Shown here: positions 1 through 64,000 of the stretch, piece after piece | Layout of the letters: every line of letters starts with the position of its first letter | Position numbering within the stretch: the stretch's first letter is position 1 | Assembly: GCA_963813025.1 (NCBI GenBank) | Contig: CAWEXO010000002.1 | Location: 1 to 64,000, forward strand | From: an uncultured Verrucomicrobiae bacterium | GTDB lineage: Bacteria > Verrucomicrobiota > Verrucomicrobiia > Chthoniobacterales > JAFAMB01 | Length of the DNA stretch: 64,000 nucleotides | Direction: 5' to 3' | Made by a program: the position numbers and the translations under genes | The notes under the pieces: generated by a model | Databases searched by the model: none | The model's input: the letters and a program-made list of their open reading frames with translations, nothing else | What the model was told of the DNA's origin: nothing

Positions 1-376
1 TCAGTCGGATTTGGATGTTATCCTCGCCCTTCGTGACCATTCCCGCTTAACGATTCGACCTTCGAGATGCTGAATGCTGAACCCAGCCTTCACCGAGAAA
101 ATAAAGAGGAAGGCGCTAAGGCTACCGGCGCCCGCTTCCTGAAGGTATGGTCTAACGCCGACGTGCTGATTACGAGCTCTTGCCTGTGCCAGCCAGGGCT
201 CTAGTCAGCGGCATTTGGAGAAAATATTTGAATTTCGCGGAATAAAACCGCCTCAGTTCTAGTATAAAAAAGAGGGGTTATTTCGTCACTTTTGCTGTCC
301 GCTATGGATGCGGCTATAAACTTTGTTTCAATTTAGACTTTGACTAACGGGCGACCTCTTAAGCGCAATTTCAACC

Positions 377-1570
377 ATGAATACAACCAGCTTTTCTTAT
401 CGCCCCGCCCGGATGGGTGGGAGCCTTCTGGCAGCTCTGCTTTTTACTGGGCTGCAGTTGTCATTGGTACTGTTGCCGTTCGGTAGTGTGCGAGCGGGTG
501 AAGAGGAGGAGCGTAACGCTTTCACTTGGAAAAATCTTCAGAGTGATATAGCAGGTGTCGCCAATCGCACCGATGCGAACCTGGTAAACTCCTGGGGCCT
601 GACCATCAATACGACGGCAAACGTTTTCTGGGTCGCTGACAACGCCTCGGGTGTCTCCACGCTTTACCGCCCCGACGGATCTCCCGTCCTCTTGCCGAGC
701 ACCCCACCCCAGAATTTCGTGACCATCCCCCCTACCTCTGCTGACACAGGGAGTCCACCCACGGCAGCACCTACCGGAATTGTCTTCAACGCCTCACCGA
801 GTGCGTTTTTATTCTCGAAGCGTGCCATGCCGGCCGTATTTCTCTGGGATGGTGAGGATGGCGCGATCTTTGCCTGGAATCCGGGAGTCGACCTCACTAG
901 CGCAAAGATCGTCGTCGATAAGTCTTCTCCTGATCCGACAATCAGTTCTGTTTACAAGGGGCTCACATTGGCAAATCGCCAGAGCGGCGGTCCGACCCTG
1001 TACGCCACGAACTTCCACAATGGAACCGTCGACGTGTTCGACAGCAGCTTCCATCCTATAACGGGTGGTTTTGTGGATCCTAACCTGCCGACGAATTACG
1101 CTCCCTTCGGGATCGCGACCATTGACAACCTGATATATGTCACCTTCGCTTTACAAAATAATGTAAAACATGACGATGTAGGGGGCGTTGGTCACGGTTT
1201 CATTGATGTATTCACCCCTGAAGGCGCCCTGCTGCGACGGCTGATCCCGTTTACGCCTGGCAGCGGTCCGCTCAACTCACCGTGGGGTTTGGCTAAGGTC
1301 CCGCGCGAGTTCGGCAAATTTGGCCGCGACGTTTTGCTCGTCGCGAATTTTGGAGACGGCAGAATTAACGCATTCGACATGCACTCCGGGGCTTTTCTTG
1401 CCCACTTGAATAACCGTAGAGGGGAACCGCTGGAGTTTAACGGCCTGTGGGCGCTGTTCTTCTTAGATGATCGGCTTTATTTCACAGCCGGAATCGGCGA
1501 TGAGACCCACGGACTTTTCGGAGTTATCAGACCAGTAGAGAGAGAAGAGGAAGAAGATTCCCACGAATAG
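377..1570 (+). CDS. TIGR03118 family secreted protein
   Basis: Signal-like N-terminus; motifs LVNSWGL, FWVADN, PTGIVFN, YKGL, LNSPWGL, NFGDGRINAFD, LYFTAG...HGLFG. Confidence 0.9.
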   Translation: MNTTSFSYRPARMGGSLLAALLFTGLQLSLVLLPFGSVRAGEEEERNAFTWKNLQSDIAGVANRTDANLVNSWGLTINTTANVFWVADNASGVSTLYRPDGSPVLLPSTPPQNFVTIPPTSADTGSPPTAAPTGIVFNASPSAFLFSKRAMPAVFLWDGEDGAIFAWNPGVDLTSAKIVVDKSSPDPTISSVYKGLTLANRQSGGPTLYATNFHNGTVDVFDSSFHPITGGFVDPNLPTNYAPFGIATIDNLIYVTFALQNNVKHDDVGGVGHGFIDVFTPEGALLRRLIPFTPGSGPLNSPWGLAKVPREFGKFGRDVLLVANFGDGRINAFDMHSGAFLAHLNNRRGEPLEFNGLWALFFLDDRLYFTAGIGDETHGLFGVIRPVEREEEEDSHE

Positions 1571-1824
1571 TTGCGCCAACGAGCAGCAGCAAGGATCCAT
1601 TTAACCGGGGCAGCGACCGTTTGCTCCGCCTTCCGCGGCGCCAGCTCACGCTCGAGTTGCGAACAAAGCATCGTGAGGGGTTCGGCATTGTAGGATTGAA
1701 TCGCCGATCGAGATCGGCGGTCCAAAAATGATGGCGTTTTCAGGGTGCTTTGACTTTCACGCGGCAGCCTTGGCGGGCTTCGTGAATCTCGCGATGAGCG
1801 ATTTTCCGCTTAATTGTCTCAATG

Positions 1825-2166
1825 TCATCTTAGAAGACTCATTAATACCGGGATCATAGCGCATCCACGGCTTAGGGATGCGAGTGCTTTTCCCAGAATG
1901 GCTCCGAGCGCCCGAGGTTTATCAAAAGCCTCCATCGCGTACCCTCGCCTTCCGGAAGTCATAAGGAGATCGCCAGCTGTGATGCTCCCGGCAGCCGCAT
2001 CGGCCTTGCAGAAAGCCTTTCCGAGAAGAGCAATAGGCGAGCGAGGCACGGACGACGAGACGCGCTGCAAAACGACGGCCGGTTTCAACTCTCCGCCGCC
2101 GGATACAACACCGGCTACTCGCGTGGCTCGAATGGACCTCTCCCTACCGCATCTGCCCCTTTTCAT
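1825..2166 (-). pseudogene. Orphan C-terminal domain fragment (Peptidase_G2/autochaperone-like tail seen on surface or fibre proteins)
   Basis: RVAGVVSG...PIALLGKAFCKADA..GSITAGDLLMTS...GAILGKAL...IPVL resembles a conserved C-terminal module; the N-terminal body is absent. Confidence 0.5.
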
Positions 2167-2190
2167 CTCTCACTCCTCCCCTCTTAATCC

Positions 2191-2907
2191 TCACTTCTCG
2201 CCTCCCATCCGGCCAGTCATCGGAACAAAACGCACCGGCAACACAGCTTGCTGCTCGAGCGTAGCCCCGTGCTTCTGCAAAAGATAGAGCTGCTGGTCGT
2301 TCGGTGGACCGACAGGAATGATCATTCGGCCACCGTCTCTCAACTGATCAGCGAGCGGTTTGGGGATATGATCCGGGGCACAAGTAACAATGATGCCATC
2401 GAAGGGTGCGTGCTCCGGCCATCCTTTGTAGCCATCGCCAGCAAGTACTTTAACATTGCTATAGCCCAGCCGTTTCAGATCGGCCTCAGCTCGCCTGGCC
2501 AGAGGCTCGATAATCTCGATCGTGTAAACCTCCGCCACCAGGCGTGAGAGTATAGCGGCCTGATAGCCTGATCCCGTCCCGATCTCCAATATCCGGTCAG
2601 TCGGCTTCGGGTCGAGCTGTTCCGTCATGAACGCGACGATAAAAGGCTGAGAGATAGTCTGGCCGTAGCCGATGGGTAAAGGCTCATCGCGGTAAGCAAA
2701 CCTGCGTATACTCGGCGGTACGAACTCGTGCCGTGGTACGGTATCCATAGCATCGAGCACCCGGCGGTTTTTTATGTCGCGCCCTGGGGCAGTAAGTTGC
2801 TCCTCGAGCATACTTCTGCGGGCTAGAGCAAAGTCGTCCTCAGTCGCGGGCTCCGAATCACAGGCAGCCGAAAGCAAGAGTGACAGCGCGACGAACGCTC
2901 TGCGCAT
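2191..2907 (-). CDS. pcm: Protein-L-isoaspartate O-methyltransferase
   Basis: VPRHEFVP, LPIGYGQTISQP, ILEIGTGSGYQAA, GDGYKGWPEHAPFD, VRFVPM; lipoprotein-like leader (LSAAC). Confidence 0.95.
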   Translation of the reverse strand: MRRAFVALSLLLSAACDSEPATEDDFALARRSMLEEQLTAPGRDIKNRRVLDAMDTVPRHEFVPPSIRRFAYRDEPLPIGYGQTISQPFIVAFMTEQLDPKPTDRILEIGTGSGYQAAILSRLVAEVYTIEIIEPLARRAEADLKRLGYSNVKVLAGDGYKGWPEHAPFDGIIVTCAPDHIPKPLADQLRDGGRMIIPVGPPNDQQLYLLQKHGATLEQQAVLPVRFVPMTGRMGGEK

Positions 2908-3061
2908 CAAAGCCAGGATAGTCCAGTTCGGCCGCGTTGCACCTGTTTACCCTCCCGCTCAACCTGGTACTCAACGCCCTGAGTGTCCCGGTAGCTAATC
3001 CGGTAACCGGCAATAAAGCCTTGATGCCCCATCCTCAATCTTTCGTAAGACCGCTTCGAAG

Positions 3062-3298
3062 TCATCGGTGACAGATGATCAGCACCAGCATGTACGCAAG
3101 CTGAACCGGGAACGCCGTGAAGGCGCGTTCTTGAGCAAAGAATAAAATAGATTGAGCGATCGAAAGCAGAAGCGCGGCGAGAAAAGCTTCGGGCATGCCC
3201 ATAAGACCGGTCAGAAGCAGGCAGGCCATTACCAGCCAGACCCACCACGTCCAGTCCTGGGGCATGATAAATAGCCAACGTCGTGCGGTCGGGTTCAT
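3062..3298 (-). pseudogene. Truncated hypothetical membrane protein
   Basis: Hydrophobic Trp-rich ORF (DWTWWVW...AFPVQL) that ends abruptly. Confidence 0.35.
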
Positions 3299-3696
3299 AA
3301 AATGGTTGCCGTTCGTGCACCACGAGCAGTTCTTTCCTTCGGTTCACCCGCGGTCGCAAAAACGTCCTCATGGTGTGCAGGGCTCCAAGAGGGGCGACTC
3401 CGATTAAAAACCAGAATACCGGAACAACCTGCACAAGATCGATAAGTTTTATCTTTGGTACGACCTGGCGCCCCAGTCGATGTCCGAGCGTCGCAACACC
3501 GATCCAGCGCCTGCTGCGGCTACTCCCAAATCCCAATCGGAACCTCGGCTTTGGAAGCTCAGTGTTCGTCCCACGTCTTGTCTACTGGCCCAAAGTCGCG
3601 ATTGTGGAAGGAGATGGAGAAGATCAAGCACGTTTCCCAAAAGAGATGCAAACGCGCTGGCCAGGCTGGGCTGCGGCGTTGTAACGTAACCGGTAA

Positions 3697-4398
3697 ATGA
3701 AGATGGCGGCCCGTTTTGCGAATCGGGGGGAAGCAGGCCGCCAGCTCGCCGAAAAACTCACGGCATATCGCGATCGCGACGATGTGGTCGTGCTGGGGTT
3801 GCCTCGTGGGGGTGTTCCGGTGGCCTACGAAGTCGCCATGCGGCTGCATCTGCCGCTGGATGTTTTCATTGTGCGCAAACTCGGTGTTCCCGGCGATGAG
3901 GAGCTGGCGATGGGTGCAATCGCATCCGGCGGCATTCGAGTGGTGAACGAAGACGTGGCGCGATATTTGCCGGCAGCGGAAAAGTGGCTGGAGATTGCGG
4001 CGAAAAACGAGACGGCGGAGATCGCACGACGGGAACGCGAGTATCGTGACGGCAAACCGGCGCGGGATTTACGCGGTTGCACCGTGATCGTCGTCGATGA
4101 CGGGCTGGCCACCGGCTCAACGATGCGCGCCGCAGTCACCGCGCTGCGGCAGCATGAAGTGGCGAAGATCGTCGTCGCCGTTCCGGTTGGTGCACCGGAA
4201 AGCTGCGCCGAATTCGAGCATGAAGTTGATGAGACGATTTGCGCGATCGAACCGGAAGGGTTTCACGCCGTGGGCCAGCACTATGATGATTTTTCACAGA
4301 CCAGCGACCAGGAAGTGCGAAAGTTACTGTCAGCGGCTAACTCAAGCGACATCAATCCTCATCCCGGTCGCGATCATTTCGAATCCCGAATTAATTAA
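3697..4398 (+). CDS. Putative phosphoribosyltransferase (Rv0571c/Rv2030c N-terminal-like)
   Basis: FANRGEAGRQLA, VLGLPRGGVPVA, VRKLGVPG.EELAMGAIA, VVDDGLATGSTM, FSQTSDQEV. Confidence 0.9.
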   Translation: MKMAARFANRGEAGRQLAEKLTAYRDRDDVVVLGLPRGGVPVAYEVAMRLHLPLDVFIVRKLGVPGDEELAMGAIASGGIRVVNEDVARYLPAAEKWLEIAAKNETAEIARREREYRDGKPARDLRGCTVIVVDDGLATGSTMRAAVTALRQHEVAKIVVAVPVGAPESCAEFEHEVDETICAIEPEGFHAVGQHYDDFSQTSDQEVRKLLSAANSSDINPHPGRDHFESRIN

Positions 4399-4714
4399 CC
4401 CGAAGAGGAGGTTGGCGTCCAATTCTCCGAGCTCGCGAATTGGTCGCCGAATCGTGGTCAAGGGCGGCGACAGAAAGGCCGCAAAAGGCATGTGAGCAAA
4501 ACCAGTTAGGGACGCTTTCCGTTGCCTTCGGCGGTGTTCAGTAAGGCTGAAAGGCTCGCGCGGTCGAGTTGTTAGCGAAGCTCTCGTCCCAACGGGCTGC
4601 TCAGATCGATCAGGAGACGGTTTACCCAATTGAGAAAGCGCAACTCGGGTTGGTAAACGTCGAGCTTTTCATGGTCGAATCTTGCTTTCATGAGGCGGCA
4701 TGTTTGTGCGAGTT

Positions 4715-4738
4715 GACGAGCACGAGCACGAGTACGAG
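4715..4738. repeat. Short hexamer tandem (nACGAG)x4
   Basis: gacgag-cacgag-cacgag-tacgag, intergenic. Confidence 0.6.
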
Positions 4739-4747
4739 CAGGCGGGG

Positions 4748-5926
4748 TTACCCGTGAGCAGTGCGGGATTGGTTTGCGACCTTGGTCACTTGGTCCTTGT
4801 CTATCTCAAACAGATCGTGGAACAACTCGTCAACGCCAGTGTCCCGATGTTGATTAGCTTGCGTTTTCAGAAGCTTTTGCGGTCGTTTGTTCGTTCGAAT
4901 CCGAGCCGCTAGTTCCGCCATAGCCGTTTTGGCGCCGCGCAGATCCGATTTATTTACTACGATCAGGTCCGCCAAGTCTAGCATCGCGATCTTTTGCAGT
5001 TGGAGCCGGCCGCCGTACTCCGGTGGCATCACGAGCACCGTCCGATTAGCCAGTTCATTAGAAGGCCCGAAAGGCATCGCTTCCTGGCCGGTGCCGACAG
5101 TTTCGACAATCACCGCCTCGCATTGCGCGCAACTGGCGAGCAACTGAATGCAGGCATGCGTGCCGGGACTCAAGCCTCCAGCGCGGCCTCTGGTGGCAAT
5201 ACTTCGCATGAAAACGCGATCGTGCTGCGAGTAGATCATCGTTGCACGGTCGCCGAGCAACGCGCCCAGCCCGACAATACTTGGGTCGTGCGAGAGAATC
5301 GCAATTCTCCGGTCGACTGGAACCTGTCGGAGAAACCGGAGAACGAGTTCGTCGATCAATGTCGTCTTGCCGGCACCGCCCGGTCCGGTAATCCCGATGA
5401 TTGGACACCGGGTTGAGCCTGGATCAATGGAGTCAACTGGAGACAGACCAAACTCGGCTTGCGACAGACGACGGGCCAAAGCAGCATCTCCTTGGCCGGA
5501 TTCAGCGTCTTTCACTTCGTCAGTCACGGCCCAGCCAAGTGAACGCACGTACATGACAATTTCCGGCAAGAGTGTTCCAGCAAAGAAGATTTTATCCACG
5601 CCCGAGCGATAGAGAAGCTCAGCGTCAGACTTGGTGATGGTCCCGCCGCCGCCCCCGAACACCTTGAGTCGCGGATCGGCGCCATTCCGACGCAGCAGTT
5701 CGATAACCTCGGAGAAGAATTCGACATGGCCCCCGTTGTAGGTCGAGATGCCAACGGCATGCACGTTTTCCTGCACAGCGGCTCGGGCGATGTCCCGAGC
5801 CGAACGGTGATACCCGAGATAGACCACCTCGATCCCCTGACGAATCAGCTCAAGATTGATGGTATTAATCGCGCTATCGTGCCCGTCACAAATCGGCACT
5901 GCCGTCAATACTCTGATCGTCTGCAT
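4748..5926 (-). CDS. Cobalamin-binding domain plus MeaB/ArgK-type GTPase (N-terminal half of IcmF)
   Basis: DGHDSAIN B12 motif, GGGGGTI; P-loop GPGGAGKTT, DPS, LLGDR, MRSIATRG, VETVGTGQ, NKSD; no mutase barrel. Confidence 0.85.
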   Translation of the reverse strand: MQTIRVLTAVPICDGHDSAINTINLELIRQGIEVVYLGYHRSARDIARAAVQENVHAVGISTYNGGHVEFFSEVIELLRRNGADPRLKVFGGGGGTITKSDAELLYRSGVDKIFFAGTLLPEIVMYVRSLGWAVTDEVKDAESGQGDAALARRLSQAEFGLSPVDSIDPGSTRCPIIGITGPGGAGKTTLIDELVLRFLRQVPVDRRIAILSHDPSIVGLGALLGDRATMIYSQHDRVFMRSIATRGRAGGLSPGTHACIQLLASCAQCEAVIVETVGTGQEAMPFGPSNELANRTVLVMPPEYGGRLQLQKIAMLDLADLIVVNKSDLRGAKTAMAELAARIRTNKRPQKLLKTQANQHRDTGVDELFHDLFEIDKDQVTKVANQSRTAHG

Positions 5927-6000
5927 GGGGGTTAAAATGCTTAGCTACGCTCGGTTCGTTGCAAAAACAAACGTTGGGAAAGAGGGCTTGAGCGGGCCTG

Positions 6001-6385
6001 GCGTAGCGCGGACGGCCTCGGGCGTGTCGGACTTCGGAAATCTGTAGTACGCGCGATCGAGCTAAGGTTCGAGACATGTCCCAAAGCGTCTTTGGTCCTG
6101 CGCCGGTAGAGCGAAAATTTATTCGAGCCTTGGCGAGAACTTGCTTGAGCCGTCTGCAGTGTGACCTGCCGCAGCGCCCGGCTCGAACGAGTCTTCGCCG
6201 AAGGCTCAGATGAATTCTCGCCCTACCGATTTTGGGATGTTGCGAGACATTCTCCAAATTTTCGCCCTATCGCCACAAGACAGTGCGGCATTCTGAGACG
6301 ATCAATAACCGCTCGGGCGACCAATCGCTTGGGTGGCGTCGCCACAGATTAGTCAAAGTCCGACAGACTCGGCCTCGTCCGTACC
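6001..6385. repeat. Nested palindromic REPIN/MITE-like element, copy 1
   Basis: Outer IR tgtcggacttcggaaatctgt / acagattagtcaaagtccgaca; inner hairpin gtagagcgaaaattt...attctcgccctac (6106-6226); homologous to 16916-17086 and 31266-31599. Confidence 0.85.
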
Positions 6386-6594
6386 TCTCGCCACGAACGG
6401 GGGATAGTGAGCCTTTCTCGGAATGCTGGGTTTGCCGCTTTCTTCTTTGTGATGGCCGATTCCGAAAAAGTTCGGCTCTCGGTGAGCTTTGGAAACGAGC
6501 CGGGCGGACCACCTATTCCAGCGGACAGTCCAGATGTACGGACGAGGCCGTCCGCGCTACTCAGAATGCCGCTCAGGCCGCTCAAAGCGCTCCT

Positions 6595-7029
6595 TCAGTC
6601 CTCGACTAGCTCGTCCGGTAATTCGTTCTTCTCGTCCGGTCGCGGTGGGAAGTGTTCCGCGAGCAGCCCGCCAATCTTTTCGATGGCTTCGGTCAGGGCG
6701 GCGGTAAACGCTTGGCGGCGCAGGCCGACCTCCAGCGTCAGAATCACTTCGCGCCAGAAATCAGGGCCGCATCGCTCGTGGACTGCGGTATCGCCGATAA
6801 CCGCCAGTTCCTGAGTGCGCGGCGCCAGGACGATCAGGACCGCATTGCGGTCCCGTGTCTTTGCCATCTTGAGCCGGCAAAACGCTTTGCGCCCAAAGCG
6901 CAAAATATCTCGCGGTTTCTGGCGGGTTATCAACACACGAATCTGACCGCTGGTCCGCTTTTCAGCCGTCGCGATCGCGGCGACGACGGCCTCGGGATCG
7001 ACCGACTGCAGAAAAAGCTTTGGCTTCAT
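6595..7029 (-). CDS. TPM domain-containing protein
   Basis: AIATAEKRTSGQIRV, RNAVLI, IGDTAVHERCGPDFW, HFP...NELPD. Confidence 0.88.
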   Translation of the reverse strand: MKPKLFLQSVDPEAVVAAIATAEKRTSGQIRVLITRQKPRDILRFGRKAFCRLKMAKTRDRNAVLIVLAPRTQELAVIGDTAVHERCGPDFWREVILTLEVGLRRQAFTAALTEAIEKIGGLLAEHFPPRPDEKNELPDELVED

Positions 7030-7034
7030 GCCTC

Positions 7035-7868
7035 TTACCAGCCGCCGCTGGCGCCGCCCCCGCCGCTATCGCCACCTCCCCCAGAAAAACCGCCGCCACC
7101 GCCAAATCCTCCTCCCCCAAGACCTCCGCTTCCCCCTCCCCAGCCTCCGCCCATGGGTCCGATCCAGGTGCCTCGCGAGCCTCGGCCGGAGTAGACGACT
7201 CCTCGCTGGCGCGCACGGCTATTGAGATAAGCGAAAATCAGGAAAATCAGGATGACTAAAACCCAGAAACCTACGCTGGCTTCCGTCTCGGCACCGCTCT
7301 GCTGACTTTCGGCGACGGTTCGGCCAGTCCCTTTGTACTCGCCTTTGCTGACCGCGATCATGGCGTCGACTCCGGCCGCGAGCCCGCCATCGAAGTCACC
7401 CTGCTGGAATCGCGGAGCAACCTCATCGGAAATTATTCGTTTGCAGATGGCATCCGGCAACGCGCCTTCCAGGCCGCGCCCCGTCTGGATCCGCATCTTC
7501 CGATCTTTCACAAACACGAAGAAGATCGCGCCATTGTCCCGACCTTTCTGACCCGGTCTCCACGCGCGGAACACGTCCTGGGTATAATCGTCCAAGGCGG
7601 CATCCGGTGGCAGGCTCGGGAACACAGCAACCAGCAATTGATTGGAAGTCTCCCTTTCAAACGCCTCTAATCGCTGGTTCAGATTTCGCACGGTATCCGG
7701 CCGGACGATCCGGGCGTAGTCCGTAAAATAGGCGGTTGGGGCTGACGGCAGATTCGCCGCGCCGCCCTCGAGCGCACTGCCAAAGAGGAGCGCGACCATC
7801 GGCGACAATAGCCGGAAAAACAGCGGCAGACGCCGATCCAGTAACAGCTCAGGGAACATCGTGAGCAC
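7035..7868 (-). CDS. TPM domain membrane protein (YgcG-like) with Gly-rich tail; start uncertain
   Basis: GQKGRDNG, DRKMRIQTGRGLEGALPD, GGGFSGGGGDSGGGGASGGW. Confidence 0.9.
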   Translation of the reverse strand: MLTMFPELLLDRRLPLFFRLLSPMVALLFGSALEGGAANLPSAPTAYFTDYARIVRPDTVRNLNQRLEAFERETSNQLLVAVFPSLPPDAALDDYTQDVFRAWRPGQKGRDNGAIFFVFVKDRKMRIQTGRGLEGALPDAICKRIISDEVAPRFQQGDFDGGLAAGVDAMIAVSKGEYKGTGRTVAESQQSGAETEASVGFWVLVILIFLIFAYLNSRARQRGVVYSGRGSRGTWIGPMGGGWGGGSGGLGGGGFGGGGGFSGGGGDSGGGGASGGW

Positions 7869-7876
7869 TCACTATC

Positions 7877-8509
7877 CTAATGGGCCGGCGAAGGACTGAA
7901 AGAGGGAAAATTGACGGTTGGAGCGTTCTCCGATCCAGCGGCACCCTGGAAAAACGGCCGTGGCTGGAAACCGAACCAGCTTGCGAAGATCACGGTCGGA
8001 AGGGAGCGCACCTTTACGTTGTAAGCTTGTGCAGTCTGGTTAAAATCGCGTCGGGCGACCGCGATTCGGTTTTCCGTACCCTCGATCTGGGCCTGCAAAT
8101 CGCGAAAATTAGTATTCGCCTTGAGGTCGGGATAATTCTCACTGACCGCCAGGAGCCGTCCCAAGCTGCTGGAGAGAGCGTCCTGGGCTTGCTGGAAACG
8201 CTGCAACTGCTGAGGATCAGTAGGCGCTTTGGAGAGGTCAACGGTGACTTTGGTCGCGTTGGCACGGGCGTTTATGACATCGGTGAGCGTCGACTTTTCG
8301 AAATTGGCTGCACCCTCCACGGTGCGAACCAGGTTGGGTATGAGATCGGCTCGCCGCTGGTACTGAGTCTGAACATTGCCCCAAGCGGTGTCTACAGCGG
8401 TCGACGATCGTACCAGTCCGTTATAACCCCCGGCTAAGGCGCCGCCGATTACAAGAACTCCGACGACGGCAATAGCGAGGCAACCCAGACCTAAGATTCC
8501 TTTGTTCAT
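7877..8509 (-). CDS. lemA: LemA family protein
   Basis: YNGLV, WGNVQTQYQRRADLIPNLV, ENYPDLKAN, EGTENRIAVARRDFN. Confidence 0.95.
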   Translation of the reverse strand: MNKGILGLGCLAIAVVGVLVIGGALAGGYNGLVRSSTAVDTAWGNVQTQYQRRADLIPNLVRTVEGAANFEKSTLTDVINARANATKVTVDLSKAPTDPQQLQRFQQAQDALSSSLGRLLAVSENYPDLKANTNFRDLQAQIEGTENRIAVARRDFNQTAQAYNVKVRSLPTVIFASWFGFQPRPFFQGAAGSENAPTVNFPSFSPSPAH

Positions 8510-8649
8510 AAGTTTTGAGGACTAAGCGCTTGATTAAAACATGGCGATCCAGTTGCAGCCACCGAATAAGTGCAAAATGCCTGGAAACCGAAAAATCGCG
8601 GGCTCGATCACGGTTGGTCAGGCAAGTCAAAAATTCCAATTTGGAGCAA

Positions 8650-8678
8650 TTGACGGTCTGGAAAACCCCGCTTACTAT
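8650..8678 (+). promoter_or_regulatory. Sigma70-type promoter of rpsU
   Basis: TTGACG-N17-TACTAT about 45 nt upstream of the rpsU ATG. Confidence 0.7.
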
Positions 8679-8721
8679 TTAGCCCTCGCGAGCAGCGAAA
8701 ACACTTTAGAACAGAGGATTT

Positions 8722-8916
8722 ATGCCAGAAGTAATTGTCCGTAAAGGGGAGCCGATCGATCGAGCGCTCAAGCGGCTGAAGAACAAGCTCGACGCGGAAG
8801 GGATCATGGAAGAGGTACGGCGGCTTCGGGCATTTGAAACTCCCAACCAGAAAGTACGACGCAAGGCCAAGGCAGCAGCCAAACGGGGCAAATTGAAGTT
8901 TCGCTTCAATCCTTAG
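8722..8916 (+). CDS. rpsU: 30S ribosomal protein S21
   Basis: VIVRKGEPIDRALKRLK...EEVRRLRAFETP; RBS agagga. Confidence 0.97.
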   Translation: MPEVIVRKGEPIDRALKRLKNKLDAEGIMEEVRRLRAFETPNQKVRRKAKAAAKRGKLKFRFNP

Positions 8917-8938
8917 TCCTTCATTTCCAAGTACTTGC

Positions 8939-8969
8939 GACTCCGCGCCCCAGCGGAGTCTTTTTTTTT
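8939..8969 (+). terminator. Intrinsic terminator after rpsU
   Basis: Stem gactccgc / gcggagtc followed by T9. Confidence 0.85.
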
Positions 8970-9003
8970 GGGCGGCCGGGGCGGCGAGTTAATCGCAGCC
9001 CAG

Positions 9004-10509
9004 CTATCGTCCAATCGCTTTCAGAATCGCCTCGACTAATCCCTCAATGTCATAGCGCCCGGCCTCAACATCGACCTTCAGACCCGCTTGCCGCATGGCC
9101 GCCGATGTGATCGGACCGATACTCGCCCCTTTTATCCCCGGCGGTAATGGCAAGTTCAGCGCCTGAAAATTCGTGACGGTCGATGAACTGGTAAACGTGA
9201 TCAGATCCGCTCCTTCTCTCTGGAACCGCGCGACCGAACCGGCAACATCGTCCTTTTCAGCGACGGTTCGATAGGCGACTGCCTGATCCACGATCGCGCC
9301 AAGTTTGCTCAGCTGGTTGAGCAGGACATCTCGAGCGCCTTCGGCACGCACCGACAGAAACTTTAGATTTTCCACGCTCCCTTCCGCCACCAAGGCGGTC
9401 ACCATGGCTTCCGCGACAAATTCCTCAGGCTGTAAGTCTACCGCCAGGTGAAACCTGCGAATCCGCTCCGCCGTGGCTGGCCCGATGGCTCCGATTTTTA
9501 CATTCCCGATATGCCGGCAGTCGTCATACAGCTTGAAGAACATGTCGAAGAAAGCATCGACACCGTTGACGCTGGTAAAGAGCAGCCAATCGTACTGATA
9601 AGCATCGCGAACAAGCTCGGCGAACTCGCGAAGATCCGACGGCGGCTCGATGCGAATCGTTGGTACTTCGATCACATCAGCTCCCAGGGAGCGCAGACGC
9701 CGGCACAGCTCTCCCGCTTGTTTGCGAGAGCGGGTTACAACGATCCGCCGCCCGAATAGAGGTTTCGTTTCAAACCAGTTAAGTTGCCCTCGCAGCTTCA
9801 CCACTTCACCGAAGATGGCGATCGCCGGCGCCTCAAATTCCACGGCGCGCTCCACGATGTTTTCCAGAGTGCCGGTCAACGTTTCCTGCGCACCGGTCGT
9901 GCCCCAACGCACCAGCGCCACGGGCATTTCCCTCGTCGTGCCATTAATCAGCAATTCCGCCACCACTTCAGACAGGCGCTCAACGCCCATGAGCATCACC
10001 AACGTGCCTCCGGTCTTCGCCAGTGATCGATAGTTGACCGATACGGCATTTTTCTCAGGATCTTCGTGACCGGTAAAGATGCTCACCGTCGAGGTGAGCC
10101 CCCGGTGAGTCAGTGGTATTCCTGCGTACGCCGGCACCGCCACCGCGGAGGTAACGCCTGGTATCACCTCGAACGGCAGGTTCGCCTCGGCGAGAGCCAG
10201 CGCTTCCTCTCCTCCCCGGCCAAAGACAAACGGATCACCCCCTTTGAGTCGTACCACGCGCTTGCCTGACCGAGTCCGGTCAACCAGTAAATCGTTGATC
10301 TCGGCCTGTTCCACCGTGTGCCCTCCCGGTCTCTTTCCGGCAAAGATGATCTCCGCGCCGGGCGGCGCCCATTTCAAAATCTCCGGGTTGCAAAGATAGT
10401 CATAAACGATCACCTCGGCCCTTTCCACGGCCTCCCGAGTGCGGAGGGTGACTAACCCCAGATCGCCGGGACCCGCGCCAGCCAAAATACAATTACCGTT
10501 TTGATTCAT
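9004..10509 (-). CDS. cobA: Fused uroporphyrinogen-III C-methyltransferase / uroporphyrinogen-III synthase (CobA-HemD)
   Basis: GAGPGDLGL, VVRLKGGDPFVFGRGGEE, PGVTSA; second domain IVVTR, FTSVNGV, IGPATA, FTSSSTV. Confidence 0.95.
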   Translation of the reverse strand: MNQNGNCILAGAGPGDLGLVTLRTREAVERAEVIVYDYLCNPEILKWAPPGAEIIFAGKRPGGHTVEQAEINDLLVDRTRSGKRVVRLKGGDPFVFGRGGEEALALAEANLPFEVIPGVTSAVAVPAYAGIPLTHRGLTSTVSIFTGHEDPEKNAVSVNYRSLAKTGGTLVMLMGVERLSEVVAELLINGTTREMPVALVRWGTTGAQETLTGTLENIVERAVEFEAPAIAIFGEVVKLRGQLNWFETKPLFGRRIVVTRSRKQAGELCRRLRSLGADVIEVPTIRIEPPSDLREFAELVRDAYQYDWLLFTSVNGVDAFFDMFFKLYDDCRHIGNVKIGAIGPATAERIRRFHLAVDLQPEEFVAEAMVTALVAEGSVENLKFLSVRAEGARDVLLNQLSKLGAIVDQAVAYRTVAEKDDVAGSVARFQREGADLITFTSSSTVTNFQALNLPLPPGIKGASIGPITSAAMRQAGLKVDVEAGRYDIEGLVEAILKAIGR

Positions 10510-11416
10510 AACAGCTTTTCAGAAGGGCTTGAGCGGCCGAAACGCTGTCAGCAAATGAGCCGGATACCATGCCGCGAAGCGCTGTTTCGTCAGGCTCAAT
10601 AATCATGGCCTCAAGAGTGAGCGTAGCGCCGTCCAAGCGGCTCCGAATCCCGACCGGCGTATGACATCCGCCATTAATCAGACGCAAAAATTCTCTTTCG
10701 GCAGCTACGCACACCCAGGTCGAACGATCGTTGATTTGCTGTAACCAGTCTCGCAGTGCTCTTTCGGCGCTCGCAATCTCGATCGCGATTGTCCCCTGTC
10801 CGGCCGCCGGGTAGAGCTCGTGGAGTTCGGCCCAGAACAACGCTCCCAGGCTCGGTCGCGCTCCAGTGAATGCCAAGCCGAGTCTTTCAAGCCCTGCCTT
10901 GGCCAGCACGAGCGCACTCCAACGCGGGTTCGCCCCCAACTTCTCCAATCGCGTATTCACATTACCCCGGATCTCGACAATTTGCAGATCCCGGCGACAA
11001 AAACGCAATTGAGCAGCCCGTCGCGGACTGCTGGTCGCGATCACCGCTCTATCCGGCAATCCAGACAAACCGCCGGGCGTCCTGCTGATCAGCACATCTA
11101 CCGGATCGTGTCGGGGCAAGACCGCCGCAACCAGGAAATCCGGATGGAGATCGATCGGAAGATCCTTCAGAGAATGCACCGCCAAATCAATGTCTCCGCG
11201 CTTTAAGGCAAACTCCAGTTCCTTGGTGAACAAGCCTTTTGCGTAGGATTGGCCGGACTCTTTCAGGCTGAGATCGAGATGCTGATCGCCAGAGGTCAGA
11301 ATCTTTCGAACCTCGAGCGGAGGACAGTCCGGCAAATTTTGCAGAGCTGTTTTGACCAGCTCGGTCTGAGCCAGCGCCAAAGTGCTCGCTCGCGTTCCGA
11401 GGCGAATCGCCTTCAC
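10493..11416 (-). CDS. hemC: Hydroxymethylbilane synthase (porphobilinogen deaminase)
   Basis: LGTRASTLALAQ, KGLFTKELE, AVHSLKDLP, TSSPRR, IRGNVNTRL, GGCHTPVG; GTG start overlaps hemA TGA. Confidence 0.95.
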   Translation of the reverse strand: MKAIRLGTRASTLALAQTELVKTALQNLPDCPPLEVRKILTSGDQHLDLSLKESGQSYAKGLFTKELEFALKRGDIDLAVHSLKDLPIDLHPDFLVAAVLPRHDPVDVLISRTPGGLSGLPDRAVIATSSPRRAAQLRFCRRDLQIVEIRGNVNTRLEKLGANPRWSALVLAKAGLERLGLAFTGARPSLGALFWAELHELYPAAGQGTIAIEIASAERALRDWLQQINDRSTWVCVAAEREFLRLINGGCHTPVGIRSRLDGATLTLEAMIIEPDETALRGMVSGSFADSVSAAQALLKSCYESKR

Positions 11417-12462
11417 ATGCCCTGCCACTCGACGGTCATCGGCGGCACCAGTCTTTTGCCACTCTGCAGACACCACTTTTCCAGATCGGCGACATGGTGT
11501 TCGATGATTGCCGCACAGGCGACCTCCTCCTTCTGCCGGCCGACCAAGGTCAGTTCAGCCATCCGTTGGAGCGAGTCAAGATCGTATAAATACACTCCAT
11601 CCTGTTGGTGGACCGCCGGGTCAATATCCCGGGGCACGGCCAGATCAATGATAAAAAGCGGCGCGTCCCGCCGGCCATGCAACACTTCGGCCAGACGTTC
11701 CGCCGTGATCAGAAAATGGGGCGCGGCAGTGGAACTGACGATAATGTCCAGATCCCTGAATTCTTGCTCCCAGGAGTCAAAACCGATGGCACGTCCACCC
11801 ATCGATTCGGCCAACGCCTGTGCGCGTTCAAACGAGCGGTTCGACACAAATATCTGCCGCGCCCCGCGCGCATGAAACGCGCGAGCCGTCTTCTCGCTGG
11901 TCTCGCCCGCGCCCAGGATCATGATTTTGCATCCGGCCAAGTCACCAAAAATTCTTTCCGCCAAGTCCACCGCGACCGATCCAACGGAGACTCTCCCACG
12001 CGCAATATTGGTGTTCGAACGCACTTGCTTGCCGACCTGAAAAGATTTCTGGAACAGACGATTCAGAATTTTTCCCGTGACTCCCTGGCGCACGGCCGCT
12101 TCGTATGCACGTTTGACCTGACCAAAAATCTCAGTCTCGCCAACGACCATCGATTCCAGGCCAGAGACCACGCGAAACAGGTGCCGAGCGACCGAGGCGC
12201 TGTGCAACCGGTACAGGTGGCCGGAGCCATCGCGGTTGCCGTAGAACTCGTCGAAAAACGTACCGGCCGCGAAAGTTGCCGGATCCGCAACCAGATATAG
12301 TTCCGTCCGATTGCAGGTCGACAGAATCACTCCCTCCTGTATGCCGGCCATCTGCGCCAGCCGGCGATCGGCTTGCTCCAACTGTCCCTCCGGCACGGCG
12401 AACCTCTCCCGCACGTCGATTGTCGCGGTCTGGTGGCTGAGTCCTAAGCAAAAAAGATTCAC
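11413..12462 (-). CDS. hemA: Glutamyl-tRNA reductase (short form)
   Basis: GLSHQTA, STCNRTELY, HLFRVVSGLESMVVGETEIFGQVK, GAGE, DLAVPRDID. Confidence 0.95.
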   Translation of the reverse strand: MNLFCLGLSHQTATIDVRERFAVPEGQLEQADRRLAQMAGIQEGVILSTCNRTELYLVADPATFAAGTFFDEFYGNRDGSGHLYRLHSASVARHLFRVVSGLESMVVGETEIFGQVKRAYEAAVRQGVTGKILNRLFQKSFQVGKQVRSNTNIARGRVSVGSVAVDLAERIFGDLAGCKIMILGAGETSEKTARAFHARGARQIFVSNRSFERAQALAESMGGRAIGFDSWEQEFRDLDIIVSSTAAPHFLITAERLAEVLHGRRDAPLFIIDLAVPRDIDPAVHQQDGVYLYDLDSLQRMAELTLVGRQKEEVACAAIIEHHVADLEKWCLQSGKRLVPPMTVEWQGM

Positions 12463-13250
12463 AATGCTGAACCGGTAAACCGGATACCCAGAAAAGTGCT
12501 TAACAGCAGGCTAAAAGCGAGGATCGAAAGCATCGCAATCCACTTCGCGGCCATCGTGTGACGCGTCCGAGCCAACAAAATGCCACCGTAGAGGCACCAC
12601 ACTATAATTGACCACATAACCTTCTTCCAATCGGCTGTCTGGCCCACCAGAAAACCGGTAGCCAGACCGATCGTGAACAGGCCAAAACCAAGCCACAGCA
12701 GCCGGGAATTGGCCACCGTCAGCTCAGTAATCGGAGGAAGCCGGTAGAACATCGAGCCCGGGACACGCGTTTTGAGCTGCCGCTCCTGGATCAGGTACAT
12801 CACGCCCGCTACGCAGGCGAGCGCAAACGTGCCGCAAGCAATCATGGAGAACGAAGTATGGGCCTCAAGCCACGGACTCGGCGACCCGCCCACTGCCAGC
12901 GGCTGCCGGGGCAGGAGCAGGGCGGCACAGAGCGTGACCGTGACAATCGGGGCGGTAAAAGCACCCATTAGCGAAAGCCGGTAGGCTGATCCGATCAGCA
13001 AATAGACCAGCACCATCGACCAACTCATGAAGACCAACACTTCAAAATAGCTGGTGATCGGACAGCGGCCAAGCGCATGACCACGGACCGCCAAAAAAGT
13101 CGTCTGGCAGATAAATCCGGGCACAATACAGAAAAAAGTGAGCCAAGATGTTACACGTCTTCCGGTCCCGAGCAAGTAAGCCGAGTAGATAAAGCCGCAA
13201 AGAAAAAACACAGCGGCCCAACTTATCCAAACTCTGTCCGTCTCCAGCAT
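12459..13250 (-). CDS. Cytochrome c assembly-family membrane protein (CcsA/HemX-like) heading the hem operon
   Basis: Multi-TM; GRCPIT..EVL.F.SW, WLEAH, MYLIQERQLK, RLPPI; overlaps hemA start. Confidence 0.8.
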   Translation of the reverse strand: MLETDRVWISWAAVFFLCGFIYSAYLLGTGRRVTSWLTFFCIVPGFICQTTFLAVRGHALGRCPITSYFEVLVFMSWSMVLVYLLIGSAYRLSLMGAFTAPIVTVTLCAALLLPRQPLAVGGSPSPWLEAHTSFSMIACGTFALACVAGVMYLIQERQLKTRVPGSMFYRLPPITELTVANSRLLWLGFGLFTIGLATGFLVGQTADWKKVMWSIIVWCLYGGILLARTRHTMAAKWIAMLSILAFSLLLSTFLGIRFTGSAL

Positions 13251-13303
13251 GGCGGTAGTTTATGAATGCAACCGTGAAATTGAACTGCTAGGTTTCGCCT
13301 TTC

Positions 13304-13834
13304 ATGTGCGACGTCACTCTGGAGCAGCTTCGGTCAACGATTCGTGATATTCCCGATTTTCCCCAGCCCGGCATCATTTTCAAGGATATTACACCGATCC
13401 TGAGCGACGCGAAATTATTCCGCCAAGTCATTGACCTCCTGGCCGACCAAGCAAGTAAGACTTCGCCGGACAAGGTGCTCGGCATCGATGCTCGGGGGTT
13501 CCTGTTCGGCGCCGCGGTCGCTTACAAGCTTAGCGTCGGCTTCGTCCCGGTCAGGAAGAAGGGTAAACTGCCGTACCGCACCATCAGCTTTGCTTACTCC
13601 CTGGAGTACGGACGCGCGGAAATGGAGATGCACGTCGACTCGGTTTGCGCAGGCCAGCGCATCGTCCTAGTCGACGATCTGCTGGCGACCGGCGGCACTT
13701 CGAGCGCGGCGGTTACTTTGGTGCGCAATCTTGGCGCGGAAGTCAGCCAAGCACTCTATTTTATCGAACTTAGCTTCCTCCACGGGCGCGATCGGCTTTT
13801 AGCTGTCCCGGTGCATTCCATACTGGAGTTTTAG
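13304..13834 (+). CDS. apt: Adenine phosphoribosyltransferase
   Basis: IRDIPDFPQPGIIFKDITP, DARGFLFG, VRKKGKLP, YSLEYG, VDDLLATGGT. Confidence 0.97.
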   Translation: MCDVTLEQLRSTIRDIPDFPQPGIIFKDITPILSDAKLFRQVIDLLADQASKTSPDKVLGIDARGFLFGAAVAYKLSVGFVPVRKKGKLPYRTISFAYSLEYGRAEMEMHVDSVCAGQRIVLVDDLLATGGTSSAAVTLVRNLGAEVSQALYFIELSFLHGRDRLLAVPVHSILEF

Positions 13835-14237
13835 AAGTGGCTCAGCCGCAGGCGCTCCCTGTTCAGAAAACGCGGATCGACAGTAACAAGGTGTTTTTCA
13901 GCGCGCCCGAGTTTCAAGGCACCGAAGGCCACAGCGCAGCGTAGCCGCAACCAAATCTGGTTTTTGCTTCCCGGAGAGGCGATTCGAAAATAGGCACGGC
14001 ATGGAATGCCGGTAAAGCTTACAATAGAAGGCCGCGCCCCGGCCGTGTCCGCCATAGCTTTAGCGAAGGAGGGAGGGCCGCCAGAATTCTCGCTGCGACC
14101 CTCCGGGACGCAGCGTTGTGGGTTGGCACAACCGGCAATAAATTGCCGGCCTATTTTCACTTCGCCCCTGCCGGGGCATGTCTTCAGCTCCTCGTAAATT
14201 CCTCGCAATAAAACAAGATTTTCACGGACAGTAGTAC

Positions 14238-15017
14238 ATGGGCTACACACTGCTTGCGGCGGTTTCCCTCGTTGGATTGTTTTTCGGAATGCTAGCCCTG
14301 CTCGAAGTAGGGCGCTGGATCGCACTGCGGCGGTTAGCGAAAAATGCCGACGGAGCAGGAGCTGGACTCGGTCCGATCGTGGGAGTCGTTTTCAGTCTGC
14401 TCGGGCTTCTGATCGCTTTCACTTTCTCGGGCGCCGCTTCCCGGTTTGATGCGCGACGCCAACTGGTCGTTCAAGAGGCCAACGCGATCGAGAAAGCCTA
14501 TTATTTGACTAACCTGCTTCCGGACAAAGTCAGGGCCGCGGCGCTCCAGGACGCTTTTCGGAATTATCTGGATGCTCAGCTCGAGGCTGTCAGGAAATTG
14601 CCTGACATTCGAGCGGCGGAAGAGGCGTTATCGCGTGCTTTAAGGTCGCAGCGCGAAATTCAGCGTCAGACACTCGCAGCATATGAGGATCCGAATTGCC
14701 AATCCGCGGCGGCGGTTCTTCTGCCTGCAGTTACCCAATGGGTCGACATCTCGACAACACGAACGACTGGGACCAAGACGCATCCCCCTATCATGATCTT
14801 CGCAACCCTTACCGGACTCGCGTTAGTTTGTTCGTTGGTCGCCGGGTACGGTATGGCTGAAGCCAAGAGCCGCAGCTGGCTCCATATCATCGCTTTCGCA
14901 CTGGTCATTACCGTCACGATCTATGTCATAATCGACCTTGAATTCCCGCGCGCTGGGTTGATTCGACTCGATGCGGCAGACCAGTTGCTGGTGCATCTTC
15001 GTCAGGGCATGAAATAA
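14238..15017 (+). CDS. DUF4239-like (bestrophin-like) membrane protein
   Basis: LLGLLIAFTFSGAASRFDARRQLVVQEANAI; IIDLEFPRAGLIR. Confidence 0.8.
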   Translation: MGYTLLAAVSLVGLFFGMLALLEVGRWIALRRLAKNADGAGAGLGPIVGVVFSLLGLLIAFTFSGAASRFDARRQLVVQEANAIEKAYYLTNLLPDKVRAAALQDAFRNYLDAQLEAVRKLPDIRAAEEALSRALRSQREIQRQTLAAYEDPNCQSAAAVLLPAVTQWVDISTTRTTGTKTHPPIMIFATLTGLALVCSLVAGYGMAEAKSRSWLHIIAFALVITVTIYVIIDLEFPRAGLIRLDAADQLLVHLRQGMK

Positions 15018-15128
15018 ACGCCTCGTTGAGGTCGGGCGCGCCCACGGCTAACTGGAGCAAGGCACCAGATGTGTTTTTGCTGAAACCCGAACTCGATTCG
15101 CTGCCAAATATCGCCATGCTGGCGGGCA

Positions 15129-16718
15129 GTGCAACCGGTTGACCTGGTCGTCTGCTTGCTCATTGTGCTGGTGGTCCTTGTGACCGTCGCGCAGCGACTC
15201 AATGTTTCGTACCCGATCGTCCTCGTCATCGGCGGCCTGGGTCTTGCATTGTTTCCCCGATTGCCGGAGGTCAGGTTAGAACCCAGCACCGTTTTCCTCG
15301 TCTTTCTTCCGCCGCTGCTTTATTGGGACGCTCTCACCTCGTCCTGGCGGGACTTCCGCGAGAACTGGCGTCCCATCTCACTTTTAGCCATCGGATTGGT
15401 TTTTACTACCACGATGGCCGTGATGATCGCGGCACATCTTCTCCTGGGTCTTCTCTGGGGCCCTGCGTTTGTCCTCGGAGCAGTGCTGGGTCCGACCGAC
15501 ACAGTCGCAGCTGCTGCGATCCTGGAACGCTTTGGGCTTCCACGGCGTTTGTTTGCGGTCTTGCGTGGAGAGAGTTTGCTCAACGACGCCACAGCGCTCG
15601 TATTGTATGAGACTGCGGTGCACGTTACGCAGATCCGAACGTATCTCTGGGGGTCTGTCTCGATCGGGTTTTGTCTGGCGGCTGTTGGCGGAGTCGCTAT
15701 CGGCCTGGTTATCGGTTGGTTAGTGGTTCGAGTTCGGCGCCTCGCACCGGATCCTTTGGTAGGAAATACGATCTCCTTGCTGACCGGGTTTGCCGCCTAT
15801 CTTCCAGCCGACGCGCTCCACGTGTCCGGCGTCTTAGCCGTTGTCACCGCGGGCCTTTACCTGGGCTGGGAAGGCCCGCGCATGATACCCGCCAGGACGC
15901 GGCTGCATTCAATCGCCACCTGGAAGGTGATCACGTTTCTGCTAAACGGCCTGTTATTCATTCTCATCGGGCTGCAGCTGAGAACGATTCTTGACTCGTT
16001 TTCGGCGCAGTCATTGCGCTCCATTATCCTTGGCTGTGTGCTGATAAGCGGGACAGTGATTTTGGTTCGGATCTTCTGGGTCTTTATTTCGGCCTATGTT
16101 TCGCGCACGTGCAGTCGTCTGCTCCGGGCGCGCGCCCGTTATTCCCGATGGCAAGAGCCGGCGTTGATTTCCTGGGTCGGGATCCGAGGCGGTATTTCTC
16201 TGGCTGCCGCTCTCGCGATCCCGACCTCCTTGGCCGACGGTTCGCCCTTTCCGGGACGCAGTGAGATTTTGATTCTGACCTTTGCGGTCATTCTCGTGAC
16301 GCTTGTGCTCCAGGGTCTTAGCTTGCCGCGGTTGCTTCGCTGGTTAAACCTCGAAAAAGACAGCGCGCAACCTGAGGAAGAGCAGCTGACACGAGAAGCA
16401 ATGGCCGGGGTTGCCCTGCATTATCTTACATCGGCCGGACCGGGAGACGAAATCCACCAACGGACTGTTAAAGAACTTCAGGAGGTGTACCGGAGCAGAG
16501 CGGAGCGATTCGAGATCACTCACAAAGCCGGCCCGGATGAACCTGAGGCACAGTATTTCACCCGGAAGGTCTCACTTGAACGCGAATTGATCAGAATCCA
16601 AAGGACGACTTTGATCGACTTGCGAGACAGCGGCGCCATCAGTGATGACGTAATGCGGCGCTTTCAGTTTATCCTTGATCTCGAAGAATCGCGGCTGGAG
16701 GAGGAAACACGTCCCTGA
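15129..16718 (+). CDS. Na+/H+ antiporter, CPA1 family (YjcE/NhaK-like)
   Basis: FLPPLLY, LGPTD, LRGESLLNDA, SGVLAVV, LNGLLFILIGLQL, WVGIRGGISLAAAL, LDLEE. Confidence 0.92.
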   Translation: MQPVDLVVCLLIVLVVLVTVAQRLNVSYPIVLVIGGLGLALFPRLPEVRLEPSTVFLVFLPPLLYWDALTSSWRDFRENWRPISLLAIGLVFTTTMAVMIAAHLLLGLLWGPAFVLGAVLGPTDTVAAAAILERFGLPRRLFAVLRGESLLNDATALVLYETAVHVTQIRTYLWGSVSIGFCLAAVGGVAIGLVIGWLVVRVRRLAPDPLVGNTISLLTGFAAYLPADALHVSGVLAVVTAGLYLGWEGPRMIPARTRLHSIATWKVITFLLNGLLFILIGLQLRTILDSFSAQSLRSIILGCVLISGTVILVRIFWVFISAYVSRTCSRLLRARARYSRWQEPALISWVGIRGGISLAAALAIPTSLADGSPFPGRSEILILTFAVILVTLVLQGLSLPRLLRWLNLEKDSAQPEEEQLTREAMAGVALHYLTSAGPGDEIHQRTVKELQEVYRSRAERFEITHKAGPDEPEAQYFTRKVSLERELIRIQRTTLIDLRDSGAISDDVMRRFQFILDLEESRLEEETRP

Positions 16719-16857
16719 CCGAGACCGCGTTTGGTACTCAGCGCACAGGCAGGTGAAGTCGCAACTCAAGCGGCTCATTCGCATCCGATATTGGCTGAAG
16801 AACGGCCTTTGTCGGGGCGAGAATTCAGAGTTTCGCAACCTCTCTCTGCTCCTTTGC

Positions 16858-16914
16858 CGGTAGGGCGCTCCTGTGTCGGTAGGGCGCTCCTGTGTCGGTA
16901 GGGCGATCCTGTGT
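16858..16914. repeat. Three tandem 19-bp units cggtagggcg(c/a)tcctgtgt
   Basis: Units at 16858, 16877 and 16896, abutting the REP end ggtagggcgaaaattt. Confidence 0.9.
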
Positions 16915-16915
16915 G

Positions 16916-17086
16916 GTAGGGCGAAAATTTATCCGAGCTTCAGCGAGGACTCGTTTGAGCCGGACGCTCGAGTTGCCACCAACCAAGGCGGCTCAAACAA
17001 GTTCTCGCCTGGCGTTCGAATGAAATTTTCGCCCTACCAATCGTGGACCGGCAGGTGTTGCGGGATAATCTCTAAATTTTCGCCCT
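16916..17086. repeat. REPIN-like element, copy 2 (inner hairpin plus an extra REP)
   Basis: gtagggcgaaaattt...tttgagccg...cggctcaaac...aaattttcgccctac (to 17037), extra aaattttcgccct at 17074-17086. Confidence 0.85.
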
Positions 17087-17284
17087 AAGGGCACCAGGCC
17101 AAAGCCATGCTCTAAAGTTTCTTCTACCGTCTCTTTCGTGCTTGCTCAATTTGCGCAACTCATTCCAAATCAGATATTGCGCCCGCAAGTTCCTGGCGAG
17201 CGCAGCGGGCTTCGCTTTTGGTATCCCGTTAAGCAGCGAGACGTGAACGAAATTCCTTTTTTGGCCGCATAACGCTCCCCTGGC

Positions 17285-18241
17285 TCATCTAGGGGCACTC
17301 GCTTCGTTCAACAGACGCAGATCAGCGTCGTTCAGTTCAAAGTTCGCGGCGCGCATGAGATCCGGCACCTGACCGGCCGTGCGCGCGCTGGCAATTGGAG
17401 CGACCACGGTGGGCTGGGCGCGCAGCCAGGCAAGCGCAACAGTGGTGACAGAGACCTGTTTTTCCGCCGCTACCCGGTCAAGCGCCCCTAAGACTTGCAG
17501 CCCCTTCTCGTTTAGATACTGGGCAGCGCTCCCGGCGCGTTTGCTCGCTACCTGGGTGCCTGGACGGTATTTGCCAGTCAGAAAACCCGAAGCGAGGCCA
17601 TAATAAGGGATGGAAACCAGATTTTCCCGCTGAACCACCTCGCGCAACTCGCCCTCGTAGGCTTCGCGCTCCACGAGATTGTAATGCTGCTGGAGCGCAA
17701 CATATCGGGCCAGGTTGTGTGTCTTTGAAATTTCCAGCGCTTGTCTGAGCCGGTCAGCCGAATAATTGGAGGCCGCGATGTAGCGGACCTTTCCGGCTTT
17801 GACCAATTCATCAAAAGCACCCAGCGTCTCTTCCAACGGCGTTTTCGCATCGTCGACGTGCGCGTAGTAGAGATCGATGTTGTCAATTTGCAGCCGGTAG
17901 AGCGATCGATCTGCCGCTGTCCGGATGGTCTCCGCGCGAAGCCCGGACAATTGCGGATGCATTCCCACCTTGGTTGCGATGATCATCTGATCGCGATTTT
18001 TGCGAGCGGCGAGCCAGCGCCCGATGATCGCTTCCGATTCACCTCCGGAGTTCCCCGGAGCCCAAGCCGAATACATGTCTGCGGTATCCAGAAAGTTGCC
18101 GCCCGCTTCCGCATACGCGTCGAGAACCGCGAACGACTCTTCCTCGTTAGCCGTCCACCCAAACACGTTACCGCCAAGCGCCAGCGGAAAAACGTCCAGA
18201 TCTGTCGAGTTGATCTTTGGCATCTGGCAAACTACCGGCAT
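17285..18241 (-). CDS. Aldo/keto reductase
   Basis: LALGGNVFGW, GGNFLDTADMY, IATKVG, IDLYYAH, GKVRYIAASN, LASGFLTGKY. Confidence 0.93.
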   Translation of the reverse strand: MPVVCQMPKINSTDLDVFPLALGGNVFGWTANEEESFAVLDAYAEAGGNFLDTADMYSAWAPGNSGGESEAIIGRWLAARKNRDQMIIATKVGMHPQLSGLRAETIRTAADRSLYRLQIDNIDLYYAHVDDAKTPLEETLGAFDELVKAGKVRYIAASNYSADRLRQALEISKTHNLARYVALQQHYNLVEREAYEGELREVVQRENLVSIPYYGLASGFLTGKYRPGTQVASKRAGSAAQYLNEKGLQVLGALDRVAAEKQVSVTTVALAWLRAQPTVVAPIASARTAGQVPDLMRAANFELNDADLRLLNEASAPR

Positions 18242-18359
18242 TGTCGATTGTGGCTATTCGAAAACCACAGATTTCAGGCCATCGACGAGACTAAAAGCGT
18301 TAAAAGAAAATCTGTACGCGGTTCGCCCCGGTTTTGCGTCTCCGATCAACCGGCGCAAA

Positions 18360-18674
18360 GTGGTGCACCGTCTCTCATATATTGGTGCCATCGTTGCGTT
18401 CAAAATGGGCCGCCGGCAAGGCGGTCCGAGCCGGACTGGCAGTAGGAAGGTGCATATCTGAATCGATACGTAACCGACGAGCAACGCAGCCGCCGGCCTA
18501 TTTTCAACGCAACCCTTTGGCCGCGGCCAGTTGGCTGTTTTTTGGCGTTGCTTCCGCCAGTCCGGCTCGGACCTCGATCCGTATGAATTCAGATATGGGC
18601 GCTTCGCTCGCGTCTTGAAAAACAGCCAACTGACCTGCGGCGATGGCACCATTATATGAGAGACGGTGCACTAG
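18360..18674. mobile_element. MITE with CTAG ends, copy A
   Basis: TIR gtgcaccgtctctcatat(a/t)..ggtgccatc / gatggcaccattatatgagagacggtgcactag; reverse-complement homologue at 34178-34457; no transposase. Confidence 0.85.
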
Positions 18675-18772
18675 CAGTGTCGTCCAGCAGAAAACCAGCG
18701 CCAACCAACGCGCAGCGTTGAGCAACCCGAGAGAAGCGCGGATCGGATTGCTCGAGCTAAATTCGCCCTACA

Positions 18773-21504
18773 ATGAACAGGGAGAGCGCCAGTCGACTTG
18801 TAACCGCCGAAAATATCCTCAGGCCGAAGCGGCCAGTCATGCAGTCGATCTTTGACCCGTCGACGATCGCCCTCGTGGGAGCAAGCGAGACTCCCGGAAG
18901 CGTCGGACAAAAGTTGATGGAGAACCTGCGTCCGTTTCCGGGACGTTTCTATCCGGTCAACCCGCGCAGAGCAAGTGTTTCCGGAATTGATAGCTTTCCG
19001 ACGATCACTGCCAGCGGCCGGGAGATTGACCTCGCGATAATCGCGACACCGGCCCATTCGGTGCCAGAGATTGTCCGCGAATGTGCGGAGGCCGGCGTGA
19101 AGGGAGCGATCGTCATTTCCGCGGGCTTCAAGGAATGCGGTTCGGAAGGAGCAGAACTGGAAAGGCAAATCGCCGAGAACCGCGGAACGATGCGAGTAAT
19201 CGGCCCAAACTGTCTCGGTGTAATGGTGCCGCGAAATAAATTTAATGCGACCTTTGCCAAAAGTCCGAGTGTAGAAGGAAGCGTCGCTTTTTTGAGTCAG
19301 AGCGGAGCTTTGTGTTCCTCCATTCTGGATTGGAGCCAAAGCGAAAAAGTAGGTTTCAGCGCGTTTGTCTCAACCGGCTCGATGGTTGATGTAAGCTGGG
19401 GAGACCTCATCGATTACCTTGCAGATGATCCGCTAACTCGGAGCATCCTGATTTACATGGAAGCAGTCGGCGACGCGCGCTCCTTTATTTCAGCAGCTCG
19501 CGAGGTCGCCCTTTCCAAGCCAATTATCGTCCTGAAAGTTGGTCGGACCGCTGGAGCCGCTCAAGCCGTGATCTCCCACACCGGTTCGCTTGCCGGCAGC
19601 GATGATGCCCTGGACGCCGCGTTTCGACGAGCCGGAATTTTGCGCGTCAACACAATCGACGAGCTTTTTGGTCTCGCCGAAGTGCTGGCCAATCAACGCC
19701 GCCCACGCGGACCTCGCCTTGCCATAATAACGAATGGCGGCGGCCCCGGCGCCTTGGCGACAGATGCCTTGATTCGTGCGGTGGCGAGCTCGCCAAACTA
19801 TCGGAGAATAGTTTTGAGATGCTTGATTTGCTGCTCCCGCCATTCTGGAGCAGGAACAACCCGGTCGACCTTCTTGGAGACGGCGAACCGGCTCGATTCG
19901 AGAAAGCAGTCGAGATTCTTAGCAGCGATTCCCATAACGACGGGGTGCTGGTGATTCTGACGCCCCAGGCCATGACCGACGCAACCGAGACCGCAAAAGC
20001 ATTAAAGCGTTGGGCAACCTCGCAGGGCAAACCGATCCTGGCTTCGTGGATGGGCGGCCAAGAGGTGGCCGAAGGCGAGCGGATTCTGCACGAAATGGGT
20101 ATTCCGACGTTTCGTTACCCTGATTCGGCAGCCCAAGCTTTTTGCGCGATGTGGCAATATAGCAGGAACCTGCGATCTTTTTATGAAACGCCTTCGCTCC
20201 TGGTCGAAGCGACGCCTGCGGCGGCCAAGCAGCGGGTGGATAAATTGATCAATGAAACTTACGCTGCCGGCCGCACATTGCTAACCGAGGTCGAATCGAA
20301 GACCGTATTGGAAGCATACAGAATTCCGACGCTGTCGACTCGTTTTGCCGAAAACGAAGCAGAAGCGATCAAGGTAGCCGCCGAATTCGGTGGTCCGGTG
20401 GTACTCAAGGTGCATTCCCAGACCATAACTCACAAATCCGATCTCGGTGGTGTGCAACTCGATCTCCGTGACAGCGATGCAGTTCGAATGGCGTACCGGT
20501 TAATTGAACGATCGATTCGCGATCGGCGCGGTTCCGACGCGTTTCAAGGCGTGACGATTGCACCGATGGTTCAGGGGGAGGGCTATGAAATCATTCTCGG
20601 CAGCGCGACCGATCCACAGCTCGGGCCGGTCGTCGCTTTCGGAGCAGGCGGCCAACTCGCCGAAATCGTTAAGGATTGCGCGTTGGGTCTGCCGCCACTC
20701 AATGCTACTCTCGCCGAGCATTTGATCGAACAGTGCCGCATCTCGAAAGCGCTGGAAGGGGTGCGCGGAAGAAGGCCGGTCGATCTGGCTTCGCTGGAAG
20801 CGGTACTGATCCGATTCAGCCTTCTGGTGGCGGAACAGCGCAGGATCAAAGAAATCGATATCAATCCGCTGTCCGTCTCTCCTGATCGGATTGTAGCACT
20901 GGATGCCCGAATTGTTTTACACGGTCCGGAAATCTCGGAGAGCGAGATTCCGAAGCTGGCGATTCGGCCCTACCCTACAGACTACATGGGTCAGTGTACG
21001 CTGAACGAGGGCACTCCGGTAACACTCCGTCCGATCTGTCCGGAGGACGAACCATTAATGGCGGACTTTCATCGCACTCTTTCGGAACAAACAGTTCACT
21101 ATCGCTATTTCGGCTACTTAAAATTGGACTACCGAATCGCTCATGAGCGCTTAACGCGGATTTGTTTCAACGATTACGACCGCGAAATCGCTTTGGTCGT
21201 GCTGCGGACGATCCCGGAAACAGATCGCCCAGAGATCATTGGAATCGGCCGCTTGATCAAAACACATGACTTGGAGGAAGCCGAGTTCGCGATCGTCATC
21301 AGCGATGACTGGCAAGGCAAAGGACTGGGGAGCGAACTGCTTAAGCGGCTGGTTCAGATCGGCAAGCAGGAAAGACTCAGCCGTATTACGGCGTACATCC
21401 TTCCCGACAATGTCCCGATGCAGCGTGTGTGCAAGAAGTTGGGGTTTTGCCTGCACTACGACGCCGACGCTGGAGAATGCAGAGCCGTCATTTCATTGCG
21501 TTAG
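18773..21504 (+). pseudogene. Bifunctional acetate-CoA ligase family / GNAT protein lysine acetyltransferase (Pat/YfiQ-like), frameshifted near 19779
   Basis: ORF1 [38 protein letters not shown]2 NNPVD, THKSDLGGV, EIDINPL, IRPYP, GNAT WQGKGLG; restoring 1 nt gives [11 protein letters not shown]. Confidence 0.88.
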
Positions 21505-21584
21505 ACATCTGCGGTACCCAATGCAATGCCCAACATGTTGATTTTACTATCCTCGACTAACCACGTAGAGGACCACGACCTCGC

Positions 21585-21854
21585 CAATAGCGCGTTTTCG
21601 GCAGCCGTCCGCCCGTTTCGGGTTTCCTCAGCGGTTTCCAGAGTAATCGGCTCATAGCCAAACGGATTCTGGTAAACATGGAGGAGAGTCAATTTGGATC
21701 CTAAGTAATCCGCAAGTCCCGCGGCATAGTCAAGAGCCTTCTGTGACTCATGGCTCAAATCTGTCGGCGCCACAATTCGGCGAATCATGAGTGGAGATGC
21801 TTTGACGGCTTTAATCGGTTTAAGGTTCTTTTCGGACGCAAGATACTTGGTCAT
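21585..21854 (-). pseudogene. Universal stress protein, C-terminally truncated
   Basis: IRRIVAPTDLSHESQKALDYAAGLA...LTLLHV, then similarity is lost. Confidence 0.7.
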
Positions 21855-22161
21855 GAGCAGTTCTCCGATTACCAGCTTACGGCTAACAACCGTGACTATT
21901 CTGTACACTTCTTGGCCAAAGCTAACCAACAATTGAGGCGACCTTAGGACCAACTGTTCGCCATTTGCCTTCAGTCGTGGATGGCGGTCTGTATCCAGAA
22001 ACACTCCACCGGCGTCAGAGCGGAAGATCACTACAGAGGAATGGCGACTCACATTAGACTCTGGCGAGGGATCAATACAATTCCTGGAGGAAACCAGACA
22101 AGCGATGGCGAGTCTGGTTCCAAGAACTGAAGAAAAGTAGATCAAGAAGGAGAAAATAACA

Positions 22162-23042
22162 TTGAAAACTCTGGACGCTGAAACGCTGATTAATAAGCCA
22201 ACGTCGATCCGAAAAGTATTGGTTGCAGTTGATCTAACGGAACACTCTGCGGTGACCGGAAACTATGCTGCCCAAATCGCCAAATGTTTCGTCGCCGGGC
22301 GCACGCTTTCAGAATTGGCGTTTGATGAGAACTACGGAGTCGTCGTGACCCGACTGACGCGGGCAGAGGTAGAATTTACCGCACGCGAATCGATCGCTCT
22401 TCACCTGGGCGACCTGCTGGTGGCGGTTGGTCCTGCTGAAGCACTGGAAGCTGTTGGCGGTGCCCTTGGCAATGAACCCAAGGCTCTCGATCACCCACCG
22501 CTTGCTCCGTTGTTTAGCGGTATTTTGGGTGGCGTCATTCTTGGCACAATCCCGATTTACCTCACCGGACTTCCCGCTCCGGTCCGCCTTGGTTTAGCGG
22601 GCGGACATTGATCGTGGCAATTCTCGTCAGTCAGCTTGGCTGGCTAGGACCGCTCAACTGGTACTTGACTCCTGGGGCGAATTTCGCTTTGCGGGAATTT
22701 GGGATAGCGCTTTTTTTGGCTTGTGTCGGGCTAAAAGCCGGCCACGGATTTCTCGAAACTGTATTTTCGGTCCGCGGTGCTACGTGGGCGGCTAGCGGGA
22801 TGGTAGTCACACTCGTCCCTCTGCTATCGGCGGCGTTGATTGGCCGCAAACTGCTCTATCTGAGCCGAGGGACGCTGGCCGGAGTGCTCGCTGGCAGCAT
22901 GACTGACCCGCCCGCGCTGGCGTTTGCGACCTCGCTGGAAAAATCCGATGAACCGCTCGTCGCTTACGCAGCCGTTTATCCGCTTACCATGGTGCTTCGT
23001 GTGTTTCTCGCGCAATTGCTCGTGTTGTTGGCGCTACACTAG
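22162..23042 (+). pseudogene. Chimera of USP N-terminus and the C-terminal half of an AspT/YidE transporter, with a frameshift near 22607
   Basis: IRKVLVAVDLTEHS (USP), then TrkA-C-like YGVVVTRLTR and RLGLAGG|LIVAI, REFGIALFLACVGLKAG, AGSMTDPPALAFA, YAAVYPLTM. Confidence 0.82.
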
Positions 23043-23304
23043 TTTAGCTAAGCTAATTTAGCTAAGCTAATGCTTCGTGCGCCTGTTCTGTCCGGATCGA
23101 GAGGCTCGGATTATCAGCATTAGTGCCGGCGATAAAACCGAGCGGGCGATTCGAGGAGTCCGTACGGAACAGAACGAGTTGCGGAATGCGGGCAAAGGCC
23201 GCGGAGCCGTCTCCTGTTTTTGCACGTGCGCCAAGTCGTACAGTAAACACTTTGGATGTGGAATTCTGCCCAACACCCGCGACACTGCAATCAACCACAA
23301 TTAA

Positions 23305-24294
23305 ATGCCAACTCTAATTCGCTTTCACCGGACCGGCGGTCCCGACGTTCTCCAATACGACAATGTTCCTGCCCGCAACCTTGAAACCGGAGAAGTCCGG
23401 CTCAAGGTCGAGGCGATTGGCCTCAACCGTGCGGAAGTCATGTTTCGCGAAGGGCAATACGTCGAAGCGCCGGAATTTCCTTCGCTGCTTGGATACGAAG
23501 CTGCAGGCGTTATCGAAGAGATCGGCCCCGGAGTTGAAGGACTTAAGCCAGGTGACCGCGCTGCGACCATTCCGGCGTTTTCCGTGAAGCGCTATGGAAC
23601 CTACGGTGATTCCGTTGTTCTGCCCGCCGCCGCTATGGCGCTGACGCCGGCTAATCTTTCTTCTGTTGAAGCCGCTGCCTGCTGGATGCAATACCTGACG
23701 GCTTACATGCTCATCGAGTTTGGTGATATGAAGGCTGCGGTTGACGTCCTCATTACCGCGGCTGCCAGCAGCGTCGGTTTGGCTGCGATCCAGCTGGCCA
23801 ATGCCGTTGGTGCTCGGCCCATCGCGACAACGCGCAATCAAAATAAGGTGCAGCCGTTATTTGACGCTGGTGCTCAGTCCGTCATCAACACCAAGGAAAG
23901 GAACATAGTTGAAGAAGTTAAACGCCTCACGAACGGCAAGGGCGCCGACATCATCTTCGATCCTGTTGTTGGACCGCATTTTCCCGAACTGTGCGAAGCC
24001 GCAGCTCAAGGTGCCAATATCTTCGCCTATGGCGCGCTATCCCCTGACCCCACTCCTTTTCCACTCTTGGTCGGAATATTGAAATGCCTGACTTTTCGTA
24101 CCTACTCACTCATGATGATTACTACGCAGCCGGACAGATTGGCAAAAGCCAAAGAATGGGTCTTAGACGGCCTAAGTAAGGGAAGGCTTAAGCCGGTTGT
24201 CGCCAAAGTTTTTCCCTTCCGCGAGATGGCTAAGGCTCATCGGTTCATGGAATCGAATCAACAGATCGGGAAGATCGTCGTCACCCTGGCGTAA
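23305..24294 (+). CDS. MDR-family NADPH:quinone oxidoreductase
   Basis: GGPDVL, AIGLNRAE, LGYEAAG, WMQYLTAY, AAASSVGLAAIQ, ESNQQIGKIVV. Confidence 0.92.
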   Translation: MPTLIRFHRTGGPDVLQYDNVPARNLETGEVRLKVEAIGLNRAEVMFREGQYVEAPEFPSLLGYEAAGVIEEIGPGVEGLKPGDRAATIPAFSVKRYGTYGDSVVLPAAAMALTPANLSSVEAAACWMQYLTAYMLIEFGDMKAAVDVLITAAASSVGLAAIQLANAVGARPIATTRNQNKVQPLFDAGAQSVINTKERNIVEEVKRLTNGKGADIIFDPVVGPHFPELCEAAAQGANIFAYGALSPDPTPFPLLVGILKCLTFRTYSLMMITTQPDRLAKAKEWVLDGLSKGRLKPVVAKVFPFREMAKAHRFMESNQQIGKIVVTLA

Positions 24295-24747
24295 GTTCCC
24301 TTTTGTTTGCGCGACGAGGTAATTGGCGGACCGCGGAACATTTTCACCTCAGACAGCGTGCAAAATGCTGGAGCCTAGGTCGCAAATCCGTGAATTCACG
24401 GATATTCGCGTCGACCTGCAGGCAGCGATCCAATGGATCAAGCAACGGGCGGACGTTTTGCGCAAACTGGCGGCGCGCTGCGGATCCGCAAGTGTGGCTC
24501 CGAAACAGGCAGGAAACGCTATCACGGGCTAAGCATTGATCGCGATCGAGTCGCGCACAGAGGTCACGGAGCACACGGAGGGTACCTTAATCGGGAGATT
24601 TTCCTGAGGCGCCCCCCTGGCTCATGGAAGCAGCAAGAGAGCATAGAAGCGTCACACCGGACCCACCGAAAACAATTTTCTTTCATGCAGATCCATGATA
24701 AGCCTGGTAACGAGCTGCACAGATCTACCGAGGTGCGCCATTTTCTT

Positions 24748-25761
24748 TCATCTCGATGATCCAGTCGCTCGAGAGCGCCATTGCGTTGCCCTCGTCTTAA
24801 TTATTGCAGAGGCGCCAAAGACGATCAGCGTCACAATCAACACAGCACCCGTGACTATTTGTTGTCCCTCCGGTGTCACGCCGGCGAGACCTAGCGCGTT
24901 CTGAACAAAAGCGAGCACAAAGAGCGCAATAAGAACCCCGGTCATCGTGCCGCTTCCTCCAAAGATGTTTACGCCGCCAAGGACAACGGCGGTTATCACG
25001 GGGAGTTCAAGCCCAACAGCGGTATCAGAACGCGCGCTCGCTAGATAGGCGGTTAAAACAATTGCGGCCAATGAACACATGACCCCAGACGCGATAAAGA
25101 TACCGAGAATCGCCCGTTTAACACTAATCCCTGAGAATCGGGTGGCCTCTCGGTTGTTGCCGATTGCGTACAGCGCGCGTCCCCAATGAGTTGCGTGCAG
25201 AAAGACCGTGAACCCAATAAAGAACAGAACGAAAATAATGGAACTCCATGGAATCGGCGTTCCCCCGATTGTTCCGAATCCAATATTTTGATACCACTCC
25301 GGGAATCCGCTTACACCGCGTTCCTTTAGGATGATCTGGGCAATCCCTCGATATAACGCGAGCGTGCCAATGGTGACTACAAGCGAAGGGATTCCTCCAT
25401 ACACGACGATCAAGCCGTTGAGGAATCCCGCTAGTGTTCCGACGAGAACGCCGAGAAACATGGCGGCTTCGACTGGAAATCCATGCTCAAGACATACTGC
25501 CATGGATGTCGCACAGAGTCCTACCATGGACCCAACAGAGATATCGATCTCTCCTGTGACAATGATCAACGTCATCGGCAACGCAACGATTGCCGCTGGA
25601 GTCACGCCGGCCAGCGCAATCGAAATGTTCGAGGGCCTCAGGAAATATTGAGAAACGTGAGCGCCCCAGACGAAGGTAACCACTAGCACAAAGACGAGAA
25701 ATACCTCCCAACGCGCGAGCGAAGCACGTAGCGAGCTCATTGCTTGGCGGGCGGTTGTCAT
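24748..25761 (-). CDS. Rhamnose-type ABC transporter permease (RhaQ-like)
   Basis: GEIDISVGS, IPSLVVTIGT..LYRGIA, GRALYAIGNN, ITAVVLGGVNIFGGSG. Confidence 0.88.
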   Translation of the reverse strand: MTTARQAMSSLRASLARWEVFLVFVLVVTFVWGAHVSQYFLRPSNISIALAGVTPAAIVALPMTLIIVTGEIDISVGSMVGLCATSMAVCLEHGFPVEAAMFLGVLVGTLAGFLNGLIVVYGGIPSLVVTIGTLALYRGIAQIILKERGVSGFPEWYQNIGFGTIGGTPIPWSSIIFVLFFIGFTVFLHATHWGRALYAIGNNREATRFSGISVKRAILGIFIASGVMCSLAAIVLTAYLASARSDTAVGLELPVITAVVLGGVNIFGGSGTMTGVLIALFVLAFVQNALGLAGVTPEGQQIVTGAVLIVTLIVFGASAIIKTRATQWRSRATGSSR

Positions 25762-28439
25762 GCGGGTCTCCCCACCATTGGCTTGCTGCGCCGAGACTCG
25801 CGCTCGAACCGCTCGGCTCGTCTGGCCAAGTGACTGTAGAAAATCACGGTGCCCAGGATCGCCACACCGATGACCGCTTGGAGCCAGAATTGGTTGATCC
25901 CCAGGAGCTGAACACCATTTTGCAACACGGCAAATATCAAAGCCCCGAGAGCCGCGCCATAGACAGATCCACTACCACCGAAGATACTCACTCCACCGAC
26001 CACAACAGCCGAGATCGCCTGTAGATGTAGGTCGGGCGCGATCACGGCATCCACCGTTCCGAATCGCGCGCCCCAGAGGACACCAACAAGGCCGCACAAT
26101 AGGCCCGATAAGATGAATACCAAGGCAAGATGACGCCGCTCGCTGATGCCGGCAAAGCGCGCGCTCTCCTGGTTGCTGCCAAGCGCATACAGGTTTCGCC
26201 CTGTCCGGGTGAAACGCGCCGCCAATCCAAACCCGACAGTAAGAAGGATCGCCAGCCAAACGAGCAAAGGCACGCTTGCAATGTGAACGCGGGCCATTTC
26301 TCCATAGCTGTCTGGCAGCACCGTTGCCGAGATCTGGCGGCCGCCCGCAAGCACGATCGCGCCGCCACGGTAGACTGCCAGTGTTCCAAGGGTGGCAACG
26401 ATCGCCGGAATCCGAAAGACGCCCACCAGCAAAGCGTTCACGACGCCGAGCGCGCCTCCGATCGCACATCCGAGCAGGAGCACAAAGAGGATCGATCCGC
26501 CGGGATGATATTCAAGCCATTCTGCAGAAATGAATGCACTCATGGCGACCATGGCGCCAACCGAGAGATCGATCTGTCGGGCAATGATGACAAGGGCTTC
26601 GCCGAGGGCCACAATGCAAACGAGAGTGGCCGACAGAGCGACTTGCTCGAGGTTTGCTCCCTGCAGGAAGCGCGGTTCCCGCACTGACACCGCCATGCAG
26701 ATGATGAGGAGGGCCATTACGAGTCCCAGCTCCCGGACGCGCCTCAGCCGCCCGATGAACCCGCGCCAACTGCCAGGAGGCAAGGCCGCCATCGATTCTG
26801 CGGATTGTCGTACCGCGGCGCGCGAAGGGTTGGACGTGTCTTGGGCTCGCGCGGTGTGAGCGGCTGCGAGCAATATCGCCTCACGGTCGAACGAAGCGCG
26901 GACAAATTCGGCGGCGATACGGCCACCGCGAAGTACGACAATCCGATCGGCCATCCCAATCACCTCTTGCGCATCGTCGCTGATGAGGACTATGGCGATC
27001 CCTTGTGCCGCCAAGTGGGAGATGATGCGATGAATTTCCGCCTTTGCTCCGACATCAATGCCTCGGGTTGGTTCGTCAAGGATGAGGACTTTTGGCGATG
27101 GAATCAGCCATTTCGCCAACAGGACCTTCTGCTGGTTGCCGCCGGAAAGGGTGTTCGTCAGTTGCTCGACTCCTGCTGCGACAACTCGCGTCCGGTTGGC
27201 AAAGTCTCGGGCAATCTGAGCCTCCTTCGCGCGGTCGACCAAGCCAAGTCTATTGGCGAGCTCGCGGAGAATCGGGAGCGTCTCATTTGCCCGAATCGGA
27301 AACTGTAGCACGAGTCCCTCTTGGTGCCGGTCCTCGGGCAAGTAGGAAATCCCGAGTCGCATCGCATGCCGGGGAGAGCGAGGCCGGATGATGCGGCCGG
27401 CGATTCGAATCTCACCACGGTCAGGTCGCGTGACACCGAAGAGCATTTGGCCGACCTCTGAGCGGCCAGCACCGACCAACCCAAAGAACCCCAGGATCTC
27501 GCCTGTTCTGATATCGAAGCTGACGTCCTCAACAAAGCCGGCGCCAGAAAGTCCCCGCACGCTTACGACTGGCGTGCCAATCCGGGCATCTTCCTTCGGG
27601 AAAAAGGCGCCGGGTTCAGCGCCGATCATGTGACGAACGGTTTGTTCCGGAGTGAGATCCCTCGTGGCAGATGTAATGATGCGCTTCCCTGAACGCAGGA
27701 TTGTAACTTCATCGCCCCACCCGAGGATCTCATCGATGAAGTGACTGATGAAAAGCATAGCCACACCTTGGTTCTTCAGCTGCTCGACGATCTTAAAGAG
27801 ACGATTCACCTCGCGACTTGAGATGGCCGAGGTGGGCTCGTCCATGATGAGTACGCGCGCGTCAATCGACAGAGCTCTGGCTATCTCAATTGCCTGACGC
27901 TCGGCGATGCTCAGCATCTTCACTGGCACGCGCACGTCCACCTCCACGCGTAGATTTGATAAAAGTTCTTCCGCCCTGCCGGTCATCGCTACCCAGTCGA
28001 TTCGACCTCTCAGGCGCGGCTGGCGGCCAGCAAACACATTCTCCGCAACCGAGAGGTCGGGAAAAATGGCCGGGTGCTGGTGAATAACAGCGATGCCCTG
28101 CCGCCGGGCATCGGCGGCGCTGACAATTGTGGTACCAATCCCATCCTTCCGGATTTGGCCGCTATCTGGTTGATGGATGCCTCCAAGGATCTTGACGAGC
28201 GTACTTTTGCCAGCGCCGTTCTCGCCAGCAAGAGAATGTACCCGTCCGCCGTAGAGGCTAAGATCTACGGCGCTCAGCACCTCGGTAGGCCCAAAGCGTT
28301 TGGTGATCCCGCACAGCTCAATTACCGGGCCATGAAATTGCGCCCCGGATTGATTCCCTTGTGGTTTCGGGTGCAAGTCACGCCCCGGTGATCCTGACAA
28401 CACTGGTCTAACGCTGGTAGTGACGCGCGGCCACAGCAT
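25758..28439 (-). CDS. Fused sugar ABC ATPase (two NBDs) and permease (RhaT-RhaP-like); start uncertain
   Basis: GENGAGKSTL, MDEPT, LSGGNQQKV, DEPTRGIDVGAK, then in frame RQIDLSVG, IPAIVATLG, VVVGGVSIFGGSG. Confidence 0.88.
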   Translation of the reverse strand: MLWPRVTTSVRPVLSGSPGRDLHPKPQGNQSGAQFHGPVIELCGITKRFGPTEVLSAVDLSLYGGRVHSLAGENGAGKSTLVKILGGIHQPDSGQIRKDGIGTTIVSAADARRQGIAVIHQHPAIFPDLSVAENVFAGRQPRLRGRIDWVAMTGRAEELLSNLRVEVDVRVPVKMLSIAERQAIEIARALSIDARVLIMDEPTSAISSREVNRLFKIVEQLKNQGVAMLFISHFIDEILGWGDEVTILRSGKRIITSATRDLTPEQTVRHMIGAEPGAFFPKEDARIGTPVVSVRGLSGAGFVEDVSFDIRTGEILGFFGLVGAGRSEVGQMLFGVTRPDRGEIRIAGRIIRPRSPRHAMRLGISYLPEDRHQEGLVLQFPIRANETLPILRELANRLGLVDRAKEAQIARDFANRTRVVAAGVEQLTNTLSGGNQQKVLLAKWLIPSPKVLILDEPTRGIDVGAKAEIHRIISHLAAQGIAIVLISDDAQEVIGMADRIVVLRGGRIAAEFVRASFDREAILLAAAHTARAQDTSNPSRAAVRQSAESMAALPPGSWRGFIGRLRRVRELGLVMALLIICMAVSVREPRFLQGANLEQVALSATLVCIVALGEALVIIARQIDLSVGAMVAMSAFISAEWLEYHPGGSILFVLLLGCAIGGALGVVNALLVGVFRIPAIVATLGTLAVYRGGAIVLAGGRQISATVLPDSYGEMARVHIASVPLLVWLAILLTVGFGLAARFTRTGRNLYALGSNQESARFAGISERRHLALVFILSGLLCGLVGVLWGARFGTVDAVIAPDLHLQAISAVVVGGVSIFGGSGSVYGAALGALIFAVLQNGVQLLGINQFWLQAVIGVAILGTVIFYSHLARRAERFERESRRSKPMVGRPA

Positions 28440-28474
28440 CCGGGTTGGATCGCCGTCTGCTTTCTAGGCGACGG

Positions 28475-29485
28475 CTAAAAATTGTAACCTTTAACGTTTT
28501 CGGCCGTGAACTGAAGCGGCTCACCAGTGATGATCTGTCCTGTAGAGTTAATCTTATATTCGCCCGGCCATTTGCCGTCTTTGATTGTAAAAGAGTCGCC
28601 CGCCTTCCCTTGAATCTTGCCCTCAGCAAGGTATTTGGCCGCATAGTAAGTGACATAACCGAGCTTGATCGGATCCCACAGATAAAATCCCTGGATCGTG
28701 CCATCAAGCATGTATTTGGCCGTGATACTCGGGACGCAATTGCCGGAGACCTTGATCACACCTGCCTTGTGCAAGGATTCGAGCGCGCGAGCGACCGCCG
28801 GAAGACCAGGGCAAGTTGGTGCGAAGATCCCAGTAAGGTCGGGATATTTCGTGACCAATGCAACCGTCGCATCGAAAGCCTTTTGTTCGTTATCGTATCC
28901 GTAGACCTCATCCACAATTTCGATGTCTTTGGATTTCTTGAGTTCGTCTCGAAACGCCGCGATCCAGGCATTCTGATTCGCAGCTGTGGGCTGGGCAGAT
29001 ACAATAGCGACCTTCCCCTTTGGCCCCATGGCCTTGACTAGCAATTGAGCGCCGAATCTCCCAATCGAATCGCTGGTGGCCTGGTTGACAAAGAATGGAC
29101 GCCCGTCAGGAGCCGAATCCGCGTCGAACGTAATAACTTTCGCTCCGAGCTTTTGCGCCCGCTTCATCGCGGGCACGACTGCATCCGGATCGCTCGGGGC
29201 GATCGCGATCGCAGGGACGTGGCGGTCTGCCAAGTTATTGATGATGTCCACTTGCGCCTGTCCGCTCGCCTGCGTCGGGCCGTAATTGTTGGCTGTCCCT
29301 CCGATCTCTCCCGCGGCAATCCGTGCGCCTGCCAGCGTAGCGTTGTAGTAGGGATTTGTGGTCTCCTTGATCACCATGGCGAGCTCGAAATTGTCCTTCT
29401 TCGTTTCGGCAAACGCAGAAGTCAGGCCCACAGTGCCGATAGCCAGCGTTGTGAGCATCATGTTGAAGGGGGAACTGATTTTCAT
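28475..29485 (-). CDS. Rhamnose-type ABC substrate-binding protein (RhaS-like)
   Basis: Signal peptide; [39 protein letters not shown]. Confidence 0.85.
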
Positions 29486-29651
29486 AGGGGGGCATCAAGA
29501 TACCGTAAAATCCGTCTGGCGTAAGCTGCTAAATTTACGCACTCGCAGAGTTCGTCCTCTCAGGCGGGATCCCGCTTCTGGGAGCAACGGATGGGCAGGT
29601 TTAGCCAACCAGGGTACAGCAAGCCGGACTATGGCTTTCCATGTTTCCTGT

Positions 29652-30009
29652 ATGGAGAAACGCAGATATGCCGTGCTAACCAGTGGCGGAGATGCGCCGG
29701 GAATGAACGCTGCCATTCGGGCGGTTGTCCGCACCGGACTGGACCTGGGTTGCGAGATTATCGGAGTGAACGAAGGGTTCACGGGTTTACTCGCGGGAAA
29801 CTTTCGTACCCTCTCTGCCCGTGACGTCGGCGGAATTATTCAACAGGGCGGTACGATCCTCGGGAGCACGCCTCTACCAGGAGGAGCAGGGCGTGCTGGT
29901 AGGCTGGCAAAAAGGACAGGTTGTCTGCACACCTTACCCCATGATCAATGGGAAAACGAAGGGAACAGATCAGAGCTTATTGCGAATGATTGAAATGCTT
30001 TCGGCGTGA
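29652..30009 (+). pseudogene. pfkA: 6-phosphofructokinase remnant with a large internal deletion
   Basis: [21 protein letters not shown]...GGTILGST, then a jump near 29870 into a Pfk-like C-terminus ([12 protein letters not shown]...MLSA) in another frame. Confidence 0.85.
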
Positions 30010-30273
30010 AATTTGCATTGCTAAGTAAGAAAACAGAGAAACAGCAGAGACGATGCAAGAATCGATGTTAGAAGCATTTAGCCGCTGTCTTCGGGTCACA
30101 AACAATCGCAGGCCGAGCGATCGGCGGGGCACCAGTGGGACTTTCACCCCCTCGCCCCCTTCACCCTGGACATCAGTTCAGCAAACGTCGCTATGACTGA
30201 AACAGTGCACTAGCCGCTCCTTGAACGGAGGCGACATGAGATTAAGATCGAGGAGCAGATCAGCGAGCACCGT

Positions 30274-31149
30274 ATGAACAGGAAGAGCCCGTTACTCGAC
30301 TTTCTCAGACGGAGCGAAATCTATCAGGATTACGAAAAGGCATTTACCGAAACTACCGAGCTGCCTTTATCCCTCCGGCCAGTCGAGTATTGGAACCTGG
30401 CGCAACAAGAAAGCCGATACCAAAACCCTTTTTGTCTACTTCTGTCGAAAACAAATCGGACGTGCGCCGCCTGTTTGGAAGTGCAGGGGGAACTTAGCCA
30501 GGCAGCGATCAAGGGCCCCGCTACCGTTCCCTGTTTTGCTGGTCTTTGCGACACGGCGGTACCGATCCGGTTGGGGGAACAGACGATCGGATTGCTCCAG
30601 ACGGGCCAGGTGGCGCTCCGATCGCCTTCGAAGAAGGGATTTATCGGGATCACTCAACAAATCCTGGACTGGGGAGCAAAGGTGGATTTACGGCAACTCG
30701 AGGAAGCCTATTTCCATTCCAAAGTAGTTTCACTGGAGAAATATAAATCAATTGTCCAACTCCTTCAGATTTTCAGTAAACATCTGGCTTTGGTAGCGAA
30801 CCAAATAGCGGTCCACTCTCAAAATCAGGAGTCGCCATTGATCAGGCGCTCGAAAGCCTATATCGCCGGTCATTTTGCCGATCCGCTCACGCTCGCGGAA
30901 ATCGCGCGAGCCCTCCATGTGAGCACCTTCTATTTTTGTAAGATTTTCAAAAGATCCACCGGCCTGACGTTTACGGATTATCTTTGCCGGGTTCGAGTGG
31001 AGAAGGCAAAGAATTTGCTGCTGAATCCGCATTTACGCGTCAGCGAAATTGCATACGCCGTGGGCTTCCAATCGCTCACTCATTTCAACCGCACTTTCCG
31101 AGAAATCACCGGGGCTTCTCCGACGGTTTATCGCCGAGAGAACGAGTGA
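30274..31149 (+). CDS. AraC family regulator with PocR-type sensor domain
   Basis: NPFC..C..C, CFAGL..TAVPI, LQTGQV; HTH STFYFCKIFK, VSEIAYAVGFQSLTHFNR. Confidence 0.92.
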   Translation: MNRKSPLLDFLRRSEIYQDYEKAFTETTELPLSLRPVEYWNLAQQESRYQNPFCLLLSKTNRTCAACLEVQGELSQAAIKGPATVPCFAGLCDTAVPIRLGEQTIGLLQTGQVALRSPSKKGFIGITQQILDWGAKVDLRQLEEAYFHSKVVSLEKYKSIVQLLQIFSKHLALVANQIAVHSQNQESPLIRRSKAYIAGHFADPLTLAEIARALHVSTFYFCKIFKRSTGLTFTDYLCRVRVEKAKNLLLNPHLRVSEIAYAVGFQSLTHFNRTFREITGASPTVYRRENE

Positions 31150-31265
31150 TCAGGAGACAATCGTAAGAATTTCGGGCAGCCTGGTTGGAATTCATTTAAT
31201 TTAAAATGGGTGTTGTCCATTTTCCCTCTCTGCTCGCTGTTAGCTGAGCTCACGCGAGCGCACTC

Positions 31266-31599
31266 GCGTAGCGCGGACGGCCTCGGGTCTGTCGGACTTT
31301 GGCAATCTGTAGCGCGCAATCGAGCGATGGCTCGGAAGGGAGGTTCGCGGGATGTCCCAAGGCGTCTCTGATCCTGCGCCGGCAGGGCGAAAATTTATTC
31401 GAGCGCTAGGCGAGAACTTGTTTGAGCCATTTGGAGGGTGGCTCACCCAAGCGTCCGGCTCAAACAAGTTCTCGCTAAGGCTCGAATAAATTTTCGCCCT
31501 ACCGCCACAGGACAGTGGGGCATTCCGAGGCGATCTCTAGCGCTCGCGTGACCAATCGCTTGATGGCGTACTACAGATTTCCAGAGTCCGACAGACCCG
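31266..31599. repeat. Nested palindromic REPIN/MITE-like element, copy 3
   Basis: Outer IR gggtctgtcggactttggcaatctgtag / ctacagatttccagagtccgacagaccc; inner hairpin 31382-31502. Confidence 0.88.
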
Positions 31600-31792
31600 T
31601 TCCAGCCTGTAATGACATTCGAAGATTTTTCCACAGAAGTTCACGAAGATCGCTAAGAAAAGAAATCACGGCGATCTTCGGAGCGCCTGCCGCCGCAATC
31701 GCGACTCGCAAATCGCGAAAAAATGGCATAGGCAGGATGCCGGAGCCACTCAGGAGAAGTGGCACACGCTTTGAGCCTTCCGAAATACGGAT

Positions 31793-32347
31793 GTGCCGAA
31801 TCCGATAGATGAAGATTACGAGTTGGAACAAGCCGTCGCGAATTCAGCGGAACCAGAATGGAAGAGAAAAAGTGCGGCGGATTCGCAGTCTCCGCAGAAG
31901 TTCCTTGCATGGCCGATTCATCACATACTTGTCCCGATCGACGCGATGCGCACGCACTTGGACGACCTCGAACCCATCCTGATTCTCGCACGGGGTTTTG
32001 CGGCACGAGTCACGCTTCTTCATTGTTACGCGACTCCGCCGAGTTTCGACGACGCGGTTGGTCCGACCGCTTTGGCGGAGGTAACCAACCACCGAAAGAT
32101 GGTAAAGAGACAGTTAATTAGTCTCTCGGTAAAGGTGCAGAAGTCCTTCTCCCAATGCAGTTGGGAATTTAGGACCGGCTCCCCTCTAGCTGAGATCCTG
32201 CGCTCGAGTGCATGCTTAGAAGCCGACTTGATTGCGGTTCCATTGCCACTGGACTTCATTGGCCAGTGTTGGACCTCCAAGAGTTTGATGGATGAACTGG
32301 TTCGACGGGCGAACTGTCCCGTGCTGGGATTTAAAAAGAGCGCGTAG
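31793..32347 (+). CDS. Universal stress protein (divergent)
   Basis: IHHILVPID, VTLLHC, GSPLAEIL, ADLIAV, ELVRRANCPVL. Confidence 0.8.
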   Translation: MPNPIDEDYELEQAVANSAEPEWKRKSAADSQSPQKFLAWPIHHILVPIDAMRTHLDDLEPILILARGFAARVTLLHCYATPPSFDDAVGPTALAEVTNHRKMVKRQLISLSVKVQKSFSQCSWEFRTGSPLAEILRSSACLEADLIAVPLPLDFIGQCWTSKSLMDELVRRANCPVLGFKKSA

Positions 32348-32572
32348 CTGCCAAGGAAAAGCGCGGCTGCTTTTGAAAGCTCCGCTGGGCAGAAGCGCTC
32401 GATGCCCTGGGTGGGATCGCGGCGGAGGACAGGCTTAAGTTCTGGTGGCATAGTGGTGTAACCGGCGATTTGCCACCACTTTCCTGCGGACGCCGAAGCG
32501 AAGGGGTTGGGCTTGATTGACCTTCTGGTGCGAACCGCGGTAATTGGGAGCAAGCGGAGTTTCGAGAGTGTT

Positions 32573-33934
32573 ATGGCACAGCATTATGAGCTAGCGATTA
32601 TCGGCTCGGGATCAGGCGGCCGTGAGGCGGCTCTTTTGGGAGCCAGGAAAGGATTGCGTACGGCGATAATTGAGCGAGACCGGCTCGGCGGCACCTGCTT
32701 TCATCGCGGATCTTACGCCGTGCGGGCTCTGCAAGCCTGCGCCCGCCAGTTCCGAGACAGTTGGAAGAGTGGCCGATTCGGTAACAAGATCGACTTGATG
32801 AACGCGACCTTAAAGGACTGGATCAACGCGCAGCGGCTGCTCGCGTCGCGGCTCACGGACAATTTCCAGGCAGAACTGGGACGGTTACACGTTGATCTCA
32901 TCCAAGCGAACGGAGAGCTTCTCGACCATCGGACCATCCGACTGGTTGACCGATCTGGCTCCATGTCGACCGTCACTGCCGAAGACGTCATTGTAGCGAC
33001 TGGTTCACGGCCCGCTTTCTCTGACAGTTCACGCCCTCGAATGGTGAACAGTGACCAACTGCTCGGGATAGTTGGATTACCAGAACGCCTTGCCATTGTT
33101 GGCGCAGGCTATGTCGGATGCGAGTTTGCCTCAATCTATCGCAGCCTGGGTACCGAGGTTACGCTCATCGAGCAAGCGAACCGCATATTGCCGGGGTGGG
33201 AATCGGAGGCAGCCGATCGCGTCGCCGAAAAGCTTGAGATCCGAGGGGTTCCCATTCTGTTGAATTGTAAAGTCGCTTTAGAAAATGTTCGAGAGAGTGA
33301 GACAGATGTTATCATTCCACTCCACGCTCGAGAACCTGTTGTCGCCGATCTTGTACTCATCGCGACCGGCCGGAGACCGAACGCAGAGGGACTCGGACTG
33401 TCCGAGCTAGGAGTCGACGATTCTTCCAGCCTCCGAGTAGATTCATCTATGCGCTTATCTGCTCCGGGCCTCTACGGGGTTGGCGATGTCACTGGGCTCA
33501 GTCTTCTGGACAGCACGGCTTTCTCTCAAGCGACAGTCGCGATCAATTCCGTTTTGGGACTTGAGAGCAACTATGATCCTCGCTGGATTCCACGATGTGT
33601 TCACACGGAGCCGGCGATTGCGGCGGTCGGATGGACGCAAGGAGAAGCAATCAGCCACGGATTCGAGTGTGTCCCTGCTGCCGCTGATCTGCGGTTGACT
33701 TCCGACGATGAACGAAGCGTTATTGATCCAGAGCCGACCTACTTAAAAGTGCTTGTCGATCCTCGTTCCCGGAAGCTGTTGGGATGTTTAGTGGCGGGGG
33801 ATCATGCGGCGGTAATTGCCAATGTGGCTGCAATCGCAATTCACCTGGGTGCGTCAATAGACCAATTGCGTGAAATTCCCTTGGCTCAGCCCAGTGCGGC
33901 CGACGCACTCATGGCGACCTTGCGGACTCTTTGA
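32573..33934 (+). CDS. Pyridine nucleotide-disulfide oxidoreductase, Lpd-like, with degenerate active site
   Basis: IIGSGSGG, GGTCFHRGS, ATGSRP, IVGAGYVGCEFA, ATGRRPN, GVGD; C-terminal QPSAAD in place of HPTxxE. Confidence 0.88.
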   Translation: MAQHYELAIIGSGSGGREAALLGARKGLRTAIIERDRLGGTCFHRGSYAVRALQACARQFRDSWKSGRFGNKIDLMNATLKDWINAQRLLASRLTDNFQAELGRLHVDLIQANGELLDHRTIRLVDRSGSMSTVTAEDVIVATGSRPAFSDSSRPRMVNSDQLLGIVGLPERLAIVGAGYVGCEFASIYRSLGTEVTLIEQANRILPGWESEAADRVAEKLEIRGVPILLNCKVALENVRESETDVIIPLHAREPVVADLVLIATGRRPNAEGLGLSELGVDDSSSLRVDSSMRLSAPGLYGVGDVTGLSLLDSTAFSQATVAINSVLGLESNYDPRWIPRCVHTEPAIAAVGWTQGEAISHGFECVPAAADLRLTSDDERSVIDPEPTYLKVLVDPRSRKLLGCLVAGDHAAVIANVAAIAIHLGASIDQLREIPLAQPSAADALMATLRTL

Positions 33935-34177
33935 TTTAGCGATCCTCGCCTCTACCGCGTTAACTCGTCTGCAGATCCATCCTGCCGCCTGAACGCCTGA
34001 ACAACCTGGCGGGTCCTCCGAGTAATTCATTTCATCGATTCCCGCGGCGGCTACCCACGGCCGGATCATGCCATCGGCTTCGCGCCCGGACAGAGGGATC
34101 GCCGATAGGGTAAAATGTCAGTTGGTCGAGCGAATTTCGGAAAGCATCCGTAGCAAGCTTTCTGATGGCATTTCAAG

Positions 34178-34457
34178 CTAGTGCACCGTCTCGCATATAA
34201 TGGTGACGTCGCCGCAGGTCAGTTGGCTGTTTTTCAAGGCGCGAGCGAAGCGCCCATATCTGAATCGATACGGTCGGAGCGAGCAACGCGGAAAAACAGC
34301 CAACTGGCCGCGGCCCAGAGGGTTGCGATGAAAATGGGCCGGCGGCTGCGTTGCTCGTCGGTTACGTATCGATTTAGATATGCGCCCTCCTCGCGCCTTG
34401 CCGGCGGCCCATTTTGATCGCAACGATGGCACCATTATATGCGAGACGGTGCACTAG
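34178..34457. mobile_element. MITE with CTAG ends, copy B
   Basis: TIR ctagtgcaccgtctcgcatataatggtg / caccattatatgcgagacggtgcactag; internal stem-loops. Confidence 0.9.
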
Positions 34458-36335
34458 TCCTTAAGGAAGCGTGATTTAAACGCGTGAGGGGACAAAAAAA
34501 CTCGAAATGCGCTTCGATGCTTGGTTTGCTGGGAAGTGCAAAGCTAACCAGACCAAGGAAAAAAGGCATTTCGAGTGAGCAGAAGTTATCCCAAGATCCT
34601 GCGTAATCGCAAGCGCCGAATCGAACGTCGTTTGGATCCTGAGCGTCGATGGAGTGAACAGCCGACACCGATGCTGAGTGCCAGCAACATCCATTTTGAG
34701 ATGGCTGAACGTAACCGGGCGGTAAACTACGGCGGTATTGGCGCGATCCATCTAATGGGGCAGCGGCTAGGATTAGCCGAGGAGATCGATGGGCGGGTGC
34801 AGCTTCTCAAACGGCATTTGCCCTATCACGAAAGCGATCATGTGTTGAACCTGGCCTACAATGCACTGTTGGATGGCCAACGGCTGGAAGATATCGAGTT
34901 GCGTCGCAACGATGAAGCTTTCCTGGAGGGTCTGGGAGCGCAACGTATCCCTGATCCGACTACCAGCGGAGATTTCACCCGGCGCTTTGACCAAGGCTCG
35001 ATTCTGGATTTGCTGGAAGCCATCAACACGACTCGGCAGCGGGTGTGGAAAAAGCAGCCTCGGGCTTTTCTTGCCCAAGCCTTTCTTGATATCGATGGCA
35101 CAATGGCTCCGACTTTAGGGGCGTGCAAAGGCGGAGTAGGGCTTTCCTACAAAGGCATCTGGGGTTATGCGCCCTTGATTGTCTCGTTGGCAAACACCCG
35201 AGAAGTGCTTTATCTGGTTAATCGGCCGGGCAACGTCGTCAGCCATGAAGGATGTGTGCCATGGATCGAGCGGGCCATCGAGTTGGTGCGCCCCCATGCC
35301 GGTGAGATCACGCTGCGCGGGGACAGCGATTTTACGCTCAGCGCCGAGTTAGATCGCTGGGATAGCCAAGGGATCAAATTTCTCTTTGGCATGGATGCTC
35401 ATCAGAAAGTAGTGCAACTGGCCGAAGCCTTGCCGGAAGCAGGCTGGAAGCCGCTGGAACGCTTGGCTCGCTATGAAATTGCCACTGAGCCGCGACGTAA
35501 GCCCCTTCGGGTCAAGGAGGCAATTGTGCGGTTTAAGGGGTACTTGAACAAAAAGTTGGTGGGCGAAAGCGTGGCCGAGTTTAATTATCAGCCACTCAAA
35601 TGCGGACGCAGCTATCGGCTGGTGGTGATGCGCAAAAACATCAGCCTCCAGAAAGGGGAAACGGTGCTCTTGGAAGAGATTAGATACTTCTTCTATCTCA
35701 CCAACCACACCAATTATCGGGCCCAAGAGATCGTGGCGCTGGCCAACCAGCGGTGTGACCAGGAGAATGTGATCGAGCAACTCAAAAATGGGGTTAACGC
35801 CATGCGCATGCCGGTAGACGATCTCCTCAGTAATTGGGCTTACATGGTCATCAGTGCCCTGGCCTGGAATCTCAAATCCTGGTATGGACTGCTTATGCCC
35901 AATCGGCAAAGGGGGCTGGAGCTAGTCCAGATGGAGTTCCGGCGCTTCCTGCATGCCATTGTGTTGTTGCCGGCACAGATCGTGCGCAGCGGTCGGAGGA
36001 TCATTTATCGGATCATGGGTTACAACAGTTGGCTAAAAGACTTCTTCGCTGCCTGGGAAAATCTTCGGCGGATGGCACCTGCCTGAAGCAGGCCTATTGA
36101 CGATACTCTAGGCGGAACGCTCAAATTTCCAAGGCAGAGCTATGCCCTGGCGAGGCATGTATCGGCGCCCAAAATCGCACTAACTCCAAAAACTTTCATT
36201 GTTTTGGCCTGAGAAAAGCAAACCTGGGCCTTCGGTCGCCAGAACCAACCGGATTTGCACCATTTTCTAAGAATTTGCCTGGCCGAACGGGAAGTTCGTC
36301 GCGTCGCATTCGGAACTCGCTTATTTTGAGACTAG
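34454..36335 (+). mobile_element. IS1380-family insertion sequence bounded by CTAG
   Basis: Imperfect TIRs ctagtccttaaggaagcgtg / ctcgcttattttgagactag around a DDE transposase. Confidence 0.8.
34575..36086 (+). CDS. IS1380 family transposase
   Basis: HLPYHESDH, RIPDPTTSGDF, LDIDGT, YKGIWGYAPL, LRGDSDF, QRCDQENVIEQLK, AWNLK. Confidence 0.9.
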   Translation: MSRSYPKILRNRKRRIERRLDPERRWSEQPTPMLSASNIHFEMAERNRAVNYGGIGAIHLMGQRLGLAEEIDGRVQLLKRHLPYHESDHVLNLAYNALLDGQRLEDIELRRNDEAFLEGLGAQRIPDPTTSGDFTRRFDQGSILDLLEAINTTRQRVWKKQPRAFLAQAFLDIDGTMAPTLGACKGGVGLSYKGIWGYAPLIVSLANTREVLYLVNRPGNVVSHEGCVPWIERAIELVRPHAGEITLRGDSDFTLSAELDRWDSQGIKFLFGMDAHQKVVQLAEALPEAGWKPLERLARYEIATEPRRKPLRVKEAIVRFKGYLNKKLVGESVAEFNYQPLKCGRSYRLVVMRKNISLQKGETVLLEEIRYFFYLTNHTNYRAQEIVALANQRCDQENVIEQLKNGVNAMRMPVDDLLSNWAYMVISALAWNLKSWYGLLMPNRQRGLELVQMEFRRFLHAIVLLPAQIVRSGRRIIYRIMGYNSWLKDFFAAWENLRRMAPA

Positions 36336-37461
36336 TGCCTAATTGCGTAAGTTAGTTATATGTATGGCGACTTTCCCCTGATGTACCTGGGATTTGGTCC
36401 ATTCGAAGGGAGCCGCATTGTTATTGTAGTTCTTGATGAAGGTGTCGATGGCGTTGCGCAGCTCTGCCACGCTGGTGAAGTTTGCCCCCTGGAGGGCTTG
36501 GCGGCTCAAGATACTAAACCAGATCTCAATCTGGTTGAGCCAAGAAGCGTGGGTTGGAGTGAAATGAAAATGCACATTGGGGTGAGCCTTCAACCAGCGA
36601 TCTTGCTTTGGCTTATGGGTCGCAAGGTTGTCTAAGACCACATGAATTTCTTTGTCGAGATTTCCGGCAACTACCTGGTTCATAAACTCCAGGAATTCCC
36701 GTCGGCGCTGGCGCCGGTAATGACCAGCCTGCACTTGGCCGCTGGCAATGTTGAGGGCGGCAAAGAGAGTGGAGGTGCCATGGCGCTTGTACTCGTGGCT
36801 AAAACCCGTCAGCGCCCTGCCATTGGGCAAGCGAATCCAACCTTGGGCTCTTTCCAGGGCTTGAATGGCTGGTTTTTCATCAATGGCCAAGATGAGCGCA
36901 TTCTGGGGCGGATTGAGATAAAGACCGACAATGTCAGCGGCCTTGCGCACAAACTCCGGATCGGTGGAAATGCACCAGCTGCGGCGCCGTTCCAATTCAA
37001 TGCCTTGTTGGCGCAAAATGCGCCAGACTTGATCGGAGGAAACATCGGCCAGACTCTGCGCCAGCAGTCGCCCATTCCAGCGCCCGTAGCCCGCCGGTGG
37101 ATCTTCATCCAGCAGCGCCAAGACCCGCTTGACCGTCATTTGATCATACTTGGCCGGCTTTCCACTGCGTGGCGCGTCTTCCAAGCCAGCCAGGCCTTGG
37201 CGCACAAAGCGCCGCCGCCATTTACTCACCGTCACCTCGGGAATGCGCAGGCTCTTGGCAATCGCACGTCCACTCAAGCCCGCTGCCGCCTTCAAGATAA
37301 TCTGACTCCTGACCTTGAGCCGGTGTTCGACCCGTTGCGCTCGACTCCAACCCTCCAAGAGCTTGCGGTTTTCCACAGAAAGTTTGATGCAACCCATTGC
37401 CATCCATCCAACAAATCATAATTTTTCATAAATATAAAGAACTAAAGCAACTAAGTACTAG
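36332..37461 (-). mobile_element. IS630-family insertion sequence bounded by CTAG
   Basis: About 30-bp imperfect TIRs ctagtgcctaattgcgtaagttagttatat / atataaagaactaaagcaactaagtactag. Confidence 0.88.
36339..37403 (-). CDS. IS630 family transposase
   Basis: KWRRRF..GL.GL.DAPRSG, STDPEF, DEKPAIQALER, YKRHGT, VLDNLATHK, TPTHASWLNQIE. Confidence 0.95.
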   Translation of the reverse strand: MAMGCIKLSVENRKLLEGWSRAQRVEHRLKVRSQIILKAAAGLSGRAIAKSLRIPEVTVSKWRRRFVRQGLAGLEDAPRSGKPAKYDQMTVKRVLALLDEDPPAGYGRWNGRLLAQSLADVSSDQVWRILRQQGIELERRRSWCISTDPEFVRKAADIVGLYLNPPQNALILAIDEKPAIQALERAQGWIRLPNGRALTGFSHEYKRHGTSTLFAALNIASGQVQAGHYRRQRRREFLEFMNQVVAGNLDKEIHVVLDNLATHKPKQDRWLKAHPNVHFHFTPTHASWLNQIEIWFSILSRQALQGANFTSVAELRNAIDTFIKNYNNNAAPFEWTKSQVHQGKVAIHITNLRN

Positions 37462-38066
37462 TCGTTTACCGTCGGAGGGCGGTGATGCCGCCCGGGCACA
37501 AAATGGAAGACTAGCAGCAACCAATAGGCGCTTAGCGCAATGGAGGGGGCAAAGAATGAAATCGCGATAGACCCGGCGGCAATTACCGCCGGAATCGCGG
37601 TCCGTAGGCGGACAGTAGCGATCCATGGGGGCGTCAGCTGATCGTGAGAAAGCTCGGGATGATGCGCCAGATAGCGCAGGTGCAACAGCGATGTCAACGA
37701 CAGCAGCAAGAGGTTGGTACCGTAAACGGCGACTGGAATATGAAGAGGGCTGTGGCCGGAGAGTAGGTTTGTTGAGAACGGCAGTAGGGTAATGAATAGC
37801 AAGAAAAGCAAATTTAACCAAAGCAGGCTTCGGTTAACTCTGCGCACGAAATGAAACAGCGAATGGTGACCGATCCAGAAAATGCCCAAGACGATGAAGC
37901 TCAGAACGTATATTGAAAAGTGGCTCTTCAGTTCAACGAGTTGCCGCCATGCCTCAGCATCGTCGCTGATTTTGACGCCTTCAGGAAGTTTCAAATCCAA
38001 GACTAAAAGTGTCATCGCAACCGCGAAGACGCCGTCGACCAAAGCCGCGATCCGTGATTTTTCCAT
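37458..38066 (-). CDS. TMEM175/DUF1211 family K+ channel
   Basis: RIAALVDGVFAVAMTLLVLDL, YVLSF, WIGHH, NLLFL..I.LLPF. Confidence 0.9.
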   Translation of the reverse strand: MEKSRIAALVDGVFAVAMTLLVLDLKLPEGVKISDDAEAWRQLVELKSHFSIYVLSFIVLGIFWIGHHSLFHFVRRVNRSLLWLNLLFLLFITLLPFSTNLLSGHSPLHIPVAVYGTNLLLLSLTSLLHLRYLAHHPELSHDQLTPPWIATVRLRTAIPAVIAAGSIAISFFAPSIALSAYWLLLVFHFVPGRHHRPPTVND

Positions 38067-38078
38067 GGCTCAACTTGG

Positions 38079-39158
38079 CTAATGTGTTCGCGTCGGGCAG
38101 GAGATCTTTTGCCGTCTGCACGCAAGACAGAAGCTCCCCAGCTTGAAAAGCATCGCACCGAAGGTAATCAGCCAGGCTAACATGGCGATATAGACACCGA
38201 TACGCGGAATGACCAGCAGAAACGGGATCCCGATGGCATTCGCAAAGATGAATGTTGCGACCGTGTACATACCGAGCGGAAAAACCAGTGACCAGTACTG
38301 CGGGTCGTAGGTGATCGGGACGTGCTCAACCACATGCCTCCAGAAGCCAACAATAACTAACAGCGGAATCCACCAGGTTCCCGTCGACCAGAAAAACAAG
38401 GTGAAGCCGCTGATGAAAGGCTGAAGTTCGTGCAAAAAGTCCCAGCTCTTGCTATTGAGTATCAGCCGGGCCCCGGCCAATGTAGTAATCGCTAGTGCGC
38501 CCATATTGATCCAGTAGGGGGGCGAAAGCTTCGCCGGCTCCATCCGAAGAAAGATCCAGCGATAAACAATCAACGCGATGAACAGAATATAAAACATCGC
38601 ACCCAGCAGATACGCGCAAAGTGCCCCAAATAAAATCGGATGCACGGGGCCAAGCTTCTGGGCAACCAGGGTCCCAAGAACAGTTAACGATTCCGTCGCG
38701 ACCGTCACGAGAAGCCAGGATCCGTTGATCGAATCGTCGATCGACGGCTTAGGCTCGGCCACCGTGACAGCGGCAAAGAACGTGTAGATCAGAACGATCC
38801 AGAGTAAAACTGCGAAAACCCACAGGCCCGCCGCAAGTGTGATGAACGGCGTAAGAATGGCAAACTGTACGCCCAGCACACAGGTTCCTGCGACGGCGGT
38901 CAAGAATGTGACTCCGCGAGCATGATGCGTTAAATCGGCCATCAACGCGGATCTGAACCGGGCAATTCGGTCAACGGTAATGCCCCAGAGGACGACATAG
39001 AAAATCGCATTTAACCAGAGCAACACCTCCGGGAATGCCGGGAAACCCTCGAAATGCATCGCCAGCGACACAATGCCTGTCGCCATGACAAGGGCGAAAT
39101 AACCCGGGGAGAAATCCTGGACAAACGAAGGCTTATCCTCCCGACGCGGCGAAGTCAT
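38079..39158 (-). CDS. TDT/SLAC1 (tellurite-resistance/dicarboxylate) family anion channel
   Basis: PGYFALVMATGIVS, NGSWLL, PPYWINMGALAITTLAG, YWSLVFPLGMY. Confidence 0.9.
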   Translation of the reverse strand: MTSPRREDKPSFVQDFSPGYFALVMATGIVSLAMHFEGFPAFPEVLLWLNAIFYVVLWGITVDRIARFRSALMADLTHHARGVTFLTAVAGTCVLGVQFAILTPFITLAAGLWVFAVLLWIVLIYTFFAAVTVAEPKPSIDDSINGSWLLVTVATESLTVLGTLVAQKLGPVHPILFGALCAYLLGAMFYILFIALIVYRWIFLRMEPAKLSPPYWINMGALAITTLAGARLILNSKSWDFLHELQPFISGFTLFFWSTGTWWIPLLVIVGFWRHVVEHVPITYDPQYWSLVFPLGMYTVATFIFANAIGIPFLLVIPRIGVYIAMLAWLITFGAMLFKLGSFCLACRRQKISCPTRTH

Positions 39159-39164
39159 TCAGGT

Positions 39165-39383
39165 TCACCTTTCCAGACTCCGCAAATAGAAAAACAGGCC
39201 ACCGTTGAGCGCGCAACAAGCGACACTTGCTAACGCCGCTGGCAAGGCAGTCTCCTGATAGCCCGCGAGAAACGTTTCCATGGTAGTAGTAAAGAGCCAG
39301 AGCTGAAGGAGGACAATGATCATCTGGAAAGCGGAAATACCCGAGATAATCGTCACCCGCTGCTTTCGGGCAAACTGAGTCAT
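39165..39383 (-). CDS. Small two-TM membrane protein (DUF6755-like)
   Basis: LQLWL.T..ME.FL.G...ALPAALAS; sits directly after the Rieske gene. Confidence 0.7.
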   Translation of the reverse strand: MTQFARKQRVTIISGISAFQMIIVLLQLWLFTTTMETFLAGYQETALPAALASVACCALNGGLFFYLRSLER

Positions 39384-39385
39384 TC

Positions 39386-39939
39386 TTATATCACCCCCTC
39401 AACGTAACCGTTCGCGAACACTTTACCCTCCCGCACTTCCAGACCGACTCTTGGCAATGGACGCCGCGGCGGACCAGCCACCGGTTCCCCGTTCCGAATG
39501 TCGAACCAGCCTTCGTGGCAGGGACAGTGCATTCGCCCCAAATCGGGCCTGGGCAGGACAGGGCACGAAAGGTGAGTGCATTTTTGCCCGAACGCGACAA
39601 AGCTCGATCAGAAAGCCGGACAAGGATGCAATGGTTGCCTGGCTTCGGAAATTCAAAAAGCTTTGATTGCCCGACCGCCAATTCGTTCACCGAGGCAATC
39701 TCCTTTACGGGAGGCGTTCCAGCCTCTTTTCTCCAGGCTTGGATCAGCAGGATCCAGCACTGGCCCGCGACAAAGGCTGCACTGGTCAACATGAGAAAGA
39801 GGACGAACTCACGTCGCGATCGATATTCGTCCTCCGGCCAATCAAATGGAAAATCCCTGCGCCAAGTCGGCTGATCTTTTGCCGGCCGGCCATCTGGGGC
39901 GGTTGAGATAACCTCCGAATCTTCGTCAGGTAAAGGCAT
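39386..39939 (-). pseudogene. Rieske 2Fe-2S protein, frameshifted near 39605
   Basis: N-part WRRDFP.DW..D...SRREF; shifted frame gives [15 protein letters not shown]...CPCHEGWF...GPPRRPLP. Confidence 0.85.
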
Positions 39940-40987
39940 CTTCTGAGTCCATTCCATCCAGCAACAGATCATCCTCGATGACATTCCCGATCGTCGGCTG
40001 GTGCATGGCCGAGAGCACATCAAGCTGTTCTGGAACATTATTCTTGGGCACAAGCATTCGCGTACGGGTGGTAATCGTTTGCGCACCAAACTGAAAGGTA
40101 TTGACCGGAGCAGACTTCGGGCGCAACCGGGTGATTTCTTCTTCCGTGCCGAAGAACAGAGCCTGGCTCGGGCACACAGATGCGCACATCGGCAGTTTTC
40201 CGATCGAAGTACGATCGTAGCATTGGTCGCACTTCATCATTAACTCCATGCGAGTGTTCATCTTTGGAATACCGAAGGGACAGGCCAGAACACAGTTGTT
40301 GCAGGCGATGCAGCGCGGCTTCCTTGCCGATTGCACCACGCCGTCGCCCGTACGCTTGATCGCATGGGCGGGACAGACTTCTGCGCATGTGGGCGAGTCG
40401 CAGTGCATGCAAACGACTGGCACGGTCTGCGTCGAGTTAGCCCGATCGTTCTTGTTTCCGGCACCGGCGCTCACCATACAAAGTCGGCCATTGTAATCAA
40501 TACAAGGTGTTTTCAAACAGATCCGGGCGAACTTGCCCATCAGATAACACTTCTCGGTCGTCAGGCTCGCTCCGCTCAGAGTCGCAAAGGCCTTCGGGCC
40601 GTACGTTGTCTGAACGCGGTCGATCTCTTCCGCAACTTTTCGGATAGCCTCGTCATAGGGTACTGGACTAAACCCATGCGGATTTCTCGAGTCCCGTTTG
40701 TAGGCGTGCAGCAGACGATCCGCATGCGCACCCTGTAAATAGCGTTTTACGCCTTTTGGGCACAGTTTCCCTCTGTTGAACGGGAAGTCGTACCAAGGTT
40801 CATATCCAATCACCTGATTGTCCTTCACCAAGAGTTCGATTCCGCATTGCTGCCCGCAAAAGCAGCAGTGTGTTTCCACTGCTTTATCCGGCACAACACC
40901 GGCATCCAATCGCATTCCAGTCGATCTCGAAAGATGCGGGCCGAATTGTTCTGTAATCGATTCAGGTTCTACAACAACTGTGGCCAT
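39926..40987 (-). pseudogene. In-frame fusion of a molybdopterin oxidoreductase N-terminus with the C-terminal part of a 4Fe-4S (DmsB/NrfC-like) subunit
   Basis: [32 protein letters not shown], then [42 protein letters not shown]; junction near 40450. Confidence 0.82.
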
Positions 40988-41005
40988 AGATCTCCATTCA
41001 ACTCT

Positions 41006-42154
41006 TTACGAATGGAAATTCTCGCGATCTTCAATGTCAAGGGGGCCTTCGCCTAATCCAGGATTGACCGGTGTCGGCATGGGCGCGGGGAGCACGACTC
41101 TTTCGATCGTCGAAGCACGTGGAAATCGCAGCCTGCCCTGAGCCAACGCTAACAGCGCCCGGCGGCAGCGCGGACAAATCCACTGATAATGCTCGACTTG
41201 GTCATGAGCTGCTTCATATCGATAGCCCAACTCGCGTTGAACTTTGATTAGGTCTTCGACGTGCATGCGAGAAGAGAACGCATGTCCGCATCTTCGGCAT
41301 CTGGCAGCTTCTTCGGCTCGCGCCACATCCTTGTAAAAGCTAACCCCAATCTGCGCGGGTCGCTGAAAGATGTGGAAAAACTTTCCAAACGGAAGCCAAA
41401 GAAGCGTGACGATCACTGTTACTGCGTGCGTGAGCGACAGAAACTCATAGCCACAGCCGCGTAGCCAGGTGTAGCTCACTGTAAGCAGCAGACCCGTGAG
41501 ACTTACGGCAAATAGCAAAACCAACGGCAGGATATCTTCCCGGAAAAACTGAAGCGACGCTGCTCCTTCGTCACGCATTCGGCGATGCATGGCAATCAGC
41601 ACACCGGCAATGACAAGGAACGCCGCCCAGACCAGGCCGTGAAAAAGGACAAAACCGAAAATCGATTCTACTTTAAAGACAGAGGTGGGAAAACCGAACA
41701 CAAAGATCCGGTAGCTGTCCAGATCGCCAGGAACGGATTCGAACATAAGCCAGCCAAAAACCAGCGGAAAAGTGATCAATGCTGCAATGATACAGCCCCA
41801 CATGATTAGCCAATGAGCCAGCCAGCGGTATTTTCCTCGTAGCCAGATAAAATGATTGAATGCGAAATCGGCTGTAACTCGCTTAACCCAATTGATGGCG
41901 TTCTGTTTGCGGTAAGGCCGTTTGAAAAAGGCTTCCCAACCGCGTCGCCAATAGAGGGCCGTCGGTGGCCGTTGAAGCCACATTGCGTAACGATAAGTGA
42001 GCCCGAAAGCGGCAAACAACGATGCGAAAGTGTAGGCAACGAGAGCACTATCGAAGCGCGAGAGATTGCGGGACCCAACAATGATCGCCACACCGAGCAG
42101 CACGGTTACAATGAACGCCCAGACGACCGATTTAACGACTTCGCGTTTCATCAC
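41006..42154 (-). CDS. Membrane anchor subunit (NarI/gamma-like; often mislabelled MFS) of a molybdoenzyme operon
   Basis: Multi-[37 protein letters not shown]-terminal CxxC...CxxC. Confidence 0.7.
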
Positions 42155-42261
42155 GATCTGTTCCGGGAGAACGTTCCTAACCGGCGGTATTCGTCGGACC
42201 CCCGAAGATACATGTCGATATCTATTTTAGTACGCGTGCAAGATGCAACTGAAATCTACTG

Positions 42262-42807
42262 CTAGAGAATCGACCAAGGCAAAATAGGTTGCTCCTGATG
42301 ATAAAGCACCAGCACAGGAAACTCAGAATAACGCACGATACGCTCGGCGTAGCTGCCCTCTTTCAGTTGCGCGACATTGACCGGCTGGCGCGTCGAGATG
42401 GCAATCAGGTCCACTGCAAGTTCTCTGGCGCCGAGAAGTATCTGGGTAACGACATCACCGGATCGCAGGCAGAACCAATCCTGACCGCAATCCATAGCGA
42501 GGGCGCGGCCTATCTTCTGAAGCGCTCTCGTCGCCTTCTGCCGAGGATCAGGGCGCGGGCCGGGGCCAGGTCGATCGACCGCACGATCTAGATAAGCGGC
42601 GTCTTCCAGTACATGCAGGAGGGTTAGCTTTGCGTTGGCAGACCGGGCAAGATCGACAGCATATCGGGCAACTAAGAGGGCTGCGCTGCTCAAGTCTGTC
42701 GGAACCAGGATATGTTTGACGTTCGAGGGTAGCTCGGCGAGATGCTCGCCTTTCTCACCATGGAAGAGAACAGGCTTAATGCTCCCGGCTTGAAGGAGTG
42801 CTTTCAT
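42262..42807 (-). CDS. Universal stress protein
   Basis: KHILVPTDLS, KLTLLHV, GDVVTQIL, VDLIAIST, GSYAERIVRYSEFPVLV. Confidence 0.88.
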   Translation of the reverse strand: MKALLQAGSIKPVLFHGEKGEHLAELPSNVKHILVPTDLSSAALLVARYAVDLARSANAKLTLLHVLEDAAYLDRAVDRPGPGPRPDPRQKATRALQKIGRALAMDCGQDWFCLRSGDVVTQILLGARELAVDLIAISTRQPVNVAQLKEGSYAERIVRYSEFPVLVLYHQEQPILPWSIL

Positions 42808-43043
42808 TGAAGTAATCGGGGAGGTTTATTACCAATAATGAGCTTCGCTCGGAACAGGCCATTAAACAATCCATTGGTTGTCCGAAGCTACCCTTCCACT
42901 GTTCCGATTTCTACCGCCCGGTCGCGGTGGATCCAGGCGCTCGCTTGCCAAGCACTCTTTCTGAACGTGGAAACGCCAAACCGCGGCAATCAAGGGACAA
43001 AAGAGGGTGAGACCGGAACTAAGCCATCGGTCAGAGTGCCGGA

Positions 43044-43400
43044 ATGAAGAAGATTGAGGCGGTCATCCATCCCTCCAGGTTGAAAGCTTTGCAGTCAGGG
43101 CTGAGGCAGATGGGCATCCTGTCGAGGCCGATGGTATCGTTGGTCAATCGACTTCCACACGGCTGGGATCCGGTGCAAGCAGAAGAATCAATGCCGACCA
43201 GAGGTCGGCCGAGCAATCCGTTGGCTCGAAAGTCGGCCGAGCTTAAAATTGAACTGATTGTGAGCGATCGGCAGGTCTTCAAAGTGATCGATACAATCCT
43301 TATCCTCGGGCGCCATTCTGGCGCCGACTCCGGTCAGGTCGCGATTTTTAACGTCGACCAGAACATGTCGATTGAAGGCGAGAGTAATCTCATCGATTGA
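43044..43400 (+). CDS. Divergent P-II family signal transduction protein
   Basis: MKKIEAVIHP..L, KIELIVSD.QV.KVIDTI, G.V.I..V. Confidence 0.75.
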   Translation: MKKIEAVIHPSRLKALQSGLRQMGILSRPMVSLVNRLPHGWDPVQAEESMPTRGRPSNPLARKSAELKIELIVSDRQVFKVIDTILILGRHSGADSGQVAIFNVDQNMSIEGESNLID

Positions 43401-43454
43401 AAGTCGTACGTCACCATTCGAACGGATACGAGAAAGTCCTCGTGCACGACTGAG

Positions 43455-45041
43455 CTATTGATAAGGGCCTGCGGCGTTCACCTCAGAAGGCACTTGCGAC
43501 GCGAATTGCTGGAAATTATCCTTGAAAAGGGCCGCCAATCTTCCGGCCGCACTGAGGTATTGCCCGAGATCTTTCCATGCTTTTCTCGGCACCAGAATCT
43601 CGGGGGGGACTTCCGGGCAAACCGCCACTTGGGCAAGACCGAACGAGGCGTCTAGCTGGGTCGTGGCTTCGGCAAGGCTGCCATTGTGGATGGCGTTAAT
43701 TATTGCCCGGGTGTACGGCAACCTGATTCTTGAGCCAACCCCATATCCGCCGCCTGACCAGCCGGTATTAACGAGCCAGACATTCGCCTGATGCTTCTCC
43801 ATCTTTTGCCGAAGGAGCTCTGCGTACTTGGTCGGATGCCAGACGAGAAATGGCGCACCAAAACAAGCGGAGAAAGTGGCCTGCGGCTCGGTTACACCAA
43901 CTTCGGTGCCGGCTACCTTCGCGGTGTATCCCGACAGGAAGTAGTAGATGGCCTGATCACGTGACAGCTTGGATACCGGCGGCAGAACTCCGAAGGCGTC
44001 GCATGTGAGAAAAATGATGTTGGTCGGGTGTCCGCCAATACACGGTATGCGAGCATTTCCAATGAACTCTATCGGGTAAGCGCCACGCGTATTTTGAGTT
44101 ATCGTAGCGTTCGAATAATCCACGTCGCGCTGTTCTTTACTGAGGACGACGTTCTCCAGGACGGCGCCAAAATGTAATGCTTCAAAAATGTCGGGCTCTG
44201 ACGCCTGTGTGAGATCGATTGCTTTCGCGTAGCACCCACCTTCGATATTAAAAATCCCGCGATCGCTCCAGACGTGTTCGTCGTCACCGATCAATTGCCG
44301 CTTTGGATCGGCCGATAACGTTGTCTTGCCTGTCCCGGATAAGCCGAAAAGCAGCGAGGTGTCCGTGCCTGTCCTGGCCATCGTCGCCGAGCAATGCATC
44401 GGTAGTAAGCCACGCTTTGGCATGAGGTAGTTCATGATCGTGAAAACGCCTTTCTTCATTTCGCCGGCGTATTCCGTTCCCAGGATGACCATTTCCCGGT
44501 CTTCAAAAGATAGGTCTACCGATGTTCGTGAAGTCATGCCGGCCGTGAAACGATTGGCCGGAAATGCACCAGCGTTGAAGATGGTGTAGTCTGGCTCTCC
44601 AAAGCTTACTAAATCCTCGGAACTTGGACGGATCAGCATCGTCCTGATGAACAGCGCGTGGTAGGGACGCGAGCAGATCACCCGAATCTTTAGCCGATTT
44701 TCGCGATCCCAGCCCGCGTACCCATCGACGACATAAACGCGATCTCGGCTGGCCAGATAGTCGCAGGCACGCTCGCGATTGATTTTGAAAGAGAGCTCGT
44801 CCAACGGGAAATTAACGGGTCCCCACCAAATGTCGTTTTCCGAAGTCGGGTGTTTGACAATTCTTTTATCTCTGGGTGAGCGGCCGGTTTTGCTTCCCGA
44901 ATAAGCCACTAAGGCACCCGTGGACGAGAGGCAAGTGCTCCGATCGAAGCGAATCGCTTCTTCATACAGGGCGGCAGGAGATAGATTGGAAAGTATGACG
45001 GGGCCGCTGATTCCGTAATTGTTAAGATCTGTAGTAGTCAT
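43455..45041 (-). CDS. pckA: Phosphoenolpyruvate carboxykinase (ATP)
   Basis: TGRSPRDK, GTEYAGEMKKG, MHCSA, FGLSGTGKTTLS, IGDDEH, NIEGGCYAK, FSACFGAPF, WLVNTGW. Confidence 0.97.
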   Translation of the reverse strand: MTTTDLNNYGISGPVILSNLSPAALYEEAIRFDRSTCLSSTGALVAYSGSKTGRSPRDKRIVKHPTSENDIWWGPVNFPLDELSFKINRERACDYLASRDRVYVVDGYAGWDRENRLKIRVICSRPYHALFIRTMLIRPSSEDLVSFGEPDYTIFNAGAFPANRFTAGMTSRTSVDLSFEDREMVILGTEYAGEMKKGVFTIMNYLMPKRGLLPMHCSATMARTGTDTSLLFGLSGTGKTTLSADPKRQLIGDDEHVWSDRGIFNIEGGCYAKAIDLTQASEPDIFEALHFGAVLENVVLSKEQRDVDYSNATITQNTRGAYPIEFIGNARIPCIGGHPTNIIFLTCDAFGVLPPVSKLSRDQAIYYFLSGYTAKVAGTEVGVTEPQATFSACFGAPFLVWHPTKYAELLRQKMEKHQANVWLVNTGWSGGGYGVGSRIRLPYTRAIINAIHNGSLAEATTQLDASFGLAQVAVCPEVPPEILVPRKAWKDLGQYLSAAGRLAALFKDNFQQFASQVPSEVNAAGPYQ

Positions 45042-45444
45042 TTATAGCTGGATGTAGGGAGATCGATGAGTTTGGGAGCAGTTGTTTGTTTGGGATCGGA
45101 TCAAATAAGTTTGTCTGGGGCCAACCAGTTTCGCTCTGGCCAAAAAGAGCTCAACCTTTTCCTGATCGATTGCTTGGCTCGATTCGACGATGAGTTGATT
45201 GCGGGTGCGGCGATAAGCAGTCGGCCAATCGGTCCACATTATGTTTGACGTTTTCTCAGTGTTTTTTCAGATGGCTGGCACACGTCCGAAGCGCTCGGCC
45301 CGCATAGCTACCTCGATGAAAGCTGGTACCGGCCAGAGCGCCTTCTACCAAGAGAGTCCGTATACCGGCTCGAGCTGCGGCGAGGCATGCTTCTTTGCCT
45401 CCAGAACCGGAACCAACCATGATGACCTGATAGTCGTAGCTCAT
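45042..45444 (-). pseudogene. Truncated, frameshifted third Lpd-like paralogue
   Basis: MSYDYQVIMVGSGSGG...GTSFHRGSY, continuing in another frame as WTDW...AKLVGP, which parallels the 46039 protein. Confidence 0.8.
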
Positions 45445-46038
45445 AACACTGTTGACCCGCCGACGGTAGCTTCTCGAATGTGGGAATACTCACCACCTGT
45501 TGCTCACGTTTGGCCATCCCTTGGGTGTTTCCGGCCGGAGGTGAACGTCGAAGAATTCAAGGCAACACGATGAACGAAACGCTGTGTTTTTTGCTGCAGC
45601 TTGCAAAAGAGATTGGCGGTCATAGGAGCGCGTACTGAACACAGCTATTTTCATCTTTCGACCAACCTTTCATTCAGAGCGATCCGTTGTCGAACTGCTA
45701 AGCAGAAGCTGCCGAGTTCATTCTTATTTTCGCAAGCGTCCTTTGTTCCTCGTCGTCCAGACACACGCGAACGCTCACCGCAAATTGACGGCTACTTAGC
45801 TGCGATTGCGGTCGATTCTCTATCCGGAAGAGCTTGAAACAAAGCGAGCGGGCAGATCGTCGTGCCATGAGCCGGGGCGCCTTACCGGTGCTTTCGCCCC
45901 GGAGATGGCAATCGATGGTTTGCTCGCAACAAGATCCGTGGAGTCAAACCCGAGCTGGAGCCTCAGAGTCACGCAGAAACGCAGAGCTTGCGACAAAATG
46001 CTTAGTCGGAGACAATTCTCTTAAACGGACATGAAACG

Positions 46039-47433
46039 ATGAGCTATGAATACCAACTGATTGTAATTGGATCGGGATCCGGCGGAAAGGACGCTGCAAT
46101 TCTCGCGGCGCGCTCGGGCCTCCGTGTCTTGATCGTCGAAAGAGAAAGTCTTGGCGGGACCTGCTTTCATCGAGGTTGTTACGCCATCCGAGCTCTCCGC
46201 GCGTGTGCCATGCATTATGGAAAGACCGAAGGAAGTTCCCGTTTCGGGATGTCGATTGACCTCCTGGAAACCGGATGGAGCGACTGGATTGGCACGCAGA
46301 GGCGCGTGAGTGCCAGGCTCACCGAAGACCTTAGTCGAACCTTGGAATCACTCGAGGTGAACATCCGTTTCGGAACCGCAAAGCTCCTCAATCCGAACGA
46401 AGTAGAAATATCCGATCCCTACGGCGCTCGGGAGCGAGTTTCCGGACAGAATATCATCATCGCGACCGGCTCGCGCCCAGCTTTCTCGAGCGGCCAAAAC
46501 TCGAAGATCCTGAACTCCGACCGAATGCTTAAAAACGTCGCAGTTCCGGCGCATCTGCTGATCATTGGCGGAGGCTACATCGGCTGCGAATTCGCCTCTA
46601 TTTATCGAACGCTGGGAGCACGAGTGACTCTGGTCGAGGAGCAGGAACATTTGCTTCCGAGCTGGGACCGGATCGCCGGCGATCAAATCTGGGATTCGTT
46701 AGAAAAACAAGGTGTAACCATTCATCTGAACGCTAAAATCGATCTACCCGATGCAGAAACGTGGACTGCACGTCCGCTCTTCAATCTGCGCGACAGCACG
46801 ATCGTTTCCCCTGAGCTCACGCTGATCGCGACCGGCCGTAAACCAAACATCGAGGAACTAGGACTGGAATCGGTCGGGATCACCGCAAAGGCATTCATTC
46901 CGGTCAACGAAACGATGCAGACGGCGCAGCCAAACGTCTTCGCGATTGGCGACGTGAATGGGCTGGCGATGCTTGACAGTGTGGCTTTCGCCCAAGCCAG
47001 AGTCGCCGTTCAAACTATCCTGGGCAACCCAGCTCGGTTTGATTATCGCTGGATACCACGATGCGTTCATACCGATCCACCGGTCGCCTCTGCCGGATGG
47101 ACGGAAAAAGAGGCTATCGCCGCAGGCCATGAGATCGGAGTGCTGACCGAAACGGCGCGACTGATGACGGAAGACGACCGCAGCGTCGTTGATCCCGAGC
47201 CGATAAAGCTCAAGCTCGTTGTTCTGCCGGAAACCAGAGCCTTACTAGGTTGCCAGGCTGTCGGCGCCGAGGCAGCCGAAATCGTGAATCTGGCGGCCGC
47301 GGCTCTCCATGCTGGATTAACTGTGACCGATCTTGCGGACCTCGCGATGATCCATCCAAGCGCTTCAGAGGCGCTCGTTCGGTGTCTGCAAAGTCGTTTC
47401 GATATGCCCGCAAGATCTACGGTAGCGCGGTGA
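46039..47433 (+). CDS. Pyridine nucleotide-disulfide oxidoreductase, Lpd-like, with intact CxxxxC
   Basis: VIGSGSGG, GGTCFHRGC, ATGSRP, IIGGGYIGCEFA, AIGDV, HPSASE. Confidence 0.9.
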   Translation: MSYEYQLIVIGSGSGGKDAAILAARSGLRVLIVERESLGGTCFHRGCYAIRALRACAMHYGKTEGSSRFGMSIDLLETGWSDWIGTQRRVSARLTEDLSRTLESLEVNIRFGTAKLLNPNEVEISDPYGARERVSGQNIIIATGSRPAFSSGQNSKILNSDRMLKNVAVPAHLLIIGGGYIGCEFASIYRTLGARVTLVEEQEHLLPSWDRIAGDQIWDSLEKQGVTIHLNAKIDLPDAETWTARPLFNLRDSTIVSPELTLIATGRKPNIEELGLESVGITAKAFIPVNETMQTAQPNVFAIGDVNGLAMLDSVAFAQARVAVQTILGNPARFDYRWIPRCVHTDPPVASAGWTEKEAIAAGHEIGVLTETARLMTEDDRSVVDPEPIKLKLVVLPETRALLGCQAVGAEAAEIVNLAAAALHAGLTVTDLADLAMIHPSASEALVRCLQSRFDMPARSTVAR

Positions 47434-47847
47434 GGCGAAGGAGCCAGTGGGCTTTCAGTCACTAATCCGTGGACCATCGATTCGCCACGCCGCCCGATCC
47501 ATATAGCTCGTTTTCGGGCGAGAGACCGAGCGAAGCGCCGCTTCGCATTCATTACCCAGGTCCAGCTCGATACGGCTGAATCCAGATCATCTTTCTAAGA
47601 AATCGTTTCAGTCCATGCGGCTTGGACTTGATATGCCCATGTTTCCAGTGGCGCGCTGCGAGTATCCGTGTGGCACAAATCCTCAAAGAACTGCCTAAAC
47701 TGACACGGGAAGTCGCCAATTTTTACGTCGCTCCGCTGTTTCGTGCAAGTAACAACGACCTCCTTCAAGGATCGTTTTCCGCAAAAAACATGCCCTGGTC
47801 GTCATCAAGCATCCCCAGCACGGTCGGGAACTTTCTCTTTTCTGTTT

Positions 47848-48455
47848 TCACGCGACATGAACGACCGGTGTGCCGTTCATGACAACCGGTGTGATGTCCA
47901 GCATCCAATTATCGCGGGTAGTCTCGCCGAGGTAGCATTCGACGCGGTAGACCGTGTTTCGCAAAAGTCGCGTTTTATTCCTCGCAAGCCATTCGCGGTG
48001 GGCTTTGAGATAAGCGTGAATCCAAGCCGTTCGTCGCCGCCGTCTTTTGGTCTTTTCTCAGGGATTTTCACCAGCAAAAAGCGAAGCATTGATCCGGAAT
48101 GCAGGAAGGAATCGGCGATGACCAGGAAGGAGAGCGGAAGGGCGAAACCGTACCTCTTCGCCCATTTGACAAGCGGGTCCGAGATAGAGCTCTTCGAAAC
48201 ATTCATTCTGCGCCTTGACCATAGCCGGTTCTTTTCGGCCTCTTTGAGCCCTTTGATGAATTTCGGATCGTTGGCGAGTGTCCGCCCTGAACCCATCGTC
48301 GGCAGGTACGGCGCGAAGGTCAGCGCCAAAGCTCCGCCATTGTCGATGTAGCGCTTAAGGACTTTCTTCAAGTTGCCGCCGCCTTCGGTGAAGCCGATCG
48401 ACAAGGTCACTTGCTTTCGAGGTGGTGTGAAACGGTTGTCGTCGGCGTAATACTG
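47848..48455 (-). pseudogene. Chitosanase-like (GH46/lysozyme-like fold) pseudogene
   Basis: FTEGGGNLKKVLKRY, WAKRYGFALPLSFLVIADSFLHSGS, GGDE, and in shifted frames AMVKAQNECFEELYLGPA and WIHAYL...LRNTVYRVECY...DNW. Confidence 0.7.
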
Positions 48456-48784
48456 GCTACACCTGCGGACCACCAACCCGATCAAATCGATGTTCGGTAC
48501 TGTTCGGCTACGAACCCATCGTACCAAGGGTCATTGCACTTCCTCGTTCCGTTCTTGCTCTTCAGGTATGCCTCAGGAGTTCTAAACCTAGCTTAGCTAG
48601 TGGCTCGTTTGGGCAAGGCGCGCCATTAGGGCTTGCCGTGTATTCGGGCCATTCCGGATCGCAAGAATCGCGGGTGAGGAAGGCGTCCGACCCGGACCAA
48701 CCCATGTTCAGCATTGACCAATTTCTGCACGGCACGCGCAAGCGGCCGGCTCTAGAGATTAGAGCAGATTTCTGGATAACAAAG

Positions 48785-49714
48785 ATGGAGTCCTACCCGA
48801 AATTTTCTCCTTTGGATGCCGTCCGTAAACACGACTTTGTAGAGCAGCTCAGTCGTGCGCGAATATACCAGGATTACGAGCTGGCCTTTGGAAAGACAAC
48901 GAAGTTACCTTTGGAACTCTCCTCGATTCACGCACCGTGGACGGTCCACCGCGGACGAAGCAAGTTCACAAACCCTTTCTGCACCGTCCTCGCACGAACG
49001 AGCAAAAATTGCGGCAGATGCCTAGAGCTCCGGCGAAACCTCACCAGCGCAAATATTTCGGAAACGCAGACAGCGAGATGCTTCGTCGGACTTACAAATA
49101 CCGCCGTGCCAGTGAAGGTGGAAGAGCGCGTCATTGCGTTTTTGCAAACCGGCCAGGTTTTCCTGCGAACACCGAGCGCGCAGCGATTCAAAAAGATTAC
49201 TACCAAGCTCATGAGTTGGGGCATGAAGACTAACTTGGCCCGACTCGAGAATGCGTATTTCCACTCCCGCGTGGTTTTGCCCAGCGGATATCGTGCGATA
49301 GTGCGACTTCTGGAAATTTTCGCGGAACATCTCGGATTGATCGCCAACGAGATCGCGCTGCAGCAAGGTAACGGGGACTCGCTGATGATCAGACGCGCGA
49401 AACATTATGTTGCGAGTCATCAATCTGATCCTATCACACTGGGACAGATCGCTCGTGCCCTTAATATCAGCACGTTCCACTTTTGCAGGATATTTAAGCA
49501 GACAACAGGTCTAACGTTTGTGGAATACTTGAGCCGCGTCCGTATTGAGCGGGCTAAAGTCTTGCTGCATAAAAATGATCTACGCGTCAGCGAGATAGCG
49601 TACGAGGTAGGGTTCCAATCGATCACCCACTTCAACCGGATCTTTCGCAAGCTTGTTGGTCACTCGCCGACAGAATACCGCTCCAGATTGGCCAGAGCCA
49701 ACCCAGAGGGATAG
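48785..49714 (+). CDS. AraC family regulator with PocR-type sensor domain (paralogue of 30274)
   Basis: IYQDYE.AF, NPFC..C..C, CFVGL..TAVPV, LQTGQV, STFHFCRIFK, VSEIAYEVGFQSITHFNR. Confidence 0.92.
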   Translation: MESYPKFSPLDAVRKHDFVEQLSRARIYQDYELAFGKTTKLPLELSSIHAPWTVHRGRSKFTNPFCTVLARTSKNCGRCLELRRNLTSANISETQTARCFVGLTNTAVPVKVEERVIAFLQTGQVFLRTPSAQRFKKITTKLMSWGMKTNLARLENAYFHSRVVLPSGYRAIVRLLEIFAEHLGLIANEIALQQGNGDSLMIRRAKHYVASHQSDPITLGQIARALNISTFHFCRIFKQTTGLTFVEYLSRVRIERAKVLLHKNDLRVSEIAYEVGFQSITHFNRIFRKLVGHSPTEYRSRLARANPEG

Positions 49715-50054
49715 ACGCCCGGCTAGATGAAGGATTCCTCTGCTTGTTAGGCGGACGCCGTTTCCTTTTCGAGGTGGTGCAAATTCAGTTCAAATCCTTC
49801 TTACATTTTGCCCTATGGTTTTTTTGAAAGCTAAAATGTGGCGGCTGCCGCGTTAAAGGGGAGCAGGTCCAGCAAGTATGCCAGATGCGGTGCCTTCGCG
49901 AAAGCCGCCATTCATTGGAGTAGAGCCCGTTTGGCCCTCGATCAAGCAAGAAAAGTAAAGAAAAAGTCAATTTAGGTGGAGCGTTAATTTTCCAGAACAA
50001 TCACCATGCTTCCCGTTCGGAAACAAGGCATCGAGGTCGCCCAACCTAACCCCT

Positions 50055-50387
50055 ATGAAAATCATGAATCGGCCGGGTTCATTGAAACCGCGACTCCTCG
50101 TTGGGATCGGCCTTGCAGTGATTGCTGCGGTCATTTGCACAGTGTGTGTCCCCTTCGTTTCTGCGGGTCCGCCCACTACACCGGAGAAGCCGGTACAAAC
50201 GAGTACGGCTTCTGGTGCCGCCTTATACGCCATCCACTGCAGCCGCTGCCACGCGGAACGATATGCCACCGAATTCACAGCGGCCCATTGGAAGACCATC
50301 ATGATCCACATGCGTGTGCGGGCAAACCTCCCGGCGGCGCAAGCTCAGGAGATCCTGAAGTATCTTCAGGAAAATAGCGGCCAGTAA
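50055..50387 (+). CDS. Small monoheme cytochrome c
   Basis: N-terminal signal/TM, CSRCH, downstream HMRVRANL (candidate Met ligand). Confidence 0.85.
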   Translation: MKIMNRPGSLKPRLLVGIGLAVIAAVICTVCVPFVSAGPPTTPEKPVQTSTASGAALYAIHCSRCHAERYATEFTAAHWKTIMIHMRVRANLPAAQAQEILKYLQENSGQ

Positions 50388-50406
50388 TGAGCGACTAAAT
50401 ACATCG

Positions 50407-51888
50407 ATGGACATTCGCTCCAGAATCCTCGGAATGATAGCGGCAGGATGTGTGCTCGGAATCACCTCGCCCCGCGCCGTTGCAGAGGTAACTGACGAAG
50501 AGTTCAATGCGTTGAAAGAATCGGTCCGGCAGCTGGGTGATAAAGTGCAGAAACTGGAGGAGACGCACGAGCAAGACCAGCAAACTCACGCGCAGGACCA
50601 ACAGAAAATCCAACAGCTGCAACAGCAGCTGGAGAAAACCCAAGCGACGGCCGCTGAAGCGCAGCAGAAAGCCAAGTCTGCGACCCAGGTCCAGCAAAAG
50701 TTCCACTGGCTCGAAGATCAATTGGGGGAAACGCGCAAGACCGCCGCCGAGGCTGAACAGAAAGCCGAAGCGGCGGCTCAGGTGCAACCGGTTGCCCCGG
50801 TTCCCAGCGGAGCCCTGGCGACGCACAGCTTCACCCTGGCAGGAGACGCGGAGGTCCAATTTGGCAAAGTCCAGGGACAGCACAGCGCATTTATGCTAGC
50901 GGATTTTGCGCCGATCTTCCTGTTTCGGGCGACCGACAAGGCTCTATTTGAAGCGGGTTTTGATGTCACGTTGTCGAACGGCGCAGTGACGTTGGCGAAC
51001 GGACAGACGGGCAATAGCGGTGTTTCGACCGCAGTAGATCTTAGTTTCGCTCAATTGGATTACCTGCTGAATGACTATGCGACGGTTGTGGCCGGGTATA
51101 TGCTGCTTCCGCTGGGCACCTATACCGAGCGATCGGCCGGGTGGCTGAACAAGATACCGGATGACCCGCTCCCCCGCGATATCCTGCCGACCAACGGCGC
51201 AGGTCTCCAGCTGCGGGGGGGCATACCTATCGGGCAATCCGGACAGTCGCTCACCTATTCCGGTTTTGTCGTCAACGGGCCAGGCTCAGCGGACGGGTCT
51301 GGAAACGCAACTTTCGTTGATAGCAGCGGCAACGTATTGCCAAATCTTGACTTTGGTAATGTCGGCACTCAATCCAATGGCAATAGCGGAAATTTGCACG
51401 CTAATCCCTCCGGCGGTGGCCGCATCGGGTGGTTCTTTCCGCTTAAAGCCAATTATGATTTCGAGCTTGGAGTTTCGGGCCAAACAGGTCCATGGAACGA
51501 CGCGGGAAATCGGCTGTGGTCGGCTGCCGTTATCGATGCGGCCCTGCACATTACTCCGTTTTTCGAATTGAAGGGGGAGTATATGTATACTTGGCAACAG
51601 ACCAACAACAGGGGAACTGTTCAGCCGCAGGGTTGGTGGGTCCAGGCAGCCTACAAGCTGGCAGGCTTTAGCCTGAGCCTCCCGCTCATTAACAACGTCG
51701 AGTTGGTCGGCCGCTATGACACGGTGTTGGACGGGCTCGGGACGAGGACTAACCGGGAAACGGTGGGTTACGTATACTACATCACCAATACGCTCTTATT
51801 CGAAGGTGCTTACGAATGGTTGCAAAGCCACGGGCCAAACAAGCTGCCGGAAAACAAGTGGGTGTTTCAGCTCTCCCTCGGATTCTAA
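50407..51888 (+). CDS. Outer-membrane beta-barrel (porin-like) with N-terminal coiled coil
   Basis: Signal peptide, Q/E/K/A-rich coiled coil, alternating amphipathic strands (AQLDYLLND, FELKGEY, WWVQAAY), C-terminal KWVFQLSLGF. Confidence 0.8.
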   Translation: MDIRSRILGMIAAGCVLGITSPRAVAEVTDEEFNALKESVRQLGDKVQKLEETHEQDQQTHAQDQQKIQQLQQQLEKTQATAAEAQQKAKSATQVQQKFHWLEDQLGETRKTAAEAEQKAEAAAQVQPVAPVPSGALATHSFTLAGDAEVQFGKVQGQHSAFMLADFAPIFLFRATDKALFEAGFDVTLSNGAVTLANGQTGNSGVSTAVDLSFAQLDYLLNDYATVVAGYMLLPLGTYTERSAGWLNKIPDDPLPRDILPTNGAGLQLRGGIPIGQSGQSLTYSGFVVNGPGSADGSGNATFVDSSGNVLPNLDFGNVGTQSNGNSGNLHANPSGGGRIGWFFPLKANYDFELGVSGQTGPWNDAGNRLWSAAVIDAALHITPFFELKGEYMYTWQQTNNRGTVQPQGWWVQAAYKLAGFSLSLPLINNVELVGRYDTVLDGLGTRTNRETVGYVYYITNTLLFEGAYEWLQSHGPNKLPENKWVFQLSLGF

Positions 51889-51913
51889 ATCAATGAAATG
51901 GTGATCTATAACA

Positions 51914-52360
51914 ATGAACATCAAGCTATCTACTGTCCTCCTGGGTGCGGCCGCATTCGGCCTGATCGGAGCAGGATTGGCGCTCTCCCAGGCCGTTGAC
52001 ACTCGGATTGAGCAGTTCGACAAAGGCCCGGCGACGATCAATGTCTCCGGGTACCCGCCAGCAATCCAGGGATATTACGCAGTCTTTACCCAGAAGTGCT
52101 CCCAGTGCCACAAGTTGAGCCGCCCGATTAACTCTGATTTTGTGCTGCCCGATGAGTGGTCGCGCTACATCCACCGCATGATGAGCAAGCCCGGTTCGGG
52201 TATAGATAGCGCCTCGGGCGCGCAGATTTACGCATTTCTGGTGTACGACTCCAGCGTCCGCAAGAAGGCGATGCTTGACGCAAGGCTCGCGAAGCTCTCG
52301 CCTGCCGAAAGGGCCGCTGTGGAAGCCAAGATCAAGGCAGTCGTGGCCAAGTATAGGTGA
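51914..52360 (+). CDS. Monoheme cytochrome c (c551-like domain)
   Basis: Signal peptide, KCSQCH, W..YIHRMMSKPG. Confidence 0.82.
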   Translation: MNIKLSTVLLGAAAFGLIGAGLALSQAVDTRIEQFDKGPATINVSGYPPAIQGYYAVFTQKCSQCHKLSRPINSDFVLPDEWSRYIHRMMSKPGSGIDSASGAQIYAFLVYDSSVRKKAMLDARLAKLSPAERAAVEAKIKAVVAKYR

Positions 52361-52381
52361 CGCGCTCCAGGGTTCGCTAGC

Positions 52382-52855
52382 GTGGAAGAACTGGCTTCAT
52401 CCGCGATGGCTCCGCGCTCACGTCGCGATTTCATCGCCAACATCTTTCTGAGCACAGGAACGGTGCTGGGGCTGGGGAGCTTGGCCTATCTGTTCCTCGA
52501 ATACCTTTATCCGGTCGTCCCGCCCATCAAGCTCGTTGAGGTGCCGGCGGGAAAGCCGGACGACATTCCACCCGACGGCGTGCGGCTGGTTCAGTTGCCG
52601 GAAGGACCAGTCATGCTGGAGAAAGGGGAGAACAAAGTTCGCGCCTTCTCCGCCATTTGCACGCACCTGGGTTGCACGATCCAATGGCATCCGGAGAAAA
52701 GACAATTCATCTGCCCGTGTCATCAGGGGATTTATGATTTCAATGGCAATGTCCTGTCCGGTCCGCCCCCGCGCCCGTTGGAGAAACTCCCGGTAAAGCT
52801 GCGTGACGGTCAGGTTTTTGTGCTCGTGAATTCGCTTAAAGAGGAACACCTATGA
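52382..52855 (+). CDS. Rieske iron-sulfur subunit of a cytochrome bc-type complex
   Basis: Tat motif SRRDF plus TM, CTHLGC, CPCHQG, GPPPRPL. Confidence 0.92.
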   Translation: MEELASSAMAPRSRRDFIANIFLSTGTVLGLGSLAYLFLEYLYPVVPPIKLVEVPAGKPDDIPPDGVRLVQLPEGPVMLEKGENKVRAFSAICTHLGCTIQWHPEKRQFICPCHQGIYDFNGNVLSGPPPRPLEKLPVKLRDGQVFVLVNSLKEEHL

Positions 52856-53886
52856 GGCGTGCGGTCCGCTGGATTGAAGAACGGATTCCGGTGGATCACG
52901 AAATCGTGCGCAAAAAGTTGCGCGAACCGTTGCCGGTTCACATGAAAAGCTGGATTTTCTGCCTGGGCGGAACGCCGGCCATGCTCTTTTGCATCCTGGC
53001 GGTTACCGGAATTCTTCTGACGTTTTACTATGTCCCCTCTCCCGCTCAAGCCTACGCCAGCGTGAGCAATATCAGCTTCAAGGTGCGCATGGGCTGGTTT
53101 GTCCGCGGCATACATCAAGGAGCATCCCAGTTGATGATCGTGACCGTGCTCCTGCACATGATCCGCGTCTTCTTCACCCGTGCCTACCGTAAGCCGCGGG
53201 AGCTCAACTGGATGTGGGGCGTGGCACTTTTCTTCGTCACCCTGACATTCGCGTTCACCGGATACTCGCTCGTTTACGACCAGCTTTCTTATTGGGCCAC
53301 TACTATCGGGACCAACATGATTGCGGCAGTGCCGCTGATCGGCGAGCCGTTGCTCTACCTGCTGCGTGGCGGCCCCAACGTGAATCCAAACACCCTCAGC
53401 CGCTTTTACGACTTTCATATCGGGGTGCTGCCCACGATGATGACGCTGCTCATTGTCGGTCACCTAGCCCTGGTGCGCTTGCACGGCGTGGCCCCGCTGC
53501 GTGGCGATCCGCGCCGCGAAACCTATCCGTTTTTTCCTGATCACATGCTGCGAGAAGCGATTATTGGCCTGCTCCTCCTGGTTTGCCTGGTTAATTACGT
53601 CAATTTTTTTCCTCCCTCGGTCGGGGCGCCGGCAACGCCGGGCAACACCCCGGGACACATCCGTCCGGAATGGTACTTCTTTCCAACCTACCGCTGGCTC
53701 AAGCTGACGTCCCTGCCCGTGGGAATCGGAGGAAGCATCCTCTTCGTCGCCTGCCTTTTTCTGTGGCCATTCATTGACGCCGCGCTGGAAAAAATCGCGC
53801 CTCGGAAGGGTTTGTGGGTGATCGTAGGGAGCGCGTTTTTCCTATTAACCATCGTCTTTATGCTCTGGGAAGCCATTGCTGGTTGA
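52852..53886 (+). CDS. Cytochrome b (b6-like with fused subunit IV region)
   Basis: IFCLGG, RGIH-x13-H, RKPRELNW, FTGYSL, FH-x14-H, IRPEWYF. Confidence 0.93.
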   Translation: MRRAVRWIEERIPVDHEIVRKKLREPLPVHMKSWIFCLGGTPAMLFCILAVTGILLTFYYVPSPAQAYASVSNISFKVRMGWFVRGIHQGASQLMIVTVLLHMIRVFFTRAYRKPRELNWMWGVALFFVTLTFAFTGYSLVYDQLSYWATTIGTNMIAAVPLIGEPLLYLLRGGPNVNPNTLSRFYDFHIGVLPTMMTLLIVGHLALVRLHGVAPLRGDPRRETYPFFPDHMLREAIIGLLLLVCLVNYVNFFPPSVGAPATPGNTPGHIRPEWYFFPTYRWLKLTSLPVGIGGSILFVACLFLWPFIDAALEKIAPRKGLWVIVGSAFFLLTIVFMLWEAIAG

Positions 53887-53901
53887 ACGGGGACGCGCTC
53901 G

Positions 53902-54384
53902 ATGAGTATCATTACTCAAAAATATCTGGTTGGAATTATGGGGTTAATCCTGGTCGGATCGGTCATCGCCACCGGTTATCTGGATTCTCAACGCCGTAAA
54001 AGAGAGAATGTCCCGGGCGCTTCAGAAGCCTCGCCGCCCGCGGCACCTCTCACTCCCGAGCTGCAGCACGGGTTGAAGATTTATGTGGAATTCGGTTGCG
54101 AGGCCTGCCATGGAGTGGGCGGCAAAGGTGGTGTGCACAATTTCAACGCCCAGAGCGGACAGGCGGTCCCCCCGCTGAACCACGTGGCCGACGGCTATAC
54201 CAAACCCGAACTGATCGCAAAGATCCAAACTGGCGTTCCTGTCGAGCCGAAACTAGATCCGAAGGGCCCGGAGCCGCCATTACACATGCCCGGTTTCAAG
54301 GATATGCTTACTCAGGACCAATTAAACGATCTGGTCGCTTACCTCTTCAGCCTGAAACCCAAGGGAGAAGAATCCGGTTTCTAG
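53902..54384 (+). CDS. Membrane-anchored monoheme cytochrome c
   Basis: N-terminal TM, GCEACHG, PPL, HMPGF, LVAYL. Confidence 0.88.
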   Translation: MSIITQKYLVGIMGLILVGSVIATGYLDSQRRKRENVPGASEASPPAAPLTPELQHGLKIYVEFGCEACHGVGGKGGVHNFNAQSGQAVPPLNHVADGYTKPELIAKIQTGVPVEPKLDPKGPEPPLHMPGFKDMLTQDQLNDLVAYLFSLKPKGEESGF

Positions 54385-54466
54385 CCCATGTTTCCCAGCC
54401 GAGATGCAGGCGTAGGTTCCCGCGGTCTTTCAGTTAAATATATCTTTGTAAGACGCGACTGATCGC

Positions 54467-56373
54467 ATGAAAAGGTTTTTCCCCTGGGTCATCAGTCTTA
54501 TTTTTTTGCTTTGGGCCATCACCAAGATGATGCCGGTCAAGCAACCGTCCGGTTTCGACCTCGACGGGTTTGGTCGGCTCCCGATATTGGTCAACGGCCG
54601 GGTGATGCCGATGGATACATTGGCTCGCGTCTCGCTGTTTGCCATGAATCACCACGGGACATGTACGGCCTCCGATGGTAAGAGCCAGCCGCAGCGCGAG
54701 TGGTTGCTGGATGTTTTCATGATGCCCGAGCGAGCGGATCTCGCAAAAGTGTTTGAAGTGACCAATCCCGATATTCTCGATCTCTTTGGCTGGCAGGAAG
54801 CGAAAGGCAAATCGAATAACTACTCGCTTAGCGACCTCGAACCATTCTTTGGCGAGATTGAAAAACAGGCGGACTAGCCGCGCGAACAGAAGCTGAAACC
54901 CGTAACGCCTTCCAGAGGGCCATCCTCAGACTGCGGGATGCCTTGGGTCTATACATTGAGTTGAGAAATACAGTTCAGCCCGACGACTCGGCCGATTTTG
55001 GAAAAGAAATTCAAACGTTCAGCTCAGTAATTCAACCCGGCATGCAGGCCATTCGCGACAAGGAGGCGAACAAGGCGTTTAACAGCCAGGATTTGGACCG
55101 CATTCTTTTGTTCACGCAACGCTACCGGAAACTCGGTCAGGTCAAGTACGCCTATGCGATCCCGAATCCGAACGGAACGGCAGGCGGTGACCGGTGGCAG
55201 CACATTTCGTTTGCACTGCTCAGCGCCATCACCTCGGGAAAGCTGCCTTATCCAGCCACGATCTATGGACGTCTCATCTCAGCTTATCGAAGCGGAGATA
55301 CACAGGGATTCAACCAAGCCATTAGGGAATATAATCAGTATCTTGGGCAAACGACCCCCCAGTACCTGACTCGGCCTCATCTCGAGTTCTTCTTTAATCA
55401 AGCCCAGCCATTCCCCCAGACGATGGTTTTGTATATGGTTGTCTTTGTTTTGGCTCTGGCCTCTTGGCTGAAGTGGCCGAAAACTCTGGGGAAGACTGCT
55501 GCTATTCTTCTTCTATTCGCGTTTCTCCTTCACACTGCGGGGCTCGTCACAAGGATGTATTTGCAGGGCCGGCCGCCAGTCACTAACCTGTACAGCTCCG
55601 CAATTTTTGTCGGATGGGGAGCAGTTCTTCTCTGCCTGTTCCTCGAACGCTTCTACAAGAACGGAATTGGCAGCGTGTGCGCTTCTGCAATCGGTTTTGT
55701 GACCTTGTTGATCGCTCAAAACTTGCAAGTCGATGGCGATAGCCTCGAGATGTTGCGCGCTGTGTTGGACACAAACGTCTGGCTTGGGACTCACGTCGTC
55801 ATGGTGACTCTCGGCTATTCTGCGACATTTCTCGCCGGATTTTTGGGAATCATTTACATTTTTCGCGGCCTGCTGACGAAATCCTTCGATGAGATGACTG
55901 CAAGATCGCTCGGACGCATGATGTACGGAATCGTCTGTTTCGCTACTTTGTTCAGCTTCATTGGTACGGTGCTTGGCGGTATCTGGGCTGATCAATCCTG
56001 GGGACGGTTTTGGGGTTGGGATCCAAAGGAAAATGGGGCGCTCCTCATTGTGATTTGGAACGCGATTATTTTGCATGCACGATGGGGTGGCTACGCCCGC
56101 GAACGAGGTGTCGCGGTTCTGGCGGTATTTGGCAATATCATAACCAGCCTATCATGGTTTGGAGTCAACATGCTGGGCGTCGGTTTGCATTCCTACGGCT
56201 TCATAGATGAGGCGTTTGGACCGCTCCTGGTTTTTATCCTTAGCCAACTCGCCATTGTCGGTCTGGGGATACTGCCGCAGAAATACTGGCGCGGGATTCA
56301 GGCGCGCGTAAAGCCCATCGGCATGGGGCAGCCCGACGCGATGTTGGCGGGGAGTGCCGTGCCGAAACACTGA
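54467..56373 (+). pseudogene. ccsA: System II cytochrome c maturation protein (CcsA/ResC-like), frameshifted near 54870
   Basis: GRLPILVNGRVMPMDTLAR; second frame GRPPVTNLYSS, LRAVLDTNVWLGTHV, WADQSWGRFWGWDPKENGAL, LGVGLHSYG. Confidence 0.85.
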
Positions 56374-56564
56374 CGGAGAGTTCATCCGGCATTTTCGGTC
56401 AGGAGCGCTGCCGCCCTATCCGTTGTGGAATATGAACCGGGCTTCGGGCCTGAGAAACCCGGACGGGCCAAGATCGGAGAAATCGGCACCGCTTCGAAAT
56501 ACGCTGCTGCGGCTCTCCGATCACTTGTCCATATGTGACCTCAGACATACCTGTTCCGGGAAGC

Positions 56565-57053
56565 TCATTTCAGTTCCTCACATCGAACAGTGGCGTCGGT
56601 TCGTATCGGAAAGTTCATCGAATTCGCTAAAAAACATCTGCGATGCGCTTCTTCATGAACTTCAAGGGCCTTGCTTTTGTCGGACGTCGAGGAGATCACG
56701 ACTTCCGGTCTTAGAACGACGCTCTCGAAGTAGCCGCCTCCGGCTTCGACCTCAACCATGATCCCATTCGGGCGATCTTCATAGGCGACCACTCTGATCC
56801 CTCCAGTAGCGCACAAGTGCAAATACCAGAGCATGTGGCACGACGATAACGCCGCAACCAACATCTCCTCGGGGTTATAGCGCTGAGGGTCTCCTCGAAA
56901 AGCGGGATCAGACGAACCGGGCACAACCGGTTTCTGAGCAGACAACACCTCGAAATTTCTCGAATAAGCTGTGTATGAAGAGGATCCCGAGCCGAGGTTT
57001 CCCACCCAACGGATCCCGACTACATAAGAATGGCGTTTCTCAGCGGTTTTCAT
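56565..57053 (-). CDS. OsmC family protein
   Basis: YTAYSR, GSSDPAFRGDP..YNPEE, LSSCHMLWYLHLC, AHRRCFLANS. Confidence 0.92.
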   Translation of the reverse strand: MKTAEKRHSYVVGIRWVGNLGSGSSSYTAYSRNFEVLSAQKPVVPGSSDPAFRGDPQRYNPEEMLVAALSSCHMLWYLHLCATGGIRVVAYEDRPNGIMVEVEAGGGYFESVVLRPEVVISSTSDKSKALEVHEEAHRRCFLANSMNFPIRTDATVRCEELK

Positions 57054-57402
57054 GATGGGAGATGAAGCAGATGTTATTTTGAAGATCCTGCTGAACGTGC
57101 CCCAAATTCCATCGCCCGTCCGTAACGAATCAACAAAAAATACGGTGCGTACGCTCCCGTTTCTTGTTGACAGCCTGAGCAAAAGAGCGACTAAGAGCGA
57201 AGTCCCCCAAAGAATGTTGCACCTCAGTTCCGACCTTTCGCGACTGTCAGGAGGTCGAGGCGAAGAAGCCACCGAGAAAGCAGAATTGCTGACGAGCCTC
57301 GTGTGGCCAAGGAAGGCTACCCGTTCATGCGCTGATCTCGCTGGCGCTGTCGAAAGCGTTGTATTGGGCTACTCGAAGCGAGTGCGGCCCCGGTGACCGG
57401 CT

Positions 57403-58887
57403 ATGAGTGAGATCCTTCGGCTGAGAAATATTTCGAAGACTTTCCCGGGGGTGCTGGCGCTGCAGAACATTTCTTTCGACTTGAACGAAGGCGAGGTGCA
57501 TTGCCTTTGCGGTGAAAACGGAGCAGGCAAGTCAACCCTGATCAAAATTCTCTCGGGCGCATATCAACCGGACGAAGGCGGAGAAATCATCTTCCGCGGC
57601 AAAAAGGTCGCCCTGAATCCGCATTTCGCCATGTCGATTGGCATCCAGACGATCTATCAGGAACACGTCGTTTTCGACAATCTGAGCATCGTGGAGAACA
57701 TCTTCACCGGGTCAGAAATCGTGAGACGGGGTTTTCTGCAGAAAAAAGAAATGCGCCGTCAGACTGCCGAAGTTCTCAAATATCTGAAAGGCAATCTAAG
57801 TCCGGACAGCAAACTAGGCGAACTCAGCAGTGGCGAACAAAAAACGGTCGAGATTGCTAAAGGCCTCGTGTTCAAAAGGCAGGTGATCATCCTGGACGAA
57901 CCGACGGCATCCTTCTCGTCAACTGAGATTGATAACCTCCTGGACATCATTCAGACGGTCAAGAAAACTGGGCTCGGGATCATTTACATTTCGCATCACT
58001 TGGAAGAGGTCTTCAAAATCGCAGACCGGATCACCGTGTTGCGCGACGGACGCAAAGTCAGCGCCTACGACATAACCGGCCTCACGAAGAATACTCTGAT
58101 CAAAGACATGGTCGGCCGCGACCCCTCTACATTCTATCGTCGCGAACGGGTACCGATCGGAGAAGTCGTTTTCGAAGCCCGAAGCGTTTCCGGGAACGGC
58201 GCAAGAAATATCTCATTCGTCCTTCGAAAAGGAGAAATCCTCGGGATCGCCGGAATGGTGGGATCGGGCCGCTCCGAGCTTATGAACGTTCTGTTTGGAA
58301 GTGCTCATCTCGACTCCGGCGAAATCCTGATCCGCGGCAAAGCGATTAAACATTCCAATCCGATGTCGGCCATCAGAAACAAAATGTGTTTCATAACCGA
58401 AGACCGGCAAAACACAGGCCTTTTTCTTCCCCAGACCATCGCGCAGAATGTAACCGTCGCGAACCTGGTGAATACTCGGGCATTCGTGGTCAGGCAGGCC
58501 GACGACTGGAGGACAGGCGATCGATTCGTCAATCAACTCAATATTAAGGCCAGGGACTCCCGGACGCGCGTCGTAAACCTTTCCGGCGGCAACCAGCAGA
58601 AAGTCGTACTCGGAAAATGGTTTAACACGAACGGTGAAATCTTCATATTCGATGAACCGACCCTCGGCATCGATGTCGGCTCCAAACAGGAGATTTACAA
58701 GGTGATGGTTGACCTCCTCAAACATGGAAAAGCCATCATCATGGTGTCCTCCGATATGCCCGAAATCATCTCCATGAGTGACCGGGTGATTGTCATGAAG
58801 CACGGTCAAACAGCAGCCGAACTGACGACGGAACAGATTACGGAGGAAAACATCCTCACCCACTCGATCGGTGACAAAGCAATATGA
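57403..58887 (+). CDS. Sugar ABC transporter ATP-binding protein (CUT2)
   Basis: GENGAGKSTL, LDEPT, YISHHL, LSGGNQQKV, DEPTLGIDVG. Confidence 0.95.
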   Translation: MSEILRLRNISKTFPGVLALQNISFDLNEGEVHCLCGENGAGKSTLIKILSGAYQPDEGGEIIFRGKKVALNPHFAMSIGIQTIYQEHVVFDNLSIVENIFTGSEIVRRGFLQKKEMRRQTAEVLKYLKGNLSPDSKLGELSSGEQKTVEIAKGLVFKRQVIILDEPTASFSSTEIDNLLDIIQTVKKTGLGIIYISHHLEEVFKIADRITVLRDGRKVSAYDITGLTKNTLIKDMVGRDPSTFYRRERVPIGEVVFEARSVSGNGARNISFVLRKGEILGIAGMVGSGRSELMNVLFGSAHLDSGEILIRGKAIKHSNPMSAIRNKMCFITEDRQNTGLFLPQTIAQNVTVANLVNTRAFVVRQADDWRTGDRFVNQLNIKARDSRTRVVNLSGGNQQKVVLGKWFNTNGEIFIFDEPTLGIDVGSKQEIYKVMVDLLKHGKAIIMVSSDMPEIISMSDRVIVMKHGQTAAELTTEQITEENILTHSIGDKAI

Positions 58888-60029
58888 GTGACGACAACTC
58901 TCCGGCGTTCCCGCAGCAGGCCCGAGCGCAACAGAAGCATCGGCAGGCCGGTTCTATTTTCGAGAGGCACGAGAACTTCACGGTCCTCTCGATCTTTGTC
59001 GGGTTTGTGATGGTTATAACCATTCTGCAGCTGATCATGTGGGGCGGCCAGAAGTTCCCGACGTTCATCACCCCGGTGAACCTTTTAAACATCCTCCAGC
59101 AGGTGGGGGTCCCCGGGATTGTGGCCGTCGGCATGACGATCGTGATGATCTCCGGTGGGATCGATCTTTCGGTGGGAATGCTGGCTTCTCTGGTCTCCAT
59201 CGTAACCGCGCTGGGCATATCGAAATGGCACTTCGGCGTCGGTCCTTCAGTCCTTCTCGGAATCGTATCGGCGGTCGTGCTGGAGACGGTGATGGGTTTC
59301 ATTATTTCCCGTACCAAAGTTGAACCCTTTATCATTACCCTGGGCGGGATGATCACTTTTCAGGGAATCGCGCTTCTTCTCTGCAATTCCCGCGAGGTAA
59401 TCATGAATGGGGAGCTCGATTTTCTGAAGGTTAACCTCATCTACGGAGCAAAAGATCCGATTAGCCATCTCAACCTGATCATCCCCCCATACGCCCTGAT
59501 ATTTTTCGCGATCGCTTTCCTGGCCGGCTTGCTCCTGAATTACACCAAATACGGCCGCAGAATCTACGCTGTCGGGACCAACCCGAACGCAGCCTACCTG
59601 GCGGGCATCAACGTCCAGAACATGAGACTCTCGGTCTACATTATCATGGGGGTCCTGGTCGGGATCGGCGGTGTTCTGCTTCTCGCCCGGGTCAATACTG
59701 GCATCATCACGCTCGGGCAGGGCCTGGAAATCGACAGCATCGCCATGGTCGTCATCGGCGGCACCGCGCTAAGAGGTGGCAAAGGAAACATCGTAGGAAC
59801 GTTGATCGGAGTCTTCTTTCTCGGGTCGATCGGGAACGCGATGAATATGTTGCGGCTGCCATCTGAAGTGCAATTCGTCGCCAAAGGGCTCGTCGTCATT
59901 ATCGCGGTTTCCGCCGGCGACGTCTCCTCCAGAATTTCCGGGTTTTTATCAAGGAGGAGAGAGCTGCGATCGGGCGCGGCGCAGACAACGCTGGGGAAGA
60001 AAGGGATAACAGTGGAATCGACCAAATAA
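58884..60029 (+). CDS. Sugar ABC transporter permease
   Basis: GGIDLSVG, PFIITLG, YGRRIYAVG, IAMVVIGGT..GGKG. Confidence 0.93.
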   Translation: MSDDNSPAFPQQARAQQKHRQAGSIFERHENFTVLSIFVGFVMVITILQLIMWGGQKFPTFITPVNLLNILQQVGVPGIVAVGMTIVMISGGIDLSVGMLASLVSIVTALGISKWHFGVGPSVLLGIVSAVVLETVMGFIISRTKVEPFIITLGGMITFQGIALLLCNSREVIMNGELDFLKVNLIYGAKDPISHLNLIIPPYALIFFAIAFLAGLLLNYTKYGRRIYAVGTNPNAAYLAGINVQNMRLSVYIIMGVLVGIGGVLLLARVNTGIITLGQGLEIDSIAMVVIGGTALRGGKGNIVGTLIGVFFLGSIGNAMNMLRLPSEVQFVAKGLVVIIAVSAGDVSSRISGFLSRRRELRSGAAQTTLGKKGITVESTK

Positions 60030-60093
60030 TAAATCAGTTATTGTAAACAAATCACGTGAGATGCACAAAGACGATCAGAGGAGGAGCAACGTA

Positions 60094-61188
60094 ATGAAGC
60101 GTTTGCATCTAGTATTGACAGCTGGCTTCGCGGTATTGGGAGCCACGAATTTGACGGCCACCACCGCGCACGCCGCAGATGCCGGCAAAGGCAAAGTTGT
60201 CGGATATTACATGGATGCCGCCGATGACTACTACAAAGCGGCATTTCAGGTATTCAAAACGCTCGGTAACAAAGCCGGTTGGCAGGTTTTGGATGTCGTT
60301 GGACAAGGAACTGCTCCGGAACAGGTTGCCGCGGTTGAAAACTTCATTACCCAGAAAGTCGACGCAATCGTTGTCGTTCAGAATTCACCACAGACAACGT
60401 CCGAATGTCTGAAGAAGACTCATGCCGCCGGGATCCCGGAATTTCACACATCTCATAAACCGCCGATTGAACCGGGACTGGCCGGCTTTACCACATTCGA
60501 CTTTGTCGCAGACGGCGAACTCGCCGGACAATCGGCAGCAAAACATGGGGTTAAAAGGGTGATCATGATTGAAGGCAAACTCGGTCAAGGCAGCGCGGCC
60601 GGTCAGACCCAGGGTTTTCTGCAAGGATACAAAAAGGCCGGCAAAGATATCGGCAACCTTCTCGATAGCGTCGGCGTCAGAGGCGCCGGCGGCAAAGATC
60701 TGCAAGTCGTCTTCTGGGGATCCGGCAATTGGTTCGCGGATCCAGCGAAAAAAGTGATGGAAGATGCCATCACAAGCCTCGGACCAGATGGCTTTGACGG
60801 CGCCTACGTGCAGAACGATGAAATGATGACCGGCGCATTGCAGGCCATGGAAGAAGCAGGGCTCGACTCGAGCAAATACTGGCTCGGGTCCAGTAATGGC
60901 AAAGAAAAGTCCTGGGACTGGGTAGAAAAAGGCAAAACCACGATGGACGTCAACCAATGCCCTACCCTCGAAGCGGATATCCTGTTCCAGCAAGTGAGCG
61001 CCTACTTCGACAAAAAGCCCTATAAGAAAGGGGTCTTCGTAAACTTTACCGCGTTTGAGAAAGACACGCTCGACAAGAACAAGATGATCCCCTGGATCCT
61101 CAACGATTACATGCAGAAACGCGCAGCGAACGCATTCAACCACGATATTAACGATCCCGCCTTCCGGGCGGATCCGGAATTTCAATAG
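60094..61188 (+). CDS. Sugar ABC substrate-binding protein 1
   Basis: RBS gaggag, signal peptide, ENFITQKVDAIVV, QNDEM. Confidence 0.88.
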   Translation: MKRLHLVLTAGFAVLGATNLTATTAHAADAGKGKVVGYYMDAADDYYKAAFQVFKTLGNKAGWQVLDVVGQGTAPEQVAAVENFITQKVDAIVVVQNSPQTTSECLKKTHAAGIPEFHTSHKPPIEPGLAGFTTFDFVADGELAGQSAAKHGVKRVIMIEGKLGQGSAAGQTQGFLQGYKKAGKDIGNLLDSVGVRGAGGKDLQVVFWGSGNWFADPAKKVMEDAITSLGPDGFDGAYVQNDEMMTGALQAMEEAGLDSSKYWLGSSNGKEKSWDWVEKGKTTMDVNQCPTLEADILFQQVSAYFDKKPYKKGVFVNFTAFEKDTLDKNKMIPWILNDYMQKRAANAFNHDINDPAFRADPEFQ

Positions 61189-61241
61189 GAGTTATAAAGA
61201 AAGACAAAAAAGTTGCCCTCAAACGGCTAAAGATAAAGCAG

Positions 61242-62330
61242 ATGAAACGTTTGGTATTATTGTTAACAGGTTTGGTTTTTCTGGGAACCGTGAGCTTCCC
61301 AGGCGGGAGCACGCAAGCCGCGACCGGGAGTAAAAAGGTCATCGGCTATTACATGGACGCGTCGGATGACTACTACAAGGCAGGCTTCCAGGTATTCAAG
61401 GCGCTTGCCACGAACGCGGGCTGGGACGTGCTGGATGTTGTGGGACAGGGTACCGCTCCCGAGCAGATCGCGGCTGTCGAAAACTTTATCACCCAGAAGG
61501 TCGACGCAATCGTGGTCGTGCAGAACTCGCCGGCGACCAGCTCCGAGTGCTTGAAAAGGGCTCACGCCGCGGGCATCCCCGTCTTTCACCTCACGCATAA
61601 TCCGCCCAACGAGCCGGGCTTGGCCGGCTTTGCCGGATTTGACTGGGTCTACGACGGAGAGCTTGCCGCCCAATCGGCCATGAAACACAACGTCAAGAAA
61701 CTGATCATGATCGAAGGAAAGCTCGGTCAGGGCACTGCGGCCGGTCAAACCCAAGGCTTCCTTCTGGGCTACAAGAAGGCCGGTAAGGATATCGGTAATC
61801 TTCTTGATAGTGTCGGGGTAAGAGGCGCCGGCGGCAAGGATCTGCAGGTGGTCTTCTGGGGTTCCGGCGGTTGGTTCGCGGATCCAGCCAAAAAGGTCAT
61901 GCAGGACGCGATCACCTCATTAGGCCCAGACGGCTTTGATGGTGCCTACGTCCAGAATGATGAAATGATGACCGGCGCTCTTCAGGCCATGCAGGAAGCC
62001 GGTCTCGATCCGAGCAAATACTGGCTTGGGTCAAGCAACGGTAAGGAGAAATCCTGGGATTGGGTGGCCAAAGGGTTGACAACTATGGACGTTAATCAAT
62101 GCCCAACCCTCGAGGCCGATATTTGCTTTCAACAGATCACCGCCTATTTCGCCGGAAAGCCTTACAAAAAGGCCGTCTTCGTAAACTTCGTTCCGTTTGA
62201 GAAAGATACGCTCAACAAGACTGCAATGATTCCCTGGATCCAGGCGGATTACATGAAAAAGCGGGCCGCCAATGCTTTTAAGTACGACATCAACGATCCC
62301 GTGTTTCGGGCCAATCCAGCCTACCAGTAA
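61242..62330 (+). CDS. Sugar ABC substrate-binding protein 2 (tandem paralogue of 1)
   Basis: Long stretches identical to the 60094 protein. Confidence 0.88.
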   Translation: MKRLVLLLTGLVFLGTVSFPGGSTQAATGSKKVIGYYMDASDDYYKAGFQVFKALATNAGWDVLDVVGQGTAPEQIAAVENFITQKVDAIVVVQNSPATSSECLKRAHAAGIPVFHLTHNPPNEPGLAGFAGFDWVYDGELAAQSAMKHNVKKLIMIEGKLGQGTAAGQTQGFLLGYKKAGKDIGNLLDSVGVRGAGGKDLQVVFWGSGGWFADPAKKVMQDAITSLGPDGFDGAYVQNDEMMTGALQAMQEAGLDPSKYWLGSSNGKEKSWDWVAKGLTTMDVNQCPTLEADICFQQITAYFAGKPYKKAVFVNFVPFEKDTLNKTAMIPWIQADYMKKRAANAFKYDINDPVFRANPAYQ

Positions 62331-62501
62331 TTCTGTAAAACTTACGTCCCGGCACATACATCGACGAGTTGATCCGTTCGAGCCGCGAAAGTATTCCCAA
62401 CTTTCGCGGCGGCAACGAATCGTCGCTCGCTCTGTGCGCCCAGTTGCTTTTGATCAATTTAGAAAAGATTATGTCATCGATTGTTTTGGAGGTGTTCTAA
62501 C

Positions 62502-63518
62502 GTGAAAATAAGTTCCCCTTGTTACGTCCTGCTGTCTCTCGCGGCTGCTGCCCTTCCGCTCACCGGCTTGGCTGCTCAAAAAAATCTAACCTTCGGTTAT
62601 ATCACTCCTGGTCCGGACACCTGGTATAAAAGAGATGTCGATGGTTTTGTCCGGGCGGCCAATATGCTCGGCATAAAGACCATCGTTCTGAACTCAGACT
62701 ATGATGCGCAAAAAGAGGTTTCGAACATTGAGTCGCTGGTGACCCAAGGCGTCGACGGAATGGCCATTTTTTCTTTTAACCAGCAGGGCGCCATCACGGC
62801 CGCTAAGAAATGCCAGGACGCGCACATTCCCCTGGTGACCGTCGATAATTGTGGTCAGGCTCTGAAAAGCGGCACTGATATCGTCGCCGCGATCGATTTT
62901 GATTGGAAAGCAATGGGTAATAATTATGCCGAATACATCGCCCAAAATTACCCCGGCAAGAAGGTCGCTTTAATTACCGGGCTGCTCGAACACCTGCCCG
63001 TACAGCTGATTACCGGCGCCATGAAGCAGCGGATGAAAGAACTTGGGAAGAATGAAATCGTCGCGGTTCGAGATGGCAAATATAACCCGTCTGTGGCGGT
63101 CAGTCAGGCCCAAGACCTGATCCAATCCGGCGTAAAGTTCGATATCCTCTGGATTATGAACGAGGATATGGCCGCCGCGGTCATTCGCTACCTGAAGAAC
63201 CAAGGCATGTTGGACCAGTATATTGTCATGGCTCAGAACGGATCGCCGGTGGGTATTCCGCTCGTCCAGGACGGTGAGCTCAACTACACCATCAGCAGTT
63301 CACCCGGTTGGGAGGGCATGGTGGCCTTACTGGCTCTTTACCAGCATGTGTCCGGTAATTCGAAAACTACCGGTCAACAAATCATGTTGCCGGTCATCCC
63401 CGTAACCAAAGGAACGATCCTCGACAAAAAACAGGTGGTTCCCTGGGAATATGACCCGGTCTGGATCGAATTAACCAAGCAATACTTCCCTAAACTGGGT
63501 GCTCACTTACCTGGGTAG
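62502..63518 (+). CDS. Sugar ABC substrate-binding protein 3
   Basis: RBS ggaggt, GTG start, signal peptide, LVTQGVDG, IPLVTVD, NEDMA. Confidence 0.85.
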   Translation: MKISSPCYVLLSLAAAALPLTGLAAQKNLTFGYITPGPDTWYKRDVDGFVRAANMLGIKTIVLNSDYDAQKEVSNIESLVTQGVDGMAIFSFNQQGAITAAKKCQDAHIPLVTVDNCGQALKSGTDIVAAIDFDWKAMGNNYAEYIAQNYPGKKVALITGLLEHLPVQLITGAMKQRMKELGKNEIVAVRDGKYNPSVAVSQAQDLIQSGVKFDILWIMNEDMAAAVIRYLKNQGMLDQYIVMAQNGSPVGIPLVQDGELNYTISSSPGWEGMVALLALYQHVSGNSKTTGQQIMLPVIPVTKGTILDKKQVVPWEYDPVWIELTKQYFPKLGAHLPG

Positions 63519-63708
63519 TCTGACTGGAACAGAAAGACATTCGTTGAAAGAGGTCTACAGCAACAACCGTCATCTTCGAACTGCCGCGAATCATTTCGGA
63601 CTCAGGGCATTGGATATTTTGTCCTGAGTTCAATCTGTATCGAGCCACGCCTCTCTGGAAGCGCTATGATCGCGTTTGTTCGGACCAGGAACTGTTGAGT
63701 TCCCTGGC

Positions 63709-63735
63709 AAAAAGCGCCCAGCCATGCCGGCGCTT
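63709..63735 (-). terminator. Possible intrinsic terminator downstream of rpsT
   Basis: Stem aagcgcc / ggcgctt with an adjacent A-run (T-run on the minus strand). Confidence 0.45.
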
Positions 63736-63750
63736 GAAGCTTTTTTTGAC

Positions 63751-64000
63751 TTAGTCTTCGGTCGGCGACTCGGCCGCAGCCGCCGGCTGAGCCGCAGAAC
63801 TCGTCGTGGCAATCAGACGGGCCGCCCGGCTCTTTCGCCGGCTGGCCAGATTTCCGTGTACTACCCCGCGCTTCGCTGCCTTGTCCAGGCGTGAGGCAAG
63901 CAGGTCGTATTCAGTGATCGCCTTTTCCTTATTCCCGGCAGCCACCGCAGCTCGCAACTTCTTCTGTTGGGAACGAATGCCCGTTCGCACGCTTTTATTG
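63751..64000 (-). CDS. rpsT: 30S ribosomal protein S20 (5' end beyond the window)
   Basis: RLDKAAKRGVVHGNLASRRKSR. Confidence 0.93.
   Translation of the reverse strand, partial: NKSVRTGIRSQQKKLRAAVAAGNKEKAITEYDLLASRLDKAAKRGVVHGNLASRRKSRAARLIATTSSAAQPAAAAESPTED

Follow-up and report, generated by a model that had tools for sequence, protein, structure and literature searches.

In the single-haem cytochrome-porin Cyc2, a 16-stranded barrel resembling those of OprO and OprP is fused to a haem domain in which a PXFAR[Q/K][T/Y] motif precedes the CxxCH haem-binding motif (PMC8406198). Multihaem systems are built on a larger scale: MtrAB, MtoAB and PioAB comprise a decahaem partner and a 26-stranded barrel, as described for MtrB and MtoB (PMC13741234) and also for PioB, while the PCC3, PCC4 and Verrucomicrobia clusters encode multihaem cytochromes (at least 8 or 10 haems) and larger barrels (PMC5615132, PMC5566968, PMC13322032). 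In the extHIJKLMNOPQS cluster of Geobacter, an OprO/P-like porin is encoded alongside Rieske, cytochrome b and c-type cytochrome proteins, with cytochromes of 4-12 haems, a rhodanese and a selenoprotein; this porin has been characterised for selenite and tellurite and is dispensable for Fe(III) citrate reduction (PMC5877670). The anammox Rieske/cytochrome b complexes Kustd1480-85 and Kuste4569-74 have been proposed to make NAD(P)H, and a porin is unmentioned in the Introduction in which they are described (PMC12954380).

The window, i.e. the whole stretch of 64,000 nucleotides analysed here, harbors a cluster in which an OprO/P-type porin and a small monohaem cytochrome (cytA) are encoded side by side. 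Like Cyc2, Cyc2PV-1 and Cyt572, this pair combines a predicted 16-stranded OprO/OprP-like barrel and one c-type haem with connections to periplasmic carriers and inner-membrane complexes (PMC8406198, PMC13741234). Unlike in Cyc2, the haem protein is encoded by a separate gene, is DHC/SorB/PscC-like, lacks the PXFAR motif and lies either up- or downstream of the porin, and the operon of the window includes its own Rieske/cytochrome b complex. With one haem and 16 strands the pair also differs from MtrAB, MtoAB and PioAB, and the window contains neither the octahaem periplasmic cytochrome nor the porin of at least 20 strands that make up the Verrucomicrobia porin-multihaem cluster (PMC5615132). 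Its gene content recalls the Geobacter ext cluster, but the operon encodes no multihaem ExtKL, ExtM, ExtN or ExtS protein and no rhodanese ExtH, and its cytochrome b, with a score of 222.8, falls short of the 290 required by the ExtP model. The anammox complexes are likewise resembled in gene content, through the NAD(P) flavoprotein, Rieske, cytochrome b and hexahaem cytochrome c found in relatives, and in the b6-like character of the cytochrome b (PMC12954380), but the window operon lacks both the flavoprotein and a multihaem cytochrome c. No description of the cytA-porin pair was found in the literature, although a mention limited to supplementary tables or figures may have escaped notice. 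We suggest, with a probability of roughly 0.45, that the porin and cytA act together as a two-protein outward redox pore that is fed from menaquinol and is analogous to Cyc2, but without the fusion.

Organization of the locus

Annotation of the open reading frames and domains of the window agrees with the sequence-only reading in the position, + strand and order of six of the seven clustered genes; the seventh, encoding a CcsA-family cytochrome c maturase (54467..56373; PF01578), is not one open frame. The six genes, all on the + strand, are cytA (50055..50387), encoding a small exported monohaem cytochrome c (CSRCH), the gene for an outer-membrane porin with a C-terminal Phe (50407..51888), cytB (51914..52360), coding for an exported monohaem cytochrome c (CSQCH), the genes for a Rieske [2Fe-2S] protein with a Tat-like SRRDF motif (52382..52855; PF00355) and a cytochrome b (52852..53886; PF00033 and PF00032), and cytC (53902..54384; PF00034), encoding a membrane-anchored class I monohaem cytochrome c (CEACH) with an N-terminal hydrophobic segment. 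They are separated by gaps of 19, 25, 21, -4 and 15 nt, followed by 82 nt to the maturase gene, which is also on the + strand, and cytA, cytB and cytC each contain one CxxCH motif. The PocR-sensor AraC-family regulator gene that had been noted just upstream was recovered at 48638..49714 (+ strand; PF10114: 62 bits; PF12833: 94 bits). An Rfam scan of the window gave 0 matches.

The porin and cytA

The porin comprises a signal peptide, a helical N-terminal region of approximately 100 residues and an acidic barrel. Its AlphaFold model (pLDDT: 89.7) contains 16 long strands and the closest structure to the barrel is that of OprP (2o4v; Z: 27.5; rmsd: 3.2; 302 aligned residues; 18% identity), predicting a 16-stranded OprO/P-type fold. 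This is the barrel type reported for Cyc2 (PMC8406198). MtrB is absent among the 50 structural matches listed for the barrel, which by itself rules nothing out. Neither the porin sequence nor its profiles had a significant match among solved structures; the window porin does not match PF07396, and no NCBIfam family matches the barrel. One relative, P0112, does pass PF07396 (24.5; cut-off: 20.9), and this domain is carried by 60-68% of the members in the atlas neighbours of the porin. The barrel differs from those of OprP and OprO (PF07396) in being acidic and poor in basic residues, and pst/pho genes are absent among the conserved neighbours of the porin. Counted over the barrel as a whole (residues 132-493), R and K account for 18 and D and E for 29 of 362 residues (net charge: -11), a composition which argues against a basic arginine ladder or lysine cluster for anions; OprP contains 47 Arg and Lys residues (PMC5877670).

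The product of cytA scores 22.4 bits against PF09626 (cut-off: 22.2), with weak matches to TorC and SorB. Residues C62, C65, H66, H85 and M86 are invariant in an alignment of 80 rows, cytA also keeps invariant Arg residues, and the protein is likely of a DHC/SorB/TorC-C-like type with His/Met ligation via M86. Its predicted model (pLDDT: 79) gave no Foldseek match at E <= 0.001, the rows for DHC, SorB and PgcA all being non-significant, and cytA and cytB are distant paralogues (hhalign e-value: 9e-5). A lipobox pattern, consistent with a membrane-tethered site, can be observed in 25 of 67 distant cytA proteins; the pattern is a loose one, as it also occurs in 16/79 close cytA proteins, mostly inside signal peptides. 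The porin itself is devoid of CxxCH, cytA being a separate ORF, and PXFAR[Q/K][T/Y] does not precede CxxCH in any of 79 cytA proteins, 60 cytB proteins or the nine proteins of the window. As judged from these sequences, the pair is not a member of Cyc2, because it is unfused and lacks the PXFAR motif.

A link to the cell surface had been proposed for this locus, and in its strongest form the porin, with a cytochrome housed in its barrel, would act as a wire that crosses the outer membrane and reaches solid minerals or electrodes, while a coiled coil bridges the periplasm. The operon anatomy, the helical region of some 100 residues in the window porin and the analogy with porin-cytochrome complexes are in keeping with such a wire, but its barrel has 16 strands as opposed to 26 in MtrB and MtoB (PMC13741234), each cytochrome carries one haem and no surface cytochrome is predicted. 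Furthermore, the coiled coil, judged by sequence and by weak matches to coiled-coil families, measures approximately 20 residues in the porin of locus L082 and is missing from that of Alteromonas, while both loci retain cytA; a periplasm-spanning coiled coil is therefore not a trait of the family. A mineral wire is very improbable, and one haem with a 16-stranded barrel would better fit a redox site at the mouth of a pore.

Linkage of cytA and the porin

Of 80 genome loci, 79 have cytA next to the porin gene, and the remaining one (L079) has no upstream sequence; the two genes also adjoin in 22/23 order-level loci, where the exception lies at a contig end. In a distant porin subfamily (24-35% identity to the window porin; 25 clusters at 60% identity) the order is reversed, with cytA downstream in all 67 metagenome loci with flanking sequence, and the two genes are also neighbours on all three gammaproteobacterial plasmids, from Legionella anisa, Glaciecola and Alteromonas macleodii. 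Among the controls, represented by weaker porin matches (56-116 bits), cytA occurs within 1.5 kb in 0/9 cases. A tree of 81 porins places the 73 cytA-linked or fused members in one clade that excludes 8 controls (support: 0.91). Natural fusions to the porin likewise occur, with a cytA-like domain in P0334 (see below) and with class I cytochromes in P0327, P0346, L121 and an L. anisa protein; P0284, a further candidate fusion, was rejected as a frameshift artefact. As such, cytA is the constant partner of the porin clade, and the porin homologues are tightly syntenic with it, where the sequence-only reading had taken a lack of synteny with cytochromes as the mark of a typical solute porin.

The same gene order as in the window recurs in other genomes, as had been proposed for verification, indicating that the clustering is more than chance. 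It could be argued that an ordinary porin came to lie beside a bc-complex operon by accident, given that no Pfam or NCBIfam match ties the porin to electron transfer. The linkage survives deep divergence, reversed gene order and plasmid transfer and is absent in controls, and this explanation, largely refuted by the synteny counts, is barely credible.

The porin could alternatively be a specific solute channel with no part in respiration. In this case cytA would serve as a gate, a sensor or a small catalytic haem for the reduction or detoxification of what enters, whether copper or iron, for uptake or resistance, or an oxyanion. The OprP-like fold agrees with this, as does the precedent of ExtI, since the role of the ext porin in selenite and tellurite rather than Fe(III) citrate metabolism counts against a redox pore (PMC5877670). 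In Alteromonas, the pair is flanked by a copper-resistance block on one side and a hydrogenase cluster on the other, and is accompanied by an FNR/2Fe-2S protein and by a cytochrome c with seven haems. In P0334 the family porin is fused to a cytA-like domain (hhalign: 91%; e-value: 1e-6) without a haem motif; this loss would suit a domain that acts in structure or gating and likewise speaks against a redox pore. Some loci, enumerated below, also lack a bc complex. On the other hand, the 80 clustered loci show no transporter, binding protein or catalytic enzyme as a conserved companion of the pair, the recurring neighbours being electron carriers, and the control porins that do adjoin binding proteins or FMN-binding proteins are without cytA. 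A dedicated solute channel is as such rather unlikely.

Downstream carriers and the Rieske/cytochrome b complex

Profile searches with cytB matched PDB entries 3A9F (e-value: 2e-4) and 7UEA (e-value: 9e-4), both of which we take to be Chlorobium PscC. The protein, present in 59/80 loci, is likely a periplasmic carrier related to PscC (cytochrome c_z). The Tat-exported Rieske protein contains the boxes CTHLGC and CPCH, with Gly at the position occupied by Ser in high-potential Rieske proteins, and is likely of the menaquinol type. Cytochrome b consists of a b6-like N-terminal half fused to a subunit-IV-like C-terminal half, its best solved matches being cytochrome b6 (e-value: 1e-49). In these alignments all four of its His ligands are matched, as is the Cys of haem c_i, and the PEWY Qo motif is present, so that, with the Tat Rieske protein bearing both Fe-S boxes and a c-type acceptor subunit, all features sought in a Rieske/cytochrome b complex were found. 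MqnC is encoded above cut-off in the genome and, together with the intact b-haem ligands and PEWY, makes a quinol link likely in this genome. The cytC domain corresponds to the end of dihaem and hexahaem proteins in relatives (phmmer: 90-148 bits).

Among the 63 loci with sufficient room, a window-type Rieske/cytochrome b complex with a monohaem cytochrome c is present in six and a module of NAD(P) flavoprotein, Rieske protein, cytochrome b and hexahaem cytochrome c in 30; any Rieske/b complex is thus found in 36 and a bc complex is absent from 27. The four-component module occurs in 34 of the 80 related loci, while in the distant subfamily a Rieske/b complex is encoded in 5/80 loci, many of them short. 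The part downstream of cytA and the porin is modular and swappable, the quinol link is not universal, as the complex is restricted to these 36/63 and 5/80 loci, and the all-monohaem composition first seen in the window does not extend to the family. A 640-aa neighbour considered as a monohaem enzyme was identified as an NfnB/GltD-like Fe-S flavoprotein, and the genes for riboflavin and LptD that lie close to certain loci were treated as marking an insertion site rather than as parts of the system. In several loci the pair is close to haem-copper oxidase genes, in some cases also with a dihaem cytochrome.

These oxidase genes fit equally well with an inward flow, whereby cytA would oxidise dissolved Fe(II) or Mn(II) in the pore, as in Cyc2, and feed terminal oxidases, the NAD(P)-linked Rieske/b complex of relatives running uphill to NAD(P)H. 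The barrel type is common to Cyc2 (PMC8406198), the barrel is acidic, and the module in 30/63 loci resembles the anammox NAD(P)H complexes (PMC12954380). However, the Cyc2 haem-domain motif is absent, RuBisCO was not found in the incomplete (80%) genome, and the window complex, which lacks the flavoprotein, resembles an ordinary menaquinol oxidase. Inward flow is hence considered unlikely.

Maturase and regulation

The maturase is encoded in two frames (54467-54877 and 54862-56373), with a frameshift near position 54875 in the assembly that may represent an assembly error or a pseudogene. The sole DNA read set found leaves the break uncovered and displays a one-base difference at position 54424 (depth: 2.5); the search for read sets listed none from RNA. 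In a relative with 94% identity (L002) the maturase is intact as a single 634-aa protein, and an intact paralogue is located elsewhere in the genome of the window (C14:401834-403864). The gene is present in 8/58 loci with room, accompanying the operon only in close relatives, and a maturase of its own, as initially ascribed to the system, is therefore not a family trait; the broken copy in the window counts against a redox pore.

Homologues of the PocR-AraC regulator are present in 32/80 related loci, and the regulator likely controls the operon. An A-rich upstream element (49946..49972, + strand) is near-identical in the window and in 8 of 79 upstream regions scanned, all from close relatives with the regulator, and is a candidate regulator site or promoter.

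A possible outward redox pore

The linkage, the control porins, the fusions, the OprP-like fold, the acidic barrel and the quinol motifs count in favor of an outward redox pore, as do the invariant Arg residues and the loose lipobox pattern of cytA, the presence of MqnC and the failure to find RuBisCO in the 80%-complete genome. In such a pore, cytA would place its haem where the 16-stranded barrel opens to the periplasm, and single electrons would pass from there to small dissolved acceptors inside the pore, candidates for which are Fe(III) or other metal complexes and small humic quinones. In this genome, menaquinol would donate electrons to the Rieske/cytochrome b complex with its anchored cytC, and cytB would carry them across the periplasm to cytA, with the PocR-AraC regulator governing the route. 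All of this is inferred, from the binding of cytA to the barrel and the site of its haem to the order in which the carriers act, the outward flow and the nature of the substrate.

More broadly, and at somewhat under even odds, the cytA-porin clade may constitute a second, independently built and widespread class of single-haem redox pore that plugs into menaquinol-, NAD(P)H-, oxidase- and hydrogenase-linked chains, with a role in iron, copper or humic cycling. Metagenome screens for extracellular electron transfer search for multihaem porin complexes or for Cyc2 motifs, neither of which the pair has. Should it move electrons across the outer membrane, heterotrophs would join metal and humic redox cycling by an uncounted route, Verrucomicrobiota of soil and peat, as well as certain marine Gammaproteobacteria, would hold an unrecognised iron, copper or humic role, and the pair would exemplify a cytochrome-porin assembled from separate parts. 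The plasmid copy in cultured Alteromonas macleodii leaves the idea open to direct testing; in strain KD01 the porin and the cytochrome are WE348_RS21980 and WE348_RS21975.

Distribution

The porin family includes approximately 1,000 representatives at 50% identity (1008 matches, checked in part for cytA). The porin is found in 22/251 genomes of the order of the window and in 8/29 of its family, and is rare in the phylum at large (2/300 other genomes sampled). Loci titled 'Acidoferrum' and 'Binatia' were rejected as evidence of a wider range, their contigs being ones already sampled within the phylum of the window. The order and family of the window genome are common in soil and peat records.

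Conservation of the cytA-porin pair

The cytA (50055-50387) and porin (50407-51888) genes constitute the fixed unit of the operon, and the remaining genes represent an exchangeable feed. All of the operon genes named in the sequence-only reading were found, closely spaced and in one direction, with cytB (51914-52360) and the Rieske (52382-52855), cytochrome b (52852-53886) and cytC (53902-54384) genes located downstream of the pair. Among the best 80 of 191 porin relatives retained from a genome scan, the nearest of which are records titled Chthoniobacterales or Verrucomicrobiae, cytA adjoins the porin in 79 loci and is located upstream of it in 78. In locus L077 it lies downstream, within a dihaem protein, while L079, which is without upstream sequence, is the one locus not scored for cytA. 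A cytB gene is present in 59 of these 80 loci, and the PocR-AraC regulator, encoded upstream of the window operon (48638-49714), in 32/80. A dihaem cytochrome follows the porin in L049 (11391-12242), as in loci without cytB; its first domain weakly matches PccH (PF22297; E 0.004, below the cut-off).

Module counts were taken from the 63 loci whose downstream sequence extends for 4.5 kb or more; a Rieske/b complex is present in 36 of them and absent from 27. The window-type module, with monohaem cytochromes c, accounts for six of the 36, and the other thirty carry a flavoprotein-type module (NfnB/GltD-like flavoprotein, Rieske, cytochrome b and hexahaem c). With hexahaem c found in 30/63 loci, the all-monohaem character first attributed to the system is not a trait of the family. 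A c552 nitrite reductase (NrfA-like) and tetrahaem partner are located back to back with the flavoprotein-type operon in L082 (10036-13082). In 18-19/80 loci (e.g. L015:6709-7956; L027:12939-13427), the cassette is bordered by genes for riboflavin biosynthesis; these probably mark an insertion site, and a link to a flavin shuttle is possible.

A distant subfamily, for which the best 80 of 431 relatives were kept from a metagenome scan, encodes porins sharing 24-35% identity with that of the window, in the gene order class I monohaem cytochrome, porin, cytA. Here, cytA is present in 67/67 loci with a downstream flank, a cytochrome is upstream of or fused to the porin in 55/59, and Rieske/b occurs in 5/80, including three near-copies encoded on the opposite strand. 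At the order level, the porin was matched in 22 of 251 genomes and cytA adjoins it in 22/23 loci, while all three plasmid matches carry a cytA domain directly downstream. The linkage of porin homologues to a cytochrome, on which the sequence-only reading depended, is kept in both subfamilies and on plasmids, among kin that are not independent, and cytA is absent beside all nine weaker porin matches serving as controls. A tree of 81 barrels was built from every second locus and all window-type loci of the first set, and every fourth locus plus three bc loci of the second, with one control left out. The 73 cytA-linked or fused porins form one clade apart from eight controls (support 0.91), across which window-type and flavoprotein-type modules are intermixed.

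The porin-cytA pair stands at the start of a run of co-directional genes on the Alteromonas macleodii plasmid NZ_CP147980.1 (L204:19480-38141). The run also encodes Met-rich proteins, a heptahaem c, an FNR/2Fe-2S membrane protein and a [NiFe]-hydrogenase cluster, and copper-resistance genes adjoin it. The Legionella anisa plasmid NZ_CP082853.1 (L201:4675-8861) encodes a family porin to which three class I haem domains are fused; the genes for a cytA-dihaem and a trihaem cytochrome come next.

The porin barrel and cytochrome fusions

Comparison of the window porin against Pfam/NCBIfam yielded nothing except weak coiled-coil matches. Its family, which is large and has no name (1628 matches among 8000 candidates scored; 1008 representatives matched), includes one relative that passes the PF07396 cut-off; atlas neighbours also bear PF07396. 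The predicted barrel is confident (pLDDT 89.7; pTM 0.86), with 16 long strands, and among 48,161 chains compared its top structural match is OprP (Z 27.5; rmsd 3.2; 302 aligned), followed by a match with Z 24.0. The barrel has an acidic composition (29 Asp+Glu and 18 Arg+Lys over 362 residues), as against 47 basic residues given for OprP in PMC5877670, and a phosphate channel is thus unlikely on charge. A role as a solute channel or in metal handling is a less likely alternative; it has a precedent in Geobacter ExtI and is supported by the Alteromonas copy, which sits between copper-resistance and hydrogenase genes. The long helical region, previously suggested to span the periplasm as a coiled coil, is dispensable, comprising about 20 residues in L082 and none in the Alteromonas porin.

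A class I cytochrome is joined to the porin in P0327 and P0346, both from the best 150 representatives, and likewise in L121, and the Legionella anisa porin is fused to three haem domains. In P0334 a cytA-like domain without a haem motif precedes the barrel. These fusions point to a joint function of cytochrome and porin and suggest that the two are probably in physical contact. P0334, P0331 and P0374 are related porins with long acidic N-termini.

Relation to known systems

As described in PMC8406198, Cyc2 combines an OprO/OprP-like barrel of 16 strands with a fused monohaem domain and as such resembles the cytA-porin pair in architecture; the pair, however, is unfused and its haem domain is of a different type. 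The Cyc2 motif PXFAR occurs in 0/79 cytA proteins, and on these sequence features the pair falls outside the Cyc2 family. MtoB/PioB barrels have 26 strands (PMC13741234), in contrast to 16 in the window model. An MtrAB-like system was ruled out, as was identity with PCC3/4 (PMC5566968), the Methylobacter cluster (PMC13322032) and the Verrucomicrobia octahaem cluster (PMC5615132), as these papers describe them. The flavoprotein-type module resembles the anammox complexes described in PMC12954380, and Geobacter ext is an already known porin and Rieske/b operon. A literature search, limited to main texts, found no published description of the pair. We conclude that it is a real, conserved and undescribed variant among cytochrome-porins, whose function we infer.

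Cytochromes and the proposed electron path

The predicted cytA model is a monohaem protein with four helices, weakly matching DHC, TorC and SorB, in which C62, C65, H66, H85 and M86 are invariant. Its distant paralogue cytB was matched to PDB 3A9F and 7UEA, which we take to be Chlorobium PscC, acceptor of a Rieske/b complex. The cytC protein comprises a class I domain with a membrane anchor, and relatives have dihaem and hexahaem proteins that end in the same domain. Cytochrome b resembles b6 and has the four His ligands, the haem c_i Cys and PEWY.

A single haem cannot span the outer membrane in the manner of a decahaem wire, and the lumen of a 16-stranded barrel is narrow, which favours placement of the cytA haem at the periplasmic mouth, where it may react with small solutes inside the pore. 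We tentatively propose, with a probability of roughly 0.45, that in the window menaquinol would feed electrons to the Rieske/b complex, from which they would pass through cytC to cytB and then through cytA to a dissolved acceptor. Electron flow in the inward direction, from Fe(II) or Mn(II), is a less likely alternative.

Maturase and genomic context

The CcsA-family maturase gene (54467-56373) is present in the operon, but not as an intact single gene: a frameshift near 54875 splits its frame in the assembly. Comparable breaks are seen in L004 and L008, and the L002 maturase is one 634-aa frame. The genome of the window (4.4 Mb, 80%-complete) harbors an intact paralogue (C14:401834-403864) and a fragment (C13:430643-431890), so the cell need not rely on the window copy. 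A maturase occurs in 9/80 loci (best 80 of 191), and a dedicated maturase is therefore not a trait of the system. MqnC scores above the cut-off in this genome, and RuBisCO was not found in its 80%-complete assembly.

A second Rieske/cytochrome b cluster (C14:369677-376737) contains monohaem cytochromes, haem-copper-oxidase-like genes and apparently several frameshifts. Clusters with pentahaem and monohaem cytochromes at C2:119641-131000, past the window and additionally with a CcoO-like cytochrome, and C13:551698-562019 look, by their motifs, like alternative complex III. The region upstream of the operon (30214-31149, 31793-33931, 42265-42807 and 46039-47433) appears to be associated with low oxygen or stress: it contains two universal-stress-like genes, a pair of similar pyridine nucleotide-disulphide oxidoreductases and another PocR-AraC paralogue, which matches the first at E 4e-99. 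Transposase-like ORFs occur at 34575-37403, and an apparently broken cluster on the reverse strand (39394-42154), encoding a Rieske protein, a molybdopterin-oxidoreductase-like fragment and a membrane protein, resembles a nitrate-reductase-type cluster. Downstream of the operon, and outside the conserved neighbour set, a sugar-type ABC transporter and three periplasmic binding proteins are encoded (57403-63518).
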